This document shows positions 1 to 24,000 of a stretch of 24,000 bases of DNA, in pieces (positions within the stretch are counted from its first letter, which is position 1; every line of letters starts with the position of its first letter). The position numbers and the translations under genes were made by a program. The notes beneath the pieces are model-generated. The model had not been told where the DNA came from and made no database searches. It saw only the letters and a list, made by a program, of their open reading frames with translations. Source of the stretch: Bifidobacterium canis (GTDB lineage Bacteria > Actinomycetota > Actinomycetes > Actinomycetales > Bifidobacteriaceae); NCBI RefSeq assembly GCF_009727065.1, contig NZ_WNLP01000010.1, positions 69,770-93,769 of the forward strand. Direction: 5' to 3'.

Positions 1-1943
1 CCCCGCTCCTGCCAACCCATGCACGACTCGCCTATCTGCAACCGCAACCCCTGGAACAGGAGCGCGTTGACCAGACGGCGCGCGTCCTCGCCCATGGCGG
101 CAACGCCGGGGCGGGCGGGGTCGCCGGTGTTGATGGCCAATTGCACCCCATGCGCCAACAACCGTTCCCAGGTGACCGTACGCCGGCTTGGGTCGGTGAG
201 TTGGGGAGCGCCGGCCAACAGGCCCATTTTGTTCATGGGTGCGTTGAGCAATTGGAACAACTGGCCGTCCGACACGGCCGGCCGCCCCGAACGTTCGTTG
301 ACGCCGCCATGGAGGCGTTCGACCGTCTCCCTGGCCTCATCATCGTCCAACGCGCACGCCATGGCGCGCGCCAGGGCACGGCCTGCGCGAGCCCCATGGC
401 CGAACAGCAACGTGAACGCGCCATCCACCCATGTGGCGGGCACGGCGACGCCTTGGCTGGCGCACACTTGGGCGAACCGTGGCGAATCCATGGCACGCAA
501 CGTCAACGCCACGCTGTCGGTCAACTGCAAGCGGCTTTTGGGGCCGATCTGCTGGTCGCCCAACGCGCCATGCATCAGGTTCGCGAACCGTTGGGCCCGC
601 ACCCACGCGTCCCCCTCCCCGAGCAGACTGATCATCGGCGTGCGCGCATCCGCCAGGTCCATGAACCGCATGCGCGGGTTCAACCGGTGCAATATGGGGA
701 AACTGTCCACGCCCTTCGCCTCGAACACCACGACCGAATCATCCGGGTTGCTGTGCGCGCACGCCCATTGCTGCACACCGTGCATGCTGTTCGATTTGCC
801 GCCGCCGGGTTTGCCCAACAACGCGATCCCGTCCCACATGACCGCCGCCGGCATGCGCACCGGCTGCCCGTCGACCGCCACCCCCAACAAGGGCCCGTCC
901 GCGTCCTGCAGTTCGGGCGGGCAGTGCGACAGGGCCGATTGGACGCCACGTTCACGCGCCAAGGGCGCCGCCAACGCCATCAACGTGCCCGGCGGCACCG
1001 GGAACGTGGAGCGTTCATACGCATACGCCTTCGCCCGCCGCCCGCGCCGGCGGCCCCCGTCGTCGCCGGCGGAGCGGGATTTGAAATCACTGGTCTCCAT
1101 GCGCCGGGTGCGCGCATGCGGCCACCACCAATGCCGGGGCCGTTGCCACACGGGCGCGTCCGCCGGCATGCGCACCATGCGCGCCACCGCCGCCACCACC
1201 AGGGGTGCGCTCACCGCCAACGGCCACCATGCGCCCCACAGCACGCACGCCAGGGCCGCCAACAGGCACATGATGACACTGGTCATGAGGAGCGCGAACC
1301 CGGGACGGGAACGGTGCGCCGCCACACCCGGGGTGACGCCCAACCCCAACGCGGTGCCGGCCCGGCGCGCCTCACGGACCGCGTCCGCGCCACGCGGCAT
1401 GCCCGCCACCACACGGCACGCGCCCACACCCGTCTCCTGCAACCGGTTCTGATCGGGCGCCATGTTGAACTCATCCGCCAACCAGTTCTTCGCCCGCCGG
1501 GTCTCCCACACCCCCTGCCGGCGCACATTGACCGCGACCACACCCCCATCCGCCGGATCGAACCGCGACTCGTGCGCATCCACCCCCGTATCCCGGGCCG
1601 TACGCGCCAACGTCGCGGACGCGGGAAACACCGCATGCGCCCACACCAACCGCCGCTCCAACACCTCCGGGGCACCCTCCAGGGGGCAGGCGCGCGCATG
1701 GCACGCGTCCGCCACCAACCGCACCACCTGCCCGTCCACCCCATCGGGCAGACACACCCACCGGCGTGTCCGGTCGGCCAACAACACCATCCCATCATCA
1801 CGGTGCACCAACAGGCGCCACCACGAGTCCCATCCCGGCCGGTCCGCCAAACCCAACGCGGCCGCCGCCTTGCGCGCACGGTTCACATACGCGGCCGCAT
1901 CCTCCGCCGGCACCCCCGGCAACGCCTCAAGCTCATACCACAT
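1..1943 (-). CDS. Type IV secretion coupling protein-like P-loop ATPase (VirD4/TraD/TraG type); 3' end lies beyond the left edge
   Basis: Hand translation of the minus strand. ATG at 1943..1941, with an in-frame TAG just upstream at 1955..1953. I checked every codon down to position 3 and found no stop (~647 codons). The track omits this ORF because it has no in-window stop. Two adjacent TM helices (GFALLMTSVIMCLLAALACVLWGAWWPLAVSAPLVVAAVA, ~nt 1180-1300) are followed by Walker A LLGKPGGGKS (nt 792-815) and, ~20 aa later, VVVFEAKG, which fits the T4CP pattern. Track ORF 141..1964 (+) is its same-phase antisense shadow. Confidence 0.7.
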   Translation of the reverse strand, partial: MWYELEALPGVPAEDAAAYVNRARKAAAALGLADRPGWDSWWRLLVHRDDGMVLLADRTRRWVCLPDGVDGQVVRLVADACHARACPLEGAPEVLERRLVWAHAVFPASATLARTARDTGVDAHESRFDPADGGVVAVNVRRQGVWETRRAKNWLADEFNMAPDQNRLQETGVGACRVVAGMPRGADAVREARRAGTALGLGVTPGVAAHRSRPGFALLMTSVIMCLLAALACVLWGAWWPLAVSAPLVVAAVARMVRMPADAPVWQRPRHWWWPHARTRRMETSDFKSRSAGDDGGRRRGRRAKAYAYERSTFPVPPGTLMALAAPLARERGVQSALSHCPPELQDADGPLLGVAVDGQPVRMPAAVMWDGIALLGKPGGGKSNSMHGVQQWACAHSNPDDSVVVFEAKGVDSFPILHRLNPRMRFMDLADARTPMISLLGEGDAWVRAQRFANLMHGALGDQQIGPKSRLQLTDSVALTLRAMDSPRFAQVCASQGVAVPATWVDGAFTLLFGHGARAGRALARAMACALDDDEARETVERLHGGVNERSGRPAVSDGQLFQLLNAPMNKMGLLAGAPQLTDPSRRTVTWERLLAHGVQLAINTGDPARPGVAAMGEDARRLVNALLFQGLRLQIGESCMGWQER

Positions 1944-2008
1944 ACCCCTCTGCTATGCCGCTGACGCATCACCGGCCAACAACCAACCAACCCCTGAAAG
2001 GAACCTGC

Positions 2009-3130
2009 ATGAAAGTCCTCGTGGAGGGCGCGGAACTGGCACGCGCCGCACAACACGTCTCCCGGGTCCTGGACAAACTCGACCCCGACCACACCCACAT
2101 CACCCTGACCGCCGAACACGACACGGTGACCCTGACCGCGAACAGCCGCAGCCAATGGGCCCGCACCCGCCTGGACGCGGACGTGCTCGAACCCGGCACC
2201 GTCATCGTCGCCGGCTTCTGGTTCACCGCGCTCGCCGGACAGAACGGCCCGGGCGAAACCGTGATCGAAACCCGCACGGATGCGCGCGGCGAATGGCTGC
2301 ACACCGTCAACGGACGCACCCGCGCCCGTATGCGCCTGATGCCCGGCGCGGCCGAAAACGAATGGCCAGACATGCAAGGCATGGAACTGGCATTGCCCGA
2401 CGGGACGCTGCCACGCCTGATCAACGCCGTCACCCACTGCGCGTCCCGCAACCAGTCACGCCCCCTGCTCACCGGCGTGCACATCCACGGCGACGGCGAC
2501 CATGTGGTGTTCGAGGCGACGGACCGGTACCGGGCGGCCCGCGCCCAAGTGGACGCCCCCGGCTTCACCGGCAGCGTGGTCGTACCAGCCGAATGGCTCA
2601 AACGCGTCGGACGGGACGCCACCAGCCTGCACATCGGCTCCCATCTCGTCATGGCCTCCAACCGTGTGGACGAGGACATGACGGTCGTCTTGGACGGCCA
2701 ATACCCCGACATCGCCCGCATCATCCCCGACACGGAGGACGAGTACCCGCTGGTGGTGCACGCCGGCCGTGACGAACTGCTGGCCGCGGTCAAATACCTG
2801 CGCGCCCTGGACATGGACAACCGAGACACCCTGCCCGTGGACATGACGGTCACCAACGGCGAGGTCGTATGCACCCAAGCCGCCAGCGCGGACAGTGTGG
2901 GACAGGTCACGTTGGACGGCACCAGCGTGGACGGCGCAATGGACGGGATGCTGCGCCTCAACGCGCAATTCCTCGCCGACATCACCGCCTCATGGCCCCA
3001 CGGGACGGTCGACCTGCGGGTGCGGGACGCGCTCAAACCCGTCCTGTTCGCCCAAGGCGACAACGACAACGACGAAGACGATGGGGCGCGTTTGCAGTGG
3101 CGCCAAGTGCTGGTGCCCATCCGCCAATAA
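2009..3130 (+). CDS. dnaN: DNA polymerase III beta sliding clamp-like protein (element-encoded DnaN paralogue)
   Basis: ATG at 2009 is preceded by GAAAGGAA (1996-2003); 373 aa. Clamp hallmarks: SRPLLTGVHI...VFEATDRYRAA, DGQYPDIARIIP, LNAQFLADI and a C-terminal VLVPIRQ. The track ORF starts at 1766, but that N-terminal extension is Pro/His-rich and overlaps the divergent gene, so I rejected it. Confidence 0.85.
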   Translation: MKVLVEGAELARAAQHVSRVLDKLDPDHTHITLTAEHDTVTLTANSRSQWARTRLDADVLEPGTVIVAGFWFTALAGQNGPGETVIETRTDARGEWLHTVNGRTRARMRLMPGAAENEWPDMQGMELALPDGTLPRLINAVTHCASRNQSRPLLTGVHIHGDGDHVVFEATDRYRAARAQVDAPGFTGSVVVPAEWLKRVGRDATSLHIGSHLVMASNRVDEDMTVVLDGQYPDIARIIPDTEDEYPLVVHAGRDELLAAVKYLRALDMDNRDTLPVDMTVTNGEVVCTQAASADSVGQVTLDGTSVDGAMDGMLRLNAQFLADITASWPHGTVDLRVRDALKPVLFAQGDNDNDEDDGARLQWRQVLVPIRQ

Positions 3131-3149
3131 CCCCCGCCATGGATCTTGA

Positions 3150-3184
3150 GGGTCGGCCGCCACCTGTTGGCGGCCGACCCTTTT
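3150..3184. terminator. Rho-independent-type hairpin shared by convergent genes
   Basis: Perfect 12 bp stem GGGTCGGCCGCC (3150-3161) / GGCGGCCGACCC (3169-3180) with a 7 nt loop, followed by TTTT (3181-3184). It lies 20 nt after the dnaN-like stop and 9 nt after the corrected stop (3191..3189) of the minus-strand gene. Confidence 0.6.
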
Positions 3185-3188
3185 GTGT

Positions 3189-4893
3189 TCACATTTCGGC
3201 GCTCGCGTTGCCGTCCGGTGTGGACGGTTGCGCCGGTTGCGCCGGTTGCGCGGGTTGTGTGGGTTGGGTTGGTTGTGCGGGCGTGTACTGGGGTGTGTAC
3301 TGCGGCGTGTACTGGGGTGTGGCGGGCGCCGTGTACTGCGGGCCCGTCTCCTGCGTTTGCGTTTGCGCCTCGGCCTGACGGGCCTCCTCCTGCCGGCGTC
3401 GCTCCTCCTGGGCTTTCTGTTTCGCCTCCGCCTCCTTTTTCTTGCGTTCCTCCTCCTGTTTTTCCTCTCCGCCTCCTGTTTGGCACGATTGGCGGCGTCC
3501 TCCTGTTGCGCCTTGGCGCGCAACCCACGCAACGTGTCCTGACGGGACTGCAACGCGTCCAACGTGCCCACCGGCAACCCCTCATACGCTTTGAGTGCCG
3601 ACAACGTATCCTTGCCGGCCAACGGCCAATCCTTGACGGCCCGCGCGGCTTGCGTGCGCATCGCCTCCCATTGGGTTGCGATCTGCTCACTGATGCGCTT
3701 GTCCAGACTGTTGGTGCGGGACCGCAATCGGCTGGTGTGCGCCTCCGTGTCCGCCGGACAGGTGCGTTCGGGACTGCTGCCCGCGTTCAACCGCAACCGT
3801 TTCGCCCGCGCCACGCTCGCATCCCATTGCGCCAACTGCTGCGCGTATTGCGCGCACTGGGCCTCACGGCGCCGCCCATCCCCCGCGGTTTGGTGCGCGT
3901 GCAGCGCGAACACCAGGGCCGCCACCATGAGGATCGCCACGAACACGGCTGCGGCGATGATCAACGGCCGGTATGACCGGGCGCGGCCACCCCCATCATC
4001 ATCGTCCGCGCAAGCGGCCACATCCACCGCATCGGCACCGGCAACCCCCGTATCCCCTATAGGGTCCGTGGATTCCCCATTATCCTCGTCATCGTCCCAG
4101 TCAAGGTCCAGGCTGACGCCACGCGAACCGATCTGCGCGATCCAATCATCATCATCCGCCGCTTTGTCAGGCAAGGGCATGCCCCCGTCCGTGGCCGGCT
4201 CACACGGGTGCTCTGGCATGGCGGAGACTGGTGCGGCGGCCACACCGTCCGTGGTGGTTGTTGGGGGCTCGTCCCATGGGGTGGCGTCGGGACCGGCGAT
4301 GTCATCATCCGCCAACCCATCCCCCGTATGGCGCCCGTATCATCCACAAGTCCACCGTCCGCACCCCAATCCCACTGATCCGCGTCCTGCCCATCCGGCG
4401 TAACTGGCGTGGGGTGTGTATCAGCCCCGGCCTCGTCGGCTTGTTCCCCAGTGGCCTGCACGTCCTGCGGGGGCATGCCGGAATCCTGTTCGTCTTGCAC
4501 TGGGGTGTCCCACAACGCATCCCAATCCTCATCATCCACCGCGGTCCCGCCGTCGCCCATGTCAGGGACCTGCACGGGCCCATCCCGGTCCACCGGCTGT
4601 GCCGGCACCGGCGCCTCACTCGGTTCGGGTTGTCCCGCCGGGGCCATGGCCGGTTCCGGATCGGTCCACAGGCTCTCCCAATCATCCCCATCCGGATTGG
4701 ACGGTTCAACCGGCCCGGTGGCATGGCCATCGCCGCCCGGTGCTCCCATGGATGCGGCCTCGGGTGCGGTATGCCCCTCGCCCGCATTGCCCGCCGGGCG
4801 CACCTCACCTTTTGGCATGACGGGTGCGGCCGGTGTGGGTTCACTGGACACCGGGGGTGTGGCCGCGGACTCGAACTTCGGTTTGAATGGCAT
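3189..4893 (-). CDS. Acidic Trp-rich / single-TM / coiled-coil / Q-P-T-Y repeat protein, function unknown; two apparent one-base frame breaks (pseudogene or sequence error)
   Basis: ATG at 4893, with AGGGG 7 nt upstream. Three frame segments: 4893..~4323 (start of track ORF 4057..4893); ~4322..~3461 (track ORF 2990..4315); ~3461..3189 (no start codon, so absent from the track). Hand translation of the third segment: KQEEERKKKEAEAKQKAQEERRRQEEARQAEAQTQTQETGPQYTAPATPQYTPQYTPQYTPAQPTQPTQPAQPAQPAQPSTPDGNASAEM*. The breaks coincide with C5 (4321-4325) and T5 (3459-3463). The corrected stop sits just before the 3150-3180 hairpin. The uncorrected frames instead give Arg-rich or Pro-rich junk, and one reads through the hairpin into dnaN antisense. 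TM segment: YRPLIIAAAVFVAILMVAALVFAL. Confidence 0.55.
3226..3342. repeat. In-frame coding tandem repeats (9 bp x6 degenerate, then 12 bp units)
   Basis: GGTTGCGCC-type 9-mers at 3226, 3235, 3244, 3253, 3262 and 3271 encode P-A/T-Q triplets on the minus strand. GTGTACTG(G/C)GG(T/C) 12-mers at 3283, 3295 and 3307, plus a fourth at 3331 after a 12 bp spacer, encode PQYT units. Confidence 0.8.
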
Positions 4894-5029
4894 GCCACAC
4901 CCCTATGCGACCACACCCAACCGAAAACAATACCCACTGAAAACACCTCGACACCACGGGAATTACCCGACTCCCCTCCCCACGCCCGGTCCGCCGGCCG
5001 TGTTCACGCCTGCACCGGCCACAGGGGAC

Positions 5030-5350
5030 TCTTCACTGACGCAGTGATGTCGGTGAAGACTCCTCAACCCTACTGCCGATTGGGGTTGGGGGCTCCGAAA
5101 ACATGTTTCTTCACCGACGCAGCGTGGTTCTAAAGGAACCCCCAAATCGGCTCCCCTATAGAAAGACCTTAAAAGTCGGTGCGTCACCGAAGAAACTTCA
5201 TAAACCCCAATCAGCAGTAGGCTTAGGAGCCTTCACCGACATTCGAAAGTCGGTGAAGAAAGTTGGGTGTCTTCACCGACATCACCCGCGCGGTCGGTGA
5301 AGAAACCTGCATGTCGGTGAAGAAACATGGAATGTCACTGCGTCGCCGAC
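5030..5350. repeat. Iteron-like array of GTCGGTGAAGA(AAC) / TCTTCACCGAC motifs; putative replication origin or operator region
   Basis: Forward copies at 5049-5059, 5249-5259, 5293-5306 and 5313-5326. Reverse copies at 5030-5040 (1 mismatch), 5108-5118, 5230-5240 (1 mismatch) and 5270-5280. Degenerate composite copies at 5175-5196 and 5334-5350. Three inverted pairs have 8, 8 and 12 bp spacers, and two direct copies sit 20 bp apart. A separate 19 bp inverted repeat, CCTACTGCCGATTGGGGTT (5069-5087) / AACCCCAATCAGCAGTAGG (5203-5221), has 1 mismatch. An A/T-rich patch lies at ~5357-5420. The array sits between divergent genes, directly upstream of the helicase/Prim-Pol gene. Confidence 0.6.
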
Positions 5351-5524
5351 CACACCGGAAAACAAAAAGAAACATATTGCGCATCGCATTGTTTTCGGCG
5401 TGGCTACGGAAATAAACCATCCTCCCCCGCTTTGGGGCGGTTGGGGTGGCCGGGGTGGTGGTCCTTGTGACGCATAGGGGGTACCGCAAGACGCGACACC
5501 GTAGGATGCGGGGAGGATGAGCAC

Positions 5525-8014
5525 ATGTGCACCTACCAAGAGGAACAGGACATGCAACGCTGGAGGTTCCGCGTACGCCCCGGCATGCCACGCAACGTGC
5601 AGAAGATCTACAACGAAATGAGCATCGTCGACTACGACGCCGGCGAATGGACCTTCATCGACGACCACAACGACCCGGTGCGCGTACCCACCCGCAACGA
5701 CGGCAAACCCTACTTCGCCATCGGCTACGCGCGCGCCCTATGGGACTTGCGCAACCGCAACCTCGCCTTGGAACTGCAACCGGACGATGCCGGCACCGTC
5801 CTGTTCCGCCGTGACATCGACACCGAAACGGACGAGAACGGACAGGTGCGCCGGTTGCACACATGGCACGCGATCTCCGCCATCGCGGACGAGTACCGGG
5901 TGCCACGGGCGGAACGCAACAACGAGTGGGAGAACCTGTTCATCCAGGAATGCCGGCGGCTGAAAACACGCGACGGGCACCCATGGCGCGTCGTGCACGG
6001 CATCCGTTTCGACGACCGCGCCTACTGGCGTGAGGACGACGGCAAAGGCCACCAGCACCTGCATGAGATCCTCGACCCGGACGACCCGTTGATGCAAATG
6101 CCCTTCGAACTCAACCTCGAACACGCATGGGATGACCATCTCGCCGACGTGGGCGCACGCATCATCGACGATCTGACCGCGGACGCGAACAGCCGGCACA
6201 ACATGATGCTGCTGCCCGCCAGCCCGTTCCTGCAACCCTACAAGCATCTGACGTTCGTCCTGGCCGGTGACGGCGGCAACGGCAAAGGCCTGTTTTTCAG
6301 CGCGTTCACGAAACACAACCGGCAGACCCAACGCCTGTCCGCCACCATCGACACGGAGAAACTCGTCGGCGGCGGCCGCCTGTCGGGCACATCGGTCGAA
6401 CAGGAACCGGTCAAACTCGTGGGCAAACTGTGGGCGTTCGATGAGGACGCCAGCGGATTGGACACCCACCAGACGGACCGGTTGAAACGCCTGTCCACCG
6501 GCGACACGATCTCGGGGCGTGTGCTGGGCTCGGACGTGATCAGCTTCAACCCGCGTGCCGTGTTGTGCATCGCCACGAACCTTGATTTCGTGACGAACAT
6601 GGACGCGAGCATGAAACGCCGCTTCGCGTTCATCCGCATGAAGGACAACCGCAGCGCCGACAGTCCCGAAATGGTGTACCTGCGTACGTTCGTCGCCACG
6701 GTGGGCGCCTGGGGGTTCATCATGGCGTCCTGCCGCTATTGGCAGCAGCATCCGGCCGGCAAGGCGTTGACCGTGCAGATCGGCCGGCCTGAGAACCTGT
6801 CGGAGGCGGAGGAATGGATCGTGGCGGAACTGGTGGAGCGTGGTTTCGCGGACAACACCAGCAACCCGTTCCGCCCCTCCAGCCATGCGACGCATGACAT
6901 TTGCCAGAAGCTGGGGTTGAAGACGGCGAGGCGCCGCAACAAGAGCGTGCTCATGGTCAACATGGACGATGAGGAGGCGCGCGCCAGGTTCCAACCGTAC
7001 GCCGCGTATGTGCGTGACAAGATCGAACAGGACGGGCATGCGGTGCCCCCGGACGCGTTGCGCCGCCAACCGGACAAGCGCAACCCGGACGAGTATGGCT
7101 TCGTATGTGATTACACGCCGGCGGGCGCCGACAAGGTCGCGCGCAACTGGCAGAAGCTCGCGTTGGACCCGGGTGTGGACACCAGTAGGGTGCCGCAGGG
7201 TGTCAATGCGTGGGCGGCGGTCCCTGCCGAGGGGTATGCGGTGTTGGATTTCGACGTGCCGGACGATCCGGGCGCGCAAACCGGGTGGGCTGTGTTGAGC
7301 GATGAGGTCGGCGCGTACGGGTCGATGGCGTTCCCCGCCACGTTCGTGACCCGCACCCCCGGCATGGGCGCGCATGCGTATTACCGGTTGCCCAAGGGTG
7401 TGGTGTTGCGCAACACGGCGCACCCGAAGACGGACCGGTTCCCCGATGGGTTGCCCATTGATGTGCGCACGGCCCGCAAGGGGTATGTCATCGCCCCCGG
7501 CAGCACCATCCGCAAAGGCCAGTATCTGATCGCGGATGCGCATGAGGTCGTGGAGATGAGCGCGGAAATGGTCGCCTGGCTGGATGAGCACGGGTATGTG
7601 GAGCATCCCGAAGCGGACGCGGAAACCGATGTGATGGTGGACTCTGATGGCGTCATCGCCGGTCCCGCGAACACCCCGGCCCCGGCGGGGCGTCGTGGTG
7701 GTGTGGATCCGTTGGGTGGCTTCTACCGTTCACCCCAAACGCAGCCGCGCCCGGAGGGTGGCAACCGTGGGGAGACGATGCGGTTGAATGTGCCGGCGCA
7801 ATCCAAGGGCGCCACGCATGACGCGATCCGGGATTGGTCGTATGGGCTGATCCATCACGCCGCGGAGGAGCGGTTCAGCCAACCGGAGGTGGATGCGTTG
7901 GTGGAACGGATCAAACGCGGTGTGCGTGTTGGCCATGACCGGCATGACACGGCGTTGGTGTTGGCCGGCGCGTTGAAACAGGCGGGGTTGAGCACCCGCG
8001 TGCCGTTGGAGTGA
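5525..8014 (+). CDS. Replication protein: SF3 (P4/D5-type) helicase domain followed by a bifunctional primase-polymerase (Prim-Pol) domain
   Basis: ATG at 5525 lies 7 nt after GGAGGA (5512-5517); an alternative ATG is at 5552. SF3 motifs: Walker A VLAGDGGNGKGLF (6266-6289 encodes GDGGNGKG), Walker B KLWAFDED, motif C VLCIATN, then KRRFAFI. Prim-Pol motifs: YAVLDFDV (7241-7258), PGMGAHAYYRLP and IDVRTARKGYVIAPGS. The 829 aa frame is uninterrupted. Confidence 0.85.
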   Translation: MCTYQEEQDMQRWRFRVRPGMPRNVQKIYNEMSIVDYDAGEWTFIDDHNDPVRVPTRNDGKPYFAIGYARALWDLRNRNLALELQPDDAGTVLFRRDIDTETDENGQVRRLHTWHAISAIADEYRVPRAERNNEWENLFIQECRRLKTRDGHPWRVVHGIRFDDRAYWREDDGKGHQHLHEILDPDDPLMQMPFELNLEHAWDDHLADVGARIIDDLTADANSRHNMMLLPASPFLQPYKHLTFVLAGDGGNGKGLFFSAFTKHNRQTQRLSATIDTEKLVGGGRLSGTSVEQEPVKLVGKLWAFDEDASGLDTHQTDRLKRLSTGDTISGRVLGSDVISFNPRAVLCIATNLDFVTNMDASMKRRFAFIRMKDNRSADSPEMVYLRTFVATVGAWGFIMASCRYWQQHPAGKALTVQIGRPENLSEAEEWIVAELVERGFADNTSNPFRPSSHATHDICQKLGLKTARRRNKSVLMVNMDDEEARARFQPYAAYVRDKIEQDGHAVPPDALRRQPDKRNPDEYGFVCDYTPAGADKVARNWQKLALDPGVDTSRVPQGVNAWAAVPAEGYAVLDFDVPDDPGAQTGWAVLSDEVGAYGSMAFPATFVTRTPGMGAHAYYRLPKGVVLRNTAHPKTDRFPDGLPIDVRTARKGYVIAPGSTIRKGQYLIADAHEVVEMSAEMVAWLDEHGYVEHPEADAETDVMVDSDGVIAGPANTPAPAGRRGGVDPLGGFYRSPQTQPRPEGGNRGETMRLNVPAQSKGATHDAIRDWSYGLIHHAAEERFSQPEVDALVERIKRGVRVGHDRHDTALVLAGALKQAGLSTRVPLE

Positions 8015-8035
8015 ACAGGTTGAGGGAGGTTGGCA

Positions 8036-8314
8036 ATGGTGCAGGGTGAACCGATCGACCCGGTGGTGTGGGACGTGTGGTGTGCCGTCGTGGAGTACGA
8101 GACGGGGGCGCGCCACGGGTTCACGGCCCGTGTCGCCCGGTTGGATGCGTGGGGTGTGGTGGAGGCCAACGCCCGTTCGTTGCAGTTGGCGTTGGCGGTC
8201 TACCGGTGGCTGTTGGCCCGGTTCGCGATGACCGCACCCGACCGTGTCGCCGGGTGGCGCCAGCGCGTGCTGGAGTGCGAGGGCGCGCTACGGTTCCAAA
8301 CCATGGACGCGTGA
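8036..8314 (+). CDS. Hypothetical small protein (92 aa)
   Basis: ATG at 8036 lies 6 nt after GAGGGAGG (8022-8029) and 22 nt after the upstream stop. Third-position G/C bias looks coding. I recognised no motif. Confidence 0.5.
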   Translation: MVQGEPIDPVVWDVWCAVVEYETGARHGFTARVARLDAWGVVEANARSLQLALAVYRWLLARFAMTAPDRVAGWRQRVLECEGALRFQTMDA

Positions 8315-8347
8315 ACCGTGCGGGTTCAACCCCCGCCCGGTTTCCGG

Positions 8348-9589
8348 TCAGGTGTTCAGGAACAGTGCGCGCCCCATGTCCGACAGCGAGTAGCGGATGG
8401 GTTTGGAACCATGCGTTTGCAGCAATCCGGCATCCGTCAGCGCGTCGAGCGCGTTCACGGTCTTGCGTTCGCCTATGTCCAACGCCTCCCGAAGGAGCTT
8501 GCGGGTCACGGGCACGCGCATCCCGTCGAACAGCTCCTCCTGGATCAGGAAGAACAGGATGCCCGCTTGCAGTCCGGGCATCCCCTCTTGTTGGCGGTAT
8601 GACGTCAACGCGGTTTCCGCTGCCGACAACAGGGCTTGTTTCTCCGTCAATTGCGCGATGATGGCCTCCTGCGCTTCGGACACAAACCGGACCATGCGTT
8701 GGCAGAACATGGTCACGTCCGAGCAGTTCAACGGATGCTGGGCGTCATCGAATGCCTTGTAATACTGTGTCTTGTGGTCGGCGATGATGGTGCTGACGCT
8801 GAGCGCCGTCGGTGCGGATAGGTGCTTGCTTAGTTGCAGTGCGAACAGGAACCGTCCCGTCCTGCCGTTGCCGTCGTAGAACGGGTGGATGTGCTCGAAG
8901 GCATAATGGCACATGGCGGCCCTGAGCAATGGCGGGATGTCCCGGTCTCGCATCAAGGCCAGCCATTGCGTCAACTGCACTTGGATGGTGGATTCGGGCC
9001 AGGCCCCATCATGCAGTTTGCGTCCGGTGCTCTCATCCCAGACCGCGATGGTGTCCTTGCGGAACAGTTGCCCGTCGGGGGTGTCCTTGTCCTCCAGTTC
9101 CCCGTCCATGACCTGATCGTATATGCGGCGGATGCCCTCAAGGGTGGAAGGCAGTTCCAACCGTTCGGGACCGGGGTCGGACAGGCCGAGGAACAGCTTG
9201 GCGAATTCACTCCAACGTGTATGCCCGCCATTGGTGCTGGCGGCCTGCAACGCCTCGCTGATCTCCTTGCGTGTGGTATGCACACCTTCGATGGTGTTCG
9301 TGCTTTGCACTTCGGTGCCGATGAGGTCCATGAGGTATGCGTGGCACGCGATGGGCGGCAGGCTGCGCCACAGCGACTCCACCTGATTTTCCAAGTCGCG
9401 TACCTTATCCATATCGCGGCCGAGTTGCGCGGACAATATAGCGAACATTTCGTATCCGTCCAGCACAAGCCCTGAACGGTATGTGGACCAGCCGTTGATC
9501 CGTGTATCGTATTCCTGTTGCGCGGCTTGTTTTGGGGGAATGGTCGCGGAGCCCATGGCAACGGTTTGCCGGATGGTCTTGTACCCCAT
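8348..9589 (-). CDS. Fic family protein (class II, N-terminal inhibitory helix; probable AMPylase-type enzyme)
   Basis: Fic motif HPFYDGNGRTGR is encoded at 8887..8852. An inhibitory (S/T)xxxE(G/N) motif is present as TNTIEG in the N-terminal part. The preferred start is ATG 9589, 7 nt after GAGGAG (9602..9597); the track start at 9604 overlaps that RBS. Confidence 0.85.
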   Translation of the reverse strand: MGYKTIRQTVAMGSATIPPKQAAQQEYDTRINGWSTYRSGLVLDGYEMFAILSAQLGRDMDKVRDLENQVESLWRSLPPIACHAYLMDLIGTEVQSTNTIEGVHTTRKEISEALQAASTNGGHTRWSEFAKLFLGLSDPGPERLELPSTLEGIRRIYDQVMDGELEDKDTPDGQLFRKDTIAVWDESTGRKLHDGAWPESTIQVQLTQWLALMRDRDIPPLLRAAMCHYAFEHIHPFYDGNGRTGRFLFALQLSKHLSAPTALSVSTIIADHKTQYYKAFDDAQHPLNCSDVTMFCQRMVRFVSEAQEAIIAQLTEKQALLSAAETALTSYRQQEGMPGLQAGILFFLIQEELFDGMRVPVTRKLLREALDIGERKTVNALDALTDAGLLQTHGSKPIRYSLSDMGRALFLNT

Positions 9590-9634
9590 GCAACAACTCC
9601 TCATAACGTGAAAACGTGCATATACGGATGAACA

Positions 9635-9663
9635 AGACTACAGCTATACCTACAAAAAGTCAA
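9635..9663 (-). promoter_or_regulatory. Sigma-70-like promoter candidate for the Fic gene
   Basis: On the minus strand: -35 TTGACT (9663..9658), a 17 nt spacer, then -10 TAGTCT (9640..9635). It sits in a locally A/T-rich stretch ~45 nt upstream of ATG 9589. Confidence 0.35.
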
Positions 9664-9840
9664 AACAGCATGATAGCAAGCATGGGATACGGGTGTATGG
9701 CGTCAGGTATGCCGAATTGTGCTGATGATTCGCTTCTGCAGTGGCGTCAATGCACGGTACATGGAGTGTGGGCGGGCGGCAAACGCCCGCAATCGGCGCC
9801 GCACCCATGCCTTCGGATTCACGGAACGCACGGGGGCGGC

Positions 9841-9933
9841 GGCAACCACGGGCGCATATGCAATAAACCGGGTGCGCCCGTGGTTGCCCAACCCATATGT
9901 GGGAGGGGAACGGGGCGCACCCGGCTTATTGCA
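9841..9933 (-). other. Two overlapping, mutually exclusive inverted repeats (possible terminator/attenuator-like RNA element) downstream of the SSB-like gene
   Basis: IR-B is a perfect 16 bp stem: GGCAACCACGGGCGCA (9841-9856) / TGCGCCCGTGGTTGCC (9873-9888). IR-A pairs TGCAATAAACCGGGTGCGCCCG (9859-9880) with CGGGGCGCACCCGGCTTATTGCA (9911-9933), ~20 bp with 1 mismatch and 1 bulge. The left arm of IR-A overlaps the loop and right arm of IR-B. There is no clear U-tract. Confidence 0.4.
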
Positions 9934-9949
9934 TGAATAGCGGGGTGGT

Positions 9950-10702
9950 TCAGACCGTGCCGACGCCCATCGCGGCGAACGCGTCGCCCATGGTGTCCGC
10001 GCCACCAGCGTCGACCGTCGGGGCGGGCATGTTGAAGCCCTTGAGCGGGTCACGGTCCTCCATCGTGAACAGCGGGGTGCCGTCCCCCGTCTTCACCACG
10101 GCGTTCACCACCGCCTTGATGCCCATGTTGCCATTGACCACATACGGGGAGAACCAGATGTTGGCACGCACCCAGCAACCCGCGTACAGCTGCTGCATCG
10201 TCAACGGGCGTCCGGTGTTGAAATCCACCAGCAGGCTGCGTTCCGCACCCGTCTCCGGATCCTGCGCATGCGCCAGATCCTTCGACGTGGTCAACCGGAT
10301 GAAATAGCGGCCGGCGAACTCCGGGTACACATCCTTGCGCAGTTCGCCATTGTGCTCACCACGGGTGAACCGGTCCGTGTCACCGTCCTTCAACGGCAGC
10401 TGTAGGGTCTTGACGAACGCGGGATTGTTCGGATCCTTGCCGGCGAACGGCACGAACTTCGCCTTCGTCTTCGGGTCATACCCGCACTCCTCGGTGCAGC
10501 CCTGCTTGATGGCGGCCATGACGGCCTGCTGGATCGCACGGTAATCCGCGGACGTTTCCACGGTCCTGTCCACACCATCCACGGTTTCCGTCCCCGGCTT
10601 CTTATCGATCAGCAGCGTGAGCTCGTACTTGTCGTTCATGCTGGGTTTGAACAGGTGGACGAACGTGGCGATGGCCGGTTCGGGAAGAATCAGATCAGAC
10701 AT
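9950..10702 (-). CDS. Phage T7 gp2.5-like single-stranded DNA-binding protein (DUF2815 family)
   Basis: ATG at 10702 has AAGGA ~6 nt upstream; the track start at 10819 was rejected. The sequence follows the DUF2815 pattern: ATFVHLFKPS..KYELTLLIDK, LPLKDGDTDR...YFIRLTTSKD, and LYAGCWVRANIWFSPYVVNGNMGIKAVVNAVVKTGDGTPL. Confidence 0.8.
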   Translation of the reverse strand: MSDLILPEPAIATFVHLFKPSMNDKYELTLLIDKKPGTETVDGVDRTVETSADYRAIQQAVMAAIKQGCTEECGYDPKTKAKFVPFAGKDPNNPAFVKTLQLPLKDGDTDRFTRGEHNGELRKDVYPEFAGRYFIRLTTSKDLAHAQDPETGAERSLLVDFNTGRPLTMQQLYAGCWVRANIWFSPYVVNGNMGIKAVVNAVVKTGDGTPLFTMEDRDPLKGFNMPAPTVDAGGADTMGDAFAAMGVGTV

Positions 10703-10767
10703 GGCATGTTCCTTACTGTGTGCCGTACCCAACACCCAGCCCACTGCCGGGGTGGAGGCAACCCGTA

Positions 10768-11165
10768 CTATGCGTCCCGACCGGGCACACGGACCGTTTC
10801 CGGCATGAACTGCTCGCACATCGTCACCCGCCGGCCCTGCACGAACGCCGACTCCAACGTGCGCCCGTCGAAAATGGCGACATACCCCTCCGCGTACGGG
10901 ATCCTGTCACCGGGGCAGAACGCGCCGATGCTGCGCGCCAACGACACCGCTCCCGCCGCATCCCCCCGGGACGCCAACAGGTCAATCCGGTTCTTCGCCT
11001 CCCATCCGGCCGTCTCCCACGCCGGCGCGCCGGATACACGCCGGACGCGGGTTGGCTGGAGGGGGTGGGCGGCATGGGTGGGCGGCCCACATCCCTCATG
11101 GGGTTCGCATCGAACTGTCCACCCGCCCCATTGGGCGCCCCTTTCGGTTTACGCATGACCGGCAT
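10768..11165 (-). CDS. Hypothetical protein, apparently frame-broken
   Basis: The start cluster ATG 11171/11165/11156 follows GAAAGGG (11180..11174). The N-terminal frame reads MPVMRKPKGAPNGAGGQFDANPMRDVGRPPMPPTPSSQPASGVYPA and then turns into Arg-rich junk. The protein-like continuation, PAWETAGWEAKNRIDLLASRGDAAGAVSLARSIGAFCPGDRIPYAEGYVAIFDGRTLESAFVQGRRVTMCEQFMPETVRVPGRDA*, is in the adjacent frame (track ORF 10768..10977, which has no upstream start). The switch lies within the GC palindrome CCGGCGCGCCGG (11022-11033). Confidence 0.4.
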
Positions 11166-11217
11166 GACCATCACCCTTTCACGATTCCATATGACTGTTG
11201 TGGTGTACGCACCCCAC

Positions 11218-11910
11218 CTATGCGCCGACACCCACCCCATCATCGGGGCCATGCGCCATATCCGCCAAACCATCCGGGATCATCGCCGCCCGTTCGCCGC
11301 GCGGCCAATACGACTCACGCGCCCGCACCAACAACCAAGTCGACAGGCGGCTGGGTACCCGGTCGCTTTTGCGCCTGTTGTGCTTGGCACACAACCACAC
11401 CAGGTTGCGCCGGCTGGTGGCGCCCCCACGGCTCCACGGGTAATGATGGTCCATCTGCTCACCCATGCGCGGACAACGGATCAGACCGCACATGCGGTGC
11501 TCGCACTGGTTGCCGGTGCATTGTGTGATGAACTCCCGGTCCGCGTCCGAGAACAGGCGGCGTGGATCCCTGTCGAACGGGTTGTCCGGTTTGCGCATGG
11601 GCCAACACACCATTATGGCCACCAGTGCAACCACCAGTGCGGCCATCAGGGCCGTCCACAGCCAACCGGCCGGGACATGCGGCATACGCCAAACGGGCCA
11701 GTGCCACCCCGACAACGGGTTGAGGCTGATGTCGGCCGCAAACTCCGGACTGTCCGTTTCCGCCAACAACCGGTCATGCACACGGATGCACACACCGCCC
11801 ACATACCCCATGGTCCCCATGCCGCCGGAACCGGCCACGGCCCACAGAACATGGCGCGCCCACCGGTGCGCGCCCATAAGCCTGCGCGCCAACCGGATAG
11901 GATGCCACAT
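11218..11910 (-). CDS. Membrane-anchored HNH endonuclease
   Basis: ATG at 11910. HNH core: CEHRMCG...MDHHYPWSRGGATSRRNLVWLCAKHNRRKSD. It is preceded by a strongly hydrophobic helix, GWLWTALMAALVVALVAIMVCW, and a weaker one, HVLWAVAGSGGMGTMGYVGGVCI. Confidence 0.8.
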   Translation of the reverse strand: MWHPIRLARRLMGAHRWARHVLWAVAGSGGMGTMGYVGGVCIRVHDRLLAETDSPEFAADISLNPLSGWHWPVWRMPHVPAGWLWTALMAALVVALVAIMVCWPMRKPDNPFDRDPRRLFSDADREFITQCTGNQCEHRMCGLIRCPRMGEQMDHHYPWSRGGATSRRNLVWLCAKHNRRKSDRVPSRLSTWLLVRARESYWPRGERAAMIPDGLADMAHGPDDGVGVGA

Positions 11911-11913
11911 GGG

Positions 11914-12054
11914 TCAACACCACCCGAACACGGCGCACACCACCGCAACAGGCATGATGAGCCAGAACACGGCACCTATCCACAACCCCCACTTGTCCCG
12001 TGATGATTGCGACAGGAACCGGTCACGCTCCCGGTTGCGTTGCTCCCTATCCAT
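11914..12054 (-). CDS. Small membrane protein (46 aa), translationally coupled to the HNH gene
   Basis: Hand translated; too short for the track. Sequence: MDREQRNRERDRFLSQSSRDKWGLWIGAVFWLIMPVAVVCAVFGWC*. A charged N-terminus is followed by one TM helix. The stop TGA (11916..11914) is separated from the HNH ATG (11910) by 3 nt. GGAGG lies ~12 nt upstream of the start. Confidence 0.4.
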   Translation of the reverse strand: MDREQRNRERDRFLSQSSRDKWGLWIGAVFWLIMPVAVVCAVFGWC

Positions 12055-12124
12055 ACCTTATCCACACCTCCCAAGGTCCGGCCGTCACATACACCCATCC
12101 CCTATGCGCGCATAGACGCGCCCC

Positions 12125-15100
12125 ATGAGCGCTTACACCACTTTGGCCATGGAAACCCTCCCCCTGCTGCGATGGGGCGACGTGGCGGGCAGTCTGGAGA
12201 ACCGCACCGATGACGTCATCGACCAGATCACCGGCCTGTTCGGCTCCATCCCCGTAAGCGTCGAAGGGGTGATGCTGAGCTTGGGCAACGGATTGTGGAC
12301 CGCGGGCGCGAAACTCCTGGGCATGTCCAACGGCAGCGAACAAACCATCGCGGACGCGATGGGACCGGTAAGCAACAGGGTCGTCAAAACCATATACGAC
12401 ACGTTGACGGGCACGATGATGATCCCCGCGCTGATCGTCGCCGCCACCATCTGCACCACCATCTTCATGGTATTCAAAGGCCAAGGCGCCCGCGTCCTCA
12501 TGCAACGCTTCACCGCCCTGATCGTAGGGTTCGCGTTCGTCATCGGCATCGGCGCGCAATGCAGCCAACACCCCGACATCCCCGCCACCGGCACACCATG
12601 GTGGACATACCAGTTCGCCGACCAGCTCGTCGGCAAAACCGGCAATCAGCTCACCGGAGCGTTGGACGCGAGCATGAAATCCACCGGCGCGTTCCTCGCG
12701 TCCACCTCCACCACCAACAAACTCTCCTGCCGGCGCTACCTGGCGCGGTTGGGCGCGGAGGCATCCATGGGCCAGGATGATGTGATCCTGCGCAGCATGA
12801 ACACGATGTGGGAGGAAACGGGGTTGCGCATGTGGGCGCGTGCCCAATACGGCGCCGGGGAGAACGGCACGGAGGTGTTCTGCCGTGTGCTGGAGTACCG
12901 GGCGGGCGCCAACCCGCTGGACCAGGCGGACCGGACGAACGCGGCCGCCATGGCCACCCCACCCGGCCAAGGCGACAATGTGGAACAACGGCTCCGGGCC
13001 CTCAACGGGTCCAACTCGCCGGTGAAGGCCAGCGGGTATGCGATGGCGTTCAACCCGGACCTGCTGATCATCGACGAGGAGGGGCCCACCGGGTCGGACA
13101 GTGACATCAAACCCGCCGCGTCGGCGAAAATGCTCGACCGGATGGTCACCATGTGGGACGTGTGCACCTGGAGGGACGGTGAGGGCGACAACGGGTACGT
13201 GTCCCGTGGCGGCTGGCAATGGGTCGACGCCGTCACAGGCCCCAACCGAGGCCTTGGCAACAACAACAAACTGTCGAACTATTGCCGGGTGGCGATCAGT
13301 GGCGAGGGCACGTTGGACGGCGGCAACACCAAGGATTGGCGCGTATGGGTGGTCGAGGACAGCACCAAAGGCGAAGAACTGCAACACCAGTTGAAGGACA
13401 CGGCACTGGATGCCGCACGGGCTGCGCTGTCGGGCGCGGGGTTCTCCACCTCCGAACAACAGGAGATCATGGCCACGATCCAAGCGGGCAAACCAATGAG
13501 CGCGATCATGTCCATCGTCACCAATTTCAGCCTGCTCACCAACCCGTGGAAAATGATCGACGGCGCCAAAGGGGTGCGTCAAGCGTACGAGGAGTACCAC
13601 AGGCTGCTTGGAGAAATCGCGCAGACCGTCAAGGACGGGTCGGGTGATGAGCAGGTGCAGGCCAACCGCACCCGCATCGGCAATCTGAACAACCCCAATG
13701 ACGGTGCGTTGCGTGCGGTGGTCAAGAAGTTCGATCTGTCGAACTCGAACACCGCATGGCAGTGGGCGGCCCGCACGCACACGGACGCCGGCCAGTTGGA
13801 GAACACCATCAAGGCCATCGCCACCGTCAACCAACAGCACGGCAGCGCGCAATGGTCCGATGTGGGCGGCGGGTTCATCTTCGCCCTGAGCGGTCTGGTG
13901 AACATGCTCATCTGGGGCGTGGGCTTCGGCCTGCTTCGCCTGTTGGCGGTCGCGTTGGCGTGCCTGTGCGCCACCGGGTTGTGGTTCGCGTTGATCGTGT
14001 GGGCGGTAAGCCCCGACCGGGGGCGCAAAACCCTGTCGAAGACGGTGACCAGCATGCTGGGCATGATCGCACCCCCACCGTGTTGGGCTTGTACATGGCG
14101 GTCGCGTGCATCCTGATGAACACGATCATGATGGCGTTGGGCATCGTCGACCGCAACGGCAACACGGCGGCGACGGTCATGGTGATGGGTGTGTGCAGCC
14201 TGGTGCTGCCGTTGGCGAGCGTGTTTGGGTTGCGGTGGTTGTGCATCCGGGTGCTGCATGTGGGCGACCCGTTGAGTTTCGGCGCGCTTGGCGTCATCGG
14301 GGCCACCGTGGGCCAGGGGTGCGCAAGGCGGGCCGTATGGCGATGGCCGCCGGTGGCGCCCTGGCCGCCGGCGCCACCGGCGGTGCGGTCGCGATGGCCG
14401 CGATGAACGGCGCCCGGGCCGGGTCCGTGTCGGATGCGTTGCAGCACGGCTACCGGCAAGGCCAGCATGGACAGCATGGCCAGCACGGTGCAGGCAAGGG
14501 CACCGGGAGCGGCCGGCATGCGGCCCAATCGAACCAACAGTCGGAAGCGGACCGGGCGGTCGGCTCCCCCAATGGACCCGACGGGAATGCTTCCGGTGTG
14601 GTGGACAATGCGTTCGAACGCCAATTGGAACGGGAGCAGGGTGATCATCTGGACAGCATCAAGAACAACCTGATGGTCGAACACCCCGATTGGGACGAAG
14701 AGCGGATCGACCGGGAGGCGCGTGACCGGTTGACGGCGGACTCGGGCAACATGACGCAGCTTGCCGCCAACAAAACCGCCCGGAACATCGTCACCCGTAA
14801 AATGGAGCACGAGGAACTGGTCAAGGTGCGTGCCGAACACCCCCAGGCAAGCGAGGAGGAAGTGGCCGCCCTGGTCAAACAAGGCATGGCCGGCCGTCAA
14901 ACGGAACGCGACAGGCAGATCAGTGAGGTGAAGCAACGGTTGCTGGCCGGACATCGGCAACGTGAACAGGTGCGTGTGCAGGCGGAACATGAACGTGAGT
15001 TGATGCGAACGGCGACGGGCCGGTTGCAATTGGCCCGTGAACTGCACACGGACGGGGATGGTGGCGTGCACCGTACGCGGGCGGCCATGGCGTTCGCCCG

Positions 15101-15569
15101 CGGTGAGGCCCACCGTTTCACCGAACAGCATCCCGTCCTGTCCCGTGCGGCCGGTGTCGCGGGTGTGGGCGCGTTGATGTTCACCCCATTGGCCACACCC
15201 GTCGCATTGGCCGTCGCCGGCCGGGGTATGGCCAAGGGCGCGCAGCACGCAGGCCAGGCCATCCAGAACACGGAAATGCGGGTGCGGGACGCAGCCGGGC
15301 GCGCCAAAGGGTTCATGTCCCTGTTGGCATCCCCAACAGGCCCCACGCCGGTTGCGGCGCCACACATGCTGCCGGTGGAACAGCAGGCGCGCATGCGCAT
15401 GGGCGCTCCCGCCACCCCCATGGGTCAACAAACCGGACCGGGTGATGTGCGACCGGTGCCGGTGGCGCAAACGGCACCGCGCCCGCCCATCAAACCCGTG
15501 GCGTCCCCGCCTGCGCCACCCCAACCCGTGTCCGTGCCCGTGGGCACACCAACCGGGCACGGCGCATAG
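12125..15569 (+). CDS. Very large polytopic membrane protein with a C-terminal coiled-coil/Pro-rich region (VirB6/TrbL/TcpH-like role is tentative); read as one gene with two one-base frame breaks, or alternatively three overlapping ORFs
   Basis: Segments: 12125..14116 (track, 663 aa); a middle segment in the frame of track ORF 13756..14406, protein-like only from ~14077 (possible own start GTG 14080); a last segment in the frame of track ORF 14106..15569, protein-like from ~14319 (possible own starts GTG 14319 or ATG 14337). Restoring one C in C5 (14072-14076) gives ...SMLGMIAPPTVLGLYMAVACILMNTIMMALGIV.... Restoring one G in a G4 run (14316-14319 or 14297-14300) gives ...GATVGQGVRKAGRMAMAAGGALAAG.... 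The uncorrected tails are Trp/Arg/Pro-rich junk. Multiple TM helices flank a ~450 aa loop. A GQHGQHGQHG repeat lies at ~14458-14490. Confidence 0.6.
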
Positions 15570-15609
15570 AACATGGCCGGCAAGGAATCTTAGGAAAGGA
15601 TGATGGGGT

Positions 15610-16413
15610 ATGGACGTGTTGGACAACACCAGCGCACTATGGTGCACGAACCCCGTGCCATTGCACGACGGCATGGAGGACCTGTACCACACCTGGTTCG
15701 CCGGGCATACCGGGCAACCAGACGGGCAGACGGTCAGCGTCCAACCATGGTCGCCCATGCCGTGCCCCACACCATGGGCGAACACCATGGACACGGTCAC
15801 CAACATGTATTTGGGGTTGCCGATGATCTGGCTGCCCCAAGAGGTGTGGGCGCGCTACGGCACGGAAACCAACGCCGCATGGCACATGCGCATGATGCTC
15901 ACCCTCACCATCCTCAACCAGGTGAACGTCACGGACCATGGGCAACTCACCTACCGGTTGATGGACACGATCCCCACCAACCCGGACCGTTTGGCGGCCA
16001 TGGCCCTGTCCGCCGCCACTGGCGAGGGCAGTGAGGACGCCGACCAGTGCCGCCAAACAGCGGCCGCATGGGTGGACGTGGCATGGCCGGACGGCTACCC
16101 GTTGGCGATGTTGTGCGCCTTGGCGCGTGACCTGGTGCCCGTATGCGAGTACGGCAGCGCCGTCCTGTCCGCCTACACGGCGGTCGCGTACGCGACGGTT
16201 GGTGCGGACGGGCAACGGTACGCGGTGCGTATGCTGCGCACGCTCCGGGACGTGTACCCGCAGGTGTTCACCCCGGACGCGTTGACGCCGCAAGCGGTGA
16301 CCGGCTGGTACCAGACCCACCGGCAGCAGGCGGTGGACATGATGAATGTGTTGGCGGACCTCAACCTCGAACACCGTGACATGGCGACCACCGTCGCCAA
16401 CCTGTTGGCCTAG
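15610..16413 (+). CDS. Hypothetical protein (267 aa, Trp-rich)
   Basis: ATG at 15610 lies ~9 nt after AAAGGA (15595-15600). The frame is uninterrupted and protein-like with high third-position G/C. I recognised no motif. Confidence 0.6.
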   Translation: MDVLDNTSALWCTNPVPLHDGMEDLYHTWFAGHTGQPDGQTVSVQPWSPMPCPTPWANTMDTVTNMYLGLPMIWLPQEVWARYGTETNAAWHMRMMLTLTILNQVNVTDHGQLTYRLMDTIPTNPDRLAAMALSAATGEGSEDADQCRQTAAAWVDVAWPDGYPLAMLCALARDLVPVCEYGSAVLSAYTAVAYATVGADGQRYAVRMLRTLRDVYPQVFTPDALTPQAVTGWYQTHRQQAVDMMNVLADLNLEHRDMATTVANLLA

Positions 16414-16553
16414 GCGTTTGGTTGGGGTGTGTCCCCCATCAGCTCCTTGAGCACATTGCCCACGTCGGCTTGCGCATGGTTCGTGCCCACATCAATGGTC
16501 ACGGGGATGTCCTTGATGGTGAACGGTATTGGCGCGAACGTGGCGCGCACCAT
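16410..16553 (-). CDS. Possible small protein (47 aa)
   Basis: Only the C-terminal part of track ORF 16410..16877 looks protein-like: MVRATFAPIPFTIKDIPVTIDVGTNHAQADVGNVLKELMGDTPQPNA*. ATG at 16553 with a weak RBS. Third-position G/C bias is present. Its stop overlaps the stop of the convergent 15610..16413 gene. Confidence 0.3.
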   Translation of the reverse strand: MVRATFAPIPFTIKDIPVTIDVGTNHAQADVGNVLKELMGDTPQPNA

Positions 16554-16749
16554 CGGCGAGGTGTTTCTTCTCCCGTATGGCCGGCGTACAGGCGTACACC
16601 GGCGGTTATGCGCTGGGGTGGCCAACGGTGGCGGCCCCGGCGTGTGTTCCCAGTGTACTGGGTGTGTGCCAGGTGTGGCGCACAGGGGTGTGGCGTGTGG
16701 GCGCATAGACATGCGGCGTCCCATACAGCGTGCGTGAAAGGATACGCAG

Positions 16750-18312
16750 ATGACAAGCAGGAAATGGCAATTGGCGGCCGGGCTTACCGGACTGGCGCTG
16801 TTCGCGTCGATCGGTGTGGGTGTGGCGCCCGCCATGGCGGCGGACATCCCCGCCGGCACCGACCAGTTGACGATCACCGCCGGTCAGGGGTCCACGTTGG
16901 CGGGCAAGAACCTGACCGTGTACCGCATCGCCGAATACCCGGATGTGGTGATGAACGGCAACGATCTGGCGAGCCTGTCCGCCCGTTCGGTGAGCAACGC
17001 GACCGAACAGTGGGTGAAAGCCGCATTGGACGCGCAGCATGTGACCGTCAAAGCCGGTGACAACGCGGCAAGCACCCTGCTGCGTGTCACTGATGACACG
17101 AACACGGTGCGCCAACTGGCGGCCCGGTTGGCCACGAGCGTGGACGGCAAGGATTTGCAGAAGAAGACCGTGCCGGCATCCACCACGGAAAGCGTGACAA
17201 TGCAGTTGCCGGCAGGATATTACCTGGTCACGGACGCGGATGGTGTGCCGATCCTCATCTCCTCGACGGTGCGGGGCAAGAACAGTTTGAACAAGAAGCC
17301 GATCGGACGGACCACCATCAAGTCCAACGGCATCAAACCGGAGAAGAAGGTGAAGAACCTCGCCGGCCAATGGGTCGATGAGGCGTCCGCCACGAACTCG
17401 GAGACCCGCGAGTACCGTGTGCGGTTCACCGTGCCGAACGCCGCCGCCGTGCAGACCGTCACCATCGGGGACGTGATGGAGAACATGGAGTATGTGGCGG
17501 GCACGTTCCACGCGACCGTGGATGGTGCGGATGTGACCGGCCAGTTCAACACGCCAACGAAAACCAGCAACGGGTTCACCGCCACATCCAAGAACACGTT
17601 CGTCGCCGCCCATGAGGGCAAGCAGGTGACCGTCACCTACAGCACCCAGATGACCACGTTGGACAAGTCCAAGCCGGCCGTCAACAAGGTGGGTGTCACC
17701 CCCGGTTGGAAGGACGGTGTGTTCCTGGAGGGCCAGCCGAAACCCACGGTGCCGACGGTCACGACGACGCTCAACACGTACGATTTCGGGTTGCGCAAGG
17801 TGTCCGCAGGCAACACCAGCAAGACGGTCGCCGGCGCCGGGTTCAAGATCCAAAACCAGTCCGCGTTGCATCAGAACAAGTGGATGAACTGGAACGCGGG
17901 CACGAAGCAATGGTCGTACGTGGATGCGGAAAACGCGGCCACGGAGTTGAGGACCGGCGCGAACGGCGTGATCGATTTCCGCAGCCTGGGTGCGGGCACG
18001 TACCTGGTCAAGGAGACCACCGTGCCGGATGGGTATTTCACGCATATCAAACCGTCGTTCAGGGTGACGATCACGGAGGACGGCAAGGTCACTGCCGTGG
18101 GTGTCGATCAGGCGGGCCTGGTCACCGGTGTGAACAATGCGGATGGCAAGGCTGGCACGCCCATGGTGACGGTGCAGAACGTGGATAACGTGTCGCAGTT
18201 GCCGAAGACGGGTTCGTCCACGTTGGCGGTCCTGTTGTTCGCCGGCATGGCGATCGTGTTGGCCGCGGGCGCGGCGGGCATCTCCGCATACATGCTCAAG
18301 AGCCGTGCCTGA
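16750..18312 (+). CDS. LPXTG-anchored fimbrial (pilin-type) subunit
   Basis: ATG at 16750 lies 7 nt after GAAAGGA (16736-16742). Signal peptide ...GVGVAPAMA/AD. An E-box-like YLVKETTVPDGY is present. The sorting signal is LPKTG (18199-18213), then a hydrophobic stretch and the tail KSRA. Repeated beta-rich segments fit CnaB/SpaA-type pilins. Confidence 0.85.
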   Translation: MTSRKWQLAAGLTGLALFASIGVGVAPAMAADIPAGTDQLTITAGQGSTLAGKNLTVYRIAEYPDVVMNGNDLASLSARSVSNATEQWVKAALDAQHVTVKAGDNAASTLLRVTDDTNTVRQLAARLATSVDGKDLQKKTVPASTTESVTMQLPAGYYLVTDADGVPILISSTVRGKNSLNKKPIGRTTIKSNGIKPEKKVKNLAGQWVDEASATNSETREYRVRFTVPNAAAVQTVTIGDVMENMEYVAGTFHATVDGADVTGQFNTPTKTSNGFTATSKNTFVAAHEGKQVTVTYSTQMTTLDKSKPAVNKVGVTPGWKDGVFLEGQPKPTVPTVTTTLNTYDFGLRKVSAGNTSKTVAGAGFKIQNQSALHQNKWMNWNAGTKQWSYVDAENAATELRTGANGVIDFRSLGAGTYLVKETTVPDGYFTHIKPSFRVTITEDGKVTAVGVDQAGLVTGVNNADGKAGTPMVTVQNVDNVSQLPKTGSSTLAVLLFAGMAIVLAAGAAGISAYMLKSRA

Positions 18313-18343
18313 CCGGCCGGCAACCTGTTGGAAAGGACTGATT

Positions 18344-20109
18344 GTGAACACCAGTACTCCTTCAAGGCTGCCCCGTTGTGTGGCCGCCATGCTCGCCTTC
18401 ATCATCGCCGTTCCTGTGGCGTTGATGGGTGTGGGTGTGGCGGCCGCCACCCCATTCGTCCCCATGGGGCATACATCGGAGGGGTTGCCTATCTATGATC
18501 TGCAGGAGACGTTGGCTCGTCCTGAGTATTCCAATGTGCAGATCGATACCACCAATGTCACCAAAGAGAACGTCATCAATGTGAATGGGTTCGAGGTGGA
18601 TACCTCGGGAACATACACTGGGTGGATCCGTTGGCGGCCAACGAAGAAAAACGCATCGCTACGCGTCACCAATATCGGCACTTACCGCACTTCTGATGGG
18701 AAAACACACCGGTTGCAGGGTGATTTCATGGTTAACGACTACCAGAAGGCCGTTTTCAGCATCGATGGCCCTGCGCAGGGTCGAATGCGCATGGCACCTG
18801 GTTCGGCGCGGGTGGCGATTATAAATACCCCGGCACTGTGGCCAAGTACATGGACTATACGTTGAGGCTTCTGGATGAAAACGGCAATCCCATGCCGGAA
18901 GACATCAAGGGATTGGCGGGTTTTCAGGATTTGGACGGCGAACCGAATAACGGGCCGAAGGAAGGGGTGCAGTTACTCGGCGGGTTCGACGGAGCTTACA
19001 TACGCCGTGACACCCATTTGGCACAGTATGGGTTCAATGGTTGGAATGGTGGCATGGACCCCAATAACAACCTGTTCGATGATCATGCCCAGAAGCATTA
19101 TCTTGGTGTGACTTTCGCTGGCAATACCTTGAAACTGAGGTATGACACCGTTGGTGGCCGCCAAGCGTCCGTCCAGCCGATCAAAGCGTTGGTGGCATAT
19201 GAGCTGAAGTACGATCCGAACGCCCCGGACACGAACAACGGTGTGCCGGCGATGAATGGGGATGGCATACCCACGCAAGGCGTGAAGAACGGTTGCCTTG
19301 CCTATTACGTGGGTGGTGACACCATCAATCTGGCGACCGGGGCCAAGGATGGCGATTGTTGGGATTCGTCCCAGTTGACCCGTCCCGGGTACACGTTCAA
19401 GGGCTGGTCCCCGGACCGGAACGCCTCTGCGCCGCAGGCGCAGATCACGATGCCGCATGAGAACACGACCGTGTATGCGATCTGGGTGAAGAATGTGCGG
19501 TTCACGTATGATGCGGACAAGCCCGCTGAATACACGGGCAGCATGCCGGGTGTGCCGGATGCGCGTGAGTTCTCCCCCGGTGCAACCGTGCCCAACACCT
19601 CCCCATGGAAGACGGGGGCCACCAACATCATCCGTGGATGGCGGTTCGATGGGTGGAGGACCGGCCGGGATGACACGTCCGCGGTGTATGGGTTCGACAC
19701 GACCCCCATCACCCAGGACACCACCGTGTACGGTTCGTGGACGCCCCTGACCATCAACCTGCATTACGACGCGAACGGTGGCGAGGGTTCGCACCCGTCG
19801 CAGAACACGCGGTGGGATACGACGGTCACCATCCCGGACGATGTGAACGGTTCGTTCCACCGCGACGGGTTCACGTTGACCGGGTGGAACACGCAGGCGG
19901 ACGGCAAGGGCACCGCGTACCAGCCGGGCAAGGGTGTGCCGATGGTCGACCATGACGTCACCTTGTACGCCCAGTGGGCGCCGCTGGCCACGACGATGCC
20001 GGAGACCGGTTCGGCCACGCTCGCGTGGCTGATTGGCGGCGGCGCATTGGTGCTGTTGATCGCGGTCGGTGCCGGTGTGTGGGTGTGGCGTATCCGCCGC
20101 AAGGCATAA
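18344..20109 (+). CDS. Cell-wall-sorted adhesin with three Listeria-Bacteroides (Flg_new) repeats and an MPETG sorting motif; one apparent frame break
   Basis: GTG at 18344 lies 6 nt after GAAAGGA (18331-18337). A signal/TM segment (AAMLAFIIAVPVALMGVGVAAA) is in the frame of track ORF 18305..18865. The rest is in track ORF 18838..20109. Adding one G at GGG (18778-18780) gives ...SIDGPAQGSNAHGTWFGAGGDYKYPGTVAKYMDY.... Repeats: GYTFKGWSPD..TTVYAIW, GWRFDGWRTG..TTVYGSW and GFTLTGWNTQADGKGTAY..VTLYAQW. The C-terminus is MPETG (19996-20010), a TM segment, then RIRRKA. Confidence 0.65.
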
Positions 20110-20143
20110 CCCCTGACCGGCAACACCTCTGGTGGCCGTGTGT

Positions 20144-20178
20144 GTGCGCCCCATGCCCGATTGCGGTGTGGGGCGCAC
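20144..20178 (+). terminator. Hairpin between the adhesin and sortase genes (weak terminator/attenuator candidate)
   Basis: 10 bp stem GTGCGCCCCA (20144-20153) / TGGGGCGCAC (20169-20178) with a 15 nt loop. There is no strong T-tract. Confidence 0.35.
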
Positions 20179-20215
20179 CCTTGTATGGGATGGGTGTGAC
20201 GTATAGGGCGGAGTC

Positions 20216-21178
20216 ATGGACAAGCAGGATGAATGGGAATGGATCGTCACCGGGCATGATCCGGCCCGCGGGCGGTGTACACGGGCCGGTGAACGGCGGG
20301 CCCGTGCGCACCGGCGCCGCCTGGTGCGGGTGTTGACCGTGGTGATGGTGGTGTGCGCCCTGTTGGGTGTGTTCGTGTTCGCGTGGATCATGGTGGAACG
20401 CCATGAGGCCGGTGTGGAGCAGGCGCGGGCGGCCGCCATGGCCGTGCAGACCGACCCGGCACGGGACCTGTCCGGTCAAGGGGACAAGTACAACCGGGCG
20501 TTGGCGTCGAAACCGCAGGTGATCGGGGAAACCCTGTCGCAAGATGGGGTGTCGGGTGATTTCTCGTTCGCCTCCGACAAGGCGTATTGGGGTGCGGTGG
20601 ATTATGGCGACGGGGTCATGGGCCAGTTGCTGATCCCCCGCATCCATGTGGACATGCCCATCAGGCATGGGGCTGACGCGTCCGCGTTGGACCGTGGCGT
20701 GGGCCATTTGCATGGCACCAGCCTGCCCGTGGGCGGCCAAGGCACGCATGCGGTGTTGACGGGGCATACCGGGGAGGCGGACAAGGCGTTGTTCAGCCGG
20801 TTGGACGAACTGGAACACGGGGATGTGTTCACGATCCGCACCGGCACCCGCACCCTGTCCTACCGTGTGGCGGACATCCGCACCGTACTGCCCCAGGACA
20901 CGAAAGCATTGCGGATAGAACCGGGACGGGATCTGGTGACGTTGGTGACGTGCACGCCGATTTTCATCAACTCGCACCGGTTGCTCGTCACCGGTGAACG
21001 CATCCCGGACGGTGAGATGGCCGCCATGCGCGCGCACGCCCCTACTGTGGCCAGCGGTGTGGACCCGGCGCGGACGGCCCGGTTGGTGGCTTTGGGTGTG
21101 GGTGTGGCGGGCTTGCCGGTGGCCGTATGCTTGTCGGCGCACCGGCATACGGGCCGGGTGGCGCACCGGAGGCGCTGA
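20216..21178 (+). CDS. srtC: Class C (pilus-assembly) sortase
   Basis: ATG at 20216. N-terminal TM VLTVVMVVCALLGVFVFAWIMV. Catalytic His region HAVLTGH. The TLVTCTP motif has Cys encoded at 20951-20953. A conserved Arg region and a C-terminal TM (LVALGVGVAGLPVAVCL) are typical of class C. Confidence 0.85.
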   Translation: MDKQDEWEWIVTGHDPARGRCTRAGERRARAHRRRLVRVLTVVMVVCALLGVFVFAWIMVERHEAGVEQARAAAMAVQTDPARDLSGQGDKYNRALASKPQVIGETLSQDGVSGDFSFASDKAYWGAVDYGDGVMGQLLIPRIHVDMPIRHGADASALDRGVGHLHGTSLPVGGQGTHAVLTGHTGEADKALFSRLDELEHGDVFTIRTGTRTLSYRVADIRTVLPQDTKALRIEPGRDLVTLVTCTPIFINSHRLLVTGERIPDGEMAAMRAHAPTVASGVDPARTARLVALGVGVAGLPVAVCLSAHRHTGRVAHRRR

Positions 21179-21290
21179 CCCCGCAGCCAAAAGGACGCAT
21201 GGGACCGGCAAGCATCGTTCACCATTGTTTTGGCATGGAAGCTCGGGGTTTTAACCCCGAGAGGAAACGCCATGTGCCTCCGCGCCTTCT

Positions 21291-21320
21291 TTAACAATAT
21301 TACGCGCGTAGTGATATAAT
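21291..21320 (+). promoter_or_regulatory. Promoter candidate inside the IS left end, implying a leaderless tnpB mRNA
   Basis: -35 TTAACA (21291-21296), an 18 nt spacer, then -10 TATAAT (21315-21320). The first ATG (21319) overlaps the -10. The second ATG (21328) lies 8 nt after it, where transcription would start. Confidence 0.4.
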
Positions 21321-22770
21321 GTATCGCATGTCTCAAAAGGTCGCGATCGAACGAGTGCAGGTACGGGGCGCCATCCCATACCTCGGCACAAACACGACCG
21401 AAGACGGGCAACAAGTACCGTTGTATTCCTCCAACCCTGATATCGTGATGCGCTGGCTGTGCGACGGGTGGCGCTGCCGGTACAACCAACTGCGTTCCCG
21501 CCGGCAAAAATGGGACAAGACCAGACAAGCGCTTATCCCGTTGGGTGACGAGCCGGACATGCGCGCCGACAAGCAAGCGAGAGCAGAATGCTCATGGCTC
21601 GCCGCGATTCCCGCGATGATCCTGCAATCCCCGAACCGTATCGAGAACACCGACTGGTGGAGCGCGAACAAACGCAGGAAGACCCTGCGCAAGCAACACC
21701 GGAACCCGGGCATGATGCCACGGTTCAAAAGCCGCCGTGACGATCTGTATTTCGTATGCTGGCACAACAGGGGCATGAACGCGAACTGGCGCCAGTTCAA
21801 CAAGCACCACGGGGAAATCATCATCACCGGGCAGAACCCCAAGCCGGTCAACCTCGCAGGGCAACCTTGCCGGTACCGTATCCACATCCGTGTGCGCGTC
21901 AGCCAACCGATCCGCGACTACACGAGCATCGGCGTGAACTGGACGAGGAAAACCGTCGTCTTCATCAACGAACCATTGCCGATCGCACGGGAACGCACGA
22001 ACCGCATGGTCGGGCTCGACCGTGGTGTGGCGCACACGCTCGCCACGTCCGACGGTGGGTTCATCGACCTGCCGAAAGCCCGTTTGGCCCGAATCGACCG
22101 GGAGATTCGCCGCCGTCAGAAGGCGCAGGCGCGCAGAGTGAAACTCTCCGGCGAACCCGTGAACGAATACAGACGGCATGCGAGCCGCGCATACCGGCGC
22201 ACGCAAGCGCAAATCGCCGGCTTGTATGCGAAAGCGCATCGCATCATCGACGACTGGCAGCACAAGACCACGACCGCGCTCGTACGGGCGTACGACCTCA
22301 TCGCCATCGAAAACCTCAACCTGCAAGGCATGACCCGACGCGCGAACATCAAACCCGACCCGAATCATGCCGGACGGTTCCTGCCGAACGGTCAAGCGGC
22401 GAAACGCGGACTGAACCACAGTCTACGCGCGGCCGCGCTTGGCGGCATCGCAAGCAAACTCGAATACAAGACGCAGGCCGCCGCCCATAGTCGGCTGATC
22501 CTCGTCAACCCGGCGTACACATCCCGAACATGCAGCAAGTGCGGGCATTGCGCGAAGGAAAACCGTGAGAGCCAAGCGGTGTTCCAGTGCCAACAATGCC
22601 ACACACGCATGAACGCCGACGTGAACGCCGCCATCAACATCCTCAACCGGGGTGTTGACCATGTTCTCGGCTTGGACGAAGCCGAGCGTGCCATAACGAC
22701 ACAAGACGCCCGAACCGTGCAACACGGCGAAAGCGCGATCGTGGCACGCGGAACCTCAACCCGGCCTTAA
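21319..22770 (+). CDS. tnpB: TnpB (IS605 OrfB-type RNA-guided nuclease)
   Basis: RuvC motifs MVGLDRGV, LIAIENLN and MNADVNAAINI, plus a zinc ribbon CSKCGH...CQQCH. The true start may be ATG 21328 (see the promoter feature). Confidence 0.9.
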   Translation: MYRMSQKVAIERVQVRGAIPYLGTNTTEDGQQVPLYSSNPDIVMRWLCDGWRCRYNQLRSRRQKWDKTRQALIPLGDEPDMRADKQARAECSWLAAIPAMILQSPNRIENTDWWSANKRRKTLRKQHRNPGMMPRFKSRRDDLYFVCWHNRGMNANWRQFNKHHGEIIITGQNPKPVNLAGQPCRYRIHIRVRVSQPIRDYTSIGVNWTRKTVVFINEPLPIARERTNRMVGLDRGVAHTLATSDGGFIDLPKARLARIDREIRRRQKAQARRVKLSGEPVNEYRRHASRAYRRTQAQIAGLYAKAHRIIDDWQHKTTTALVRAYDLIAIENLNLQGMTRRANIKPDPNHAGRFLPNGQAAKRGLNHSLRAAALGGIASKLEYKTQAAAHSRLILVNPAYTSRTCSKCGHCAKENRESQAVFQCQQCHTRMNADVNAAINILNRGVDHVLGLDEAERAITTQDARTVQHGESAIVARGTSTRP

Positions 22771-22832
22771 ACCGGATTGGAATCTCGGGGTTTCAACCCC
22801 GAGAGGACGTCAAAGGGAAAAGGAGGGTTGCC

Positions 22833-23231
22833 ATGATACCGGATGTGGATGTGCGGGCGTTGGACGATACGGCATTATGGGAGCGCATCGCCCGGTGCGC
22901 GCGCAGCCAGGGCATGTGGGCGCCAGATGGCGGCCGTCAGCAACGGTGAACGCGGCCCCGCCTACCGGCATGCGTTGGTGCAATGGAAGGAGGCCAGGGG
23001 GCGTATTTGGAGGCGATGGGCGAGTATGATTGCCGGACCCTCATGCACCGCTACGAGCATCTGTCCCCCAGCGAACTGGATGCGCAACTGGTGGCTTGGG
23101 ACCGGCGGGCCGCCCGGTTGGCCGGACACATGCGCACCATGGAGACGGGCGGGCGGGCATGGCGGCGTGTGCGCACGCAATGGCAGTGGGCGTGCTTGCA
23201 TGGTGAGGCGATCCGGAGCCTCCACCCATAA
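22833..23231 (+). CDS. Hypothetical helical protein with internal frame anomaly
   Basis: ATG at 22833 lies 5 nt after AGGAGGG (22821-22827) and reads MIPDVDVRALDDTALWERIARCARSQGMW, with an in-frame TGA at 22947-22949. The protein-like sequence continues in the +1 frame (QMAAVSNGERGPAYRHALVQWKEARG). It returns to the original frame at G5 (22997-23001) as AYLEAMGEYDCRTLMHRYEHLSPSELDAQLVAWDRRAARLAGHMRTMETGGRAWRRVRTQWQWACLHGEAIRSLHP* (track ORF 22983..23231). Confidence 0.4.
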
Positions 23232-23248
23232 TCCGCCATCAGATCGCA

Positions 23249-23296
23249 AACCACCCCATGTGCTTTCCCGCGGTCGGCAAAGTACATGGGGTGGTT
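23249..23296. terminator. Hairpin between convergent genes
   Basis: 13 bp perfect stem AACCACCCCATGT (23249-23261) / ACATGGGGTGGTT (23284-23296). It extends to ~18 bp with GCTTT/AAAGT (one G-U pair). GTTTGGG follows on the plus strand. Confidence 0.5.
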
Positions 23297-23330
23297 GTTT
23301 GGGAACTGTCCGCTGCGCATGGTGTGCGGG

Positions 23331-23720
23331 TCAGGGTTTGTATGGGTGGCAGTGCCACAACACGATTTCACGTTGGTTGGGCAGAAACGGTTCGGGGTTG
23401 CCCGGCAGGATGAACTCATGGTCGGGTTGGCCATGCCGGTCCCTCCACTTGTCCCACCGGCGTTGGTTGACCTCGCCCGCACGGGAGCGTTTGCGGGAGA
23501 ACAACACCACCGCCACCAGCGCGCCCACGGGGATCAGGCAATAGACGAGCCAATTGCCGGCGAACACCAACCTGAGTGCGGACGCCACGAGCGCACCCAT
23601 GGCGGCGCCACCCAACAGGAGGAACAGGTTCGTGGAGGTGATCCACACGCGGCCGCCCACATGCAGCTCGTCGACCTGTTTGACCCGTTCGCCCGACACG
23701 CGCGTCAGATCATACAACAC
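23331..23720 (-). CDS. Small two-TM membrane protein; TcpE/VirB3-like conjugation component is a tentative guess
   Basis: GTG at 23720 lies 5 nt after GGAGG (23730..23726). Sequence: MLYDLTRVSGERVKQVDELHVGGRVWITSTNLFLLLGGAAMGALVASALRLVFAGNWLVYCLIPVGALVAVVLFSRKRSR.... The short N-terminal segment followed by a hairpin of two TM helices resembles TcpE-family proteins. Confidence 0.55.
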   Translation of the reverse strand: MLYDLTRVSGERVKQVDELHVGGRVWITSTNLFLLLGGAAMGALVASALRLVFAGNWLVYCLIPVGALVAVVLFSRKRSRAGEVNQRRWDKWRDRHGQPDHEFILPGNPEPFLPNQREIVLWHCHPYKP

Positions 23721-23739
23721 GGTTTCCTCCCCGGTGTGC

Positions 23740-24000
23740 TTACAGGTGGAAGATGGCGGCGATGATGTTGAGGAGCACCTGCACGAGCGTCATCACCAAT
23801 GAGGTCAAAAACGGCAGGATCTGGGCGGGCAGGATGAAGATCAGGCCGGTGAGCATGCCGGCGATGCACCAGATGACCTTGCCGTTGCCCGCGTTCATGC
23901 TTTGGCCCACAGGGGTTTGCGGCCAGAACTTGCGGATGACGAGCAAGGCGATGGTGATGATCAGGAACACGGCGCCGATGATGATCAGCAGTGTCTTCAA
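23740..24000 (-). CDS. Small polytopic membrane protein, 5' end beyond the right edge (VirB2/TrbC-like topology is speculative)
   Basis: The open frame runs from the right edge to TAA at 23742..23740. It has three hydrophobic helices (LLIIIGAVFLIITIALLVI, VIWCIAGMLTGLIFILPA, LVMTLVQVLLNIIAAIF). It lies 19 nt upstream of the next gene on the same strand. Confidence 0.55.
   Translation of the reverse strand: MKTLLIIIGAVFLIITIALLVIRKFWPQTPVGQSMNAGNGKVIWCIAGMLTGLIFILPAQILPFLTSLVMTLVQVLLNIIAAIFHL

What the first reader, a model, noticed from the sequence alone, without database searches (positions are those of the whole stretch)
4950..5524. Dense iteron/operator array with nested long inverted repeat next to the replication gene: putative origin
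About 570 bp of non-coding DNA separates the divergent genes. It holds at least eight clear and two degenerate copies of GTCGGTGAAGA(AAC). Three pairs are inverted with 8, 8 and 12 bp spacers, and two copies are direct, 20 bp apart. A 19 bp inverted repeat (5069-5087 / 5203-5221) encloses two of the copies, and an A/T-rich patch (~5357-5420) lies just before the helicase/Prim-Pol gene. Iterons plus an A/T-rich unwinding element beside a rep gene is the classical layout of plasmid or ICE vegetative origins. The palindromic pairs could equally be operators of a dimeric regulator, or an oriT.
Basis: partly seen in the sequence, partly recalled or inferred. Interest (0 to 1): 0.65.

Follow-up and report, generated by a model that had tools for sequence, protein, structure and literature searches.

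The report
Repeated protein-binding module in a Bifidobacterium ICE
The dense 11-base repeat array in front of the replication gene is real, but it is one of eight copies of a ~320-bp module placed at operon heads across a ~120-kb integrated conjugative element, so it looks like a shared control or assembly site rather than one unique replication origin.

Summary
GTCGGTGAAGA occurs 6 times exactly and 2 times with one mismatch in 5030-5323, with the stated spacings and the long inverted repeat.

The array is not unique. Its ~320-bp core (5026-5350) occurs 8 times, at 80-89% identity, in the window's own genome. All copies lie in a high-GC (63%) integrase-bounded conjugative element, and all are intergenic. 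B. cuniculi LMG 10738 carries the same element with 9 copies.

Relatives whose Rep is 58% and 55% identical have the same design with a different repeated word: GTCGCAGCA in 9 dispersed modules, and CACTGAGGTC in 3 tandem clusters. Distant rep loci have one array with their own word, directly upstream of rep.

Cores are homogenised by gene conversion. Stem covariation is absent, so the words behave as protein sites, not as an RNA or ssDNA structure. No sigma-70 consensus promoter and no Rfam family was found.

Best reading (about 0.5): a dispersed operator/assembly module for one element-specific DNA-binding protein, co-controlling rep, a VirB4-like gene, two DNA methyltransferases, a DUF3846 gene and others. 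The closest known thing is EGeRS1 of pLS20.

Main rival (about 0.27): Rep iterons, with this copy as oriV and the others auxiliary.

The earlier scan had noted the element but not this repeat.

The parts
4921..5398 (.). Whole module: ~320-bp conserved core plus two variable arms of fixed length, ending in inverted A/T boxes
   Evidence: 8-copy and 17-copy alignments. Outer 11-nt inverted repeat 4921-31/5388-98 is 100% complementary (I17).
5026..5350 (.). Conserved core, repeated 8 times in the own genome at 80-89% identity
   Evidence: blastn against the own genome. Alignment A1 has mean column identity 89% and almost no indels.
5009..5019 (-). Site S0, degenerate (8 of 11)
   Evidence: Aligned to CTTCAGTGAC/CTTCACCGAC in other copies.
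5030..5040 (-). Site S1 (1 mismatch), long form with the CGCAGTG extension
5049..5059 (+). Site S2, exact; inverted partner of S1 with an 8-bp spacer
5066..5087 (+). Left arm of the long inverted repeat. Its core CTACTGCCGATTGG is invariant in nearly all copies and is also conserved in the G025 lineage.
   Evidence: I2; I4
5108..5118 (-). Site S3, exact, long form
5127..5200 (.). Central block, nearly invariant in 17 copies and partly conserved in the G025 lineage; it holds the invariant 26-mer 5171-5196
5183..5193 (+). Site S4, variant GTCACCGAAGA (central triplet flipped)
5203..5224 (-). Right arm of the long inverted repeat
   Evidence: I2
5230..5240 (-). Site S5 (1 mismatch). Paralogues carry CAGTGAC here without any compensating change in the partner site.
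5249..5259 (+). Site S6, exact
5270..5280 (-). Site S7, exact. Paralogues carry TCTTCGGTGAC here.
5293..5303 (+). Site S8, exact
5313..5323 (+). Site S9, exact; direct repeat of S8, 20 bp on
5334..5350 (+). Site S10, degenerate long form (GTCACTGCGTCGCCGAC)
5357..5420 (.). A/T-richer right arm with A-tract, ATTG and ATTGTTT boxes; box positions are conserved among paralogues
4900..4909 (-). Outward CGCATAGGGG leader/RBS-like box, 7 nt before ATG 4893
   Evidence: I22. The box recurs next to start codons beside other copies.
5471..5480 (+). Outward CGCATAGGGG box on the rep side
   Evidence: (I22)
4057..4893 (-). Divergent gene for an acidic D/E/W-rich protein with no Pfam family
5525..8014 (+). 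rep: DUF5906 SF3-type helicase (aa 246-366) followed by Prim-Pol (aa 544-673)

Best explanation
The array is the rep-proximal member of a family of eight dispersed, concertedly evolving modules. Each has a ~320-bp core and spans ~480 bp with its arms. All belong to a ~120-kb integrated conjugative element of a Bifidobacterium. Each core carries at least ten copies of the word GTC-RSY-GAAGA(AAC), in both orientations, spaced about two helical turns apart. It also carries a conserved box (CTACTGCCGATTGG) and an almost invariant centre. Inferred: the words are double-stranded DNA binding sites for one element-specific protein. That protein is not identified; the helicase/Prim-Pol is a candidate. 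Its cooperative binding would build a large nucleoprotein complex between the operons that start on either side. Because the same module heads many operons, one protein would co-control them. These operons include rep, a VirB4-like transfer ATPase gene, a C5 and an N6 DNA methyltransferase, a DUF3846 gene and an adhesin operon. The most likely mode is silencing in the resident, integrated state and release on induction or on entry into a new cell. This parallels the establishment-gene regulatory sequences of pLS20-family plasmids. The rep-proximal copy may also act as the replication origin. Shown: the repeat family, its positions, its conservation pattern and the change of word between lineages. 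Inferred: protein binding, repression and timing.
For: The module has 8 copies in the own genome, all inside the high-GC element, and only 5 stray 11-mers lie elsewhere. All 8 copies are intergenic, with a gene reading away on at least one side. First genes next to modules include a VirB4-like AAA_10 protein, DUF3846, a C5 methyltransferase, an N6 methyltransferase and rep. The element has a tyrosine integrase at the GC jump, plus T4CP-like, CHAP and glucosaminidase genes. The same 26-mer occurs in only 2 of 236 family genomes, and the second, B. cuniculi LMG 10738, has 9 copies at orthologous places. Spacing is strictly kept and words are conserved, while changes in the central triplet are not compensated in the partner site. 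The RNAalifold covariation term is -0.89, and 12 cells changed on both sides against 8.1 +/- 2 in shuffles. Orthologous flanks are about 99% identical but cores only 85-90%, which indicates homogenisation among paralogues. Related lineages keep the design with another word, 9 modules in G025 and 3 tandem clusters in G037, and partly at the same genes: rep, the VirB4-like gene, the 450-aa protein and the GmrSD_C gene. Published analogue: EGeRS1 and EGeRS2 (PMC8708921).
Against: No binding protein is identified, and Pfam found only a WhiB-type regulator in the element. No sigma-70-like promoter was found in the core or flanks, and the outer A/T boxes differ in orientation between lineages, so outward promoters are inferred, not shown. 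The array is linked to rep in every lineage examined, and in distant relatives it is upstream of rep only, which fits a replication role equally well. Some module neighbours (VirB4-like gene, adhesin) are not establishment genes.
Confidence: 0.5

Rival explanations
1. Replication reading. The 11-mers are iterons of the helicase/Prim-Pol Rep. The window copy is the vegetative origin of the excised element. The other seven copies are additional origins, Rep-loading or priming sites, or copy-control (handcuffing) arrays.
For: An array lies directly upstream of rep in most lineages examined, and the word changes with the Rep lineage. In distant rep loci the array, with an A/T-rich stretch, occurs only at rep, and rep is the only gene shared with this element within the 1.5-kb flanks held for those loci. 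GC dips across the module. The element carries its own clamp-like protein and gp2.5-like SSB. The roughly 20-bp phasing is typical of iterons. From memory, not checked here: the phage P4 alpha primase-helicase binds octamer iterons at two separate loci (ori and crr), and SaPI Rep helicases bind lineage-specific iterons.
Against: Eight to nine dispersed copies of a full origin-like unit on one bacterial element have no precedent. The centre is conserved at sequence level rather than merely A/T-rich. The copies sit at operon heads with shared leader boxes. In the distant loci an HTH protein gene precedes the array and could be the binder instead. No Rep domain stands out as a hypervariable specificity domain.
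Confidence: 0.27
2. Single-stranded-DNA promoter or priming signal (Frpo/ssi type). After conjugative entry the module folds into a long hairpin that drives early transcription or priming.
For: The core folds very strongly as ssDNA on both strands, with z = -9.95 and -8.25. Methyltransferase, DUF3846 and rep genes next to modules resemble leading-region cargo (PMC11541004).
Against: No -35/-10 hexamers lie in the arms. Genes leave the same module on both strands, and modules occur in both orientations, whereas Frpo-driven genes share one strand. Variant sites break stems without compensation.
Confidence: 0.08
3. Recombination-prone or selfish repeat (MITE-like unit, or sites of a site-specific recombinase) with no regulatory or replication role.
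For: Cores are mosaic between orthologues. B. cuniculi has an extra tandem copy and an extra ~2.3 kb between the inverted pair. G037 has tandem amplification. The core is inverted relative to the 450-aa gene between lineages. An outer 11-nt inverted repeat is present.
Against: No target-site duplication is seen (read by eye). There are no copies outside the element. Positions at the same genes are kept across lineages with 55-58% Rep identity. Words and spacing are strongly conserved.
Confidence: 0.08
4. Structured non-coding RNA gene or leader.
For: Strong predicted folding.
Against: No Rfam family matches at E <= 1. There is essentially no covariation. Folding is equally good on both strands.
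Confidence: 0.03

Closest known systems
EGeRS1, establishment gene regulatory sequences of pLS20-family Bacillus plasmids (Val-Calvo et al. 2021, PMC8708921)
   Same: Several copies (62-95% identical there, 80-89% here) of a long region rich in inverted repeats on one Gram-positive conjugative element. Each copy lies just upstream of an operon. ssDNA/RNA folding is predicted to be strong. No sigma-A consensus promoter is present. Copies of one element resemble each other most. The mechanism is unknown.
   Different: Sequence relationship was not tested. The host here is an actinobacterial ICE. This module is built from one 11-mer repeated at least 10 times and flanked by genes on both sides. 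Its GC is lower than its surroundings, whereas EGeRS1 is higher. It also heads rep and a transfer ATPase gene. The repeated word is swapped between lineages.
EGeRS2 with the Reg repressor of p576, and other global operator regulons (KorB sites of RK2 and omega heptads of pSM19035, both from memory)
   Same: One element-encoded protein binds the same short word at several promoters and co-represses establishment or maintenance operons.
   Different: Those operators are one or a few words next to a defined promoter. Here each unit is a 320-bp array with extra conserved boxes, and no regulator gene is identified.
Iteron origins with cognate Rep, e.g. RepB and its 20-mer iterons in the bifidobacterial megaplasmid pMP7017 (PMC8313286); P4 alpha and SaPI helicase iterons (from memory)
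   Same: Arrays of short phased words beside the replication gene, with a word specific to the Rep lineage and partial A/T enrichment.
   Different: There are eight dispersed full copies instead of one origin. Sites are in mixed orientation. The Rep here is a helicase/Prim-Pol, not a RepB-type initiator. Binding is untested.
34-bp promoter motif of pMP7017 (PMC10832533)
   Same: A motif private to a bifidobacterial conjugative element and repeated at 19 promoters, proposed to be a transcription-factor site.
   Different: It is a single 34-bp site overlapping a canonical -10, not a 320-bp multi-site module, and the sequence is unrelated.
Frpo/ssi single-strand promoters of F and ColIb leading regions (PMC11541004)
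   Same: Repeats of about 300 nt that fold as ssDNA and lie upstream of early genes.
   Different: No promoter hexamers lie in the stems here, and the flanking genes are on both strands.

Membership tests
Iteron-type vegetative origin (oriV) | Array of short repeated words next to the rep gene | tested here: met
Iteron-type vegetative origin (oriV) | The word is specific to the Rep lineage | tested here: met
   GTCGGTGAAGA, GTCGCAGCA, CACTGAGGTC, AGCGTAAGGAA and AAGTGTTAG in different Rep lineages.
Iteron-type vegetative origin (oriV) | Adjacent A/T-rich unwinding element | tested here: inconclusive
   GC falls only to 0.53. The centre is conserved in sequence rather than merely A/T-rich.
Iteron-type vegetative origin (oriV) | One cis-acting origin per replicon | tested here: not met
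   8 dispersed full copies here, 9 in B. cuniculi and 9 in G025.
Iteron-type vegetative origin (oriV) | Rep binds the words and the fragment replicates autonomously | not testable with these tools
   Needs EMSA and a replication assay.
EGeRS1-type establishment regulatory sequence | Several similar copies of a long region rich in inverted repeats on one conjugative element | tested here: met
EGeRS1-type establishment regulatory sequence | [quoted passage not shown] | tested here: met
   All 8 copies are intergenic with an outward gene on at least one side, and they share a CGCATAGGGG-N7-ATG leader.
EGeRS1-type establishment regulatory sequence | Downstream genes are establishment or anti-restriction genes | tested here: inconclusive
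   C5 and N6 methyltransferases, DUF3846 and rep fit. The VirB4-like gene and the adhesin operon do not.
EGeRS1-type establishment regulatory sequence | No constitutive sigma-A promoter inside | tested here: inconclusive
   No consensus match in silico.
EGeRS1-type establishment regulatory sequence | Sequence homology to EGeRS1 of pLS20 | not tested
   No EGeRS1 sequence was compared. The plasmid DNA search with window 4000-9000 found nothing.
Frpo/ssi single-strand promoter | Long stable hairpin in ssDNA | tested here: met
   z = -9.95 and -8.25.
Frpo/ssi single-strand promoter | -35 and -10 hexamers rebuilt in the stem | tested here: not met
Frpo/ssi single-strand promoter | All driven genes are templated by one (the transferred) strand | tested here: not met
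   Genes leave modules on both strands, and modules occur in both orientations.
MITE-like mobile repeat | Target-site duplications and copies scattered through the genome | tested here: not met
   No duplication is seen at module ends, and copies occur only inside the element.
Structured non-coding RNA | Compensatory base changes that keep the stems | tested here: not met
   Covariation term -0.89. Variant triplets break 6-7 of 17 pairs. No Rfam hit.
oriT | Single site next to a relaxase gene, with a nick site | tested here: inconclusive
   Eight copies argue against it. No relaxase family was found among the proteins scanned. A nick site cannot be tested.

The most novel reading that the evidence does not exclude
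The modules are multiple loading or priming sites for the element's own helicase/Prim-Pol. On this reading a bacterial conjugative element would replicate, or convert its incoming single strand, from eight or so dispersed lineage-specific origins, each coupled to divergent promoters. This would be a multi-origin, phage-T4/T7-like or archaeal-like strategy in an ICE.
Probability: 0.2. Interest if true: 0.85.

Novelty: new variant of a known kind. Interest (0 to 1): 0.58.

Why it matters
Conjugative elements of bifidobacteria are poorly understood. The one well-studied case, pMP7017, uses different replication and promoter motifs. Here a whole ICE family carries a large, multi-site DNA module at the heads of its replication, transfer and DNA-methylation operons. 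The binding word is swapped between lineages while the architecture is kept. That points to a single master DNA-binding protein, or the Rep itself, organising the element. It offers a clean system for studying how cis sites and their protein co-evolve by concerted evolution. It is also an actinobacterial counterpart to the still unexplained EGeRS1 regions of Bacillus plasmids. Practically, the eight arrays predict eight ChIP peaks and a regulon that can be tested directly.

Tried and rejected
- Rfam scan of 4700-5700: no match at E <= 1.
- Sigma-70 promoter and terminator scan: none. A relaxed TTGnnn-N16-19-nAnnnT scan over 17 copies gave only one weak conserved candidate at 5079, scoring 5-7 of 12.
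- RNA/ssDNA structure: strong folding but no covariation.
- DNA search of window 4000-9000 against plasmids found nothing, and against phages only a 162-bp chance-level hit. A Rep protein search against plasmids found only Prim-Pol domains of Pseudonocardia plasmids.
- pMP7017 relationship: rejected. It has different replicases, iterons and promoter motif.
- The HTH protein that precedes the array in distant rep loci has no homologue in this genome.
- Rep against PDB sequences: no hit.
- A hypervariable specificity domain in Rep: not evident.
- The outer A/T boxes as directional -10 or -35 elements: rejected, because their orientation differs between lineages.
- The invariant 26-mer is absent from viral contigs.
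- My early impression that the module's left side always faces an outward gene (8 of 8) is not a fixed rule. The core is inverted relative to the 450-aa gene in the G025 lineage.

Full report
**1. The observation**

The region reads as described. GTCGGTGAAGA has six exact and two one-mismatch copies, all between 5030 and 5323. At up to two mismatches the window holds 21 matches against 5.9 +/- 2.6 in shuffles.

The three inverted pairs (spacers 8, 8 and 12 bp), the direct pair 20 bp apart and the long inverted repeat (5066-5087/5203-5224, 22 nt, 91%) are all present.

I add a variant site GTCACCGAAGA at 5183-93 and degenerate sites at 5009-19 and 5334-50. Across all copies the word generalises to GTC-RSY-GAAGA(AAC), with a longer form CRCTGCGTCGGTGAAGAAA. 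Site centres are 19-23 bp apart in the two arrays. GC falls to 0.53 here against about 0.65 in the flanks.

**2. The array is a dispersed repeat**

A search of the window's own genome found 54 exact 11-mers. Of these, 49 lie in eight clusters. blastn shows that the whole ~320-bp array is repeated eight times at 80-89% identity:
- six copies on the 94-kb contig C2 that holds the window;
- two copies in the last 16 kb of contig C1.

C2 has 63% GC against about 57% for the rest of the genome. C1 jumps to 64% GC at about 545 kb, where a tyrosine integrase gene sits. The end of C1 matches the end of C2 in reverse.

The element also encodes:
- a VirB4-like AAA_10 ATPase, an FtsK/T4CP-like protein, and CHAP and glucosaminidase wall hydrolases;
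- a WhiB regulator and an SNF2 helicase;
- several DNA methyltransferases;
- a clamp-like protein and a gp2.5-like SSB;
- sortase/pilin sets.

It is therefore an integrated conjugative-type element of at least about 120 kb.

**3. Anatomy and context of the copies**

Alignments of the 8 copies and then of 17 copies show a core (window 5026-5350) with almost no indels. The words, the box CTACTGCCGATTGG and the centre 5127-5200 are nearly invariant. One 26-mer (5171-5196) is identical in 16 of 17 copies.

On each side a variable arm of roughly fixed length ends in A/T boxes. In the window these form a perfect 11-nt inverted repeat, 4921-31/5388-98. Further out, an outward CGCATAGGGG box lies about 7 nt before start codons beside many copies.

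Every copy is intergenic. First genes beside modules include:
- rep;
- the VirB4-like ATPase gene;
- a DUF3846 protein gene;
- a C5 methyltransferase and an N6 methyltransferase gene;
- a small membrane protein gene;
- the head of an AgI/II adhesin operon;
- several genes of unknown function.

**4. Relatives**

The invariant 26-mer occurs in only one other of 236 genomes of the family. That genome has nine copies and is B. cuniculi LMG 10738. The copies lie at orthologous places, because the flanks are about 99% identical. The cores of several orthologous pairs differ by 10-15% and are mosaics of other paralogues. This indicates gene conversion among modules, that is, concerted evolution.

Rep homologues occur in 29 of 236 genomes:
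- **G025 (Rep 58% identical; the B. animalis MCC 0483 protein found is 57%).** The rep-upstream region has the same architecture, including the CTTACTGCCGATTGGGG box and a related centre. The repeated word is GTCGCAGCA, and the ~300-bp module again occurs nine times, dispersed, at 86-92% identity. Some modules sit beside homologues of the same genes as here: rep, the VirB4-like gene, a 450-aa protein and a GmrSD_C gene.
- **G037 (B. castoris; Rep 55% by tblastn, 52% for the catalogued protein).** The word is CACTGAGGTC, in three loci spread over 80 kb. Each locus holds several tandem ~430-bp units, and one locus is rep-proximal.
- **Distant loci (Rep 35-40%).** An array of a further word (AGCGTAAGGAA, AAGTGTTAG), with an A/T-rich stretch, lies only upstream of rep. 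The last words overlap a plausible rep promoter. Rep is the only gene shared with this element within the 1.5-kb flanks held. There a Q/P-rich protein with a C-terminal HTH precedes the array; it has no homologue here.

**5. What kind of thing it is**

The core folds very strongly as a single strand on either strand (z about -10 and -8), but this follows from the inverted words alone. RNAalifold gives a covariation term of only -0.89.

A direct test of the three local hairpins gives 12 doubly changed cells against 8.1 +/- 2.0 in shuffles. The variant central triplets (ACC, AGT, GGT) break 6-7 of 17 pairs without compensation.

The words therefore behave as sequence motifs with fixed spacing, which is the signature of protein sites on duplex DNA. 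There is no Rfam family and no sigma-70 consensus promoter. The outer A/T boxes change orientation between lineages, so they are probably A/T tracts rather than directional promoter hexamers.

No target-site duplications are visible, and no copy lies outside the element. That argues against a MITE.

**6. Mechanism**

Two facts pull in different directions. The tie to rep and the lineage-specific word are classic iteron features. Eight or nine full copies at the heads of unrelated operons, with shared leaders and concerted evolution, are features of a regulon control region.

The closest published thing is EGeRS1 of pLS20-family plasmids. These are conserved 400-600-bp regions rich in inverted repeats, lying upstream of five establishment operons. 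They have no constitutive promoter, they block read-through, and their mechanism is unknown. The sister type EGeRS2 is a promoter flanked by repeated operator words of the Reg repressor (PMC8708921). In bifidobacteria, pMP7017 has a private 34-bp motif at 19 promoters (PMC10832533).

I therefore rank the explanations as follows:
- **First (0.5).** A dispersed operator/assembly module for one element-specific protein that co-controls these operons. The rep-proximal copy may double as the origin.
- **Second (0.27).** Rep iterons, with one origin plus auxiliary origin, priming or handcuffing arrays.
- **Third (0.08 each).** The ssDNA-promoter reading fails on promoter hexamers and on strand consistency. 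The selfish or recombination-site reading fails on position conservation.
- **Last (0.03).** A structured RNA.

**7. Limits**

No binding protein is identified. Promoters are inferred only from gene positions and shared leaders.

The P4 and SaPI iteron comparisons, and the link between DUF3846 and ArdA, rest on my memory and were not checked here.

**8. Verdict**

The origin interpretation is partly right in kind (cognate sites tied to rep) but wrong in uniqueness.

The finding is a new variant of a known kind: multi-copy regulatory or iteron regions of conjugative elements. It has an unusual, testable feature, the swap of the binding word between lineages on a conserved 320-bp scaffold.

The earlier scan notes covered the element and its genes but not this repeat family.

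Noticed in passing
window 4900-4909 and 5471-5480; also beside the other seven copies (G000 C1/C2): An outward-facing box, CGCATAGGGG, followed about 7 nt later by ATG recurs at the starts of many module-flanking genes on both sides. It looks like a shared leader or ribosome-binding context that was copied with the module.
   Followed up: partly
G000 C1:545062-546390 and the end of C1 against the end of C2: A tyrosine integrase gene sits exactly at the GC jump (57% to 64%). The last 40 bases of C1 recur reversed about 220 bp from the end of C2. The element therefore runs from the C1 tail into C2 reversed, and the gene order in B. cuniculi agrees.
   Followed up: partly
G000 C2:34379-35241 against B. 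cuniculi Contig10 (G045 C10:135k-138k): Two modules lie tail to tail about 220 bp apart in this genome. In B. cuniculi about 2.3 kb of extra DNA lies between the same two modules, and the divergence starts at the same site (about S7) in both. B. cuniculi also has an extra tandem module at C1:573.4k.
   Followed up: partly
G000 C2:59980-61926 (outside the window): An N6 DNA methyltransferase gene lies in a low-GC (53%) pocket directly beside the 62k module. It is probably a later cargo insertion.
   Followed up: partly
window 5525-8014: The Rep protein has the SF3/DUF5906 helicase before the Prim-Pol domain. It has no sequence-level relative in the PDB. Homologues occur in 29 of 236 genomes of the family.
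   Followed up: partly
L040, L041, L043 (rep loci of G172, G112, G115): Small rep loci share the layout Q/P-rich protein with C-terminal HTH, then a ~250-bp iteron array with an A/T-rich stretch, then the helicase/Prim-Pol gene. They also share a conserved leader ending CCCAATGG at the start codon. This is probably the ancestral single-origin form.
   Followed up: partly
window about 10824-11273 region and G000 C2:62852-64204: Two paralogous proteins in the element begin with a similar N-terminus (RKPKGAPN.AGGQ). One of them is the first gene beside a module, both here and in the G025 lineage.
   Followed up: no

Follow-up and report, generated by a model that had tools for sequence, protein, structure and literature searches.

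Primase-helicase fusions are usually built with the primase first, and in the survey of dsDNA viruses by Kazlauskas et al. (2016) the primase was N-terminal in 94% of fusions, the named exceptions being phage N4 dns, Lactococcus phage 1706 gp55 (SF3-AEP-PolB) and phiAsp2 Pas55 (PMC4889955). The helicase-first order is thus rare yet already documented. Among the closest described systems is gp55 (HelPrimPolB), in which, as in the Bifidobacterium protein analyzed here (P0001), an SF3 helicase lies N-terminal to an AEP in one polypeptide (PMC4889955, PMC12205980). This helicase-first SF3-AEP replicase is biochemically active, with helicase, primase, and polymerase activities demonstrated (PMC12205980). 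Replacement of its Lys189 by alanine (K189A) abolishes helicase activity. Nevertheless, gp55 and P0001 are compared by layout, not sequence: gp55 has a family-B polymerase after a PriS-like AEP, forms dimers, and uses UTP/dTTP, whereas P0001 ends after a PriCT-like tail and combines a Prim-Pol-type AEP with a GKG P-loop and a unique N-domain of 225 aa. No PolB domain was hit in P0001 in Pfam, NCBIfam, or PHROGs, and the protein ends at residue 829. Phage N4 dns, explicitly cited as a non-typical fusion (PMC4889955), resembles P0001 in that respect, but it has an SF6 helicase (DUF3987/MCM-related), whereas P0001 has a D5/P4-type SF3 enzyme.

The two modules of P0001 occur in swapped order in pRN1 ORF904, vaccinia D5 and MPXV E5, ASFV C962R, and bacterial proteins that join Prim-Pol to a P4-family 'primase_Cterm' domain. 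Like P0001 with its PriCT-like tail, these primase-first replicases combine an AEP and a PriCT-type helper with a D5/P4-type SF3 ATPase, and D5, E5, and C962R share the ATPase fold of P0001 by Foldseek. P0001 departs from their canonical layout, in which the AEP is N-terminal, and from the GK[ST] Walker A of the solved members. Phage P4 alpha, which is initiator, helicase, and primase in one protein, has a D5-group SF3 helicase and, after it, a winged-helix domain that binds the origin by recognizing short repeats; its N-terminal primase is of the DnaG/TOPRIM type (PMC4889955), whereas the AEP of P0001 comes after its winged-helix-like domain. The original prediction held that the characterized fusions, P4 alpha among them, all have the primase first. 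This does not survive N4 dns, Pas55, and gp55, the latter with biochemistry from 2025 (PMC4889955, PMC12205980), and P4 alpha does place its primase first, but this primase is DnaG-type and not an AEP (PMC4889955).

Anatomy of the gene and its protein

P0001 lies in a window of 24,000 nucleotides from Bifidobacterium canis (contig NZ_WNLP01000010.1), the whole stretch of DNA that was analyzed. It is single-copy in the genome, with a GC3 of 0.83, and its features are as follows.

5030-5323, both orientations: array of eight GTCGGTGAAGA motifs with 0-1 mismatch, in the 570-bp gap upstream of P0001
5512-5516, forward strand: GGAGG ribosome-binding site seen in the sequence itself, spaced 8 nt from the start codon (ATG, 5525)
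5525-8014, forward strand: helicase-first primase-helicase gene P0001, an open frame of 829 aa
5525-6199, forward strand: N-terminal domain (residues 1-225), rich in beta structure and specific to the family, without a recognized fold
6200-6769, forward strand: D5/P4-type SF3 ATPase domain, residues 226-415 (PF19263, TIGR01613 region, Foldseek)
6266-6289, forward strand: Walker A GDGGNGKG, residues 248-255, with Gly255 (GGC) at K+1
6428-6448, forward strand: Walker B LWAFDED (residues 302-308), a strand with an acidic cluster
6569-6580, forward strand: motif C/sensor 1 IATN, residues 349-352, Asn352 invariant
6617-6622, forward strand: Arg365-Arg366, an invariant pair at the arginine-finger position
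6770-7084, forward strand: middle domain, residues 416-520, winged-helix-like by model secondary structure and alignment
7142-7663, forward strand: Prim-Pol (AEP) domain, residues 540-713 (PF09250)
7247-7255, 7373-7375, and 7460-7462, forward strand: Prim-Pol catalytic residues Asp575/Asp577, His617, and Asp646, respectively
7610-7756, forward strand: predicted disordered linker, residues 696-744 (pLDDT < 50, variable in the alignment)
7757-8011, forward strand: three-helix C-terminal tail, residues 745-829, PriCT-like in relatives

All of the motifs named in the original prediction were found in the translated frame at or near the positions given there, including VLDFDV (residues 573-578, nt 7241-7258), GAHAYY, and DVRTARKGYVIAPGS. 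An artefactual fusion, in which an assembly or frameshift error merged separate, neighboring helicase and primase genes, could draw on the existence of both helicase-only and AEP-only relatives, but it has virtually no chance of being correct: it is refuted by independent full-length copies, as the unbroken frame is also found in B. cuniculi (inside a 780-kb contig), B. animalis, B. castoris, Scardovia, Alloscardovia, phages, and 60 representative clusters.

About 225 residues at the N-terminus indeed remain without a Pfam or fold match, as had been noted. The N-domain has no Pfam hit and, despite a confident model (AF2 pLDDT 83, pTM 0.80), no fold match at E<0.2 in PDB or BFVD; its HMM matches helicase-first or helicase-only relatives only. 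The approximately 130 C-terminal residues, also reported as unassigned, are now seen in the model as a disordered linker (696-745), which varies in length and sequence across the homologue alignment, and a helical tail (745-829). Relatives share the tail consensus PEGxRNxTLHxWAYGRL (alignment A3), and in the G-x-R-N-x-x-L motif that follows the AEP, P0001 has TH in place of RN. Pfam PriCT_1 (PF08708) is weakly matched in 4 of 11 relatives (best E 0.004), P0001 itself having no Pfam hit, whereas hhalign aligns the tail with the post-AEP segment of primase-first relatives (P 1.4e-4); against PDB sequences, the tail gave only spurious matches to designed helical repeat proteins. The middle domain is modeled as helix-helix-beta-hairpin plus a long helix and has a conserved KLGL...RR (alignment A5). 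In members of the D5/P4 family, a C-terminal winged helix binds the origin (PMC4889955), and the middle domain may likewise be a winged-helix-like, DNA- or origin-binding domain, to judge from the model. These features are weakly suggestive of the winged-helix and PriCT assignments.

Module order and family distribution

Profile searches place the SF3 domain at residues 226-415 and the AEP at 540-713, so that the helicase-before-primase order first read from the motifs stands. Pfam Prim-Pol (PF09250) matches residues 544-673 with 51.7 bits (cut-off 22.8, E 1.8e-13), and NCBIfam and PHROGs agree with Pfam on the position and order of both domains. The Prim-Pol motifs I (DxD), II (xxH), and III (hD) are all present, and of the 60 helicase-first relatives, 59-60 keep D575, D577, H617, and D646.

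In a library of 1.84 billion proteins, 9,959 hits were counted at E<=0.001, and 60 helicase-first clusters occur among the best 150, which were examined. The nearest outgroup among the library matches listed consists of primase-first proteins with both domains homologous to those of P0001. The SF3 tree groups the primase-first proteins in a single clade (SH-aLRT 99), thus one change of order suffices, and the sequences show that the helicase-first arrangement arose once with respect to the closest primase-first relatives. Module shuffling of AEP-PriCT is also shown at the sequence level, as this module occurs as a stand-alone gene followed by a gene for an AAA_25 RepA-like helicase. Descent from a primase-first ancestor by circular permutation (tandem duplication and truncation) is not supported by hhalign: in primase-first relatives, neither the inter-domain nor the C-terminal regions gave a match to the N-domain or middle domain (P 0.13-0.69), and the C-terminal tail alone was matched, to the post-AEP segment. 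A joining of two modules that were once separate, helicase and AEP-PriCT, is the better fit. A split-gene form was considered at the helicase-only relative P0009 and rejected, as the downstream 274-aa gene has no recognizable AEP.

P0001 belongs to an uncharacterized family found in Bifidobacteriaceae, in mobile elements of other Actinomycetota, and in Bifidobacterium phages, with a common layout of unique N-domain, SF3, winged-helix-like domain, Prim-Pol, and PriCT-like tail. Matches, mostly full-length and without stops, occur in 29 of 200 Bifidobacteriaceae species genomes (~15%), and the layout is shared with isolated Bifidobacterium phages of 32-34 kb (BP677P3 and others) and with homologues encoded by small integrase-bearing elements. 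Current labels for its members are 'hypothetical protein' in the isolated phages and, in genomes, 'bifunctional DNA primase/polymerase'. The plasmid database contains no homologue save distant Prim-Pol domains in Pseudonocardia plasmids, thus P0001 is not a known plasmid Rep, and the layout is not described in the survey of actinobacterial ICEs.

The GKG Walker A of the SF3 domain

The ATPase domain is matched over the full profile (1-114) by Pfam DUF5906 (PF19263) at residues 246-366, with 31.2 bits against a cut-off of 27.6; the same profile matches all 8 aligned homologues, while TIGR01613 primase_Cterm is matched only below its cut-off (33.8 vs 108.7). Foldseek relates the region to vaccinia D5, MPXV E5, ASFV C962R, and SaPI5 PriRep1 (E 4e-10 to 2e-8, prob 1.0), with TM-scores that are low overall because the query is multi-domain. 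The SF3 domain alone had no hit against PDB sequences, so no solved GKG-type relative was found. The Walker A GDGGNGKG aligns column for column with GGGCNGKT of C962R, which places Gly255 in the Ser/Thr position and confirms that P0001 has Gly at K+1 and does not match the textbook GxxxxGK[S/T]. A sequencing error is not the cause, since the B. cuniculi copy is identical there and GxGGNGKG is kept in 8 of 8 homologues down to 30% identity; the phage relatives have GKS. Neither the module order nor the absence of Ser/Thr was overturned, the former standing by profile search and the latter by the aligned homologues.

The [Ser/Thr] at K+1 has been described as strictly conserved in P-loop NTPases, Gly being found mainly in nucleotide monophosphate kinases (PMC9599734). 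In adenylate kinase and other enzymes of this type (GxxGxGKG), which share the K+1 Gly with P0001, water replaces the hydroxyl as Mg ligand (PMC9599734); nevertheless, they belong, as phosphotransferases, to the kinase-GTPase division and not to the ASCE hydrolases, and their likeness to P0001 is limited to one residue. The suggestion that the NTPase of P0001 may be atypical or impaired is therefore borne out in its first part, since K+1 Ser/Thr is called strictly conserved, while impairment seems unlikely from the sequence comparisons. Lys254, the acidic Walker B residues, sensor-1 Asn352, and Arg365/Arg366 are conserved among homologues, as are D306 and D308 in the family, with E307-D308 aligned to EE of C962R. 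The dN/dS is 0.12 for the whole protein and 0.05 for the SF3 domain, its most constrained part. Across relatives, the K+1 Gly uses all four Gly codons, and Ser is mostly AGC/AGT, one transition off.

The K+1 Gly is common in relatives of either domain order and in other phyla, where GKG occurs in 7 of 12 D5/P4-like ORFs fetched by a pattern ending at Lys. On the SF3 tree, Gly and Ser/Thr were exchanged at least 14 times, in helicase-first and primase-first proteins alike. The textbook GxxxxGK[S/T] motif is too narrow for this D5/P4-like SF3 group, and GKG appears, on these comparisons, to be a conserved, recurrent variant of the group and no defect. A literature search found no paper tying GKG to Walker A, helicase, and primase, and a wider search returned general P-loop papers only.

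A different reading is that the SF3 ring binds NTP but is hydrolysis-deficient and works as an origin-binding or oligomerizing scaffold, or as a nucleotide-gated switch that places the Prim-Pol, while a host helicase unwinds; Gly at K+1 would then suppress hydrolysis as in nucleotide monophosphate kinases. Gly255 does replace the proposed Mg ligand and proton relay, whose replacement is reported to abolish catalysis, and the natural Gly outliers are mainly kinases that avoid futile hydrolysis (PMC9599734). Moreover, when column compositions were compared between 64 Gly-type and 51 Ser/Thr-type SF3 domains, no residue was found that tracks the Gly and might compensate for it. The best candidate, Asp306, was rejected as a stand-in for the missing hydroxyl, since it follows clade and not the Gly state, being present in close GKS relatives and absent from primase-first GKG proteins. 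However, GKG proteins keep the residues needed only for hydrolysis (acidic Walker B pair, sensor-1 Asn, Arg finger pair), Gly and Ser alternate even among close relatives with the other motifs unchanged, which would imply implausibly repeated loss and regain of hydrolysis, and no second helicase gene was recognized within the window. The scaffold reading thus seems unlikely. An active site is favored because Gly is selected, recurrent, and freely interchangeable with Ser/Thr in this helicase group, and Mg-NTP is most likely still bound and hydrolyzed at the GKG Walker A. The broader proposal, that D5/P4-like SF3 helicases of the GKG type hydrolyze NTP with full activity although the K+1 hydroxyl is missing, is more speculative and is put forward tentatively from the sequences, as a doubtful but possible case. 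Alternatively, by analogy with the UTP/dTTP use of gp55, the K+1 Gly may shift nucleotide preference.

The integrated element and the proposed role in replication

P0001 sits in an element of at least ~120 kb integrated in the Bifidobacterium chromosome, the integration being marked by a GC step, a tRNA-Val and a tyrosine integrase at C1 ~545-546 kb, and an overlap of the ends of contigs C2 and C1. Nearby genes encode a T7 gp2.5/Enc34-type SSB, a DnaN-like clamp, an HNH protein, and a divergent putative coupling protein; the backbone of coupling-protein-like gene, rep, SSB, and HNH recurs in B. animalis, with no clamp called in that locus. The 11-bp motif GTCGGTGAAGA has 21 matches in the window, against 5.9 expected, of which 8 are clustered at 5030-5323, and the B. 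animalis homologue has an analogous upstream array with a different motif, GTCGCAGCA. The array upstream of P0001 is a candidate origin or operator. Nevertheless, the element has eight copies of the same ~330-bp array, six of them on contig C2 and two close to the C1 end, and since it is not unique to the rep promoter region, it may be a general operator or repeated module and not an origin.

With catalytic residues intact in both enzyme domains and purifying selection on the protein, P0001 is probably the replication initiator and primase-helicase of this element, its GKG site most likely being hydrolysis-competent. The winged-helix-like domain and/or the N-domain would bind the 11-bp repeat array adjoining the gene, and the SF3 ring would then melt and unwind the DNA by NTP hydrolysis, with water replacing the missing hydroxyl at the GKG site and the ASCE acidic residues performing catalysis. 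The C-terminal Prim-Pol, tethered by the linker on the C-terminal (motor) side, would copy the exposed single strand into primers or short DNA, after which the host polymerase would take over synthesis by way of the sliding clamp and SSB that the element encodes. Placed behind the motor and winged-helix side, the Prim-Pol may work on the strand as it exits the helicase channel.

For PrimPols carried by ICEs, a role in replication is not a given, since in Thermus ICETh2 the PrimPol encoded beside a helicase is dispensable for replication of the element (PMC7693054). P0001 could, as has been proposed for that PrimPol-helicase pair, be an accessory factor for DNA-damage tolerance, defence, or establishment, while relaxase-driven rolling circle replicates the element; the conjugation-type genes present (coupling-protein-like ATPase, sortase, pilin) make relaxase-primed replication conceivable. 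This seems rather improbable, however, as homologues of the same layout occur in the 32-34 kb phages and small integrase-bearing elements, where a replicase role is obvious, a repeat array adjoins P0001 with a motif that differs at the B. animalis homologue, and P0001 is clustered with SSB and clamp.

If the Prim-Pol acts on the exiting strand, the protein would be a self-contained helicase-polymerase unit. The analysis names a replicase family that had gone unannotated and describes its anatomy. Mobile elements of gut bifidobacteria, a group with few replicons and genetic tools, commonly carry members of this family, and a minimal origin-plus-rep cassette could serve as a vector backbone. Moreover, Gly at K+1, held to be near-forbidden in hydrolytic P-loop NTPases, is frequent and has repeatedly evolved in one helicase group, which turns the role of the K+1 hydroxyl into a mechanistic question directly testable by one point mutant. 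If the GKG hydrolases are active, the natural Gly/Ser swaps would test, and possibly counter, a universal catalytic role of [Ser/Thr]K+1.

Domain architecture of the rep protein

The ORF at 5525-8014 (+), hereafter the rep gene, is open over 829 residues, has a high third-position GC (0.83) and carries a GGAGG ribosome-binding site 8 nt 5' of its ATG on the same strand. The motifs quoted in the original prediction, which had proposed a helicase placed before the primase and a Walker A lacking Ser/Thr, were all found in this ORF at or near where it had located them, and profile searches bore out the domain order. DUF5906 (a D5/P4-type SF3 ATPase) matches residues 246-366 and Prim-Pol residues 544-673, both over the curated Pfam cut-offs; in NCBIfam, the P4-family 'primase_Cterm' profile matches residues 241-376, under its cut-off, and the PHROGs helicase and primase families fall on the same two regions, the order being unchanged in both collections. 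According to an AlphaFold2 model (mean pLDDT 76) and to HMMs made from individual domains of the family alignment, the protein has five parts, one of which includes a disordered linker.

Domains of the rep protein (residues)
1-225: N-domain, beta-rich (pLDDT 83 and pTM 0.80 when modelled alone)
226-415: SF3 ATPase, from domain HMM and model
416-520: middle domain, formed by helix, helix, beta-hairpin and long helix, with a conserved KLGL...RR
540-713: Prim-Pol (AEP), from domain HMM and model
696-745: linker, disordered in the model
745-829: C-terminal three-helix tail, after the linker

The whole model matches vaccinia D5, MPXV E5, ASFV C962R and SaPI5 PriRep1 in Foldseek (E 4e-10 to 2e-8), and the N-domain has neither a significant structural match in PDB or BFVD nor a Pfam match. 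As modelled, the middle domain would be winged-helix-like; in D5/P4-family helicases, the origin-binding winged helix is the domain that follows the ATPase (PMC4889955). Of 60 relatives, 59-60 have Asp575, Asp577, His617 and Asp646 of the Prim-Pol domain unchanged. The tail may tentatively be considered PriCT-like, since it aligns with the segment directly after the AEP in primase-first relatives (hhalign, P 1.4e-4) and weakly matches Pfam PriCT_1 in 4 of 11 relatives (best E 0.004). Tails of rep relatives carry PEGxRNxTLHxWAYGRL, whose RN motif is gone from the B. canis copy.

Directly downstream of the rep gene lies a small ORF with high GC3 (8030-8314, 94 aa) and no Pfam match, and in a B. 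animalis element an 87-aa ORF overlaps the rep stop codon; a small partner gene could possibly be conserved at this position.

The host element and its repeat arrays

The window corresponds to C2:69770-93769. Its contig (C2, 94 kb) has a GC of 63%, vs 57.5% for the genome, and the right end of C2 overlaps that of a second, 573-kb contig (C1) over 262 bp at 98.5% identity. C1 has a GC step at ~546 kb, from ~58% to ~64%, next to a tRNA gene and an integrase match, and in B. cuniculi a 96%-identical stretch of 14.5 kb lies within a 780-kb contig; therefore, the rep gene is placed in an apparently integrated element. This element appears to span at least about 120 kb, comprising C1:544,459-573,196 and all of C2.

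Features of the element
C1:544,769-544,842: tRNA-Val, just before the GC step
C1:545,698-546,189: tyrosine-integrase match, at the GC step
C1:550,039-551,355: six tRNA genes (Leu, Arg, Gln, Gln, Lys, Trp), inside the high-GC part
Window 5030-5323 (C2:74799-75082): GTCGGTGAAGA array by the rep gene, 7-8 motifs, ~330 bp
C2:15646-15929, 17498-17782, 34379-34663, 34948-35231 and 62367-62650: other copies of the array
C1:~557,530-557,860 and ~566,930-567,250: other copies of the array
Window 21319-22770: TnpB / IS605 OrfB-type gene (OrfB_IS605 and Cas12f1-like TNB domain), downstream of sortase and pilin genes

Neighbours of the rep gene encode a DnaN-like clamp, a T7 gp2.5/Enc34-type SSB, an HNH nuclease, a Fic protein, a pilin, a sortase, TnpB and a divergent coupling-protein-like product. 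The putative coupling-protein ORF (window 3-1943, minus strand) has no Pfam match at E<=0.01, and its 861-aa B. animalis counterpart has a faint AAA_10 match and nothing else. The coupling-protein-like gene, rep, SSB and HNH form the backbone common to the B. canis and B. animalis elements.

Directly 5' of the rep gene, eight GTCGGTGAAGA motifs are clustered within a 300-bp stretch, and the ~330-bp array that they form occurs in eight copies over the element, 80-92% identical and in both orientations. Thus, the array by the rep gene is not simply 'the origin', but a repeated regulatory, iteron or MITE-like module. Upstream of the rep homologue of B. animalis subsp. animalis MCC 0483 (locus L003, 3340-3660) lies an array of another motif, GTCGCAGCA / TGCTGCGAC, in about nine copies and both orientations, which suggests that the site sequence may change along with the 57%-identical protein; such differing motifs are the pattern shown by cognate protein-site pairs. 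From the gene context, we infer that the rep protein would be the initiator and primase-helicase of the element; a Thermus ICE-borne PrimPol-helicase pair is dispensable for replication (PMC7693054).

Spread and origin of the helicase-first order

The two Pfam domains occur in the same order in all eight close homologues retrieved from 5.8 billion proteins. When 1.84 billion representatives were searched exhaustively with a profile, 91 proteins matched at E<=1e-30, and the best 150 matches include 60 helicase-first clusters, 29 helicase-only and 29 primase-first, the latter with both domains homologous to those of rep. Among 200 Bifidobacteriaceae species genomes searched, 29, from 8 of 17 genera, contain a rep match, mostly full-length and without stops; the B. 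cuniculi copy is 98% identical, and other named hosts are B. animalis, B. castoris, Scardovia, Alloscardovia, Granulicoccus and Collinsella. Moreover, the rep layout occurs at 30% identity in a protein of eight isolated Bifidobacterium phages (32-34 kb), annotated only as 'hypothetical protein' in BP677P3 and the seven related records; it is the product of the first gene of these phages (751 aa, helicase-first, GKS Walker A; L002:187-2442 in BP677P3, OP172702.1). Helicase-only versions are present in small integrase-bearing elements.

In 94% of the helicase-primase fusions of dsDNA viruses, the primase occupies the N-terminal side (Kazlauskas, Krupovic, Venclovas; PMC4889955); exceptions named there are phage N4 dns (SF6 helicase then AEP), phage 1706 gp55 (SF3, AEP, PolB) and phiAsp2 Pas55 (PMC4889955). 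The helicase-first order is therefore not unprecedented and, contrary to what had been supposed, has a characterised precedent in gp55 (PMC4889955, PMC12205980), with helicase, primase, polymerase and exonuclease activities (PMC12205980). The rep family is distinguished from gp55 by the lack of a PolB domain, by an AEP of Prim-Pol type and by its unique N-domain and PriCT-like tail.

The primase-first proteins group together as a single clade (SH-aLRT 99) in the SF3 tree, which was built from 116 domains, so that one change of domain order suffices. A duplicate-and-truncate permutation of a primase-first protein is unsupported, as the N-domain and middle domain resemble no part of those proteins. 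The AEP-PriCT module is also found in other Bifidobacteriaceae genomes as a separate ~300-aa gene, homologous to the C-terminal half of rep; this gene overlaps the beginning of a helicase gene of RepA type (AAA_25), whose product has a winged-helix tail (comparison loci L031:5807-7818 and L033:521-2514). There the module has another helicase as its partner and stands in the usual order; it looks mobile.

The GKG Walker A

The family profile aligns its Walker A, GeGGNGKG, with GGGCNGKT of ASFV C962R; therefore, Gly255 occupies exactly the expected Ser/Thr position (K+1), as predicted. All eight aligned homologues, the most distant at 30% identity, have GKG, as do 64 of the 116 related SF3 domains; GKG is under selection, as shown by the use of all four Gly codons at K+1 across relatives and by the low dN/dS of the SF3 domain. 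GKS occurs on the branch of the phages and on several further helicase-first branches, GKG is found in 11 of the 29 primase-first relatives, and parsimony on the SF3 tree requires at least 14 Gly/Ser-Thr changes, seven on each side. GKG also occurs in other phyla, in seven of twelve D5/P4-like ORFs, whose retrieval did not bias the residue after Lys because the fetch pattern ended there. This variant is thus peculiar neither to the rep protein nor to the helicase-first layout. The K+1 Ser codons are mostly AGC/AGT, one transition from GGC/GGT, making Gly/Ser switching easy. In the helicase-first relative P0050, a representative-library protein, K+1 is Asn (GFGLNGKN), a third state beside Gly and Ser/Thr.

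The main rival reading is that the rep SF3 domain forms a binding-only ring. According to a large structural survey, Ser/Thr at K+1 is strictly conserved and its replacement abolishes catalysis, the Gly outliers being nucleotide monophosphate kinases, where a water is the Mg ligand (PMC9599734). Among the relatives, no residue compensating for the missing hydroxyl tracks Gly independently of clade, and neither a report of GKG in helicases in the searchable literature nor a GKG-type relative with a solved structure came up. Nevertheless, the active site is otherwise intact, with Lys254, the acidic residues of Walker B, Asn352 and Arg365/Arg366 in place, and dN/dS against the B. cuniculi copy is 0.05 in the SF3 domain and 0.12 over the whole gene, so that of the proposed 'atypical or impaired' NTPase only the first term seems to hold, and in our reading the rep ATPase is probably active but atypical. 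The observation of the original prediction is confirmed and its interpretation partly supported. The rep protein is an unannotated, uncharacterised replicase with a rare but documented domain order, and its GKG Walker A is a variant widespread in the D5/P4-type helicase group.

What the first reader, a model, noticed from the sequence alone, without database searches (positions are those of the whole stretch)
9950..12054. Operon coupling a small TM protein, a membrane-anchored HNH nuclease, an unknown protein and a gp2.5-like SSB
Four tightly spaced minus-strand genes: a 46 aa single-TM protein whose stop is 3 nt from the next ATG; an HNH endonuclease carrying an N-terminal TM anchor; an unassigned protein beginning MRKPKGAPNGAGGQF; and a DUF2815/gp2.5-type SSB. 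HNH nucleases are usually soluble. Tethering one to the membrane on a conjugative element, next to an ssDNA-binding protein, suggests processing of ssDNA at the membrane during entry or exit, or exclusion of competing DNA. I know of no characterised system with this composition.
Basis: inference. Interest (0 to 1): 0.65.

Follow-up and report, generated by a model that had tools for sequence, protein, structure and literature searches.

The report
Membrane-tethered HNH nuclease module on ICE
A Bifidobacterium conjugative element carries a conserved four-gene operon built around a DNA-cutting enzyme tethered to the inside face of the cell membrane; the combination has not been described, and it probably acts on DNA as it crosses the membrane, though this role is untested.

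Summary
The four minus-strand genes are real: a 46-aa tail-anchored membrane protein, a 230-aa HNH nuclease with a strong TM helix and a weaker Gly/Ala-rich one, a small protein X, and a gp2.5/Enc34-type SSB. X is split in this assembly by a 1-base deletion near 11028. It is intact (129 aa) in B. cuniculi.

The order small-HNH-X-SSB recurs in 11 further distinct loci, with proteins only 40-57% identical. Among 236 Bifidobacteriaceae species genomes, 7 carry the HNH and all 7 also carry the element's large polytopic membrane protein. All 6 with this SSB have the HNH. The contig is a T4SS-type conjugative element.

Micrococcales megaplasmids hold 1-TM relatives in the order dnaE-ssb(classical)-HNH-small ORF-CHAP hydrolase. 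The SSB link therefore recurs with an unrelated SSB. Other Actinomycetes have stand-alone chromosomal copies.

Charge distribution places the HNH domain in the cytoplasm in both architectures. All catalytic and zinc residues are invariant.

Best reading (0.4): a gatekeeper nuclease that cuts DNA at the inner membrane face, in the manner of SNIPE. The main rival is a transfer or establishment DNA-processing factor.

X has no known fold. It carries an N-terminal tag shared by six otherwise unrelated proteins of this genome. Other windows of this scan also noted membrane-tethered nucleases on conjugative elements.

The parts
11914..12054 (-). Small tail-anchored membrane protein (46 aa): a charged cytoplasmic N-terminus with the conserved RERDRF motif, then one TM helix
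   Evidence: ORF. Kyte-Doolittle 2.44 for residues 24-42. A family HMM finds it next to the HNH gene in 9 other loci and about 1.8 kb upstream of it in L015/L047.
11218..11910 (-). Membrane-anchored HNH endonuclease (230 aa)
   Evidence: Pfam PF01844 and PF13395 above their cut-offs. 24 homologues found, with the start Met conserved. Closest solved relative is 4H9D. AF2 model pLDDT 67, with helices at residues 4-53 and 81-102 and a beta-beta-alpha core.
11779..11847 (-). HNH residues ~22-44: a charge-free Gly/Ala-rich segment (putative TM1), preceded by an N-terminus of net charge +5
   Evidence: The N-terminal net charge is +3 to +8 in 17 of 18 family members. Hydropathy is marginal here (<1.2) but reaches 2.27 in P0014.
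11599..11664 (-). HNH residues ~83-104: strongly hydrophobic TM2, followed by the invariant juxtamembrane motif PDNPFDRDPRRLF
   Evidence: Kyte-Doolittle 2.64. Invariant columns P108, N110, F112, R114, D115, R118 and F120.
11362..11505 (-). HNH catalytic core (residues 136-183): C136, C146, D154-H155, N169, C174, H177-N178
   Evidence: All are invariant in the 18-sequence alignment A1. The alignment to 4H9D covers the DH...N...CxxN region.
10768..11171 (-). Gene X, split here by a 1-base deletion at ~11028. The N-terminal part (from the ATG at 11171 or 11156) is in one frame; the C-terminal part (to the stop at 10768) is in another. It has a disordered N-terminus carrying the tag motif, then a small alpha/beta domain
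   Evidence: GC3 frame switch. Indel against L001. Intact 129-aa homologue. Family alignments A2 and A3. AF2 pLDDT 85-94 for residues 46-120. No fold match in PDB or BFVD.
9950..10702 (-). gp2.5/Enc34-type ssDNA-binding protein (250 aa)
   Evidence: PF10991 59.8 bits; phrog_112 E 4e-18.
9825..9949 (-). Long stable hairpin immediately 3' of the SSB stop: the likely end of the operon
   Evidence: MFE -71.8 kcal/mol, z = -7.0 against shuffles. There is no T-run, so its role as a terminator is inferred.
12125..15569 (+). Divergent large polytopic membrane protein of the element (about 1150 aa when intact; broken here by 1-base deletions). In other loci it heads the same operon as the HNH gene
   Evidence: Intact 1148-aa copy in L001 with 7 hydrophobic segments. 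Indels at 14071 and 14320. Operon order large-~260 aa-small-HNH with 4-nt overlaps in L017, L019 and L021.

Best explanation
The operon is a backbone module of a family of actinobacterial T4SS-type conjugative elements. Its centre is an active HNH DNase held at the cytoplasmic face of the membrane.

Predicted layout: in this protein the arginine-rich N-terminus is cytoplasmic. TM1 goes out, a short acidic loop with the conserved DSPEYA motif lies outside, and TM2 returns. The HNH domain follows within about 30 residues. Relatives with a single TM reach the same orientation with the N-terminus outside.

The tether would keep the nuclease away from the nucleoid. It would also place it where DNA crosses the membrane.

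The mechanism I commit to is a gatekeeper. The enzyme cuts foreign DNA, from competing conjugative elements or from phages, as it emerges at the inner membrane face of a cell that already carries the element. This is self/non-self discrimination by location, as shown for SNIPE. The small TM protein and protein X would act as partners or regulators. The gp2.5-like SSB would coat and protect the element's own single strand, or anneal it.

Shown here: gene content, conservation, invariant catalytic residues, hydrophobic segments, charge bias and synteny. Inferred: topology, nuclease activity, substrate, and the role of every partner.
For: 1. Nuclease competence. The catalytic and zinc residues are invariant across 18 homologues that are 40-92% identical. 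The nearest solved relative is the small Geobacter HNH, 4H9D.

2. Topology. The N-terminus has net charge +3 to +8, the loop -4 to +1, and TM2 has Kyte-Doolittle 2.0-3.2. The 1-TM relatives have an uncharged N-flank and a basic C-flank (RKGRGDGK..., GRAIAQNRP...), which puts the HNH domain inside by an independent route. In one genome (L033) a natural in-frame deletion joins the N-in small protein to TM1, which fits TM1 running from inside to outside.

3. The nuclease can stand alone. Sporadic chromosomal 1-TM copies in other Actinomycetes have no T4SS or SSB nearby (5 of 400 sampled genomes). That is the pattern expected of a single-gene defence function.

4. Precedent. SNIPE is an N-out, single-TM protein with a cytoplasmic nuclease. 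It cleaves phage DNA during injection, and removing its TM makes it toxic (bioRxiv 10.1101/2025.11.03.685801).

5. Neighbourhood. It sits among conflict genes: the adjacent Fic protein matches PADLOC SoFic (E 7e-36), and related loci carry orphan methylases, GmrSD_C and SocA_Panacea.

6. Placement in or next to the mating-channel operon is also where exclusion genes of other conjugative systems lie (established knowledge: traS/traT, trbK, ICEBs1 yddJ).
Against: - Nothing here shows activity, substrate or phenotype.
- The gene behaves as a stable backbone gene. It is present in all 7 element copies found in the family, and in several loci it is translationally coupled to the channel genes. Typical defence cargo turns over faster.
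- A non-specific nuclease at the channel would also threaten the outgoing strand, so some form of regulation has to be assumed.
- TM1 is only marginally hydrophobic in this protein. If it does not span the membrane, the HNH domain would face outwards.
- No dedicated topology predictor was available.
- PADLOC gives only generic HNH hits.
- The link to an SSB in two unrelated element lineages points as much to DNA processing as to exclusion.
Confidence: 0.4

Rival explanations
1. The module is a DNA-processing accessory of conjugation itself. The tethered HNH would cut or trim the transferred strand at the channel, in the donor or on arrival in the recipient. It would work with the SSB/annealase and the element's PrimPol to terminate, recircularise or establish the incoming copy.
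For: - The gene is core to the element family: 7 of 7 genomes with the HNH have the large membrane protein, and 6 of 6 with this SSB have the HNH.
- 4-nt overlaps link large protein, ~260-aa protein, small protein, HNH and X in L017 and L019.
- Micrococcales megaplasmids repeat the pattern with a non-homologous classical SSB: dnaE-ssb-HNH-small ORF-CHAP in 4 of 4 Micrococcaceae plasmids examined, and ssb-HNH-NlpC/P60 in 1 Curtobacterium plasmid.
- The module lies between the channel genes and the replication genes.
Against: - Stand-alone chromosomal homologues have no T4SS or SSB nearby.
- One Bifidobacteriaceae element (L044) keeps large-293 aa-small-HNH but has no Enc34-type SSB within 18 kb.
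- No characterised conjugation system needs such a nuclease.
- The loci within each lineage share ancestry, so conserved order is weak evidence of function.
Confidence: 0.3
2. The genes are neighbours by descent, not a functional unit. The HNH would be an independent accessory or selfish nuclease, or a toxin kept harmless by its tether. The SSB would simply serve the element's replication module.
For: - All Bifidobacteriaceae loci belong to one element lineage.
- The SSB, PrimPol/DUF5906 and SNF2 together make a phage-like replication set that needs no HNH.
- The TM-HNH occurs alone elsewhere.
- The small gene lies about 1.8 kb from the HNH gene in L015/L047.
Against: - An SSB is adjacent in two element lineages that use unrelated SSB folds.
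- Spacing is tight or overlapping in most loci.
- The order is retained at 40-57% protein identity.
Confidence: 0.15
3. The tethered HNH is the element's transfer nickase and stands in for a missing HUH-type relaxase. It would nick at an origin of transfer next to the channel, and an FtsK-like coupling ATPase would then pump the DNA.
For: - No match to TrwC, Relaxase, Rep_trans, MobA_MobL or Mob_Pre in the whole genome, which is 95% complete. The Replic_Relax search is uninformative because its control rang in no genome.
- All nine megaplasmids that carry relatives are typed 'non-mobilizable' by MOB-suite, although those examined carry T4SS-type cell-wall hydrolases.
- Small HNH enzymes of this branch are known nickases that work with partner proteins (established knowledge: phage cos-site HNH/terminase; Geobacter HNH).
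Against: - HNH enzymes form no covalent 5' adduct, which known ssDNA conjugation needs for piloting and rejoining.
- Many large ORFs of the element have no Pfam match and could hide a divergent relaxase.
- Stand-alone chromosomal copies have no transfer genes nearby.
Confidence: 0.08

Closest known systems
SNIPE (membrane-bound GIY-YIG nuclease of E. coli; Saxton et al., bioRxiv 10.1101/2025.11.03.685801)
   Same: A short extracytoplasmic N-terminus or loop, a TM anchor and a cytoplasmic nuclease. The tether is proposed to keep the nuclease off host DNA and to aim it at DNA entering through the membrane.
   Different: The nuclease fold is different (HNH, not GIY-YIG). There is no DUF4041, and the protein is much shorter. 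Here it is a backbone gene of a conjugative element, in an operon with a small TM protein, X and an SSB. No phenotype is known.
Small zinc-binding HNH endonucleases (PF01844), e.g. Geobacter metallireducens HNH, PDB 4H9D, and the phage cos-site HNH proteins
   Same: The same catalytic core (DH...N...CxxH/N) and zinc ligands. 4H9D is the best PDB sequence match (E 5e-4).
   Different: Those enzymes are soluble. This family adds one or two TM helices and an invariant juxtamembrane motif (RDPxRRF).
T7 gp2.5 / Enterobacter phage Enc34 ORF6 SSB family (PF10991, DUF2815)
   Same: The fourth gene scores 59.8 bits against PF10991 and matches phrog_112.
   Different: It is usually found in phage replication modules with a PD-(D/E)XK exonuclease or a polymerase. 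Here it follows a membrane HNH on an ICE.
ssb-HNH-CHAP cluster of Micrococcales megaplasmids (e.g. pACHL01 of Pseudarthrobacter chlorophenolicus A6)
   Same: A homologous TM-anchored HNH (38-45% identity over the juxtamembrane region and the HNH domain) lies next to an SSB and a conjugation-type cell-wall hydrolase, followed by a small ORF.
   Different: It has a single TM. The SSB is the classical OB-fold type and lies upstream. No X homologue was detected; the small-protein and X models also found nothing in the two fetched loci L026/L027. The genes are annotated only as 'HNH endonuclease' or hypothetical.
Entry-exclusion genes of conjugative systems (F TraS/TraT, RP4 TrbK, ICEBs1 YddJ)
   Same: Small membrane-associated proteins encoded inside or beside the mating-channel operon, acting in cells that already carry the element.
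   Different: They act by protein-protein blocking. None is a nuclease, and there is no sequence similarity.

Membership tests
HNH endonuclease superfamily (Pfam PF01844) | Score above the curated Pfam threshold | tested here: met
   24.0 bits against a cut-off of 21.4; PF13395 23.4 against 22.
HNH endonuclease superfamily (Pfam PF01844) | Catalytic His (general base), structural Asn, and a metal-binding His/Asn on a beta-beta-alpha core, conserved in homologues | tested here: met
   D154-H155, N169 and H177-N178 are invariant in 18 sequences. The AF2 model shows strands at 135-138 and 142-145 and a helix at 175-181.
HNH endonuclease superfamily (Pfam PF01844) | Structural zinc site (two Cys/His pairs) | tested here: met
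   C136, C146, C174 and H177 are invariant. Metal binding itself was not tested.
gp2.5/Enc34 SSB family (PF10991) | Score above the curated Pfam threshold over most of the domain | tested here: met
   59.8 bits against 26; profile positions 12-156 of 176. phrog_112 E 4e-18.
gp2.5/Enc34 SSB family (PF10991) | Acidic C-terminal tail ending in an aromatic residue (T7 gp2.5 hallmark, from established knowledge) | tested here: inconclusive
   The tail is mildly acidic (five Asp in the last 35 residues) but ends ...AAMGVGTV, without a terminal aromatic.
SNIPE | [quoted passage not shown] | tested here: inconclusive
   The charge rule predicts a cytoplasmic nuclease domain. This protein has two hydrophobic segments, while its 1-TM relatives are predicted N-out. 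No experiment or dedicated predictor was used.
SNIPE | DUF4041 DNA-binding domain | tested here: not met
   There is no Pfam match other than the HNH families.
SNIPE | GIY-YIG nuclease domain | tested here: not met
   The nuclease is an HNH.
Colicin-type HNH toxin / immunity pair | A downstream cognate immunity protein of a known immunity fold | tested here: not met
   The X model (two helices plus a three-stranded sheet) matches nothing in PDB or BFVD. There is no Pfam, PADLOC or PHROG hit.
Conjugative relaxases (MOB families) | HUH, Rep_trans or related relaxase domain | tested here: not met
   The HNH protein has no such domain. The genome as a whole has no match to five relaxase Pfams. A sixth search (Replic_Relax) is uninformative because its control rang nowhere.
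T4SS-type conjugative element (context) | VirB4-like ATPase, coupling-type ATPase, cell-wall hydrolase and a polytopic channel protein on the same contig | tested here: met
   AAA_10 protein of 864 aa, FtsK/TraG-like proteins of 553 and 1104 aa, two CHAP proteins, and a 7-TM protein of 1148 aa. No relaxase was identified.

The most novel reading that the evidence does not exclude
Two parts.

1. The tethered HNH may be the long-sought DNA-nicking or end-generating enzyme of a class of actinobacterial T4SS elements that lack any recognisable relaxase. That would be conjugation without a covalent HUH pilot protein.

2. The N-terminal peptide shared by X and five other element proteins (consensus QPRKPKGSPNGTGGQ[F/Y]) may be a docking or translocation tag. 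It would mark a set of proteins delivered through, or recruited to, the same machine.
Probability: 0.08. Interest if true: 0.9.

Novelty: new variant of a known kind. Interest (0 to 1): 0.58.

Why it matters
Conjugation in Bifidobacterium and other high-GC Gram-positive bacteria is poorly understood. These elements have T4SS-like genes but no recognisable relaxase.

A nuclease fixed to the inner membrane face is a conserved backbone component next to the channel genes. It is linked to an SSB in two unrelated element lineages. It is therefore a concrete, testable candidate for one of two roles: nuclease-based exclusion or defence by location (extending the SNIPE principle from phage injection to conjugative elements and Gram-positive bacteria), or a missing step in DNA processing.

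The shared N-terminal tag on X and on other element proteins offers a handle for finding what these proteins dock to.

Bifidobacteria are used as probiotics and are hard to manipulate genetically. A membrane nuclease that destroys incoming DNA would therefore also matter in practice.

Tried and rejected
- One fused protein with TGA read-through (small ORF plus HNH, which share a frame): rejected. All 17 homologues start at the same Met, and in other loci the two genes overlap out of frame.
- X as the 149-aa ORF 11273..10824: rejected. That frame is Arg/Pro/Gly-rich and has no coding GC3 after about 11090.
- Nucleotide search of plasmid and phage collections: no match. A tblastn search with X against plasmids: no match.
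- Fold search with the HNH model: nothing significant, and the model is only moderate (pLDDT 67).
- Fold searches with the X model against PDB and BFVD: nothing with E below 0.8.
- PADLOC: only generic HNH hits. NCBIfam: only Cas9/IscB HNH fragments, far below their cut-offs.
- Promoter and terminator consensus scan: no more than chance.
- The pMP7017 papers and the polyvalent-protein paper do not mention such a module.
- The pattern-based genome scan recovered few true relatives. The look-up of encoding contigs and the genome search were more productive.
- P0005 (B. castoris) could not be looked up by identity.
It remains open whether the deletion is real or an assembly error.
- Pfam scans of the other five tagged proteins and of the ~260-aa operon partner: no family.
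Full report
**1. What is in the sequence**

The window is about 64% G+C. It lies at positions 69770-93769 of contig C2, which is 94 kb long.

Four minus-strand genes fill 12054-9950:
- A 46-aa ORF at 12054..11914. Its TGA stop is followed by CCC and then the ATG of the next gene.
- A 230-aa HNH protein at 11910..11218.
- A small gene, here called X.
- A 250-aa protein at 10702..9950.

Pfam assigns the second gene to HNH (24.0 bits against a cut-off of 21.4). It assigns the fourth to Enc34_ssDNA-bd, PF10991, formerly DUF2815 (59.8 bits against 26). PHROGs agrees: phrog_333 for the HNH and phrog_112, 'Gp2.5-like ssDNA binding protein', for the SSB.

A very stable hairpin follows the SSB stop (-71.8 kcal/mol, z = -7). 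It probably closes the operon.

**2. Correction: gene X is broken in this assembly**

Third-position G+C follows the frame of MRKPKGAPNG... only to about 11090. It then switches to the frame that ends ...VPGRDA* at 10768.

The window is 96% identical over 16.6 kb to a chromosomal region of B. cuniculi LMG 10738 (L001). There X is one open frame of 129 aa. The window lacks one base at about 11028.

The same comparison shows further single-base deletions at short homopolymers. Examples are 14071 and 14320, which split the large membrane protein into 663- and 487-aa pieces, and 18781. The breaks may therefore be assembly errors or decay.

**3. The HNH protein**

A database search found 24 relatives, the named one from Bifidobacterium.

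In the 18-sequence alignment:
- The start Met is invariant. The small ORF, although in the same frame here, is therefore a separate gene.
- C136, C146, D154, H155, N169, C174, H177 and N178 are invariant. This is the complete HNH catalytic and zinc set.
- So is a juxtamembrane motif, P-D-N-P-F-D-R-D-P-R-R-L-F.

The best solved relative by sequence is the small Geobacter HNH, 4H9D (E 5e-4).

Hydropathy and charge:
- One strong TM at about residues 83-104, Kyte-Doolittle 2.0-3.2 across the family.
- An earlier charge-free Gly/Ala-rich stretch at about residues 22-44. It is marginal in this protein but reaches 2.27 in P0014.
- The N-terminus carries net +3 to +8 in 17 of 18 members.
- The loop between the two segments is neutral to acidic and holds a nearly invariant D-S-P-E-Y-A motif.

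By the positive-inside rule this gives N-in, loop-out, HNH-in.

The AF2 model is moderate (pLDDT 67). It shows a long N-terminal helix, the TM2 helix and a beta-beta-alpha core.

**4. Relatives with one TM reach the same orientation**

tblastn against plasmids found nine actinobacterial records, eight of them Micrococcales megaplasmids. The two proteins translated (146 and 160 aa) have an uncharged N-flank, one TM (Kyte-Doolittle 2.2), a basic C-flank, the RDPxRRF-type motif and then the HNH domain. This predicts N-out and HNH-in.

Five of 400 sampled genomes of the class have similar 1-TM proteins.

In one complete Bifidobacterium genome (L033), an in-frame deletion joins the first half of the small protein to the second half of TM1. 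This fits both helices crossing the membrane in the same direction.

**5. Co-conservation**

Look-ups by identity gave independent metagenomic and genomic loci with HNH proteins 44-56% identical to the window's. All show HNH, then X (128-235 aa, with one or two copies of its domain), then the Enc34-type SSB.

HMMs built from my alignments found small-HNH-X-SSB in the same order and orientation in the window and in L001, L015, L017, L019, L020, L021, L028-L033 and L045-L047. After removing loci that are the same place fetched twice, this is 11 further distinct loci.

In L017, L019 and L021 the order is large membrane protein, ~260-aa soluble protein, small, HNH, X, with 4-nt overlaps. In the window, L001 and L020 the large gene and the ~260-aa gene are inverted and divergent.

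Tallies over 236 species genomes of the family:

| Feature | Genomes |
|---|---|
| Full-length HNH | 7 |
| Large membrane protein | 10, including all 7 with the HNH |
| This SSB | 6, all with the HNH |

One element from a 45%-GC genus (L044) keeps large-293 aa-small-HNH but has no such SSB within 18 kb.

These loci share ancestry, so the counts are not independent tests.

**6. An independent lineage**

In four Micrococcaceae megaplasmids the order is dnaE, hypothetical, classical ssb, TM-HNH, a ~100-110-aa ORF, CHAP hydrolase. In a Curtobacterium plasmid it is ssb, TM-HNH, NlpC/P60 hydrolase. An Isoptericola chromosome has a classical ssb 1.2 kb upstream of the HNH gene.

The SSB here is of a different fold and lies on the other side. 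That makes the SSB link more than inherited synteny.

Against a strict dependence, three chromosomal copies and one on a Tsukamurella replicon lie among ordinary metabolic genes, with no SSB or transfer genes nearby.

**7. The element**

C2 is 63% G+C, against about 57% for the other contigs. It carries:
- A VirB4-like AAA_10 ATPase.
- Two FtsK/TraG-like ATPases.
- Two CHAP hydrolases.
- An AgI/II adhesin and two sortase-pilin sets.
- SNF2, PrimPol-DUF5906, an RNA ligase and a Fic protein.

The large protein has seven hydrophobic segments.

Searches with five relaxase Pfam families found nothing in the genome, which is 95% complete. A sixth search (Replic_Relax) is uninformative because its control rang in no genome.

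**8. Protein X**

A profile search of 1.84 billion representatives found only 34 relatives. The named ones are all Bifidobacterium hypotheticals.

In the AF2 model, residues 1-45 are disordered. Residues 46-120 form two helices and a three-stranded sheet at pLDDT 85-94. No structure in PDB or BFVD matches.

The disordered N-terminus carries a conserved motif (R-x-P-x-G-x-P-x-G-x-G-G-Q-F here). A regular expression for this motif hits the whole genome at only six places. Each lies 5-12 residues after a start Met: four on C2 and two on C1. The six proteins are otherwise unrelated and have no Pfam match. Other elements carry their own variant of the motif on several proteins (L019).

I read this as a shared docking or targeting peptide. 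That is inference.

**9. Mechanism**

What is shown: a catalytically intact HNH, tethered to the membrane, a backbone gene of a conjugative element family, linked to a small TM protein, a tagged protein and an SSB.

What is inferred:
- The HNH domain faces the cytoplasm, from the charge bias in two architectures.
- It acts on DNA at the membrane.

SNIPE is the only characterised system of this design. It has an N-out TM and a cytoplasmic GIY-YIG nuclease, it cleaves phage DNA during injection, and it is toxic without its TM.

I therefore favour a gatekeeper or exclusion role at 0.4. The stand-alone chromosomal copies and the conflict-gene neighbourhood support this (Fic matching SoFic; methylases, GmrSD_C and SocA_Panacea in related loci).

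The stable backbone position, the translational coupling to channel genes and the repeated SSB link support the rival, a role in processing transferred DNA (0.3). A nickase that replaces the undetected relaxase is possible but unlikely (0.08). Mere neighbourhood gets 0.15.

**10. Novelty**

No database or paper that I searched describes this module. The principle of a membrane-tethered nuclease is known from SNIPE. Other windows of this scan also noted tethered nucleases on conjugative elements (these are leads only).

I class it as a new variant of a known kind, with untested function.

Noticed in passing
window ~11147 (gene X); G000 C2 9949-11019(+), 35788-36516(+), 36563-37702(+); C1 546609-547538(-), 562043-563428(-): Six otherwise unrelated, Pfam-less proteins share an N-terminal peptide just after the start Met (consensus QPRKPKGSPNGTGGQ[F/Y], then ...LP). 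The pattern occurs nowhere else in the six-frame translation of the genome. Other elements carry their own variant on several proteins (L019: HRPKGLPQGxAGTY). It is a candidate docking or translocation tag.
   Followed up: partly
window 11028, 14071, 14320, 18781, 9666, 3464, 4321 and others: Compared with the 96%-identical B. cuniculi region, the window has many single-base deletions, mostly at short homopolymers. They break gene X, the large membrane protein and an adhesin. They are either assembly errors or decay of the element.
   Followed up: partly
G000 contig C2 (whole, 93980 bp): C2 is 63% G+C against about 57% for the other large contigs. It is 96% identical to a chromosomal island of B. 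cuniculi, and X is 99% identical to a B. pseudolongum protein. This suggests recent inter-species transfer of the element, or a mis-binned contig.
   Followed up: partly
L033 916-2133 (G058:C1, complete genome): A natural in-frame deletion fuses the N-terminal half of the small TM protein to the middle of TM1 of the HNH protein, at a GVG microhomology. The result is a single small-HNH polypeptide.
   Followed up: partly
window 9825-9949 (minus strand): A hairpin of about 22 bp lies directly after the SSB stop (-71.8 kcal/mol, z = -7). It has no T-run. It could be a terminator or a structured DNA site such as a single-strand origin or promoter.
   Followed up: partly
window 8348-9604 (-): The Fic protein next to the operon matches the PADLOC SoFic defence model (E 7e-36) and phrog_5978 (E 1.6e-40).
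   Followed up: no
whole genome G000: Searches with five relaxase Pfam families (TrwC, Relaxase, Rep_trans, MobA_MobL, Mob_Pre) found no match, although the T4SS-like gene set is full. A sixth search (Replic_Relax) had no positive control. The relaxase of this element class is unidentified.
   Followed up: partly
P0045 (1468 aa, 18 stretches), P0051, P0056, P0058; L017 13080-14156(-), L019 1221-1853(+), 13057-14160(+): The X profile also matches larger proteins, up to 18 times in one 1468-aa protein. In some cases only the N-terminal tag or a short helical stretch matches. X is therefore built from modules reused elsewhere in these elements.
   Followed up: no
L053, L055, L056 (G236, G345, G402); L060 (Tsukamurella): Stand-alone 1-TM HNH homologues sit among ordinary metabolic genes in other Actinomycetes (radical SAM, glycosidase, glyoxalase, epimerase, thiD). 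The membrane-anchored HNH family (TM, RDPxRRF, HNH) is therefore broader than mobile elements and appears to be undescribed.
   Followed up: partly

Follow-up and report, generated by a model that had tools for sequence, protein, structure and literature searches.

A pilin, adhesin and class C sortase operon in a variable cargo slot of an integrated bifidobacterial element distantly related to pMP7017

Introduction

Sortase-assembled pili encoded on mobile elements have already been described, and the bee locus of Enterococcus faecalis is one of them. The pili encoded on plasmid pSH74 of Lactococcus lactis (spaCB-spaA-srtC1-srtC2) led to clumping and increased conjugation 16-22 fold (PMC5152845). 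In Propionibacterium freudenreichii JS18, the pilus operon is located on an island that shares TraA, TraG and VirB4 (ICE-type) with other strain-specific clusters, and these pili bind mucus (PMC5644110). ICEs of Clostridioides difficile carry a sortase and substrates, which their authors regarded as colonisation cargo (PMC6814731).

The closest system is that of the Bifidobacterium breve megaplasmid pMP7017, which was shown to conjugate (PMC4908950). It encodes a SpaA-type pilin (B7017_RS00110), an InlB B-repeat protein (B7017_RS00105) and a class C sortase (B7017_RS00100). These three genes are flanked by a gene for a CAP protein that is PrgA-like by an HHpred match to PrgA 6Z9L (Dineen 2024 Table S2). 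The trio was annotated, and transcriptional activity is listed both for the sortase gene ("pilin specific class C sortase") and for the PrgA-like gene.

Results

The window is the whole stretch of 24,000 nt of Bifidobacterium canis DNA that was analysed. The following features were identified:

<1..1943, minus strand: ATPase resembling type IV coupling proteins, full length 775 aa, with the C-terminal ~128 residues past the window edge
2009-3130, plus strand: DnaN-like, backbone replication/accessory gene
2990-4893, minus strand: 515-aa membrane protein, frameshifted in the window and intact in L107
5525-8014, plus strand: primase-helicase with Prim-Pol, phage-type replication gene
8348-9604, minus strand: Fic, backbone accessory gene
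9950-10819, minus strand: gp2.5-like SSB, replication gene
11218-11910, minus strand: HNH
12125..15569, plus strand: giant polytopic membrane protein, backbone, 1148 aa if intact, at least 7 hydrophobic helices predicted
15610..16413, plus strand: conserved 267-aa partner (orf267), backbone, always after the giant membrane protein, with the trio inserted right behind
16750..18312, plus strand: predicted shaft (major) pilin, 520 aa, with signal peptide, three Ig-like domains, E-box and LPKTG sorting signal
18347..20109, plus strand: Flg_new (Listeria-Bacteroides/InlB B-repeat) adhesin, ~587 aa if intact, with signal peptide, variable head, repeats and MPETG
20216..21178, plus strand: sortase of class C (pilus assembly), 320 aa, catalytic motif TLVTC, membrane helices at both the N- and the C-terminus
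21223..22809, plus strand: TnpB-only IS200/IS605-type insertion with subterminal hairpins, tnpB at 21319-22770
23334..24000, minus strand: two small backbone membrane proteins with 2-3 hydrophobic helices each, one of 152 aa and one of 123 aa that is cut by the window edge

The initial annotation had placed three co-directional genes in 16750-21178, encoding an LPKTG pilin of polymerisable type, a Listeria-Bacteroides-repeat adhesin ending in MPETG and a dedicated class C sortase. All three were found at these positions and had family matches. The pilin matched SpaA (PF17802, E 7.5e-13, Pfam) and the isopeptide-forming D2 domain TIGR04226 (39.4 bits, cut-off 30), and in its C-terminal region LPKTG was followed by a hydrophobic stretch and a basic tail. 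The E-box was YLVKETTVPDGY. Residues D241, N312, K350 and E422 were invariant in homologue alignments, while K191, K199 and N477 were either invariant or at least 90% conserved, depending on the alignment used. A lysine about 8 residues ahead of the CnaA-domain lysine was conserved in at least 90% of 55 pilin homologues. The AlphaFold2 model (pLDDT 80.7) had S. sanguinis PilA/PilB as its best Foldseek match (E 6e-24), followed by CppA, EbpB, EbpC, LrpA, SpaD, RrgB, BcpA and SpaA, and the top matches were all shaft or basal pilins. The pilin family profile also matched S. sanguinis SSA1632 along the whole protein (E 6e-47). The structure prediction of 16750..18312, suggested earlier as a check, thereby gave a SpaA-type shaft pilin of three domains in which the isopeptide and E-box residues are conserved. 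Instead of the canonical YPKN motif of pilins it has IKSN, with K191 as candidate lysine, so polymerisation is not assured.

The adhesin matched Flg_new (E 5.9e-20) and Flg_new_2 in Pfam. In the window it is split into two ORFs, 18305-18865 and 18838-20109, by the loss of one G from a GGGG run at 18778 relative to B. cuniculi LMG 10738. A single intact ORF was present in LMG 10738 (97% identical) and in L011, and homologues were 582-596 aa in length. Translation likely starts at a GTG at 18347, behind GGAAAGGA. The MP[EA]TG signal was kept in close relatives, and the N-terminal head was hypervariable, with 15-50% identity between contigs whose flanks were 95-98% identical. Selection driven by the host, by immunity or by phages would account for this hypervariability no less well than binding to a conserved wall polymer of the recipient. 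No recognisable pilin (CnaB-type) domain was detected in the adhesin. The protein is probably the tip subunit of the fibre, but it could instead be wall-anchored by itself.

The sortase matched NF033745 (NCBIfam class_C_sortase) with 204.7 bits against a cut-off of 160, Pfam Sortase with E 6e-27, and the class C sortase 2xwg as its best PDB sequence match (E 1e-47). Its membrane helices were predicted at residues 42-60 and 290-308. The two substrates of the trio carry an LP[KQ]TG-type signal (pilin) and an MP[EA]TG-type signal (adhesin), whereas neighbouring surface proteins (AgI/II/PrgB-like, surf804 and surf909) carry LAxTG, which fits two sets of sortase substrates.

The initial annotation had also described T4CP-like, VirB6-like and replication genes to the left of the trio and, past an IS, small T4SS-style membrane proteins to the right. 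The T4CP-like ATPase had a Walker A motif (GKPGGGKS) and one membrane helix but no Pfam match; its identity to annotated T4CPs of Arthrobacter plasmids was 27%, and that to the AAA ATPase of pMP7017 was 24%. In the model of its full-length homologue P0070, the ATPase domain had TrwB as best match (E 3e-9, TM about 0.6), in line with a coupling-protein-like predicted fold. The DnaN, primase-helicase, Fic, SSB and HNH genes were supported by family matches (Pfam, NCBIfam and PHROG for the gene group); a B. castoris element also has the replication/accessory genes of 2009..11910, and a Bombiscardovia element has some of them. The "VirB6-like" gene encodes the giant membrane protein, which is polytopic as described but had no family match, so this label is purely one of topology and synteny. 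In the window the gene is broken by the loss of 1 nt from each of two homopolymers (at 14070 and 14316), and in L011 it is a single 1148-aa ORF. The protein was 25-26% identical to pMP7017 B7017_RS00270, with homologues in B. animalis, Bombiscardovia and metagenomes. Homologues of orf267, for which no family match was found, lie directly 3' of the giant gene in L023, L024, L025 and L026. The small membrane proteins turned out to be conserved backbone genes, with homologues 50-59% identical in L023-L026 that are directly 5' of the giant membrane protein in sister elements; they had no family match. VirB4 and relaxase were not found in the island DNA examined, so "conjugative" is a term that we infer for this island.

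The IS to the right is the TnpB-only element, which begins 45 bp past the sortase stop codon. Its tnpB matched NF040570 guided_TnpB (171 bits, cut-off 100), and the sequence shows the hairpins CTCGGGGTTTTAACCCCGAG and CTCGGGGTTTCAACCCCGAG. LMG 10738 and the majority of related metagenome contigs lack the element; L029 has it. In this assembly, the frameshifted adhesin and the adjoining IS speak against the reading of the block that we favour below.

The slot in which the trio lies takes variable cargo and belongs to a chromosomally integrated element that is a distant relative of pMP7017, and the proposal that the block is element-borne was borne out by its flanks, which are distantly homologous to that conjugative plasmid. 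The order of pilin, Flg_new/InlB-repeat adhesin and class C sortase is the same in both, with identities of 27%, 35% and 46%, respectively, far under the 70% used by the pMP7017 authors to call homologues. The T4CP-like ATPase, the giant membrane protein, p331 and surf804 are also common to pMP7017 and the island. The island is integrated, whereas pMP7017 is a free plasmid of 190 kb, with an adhesin of 2080 aa that ends in LPFTG and a trio ~23 kb from the giant membrane gene.

In a synteny survey, relatives of the trio were found repeatedly on conjugative-type elements of bifidobacteria besides pMP7017. The trio adjoins TrbL-PrgI-VirB4-SLT/CHAP in L018/19 and L015/16, and a human-gut class with the order PrgB-like adhesin, pilin, Flg_new adhesin, sortase and CAP protein accounted for about 70 of 80 metagenome loci, scored wherever the contig reaches far enough. 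The PrgB-like adhesin of this class matched PrgB (PDB 8beg, E 1e-40). No PrgB-like or PrgA-like neighbour of the window's own trio was found within the sequence examined. The initial annotation had held that absence of the block from homologous elements, or a mostly non-mobile context, would speak against coupling to transfer, and the picture was mixed. The trio was absent behind orf267 in the sister backbones of Bombiscardovia, L025 and L026; in B. animalis this slot was filled by other cargo and the trio was ~55 kb away; and a distant version in B. pullorum lies in a housekeeping context, between GlgE/PPase/GlnR and metA/ATP synthase, yet relatives recur on mobile elements. These three observations indicate an exchangeable accessory module rather than a fixed part of transfer. 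The pilins of B. cuniculi and B. animalis were 81% identical, their backbones 45-59%.

Discussion

We give about an even chance to the reading that the block is an exchangeable adhesive-pilus module in the surface-adhesion repertoire of bifidobacterial conjugative elements, an accessory that would neither conduct DNA nor belong to the core transfer machinery. The gene identities, fold, motifs, synteny and modularity come directly from the analyses above; for polymerisation, tip placement and adhesion target of such a fibre, we infer the following. The class C sortase would cut the pilin after the Thr of LPKTG, and this Thr would be joined to a conserved lysine (candidate K191, in IKSN) of the next pilin, giving a covalent shaft. 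The Flg_new adhesin, most probably loaded first, would be placed at the tip, and attachment of the fibre to the cell wall would fall to the housekeeping sortase of the host. The likely role of the fibre would be cell-cell or cell-surface sticking that increases contact between donors and recipients on the model of PrgB, and maybe colonisation too.

It is possible, though clearly less probable, that the pilus is pure colonisation cargo that binds a host or dietary ligand (mucin, glycan or matrix) and has no role in transfer, since adhesins are common cargo of mobile elements. The variable slot, the sister backbones without the block, the housekeeping neighbourhood in B. pullorum, the much stronger conservation of the trio than of the backbone, and a hypervariable head typical of receptor-binding domains are all consistent with this, as are the mucus-binding JS18 island pilus (PMC5644110) and the C. 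difficile ICE sortase with its substrates (PMC6814731). However, in several unrelated backbones the trio was repeatedly a direct neighbour of T4SS genes or enclosed by PrgB-like and PrgA-like genes, and plasmid-borne Lactococcus pili did increase conjugation (PMC5152845).

We consider it improbable that the operon is a decaying remnant being lost from this strain, without current function. The split adhesin, the IS 45 bp past the sortase gene and three more frameshifts in neighbouring backbone genes could be read in this way, but all of the frameshifts are single-base losses in short homopolymers and similar 1-nt differences occur in non-coding DNA, a hallmark of consensus errors in long-read data. 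Neither the pilin nor the sortase gene is disrupted, no gene is interrupted by the IS, and LMG 10738 and several metagenome contigs of 95-98% identity carry an intact operon.

There is similarly little chance that no fibre is formed and that the sortase merely anchors the "pilin" and adhesin as separate wall-bound monomers with signals differing from the host LAxTG type, as the missing YPKN, the non-standard MPETG and the adhesin's lack of a detected pilin-type domain might suggest. Against this, the sortase belongs to class C and not to E or A, the pilin shows all three domains of a shaft protein and can be aligned over its entire length with shaft pilins of solved structure, and the lysine ahead of the CnaA-domain lysine is kept in at least 90% of the homologues.

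Comparison with known systems

The adhesive-pilus module resembles SpaA-type pili (C. diphtheriae SpaABC, S. sanguinis PilABC and L. rhamnosus SpaCBA/SpaFED) in its class C sortase, LPXTG signal, accompanying adhesin gene and predicted shaft pilin, which has three domains, an E-box and isopeptide residues. It differs from them in having IKSN instead of YPKN, a Flg_new-repeat MPETG protein instead of a vWFA/CnaB tip pilin as second substrate, and no separate basal pilin gene in the operon. The coupling of such a trio to an element had been put forward as undescribed, but pMP7017, pSH74 (PMC5152845) and JS18 (PMC5644110) are precedents, so the trio is not a new kind of system. Like it, the pSH74 and JS18 operons carry their own class C sortase on a plasmid or ICE-like island, whereas their proteins are unrelated in sequence to the window trio and have other tip types. 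Nesting among T4SS or PrgA/PrgB-like genes, as seen for relatives of the trio, is not reported for the pSH74, JS18 or bee pili. In the PrgA-PrgB-PrgC module of the enterococcal plasmid pCF10, which acts in mating-pair formation and surface exclusion, LPXTG surface proteins are likewise encoded beside T4SS genes. pCF10 encodes no sortase and no polymerisable pilin, in contrast to the block described here, whose relatives place the trio between PrgB-like and PrgA-like genes in an arrangement that recalls the pCF10 module.

Composition of the putative pilus trio

The most economical reading of the sequence is that the three co-directional genes at 16750-21178 (hereafter the trio) encode a sortase-assembled pilus, which bifidobacterial conjugative-type elements would carry as an exchangeable part of their surface-adhesion repertoire. 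A SpaA-type pilin would form the shaft, an adhesin with Flg_new (Listeria-Bacteroides or InlB B-type) repeats would be located at the tip, and the dedicated class C sortase would assemble the fibre. The main features of the locus are as follows.

Features of the locus, in window coordinates
Left end, cut by the window edge: coupling-like ATPase, 775 aa, with Walker A motif and membrane helix
Between the ATPase and the giant membrane protein: replication and accessory genes, in order DnaN-like clamp, primase-helicase with Prim-Pol, Fic, gp2.5-like SSB, HNH nuclease
16750-18312: pilin, first gene of the trio
18347-20109, with the missing G restored: Flg_new adhesin, with signal peptide, head, Flg_new repeats and MPETG
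20216-21178: class C sortase, assigned by NCBIfam curated cut-off, PDB match and membrane helices
21223-22809, 3' of the trio: TnpB-only IS200/IS605-type element, recognized by tnpB, hairpins and presence/absence polymorphism

As the initial annotation had proposed, the pilin, adhesin and sortase genes were all present. In the pilin, a SpaA domain and a TIGR04226 isopeptide domain were recognized in addition to a signal peptide; its C-terminal LPKTG precedes a hydrophobic stretch and a basic tail, and its E-box was YLVKETTVPDGY. Structure prediction, which had been suggested as a check, returned a multi-domain Ig-like shaft-pilin fold (AlphaFold2, 51 sequences, mean pLDDT 80.7). The top PDB fold matches of the model were multi-domain shaft or basal pilins (E 1e-24 to 1e-13), the best being S. 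sanguinis PilA/PilB (E 6e-24), followed by C. perfringens CppA, EbpB/EbpC, LrpA, SpaD, RrgB, BcpA and SpaA. The pilin family profile also aligned S. sanguinis SSA1632 end to end (E 6e-47).

In alignments of 14 to 55 homologues, pilin residues D241, N312, K350 and E422 were invariant in every case, N477 was invariant or nearly so, and K191 and K199 were found in at least 90% of the sequences. K350, E422 and N477 form a candidate CnaB isopeptide triad, and K199, D241 and N312 a candidate CnaA triad; the isopeptide bonds predicted from these are K350-N477 and K199-N312. The canonical pilin motif (WxxxVxVYPK or YPKN) was not found in the pilin. K191 sits in T-I-K-S-N, 8 residues ahead of K199, and is the obvious candidate lysine for intermolecular linkage; this spacing resembles that of the pilin-motif and first isopeptide lysines in C. 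diphtheriae SpaA.

The sortase scored 204.7 bits against NF033745 (cut-off 160) and about 22-75 bits against the class E, D and F models. Its nearest solved relative by PDB sequence match was the class C sortase 2xwg (E 1e-47), and its two membrane helices are typical of the class. Of the features of a sortase-dependent pilus cluster, the trio has a dedicated class C sortase, a shaft pilin with a sorting signal and an Ig-like fold, an E-box and candidate isopeptide residues.

Sorting signals were LP[KQ]TG in the pilins and MP[EA]TG in the Flg_new adhesins, with FTPTG, LPFTG or LPSTG in more distant relatives of the latter. LAxTG ended the PrgB-like adhesins and the surface proteins surf804 and surf909 encoded beside the trio (L011 17714-20125, L009 11883-14612 and L020 4358-9706). 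Actinobacterial housekeeping sortases of class E prefer LAxTG. These signals are consistent with the element's class C sortase acting on both the pilin and the Flg_new adhesin, and suggest a division of labour in which the host housekeeping sortase would handle the LAxTG surface proteins.

[quoted passage not shown] The head (window 18600-19330, alignment columns about 151-400) was 15-50% identical between contigs whose flanks were 95-98% identical, and at least four alleles were present among the contigs compared (L027, L029, L030 and L033). Across the same contigs the repeats and anchor were 96-100% identical. This pattern indicates diversifying selection or cassette-like exchange of the head, as would be expected of a ligand-binding tip.

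Source of the DNA and disrupted genes

The window has a GC content of ~64%, and codon-position GC picked out one coherent gene set. From position 6830 to its right end, the window was ~97% identical to 584,824-606,383 of Contig01 (780 kb) of B. cuniculi LMG 10738, which makes the locus an island in the chromosome of B. cuniculi or of a close relative. Searches of plasmid and phage collections for DNA nearly identical to the window gave nothing. No tRNA and no Rfam family were found in the whole window.

Compared with LMG 10738, single bases were lost from short homopolymers at 14070, 14316, 18778, 9662 and 22997. The losses at 14070 and 14316 disrupt the giant membrane gene and that at 18778 disrupts the adhesin. 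The gene for a 515-aa protein at 2990-4893 is split by a separate, fourth frameshift and is whole in the related contig L107. Real gene decay may explain such frameshifts, but comparable 1-nt differences were also present in non-coding DNA, and consensus errors of a long-read type assembly are the probable cause. Phase variation of the adhesin was dismissed, since the run concerned is merely GGG versus GGGG and similar 1-nt losses occur in unrelated genes and intergenic DNA.

The element 3' of the trio carries a tnpB gene (NF040570, 171 bits, cut-off 100), and its subterminal hairpins, CTCGGGGTTTTAACCCCGAG and CTCGGGGTTTCAACCCCGAG, are near-identical. Directly 5' of tnpB, at 21291-21320, is a strong promoter-like site (11/12 matches). 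The element was missing in LMG 10738 and found in metagenome contig L029; neither a TnpA gene nor an Rfam RNA match was found in it.

Contexts of the trio

Homologues of the pilin were almost wholly restricted to Bifidobacterium, and the trio occurred in seven contexts. B. cuniculi-like loci had the arrangement of the window. In B. animalis, the order was Fic, CHAP, pilin, two adhesins, sortase, WhiB and GmrSD, and in a metagenomic lineage it was CHAP, a 539-aa protein, the trio, small genes and FHA/PP2C/kinase genes. In the fourth context (61% pilin identity), a PrgB-like adhesin and the trio were followed directly by TrbL/VirB6, PrgI, a VirB4-like ATPase and an SLT+CHAP hydrolase, a layout shared by B. 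vansinderenii and B. callimiconis. This linkage of the trio to TrbL, PrgI, the VirB4-like ATPase and SLT/CHAP was seen in loci L018/19 and L015/16.

The fifth context was an abundant human-gut class, about 45% identical, comprising ~70 of the 80 metagenome loci examined out of 353 relatives. Its order, PrgB-like AgI/II adhesin, pilin, Flg_new adhesin, sortase and CAP protein, was invariable wherever the contig was long enough, and the best PDB match of the AgI/II adhesin was PrgB 8beg (E 1e-40). Fic was often encoded 3' of the CAP protein. The sixth context was the megaplasmid pMP7017. In the seventh, found in B. pullorum subsp. gallinarum, the trio is a distant one (pilin identity 32%) in a housekeeping context, with GlgE, pyrophosphatase and GlnR genes at one flank and metA plus the ATP synthase operon at the opposite flank.

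The Fic gene travels with the trio (window 8348-9604, L001 7478-8719, and loci L052, L055, L072, L082, L087, L101, L105 and L106). Its identity between B. cuniculi and B. animalis was 87%, and in the latter it is two genes from the pilin; a 55%-identical Fic was found 3' of the CAP gene in many human-gut loci.

Backbone genes

The coupling-like ATPase at the left end of the window had no Pfam, NCBIfam or PDB sequence match and was 27% identical to annotated T4CPs of Arthrobacter plasmids. TrwB was found by fold comparison only: the model of a full-length, 97%-identical homologue was closest in fold to TrwB, the coupling protein of R388 (E 3e-9, TM about 0.6), with HerA next. By its motif, helix, T4CP identity and fold, the ATPase was classed as membrane-anchored and of the TrwB/VirD4 type. 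Fourteen metagenome contigs break off at residue 451 of the ATPase gene, which hints at a repeat or variable segment.

The giant polytopic membrane protein (1148 aa, at least 7 helices) is followed by a conserved 267-aa partner (orf267). At the right end of the window, 3' of the TnpB element, two small membrane proteins are encoded, and just past the window end LMG 10738 encodes a bitopic 331-aa protein (p331) and an 804-aa surface protein with an LAATG end. The giant protein, orf267, the small membrane proteins and p331 had no Pfam or NCBIfam match. The labels 'VirB6-like' and 'T4SS-style' given to membrane proteins here are plausible by topology and synteny but not demonstrated, because curated T4SS families gave no match to any of the membrane proteins. 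Neither a VirB4-type ATPase nor a relaxase was found in the window or in the DNA covered of the B. cuniculi element, where contigs with the coupling gene were short, and in the sister elements the FtsK_SpoIIIE and AAA_10 signals were weak or faint, all below cut-off. The B. cuniculi island is therefore only putatively transfer-proficient.

The element family (window 1-11910, L022, L023 and L109) pairs the TrwB-like ATPase with a phage-like replication set, which consists of a DnaN clamp, a D5-type primase-helicase with Prim-Pol, a gp2.5-like SSB, an HNH nuclease and a PD-(D/E)XK nuclease. Curated families match almost none of its membrane or transfer proteins. A prophage was considered, as the replication genes had PHROG matches, and was rejected, since structural and lysis genes were missing and the TrwB-like ATPase and homology to a conjugative plasmid were present.

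The cargo slot

Homologues of the coupling-like ATPase and the giant membrane protein, which define the element family, were found in B. castoris, Bombiscardovia coagulans, B. animalis and metagenomes. The gene order in Bombiscardovia and in two elements from metagenomes was p331 (opposite strand), two small membrane proteins, the giant protein, orf267, a tiny ORF and HNH. The synteny survey proposed in the initial annotation gave a divided result: T4SS genes adjoin the trio in some elements, but the trio is missing after orf267 in Bombiscardovia and in the sister elements L025 and L026. The trio thus lacks the constant presence and position expected of a core component of a Gram-positive conjugative T4SS. 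A sortase near the backbone in L025 was rejected as a relative of the trio, being unrelated in sequence and without an adjoining pilin.

B. animalis had the inverted layout, as in B. cuniculi. Its slot between orf267 and the small membrane proteins (14475-21038 in L024, strain 2022B of subsp. animalis) held an acetyltransferase, two AAA_21/AAA_15-type ATPase genes, an IS607-like resolvase+TnpB and a PBECR4 protein, which may be defence cargo; its own trio was found on the same contig at a distance of about 55 kb. Comparison of B. cuniculi with B. animalis gave identities of 81% for the pilin, 64-70% for the adhesin and 60-66% for the sortase, and of only 45-59% for the backbone proteins. From the contents of the slot and this contrast in identity, the trio occupies a cargo hotspot, and its movement between elements is more recent than the divergence of the backbones.

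The stretch from orf267 to the pilin (window 16413-16750) was also variable among B. cuniculi-like contigs. L033 (8530-9768) and L029 have a further gene there, about 1.08 kb long and on the opposite strand, whose product is a putative lipoprotein (signal ...LLAAC); the window and LMG 10738 are without it.

Predicted role of the pilus

Two lines of evidence argue for a link between the trio and cell-cell contact during transfer. In several backbones that are unrelated to each other, the trio adjoins T4SS genes and is enclosed by PrgB-like and PrgA-like genes, and plasmid-borne pili of Lactococcus caused clumping and 16-22-fold more conjugation (PMC5152845). Its absence from sister backbones, the cargo slot, the distant version in a housekeeping context and the hypervariable head argue for an accessory trio, whose function may lie in host colonisation as much as in mating. 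The predicted fibre cannot be a DNA conduit, because it would be a solid covalent polymer of Ig-like domains. It seems rather unlikely that the fibre with its hypervariable Flg_new tip is a dedicated mating-pair-formation organelle, a covalent, non-conduit 'conjugative pilus' partnering the PrgB-like and PrgA-like proteins, in which head alleles would set the recipients that can be engaged.

If the fibre aids mating, it would be a second kind of mating-pair device in Gram-positive conjugation and would bear on the spread of elements among gut bifidobacteria. If it is colonisation cargo, it would be a mobile, allele-swapping adhesin of abundant gut commensals.

Comparison with known systems

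The E. faecalis bee locus is one element-borne sortase pilus. The functional coupling in the window had been put forward as undescribed, but further element-borne sortase pili are already documented in the annotation of pMP7017, in L. lactis pSH74 and TIL448 (PMC5152845), in P. freudenreichii JS18, whose pilus island has ICE-type genes common to other strain-specific clusters and whose pili bind mucus (PMC5644110), and in C. difficile ICEs, where a sortase is carried with its substrates (PMC6814731). In the searched literature, we found no account of this trio recurring across bifidobacterial conjugative elements, of its nesting between PrgB-like and PrgA-like genes, or of the hypervariable Flg_new head. 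In the present comparison, a complete sortase-pilus operon recurred on bifidobacterial conjugative-type elements, at times between PrgB-like and PrgA-like genes or beside T4SS genes.

The B. breve megaplasmid pMP7017 was shown by experiment to be conjugative (PMC4908950). It has the trio in the same order as the window (SpaA-type pilin B7017_RS00110, InlB B-repeat protein RS00105 and class C sortase RS00100), followed by a CAP-domain protein. The PDB sequence search with the CAP protein was empty. Dineen et al. 2024 place both the sortase and the CAP protein among the transcriptionally active genes of pMP7017, the former under the name 'pilin specific class C sortase' and the latter as 'PrgA-like' (HHpred, PrgA 6Z9L, E 9e-45); neither is discussed in their main text. 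Between pMP7017 and the window island, the coupling-like ATPase was 24% identical over 629 aa, the giant membrane protein 25-26%, the 331-aa protein 25% and the 804-aa surface protein, which adjoins the pilin in pMP7017, 38%. For membership of the pMP7017 type, its authors demand identity and coverage of 70% or more, with the RepB replicase among the proteins compared (PMC10832533). With 24-38% identity in the four backbone proteins compared here, the window island is a distant relative and not a member of this type.

According to reviews, Gram-positive conjugation systems do not encode pili and use wall-anchored adhesins instead (PMC12857230, PMC8092201). A direct test in the tractable pMP7017 is therefore worthwhile: it has the same trio, and tagged derivatives and mating assays exist with which a role of the pilus in mating can be tested directly.
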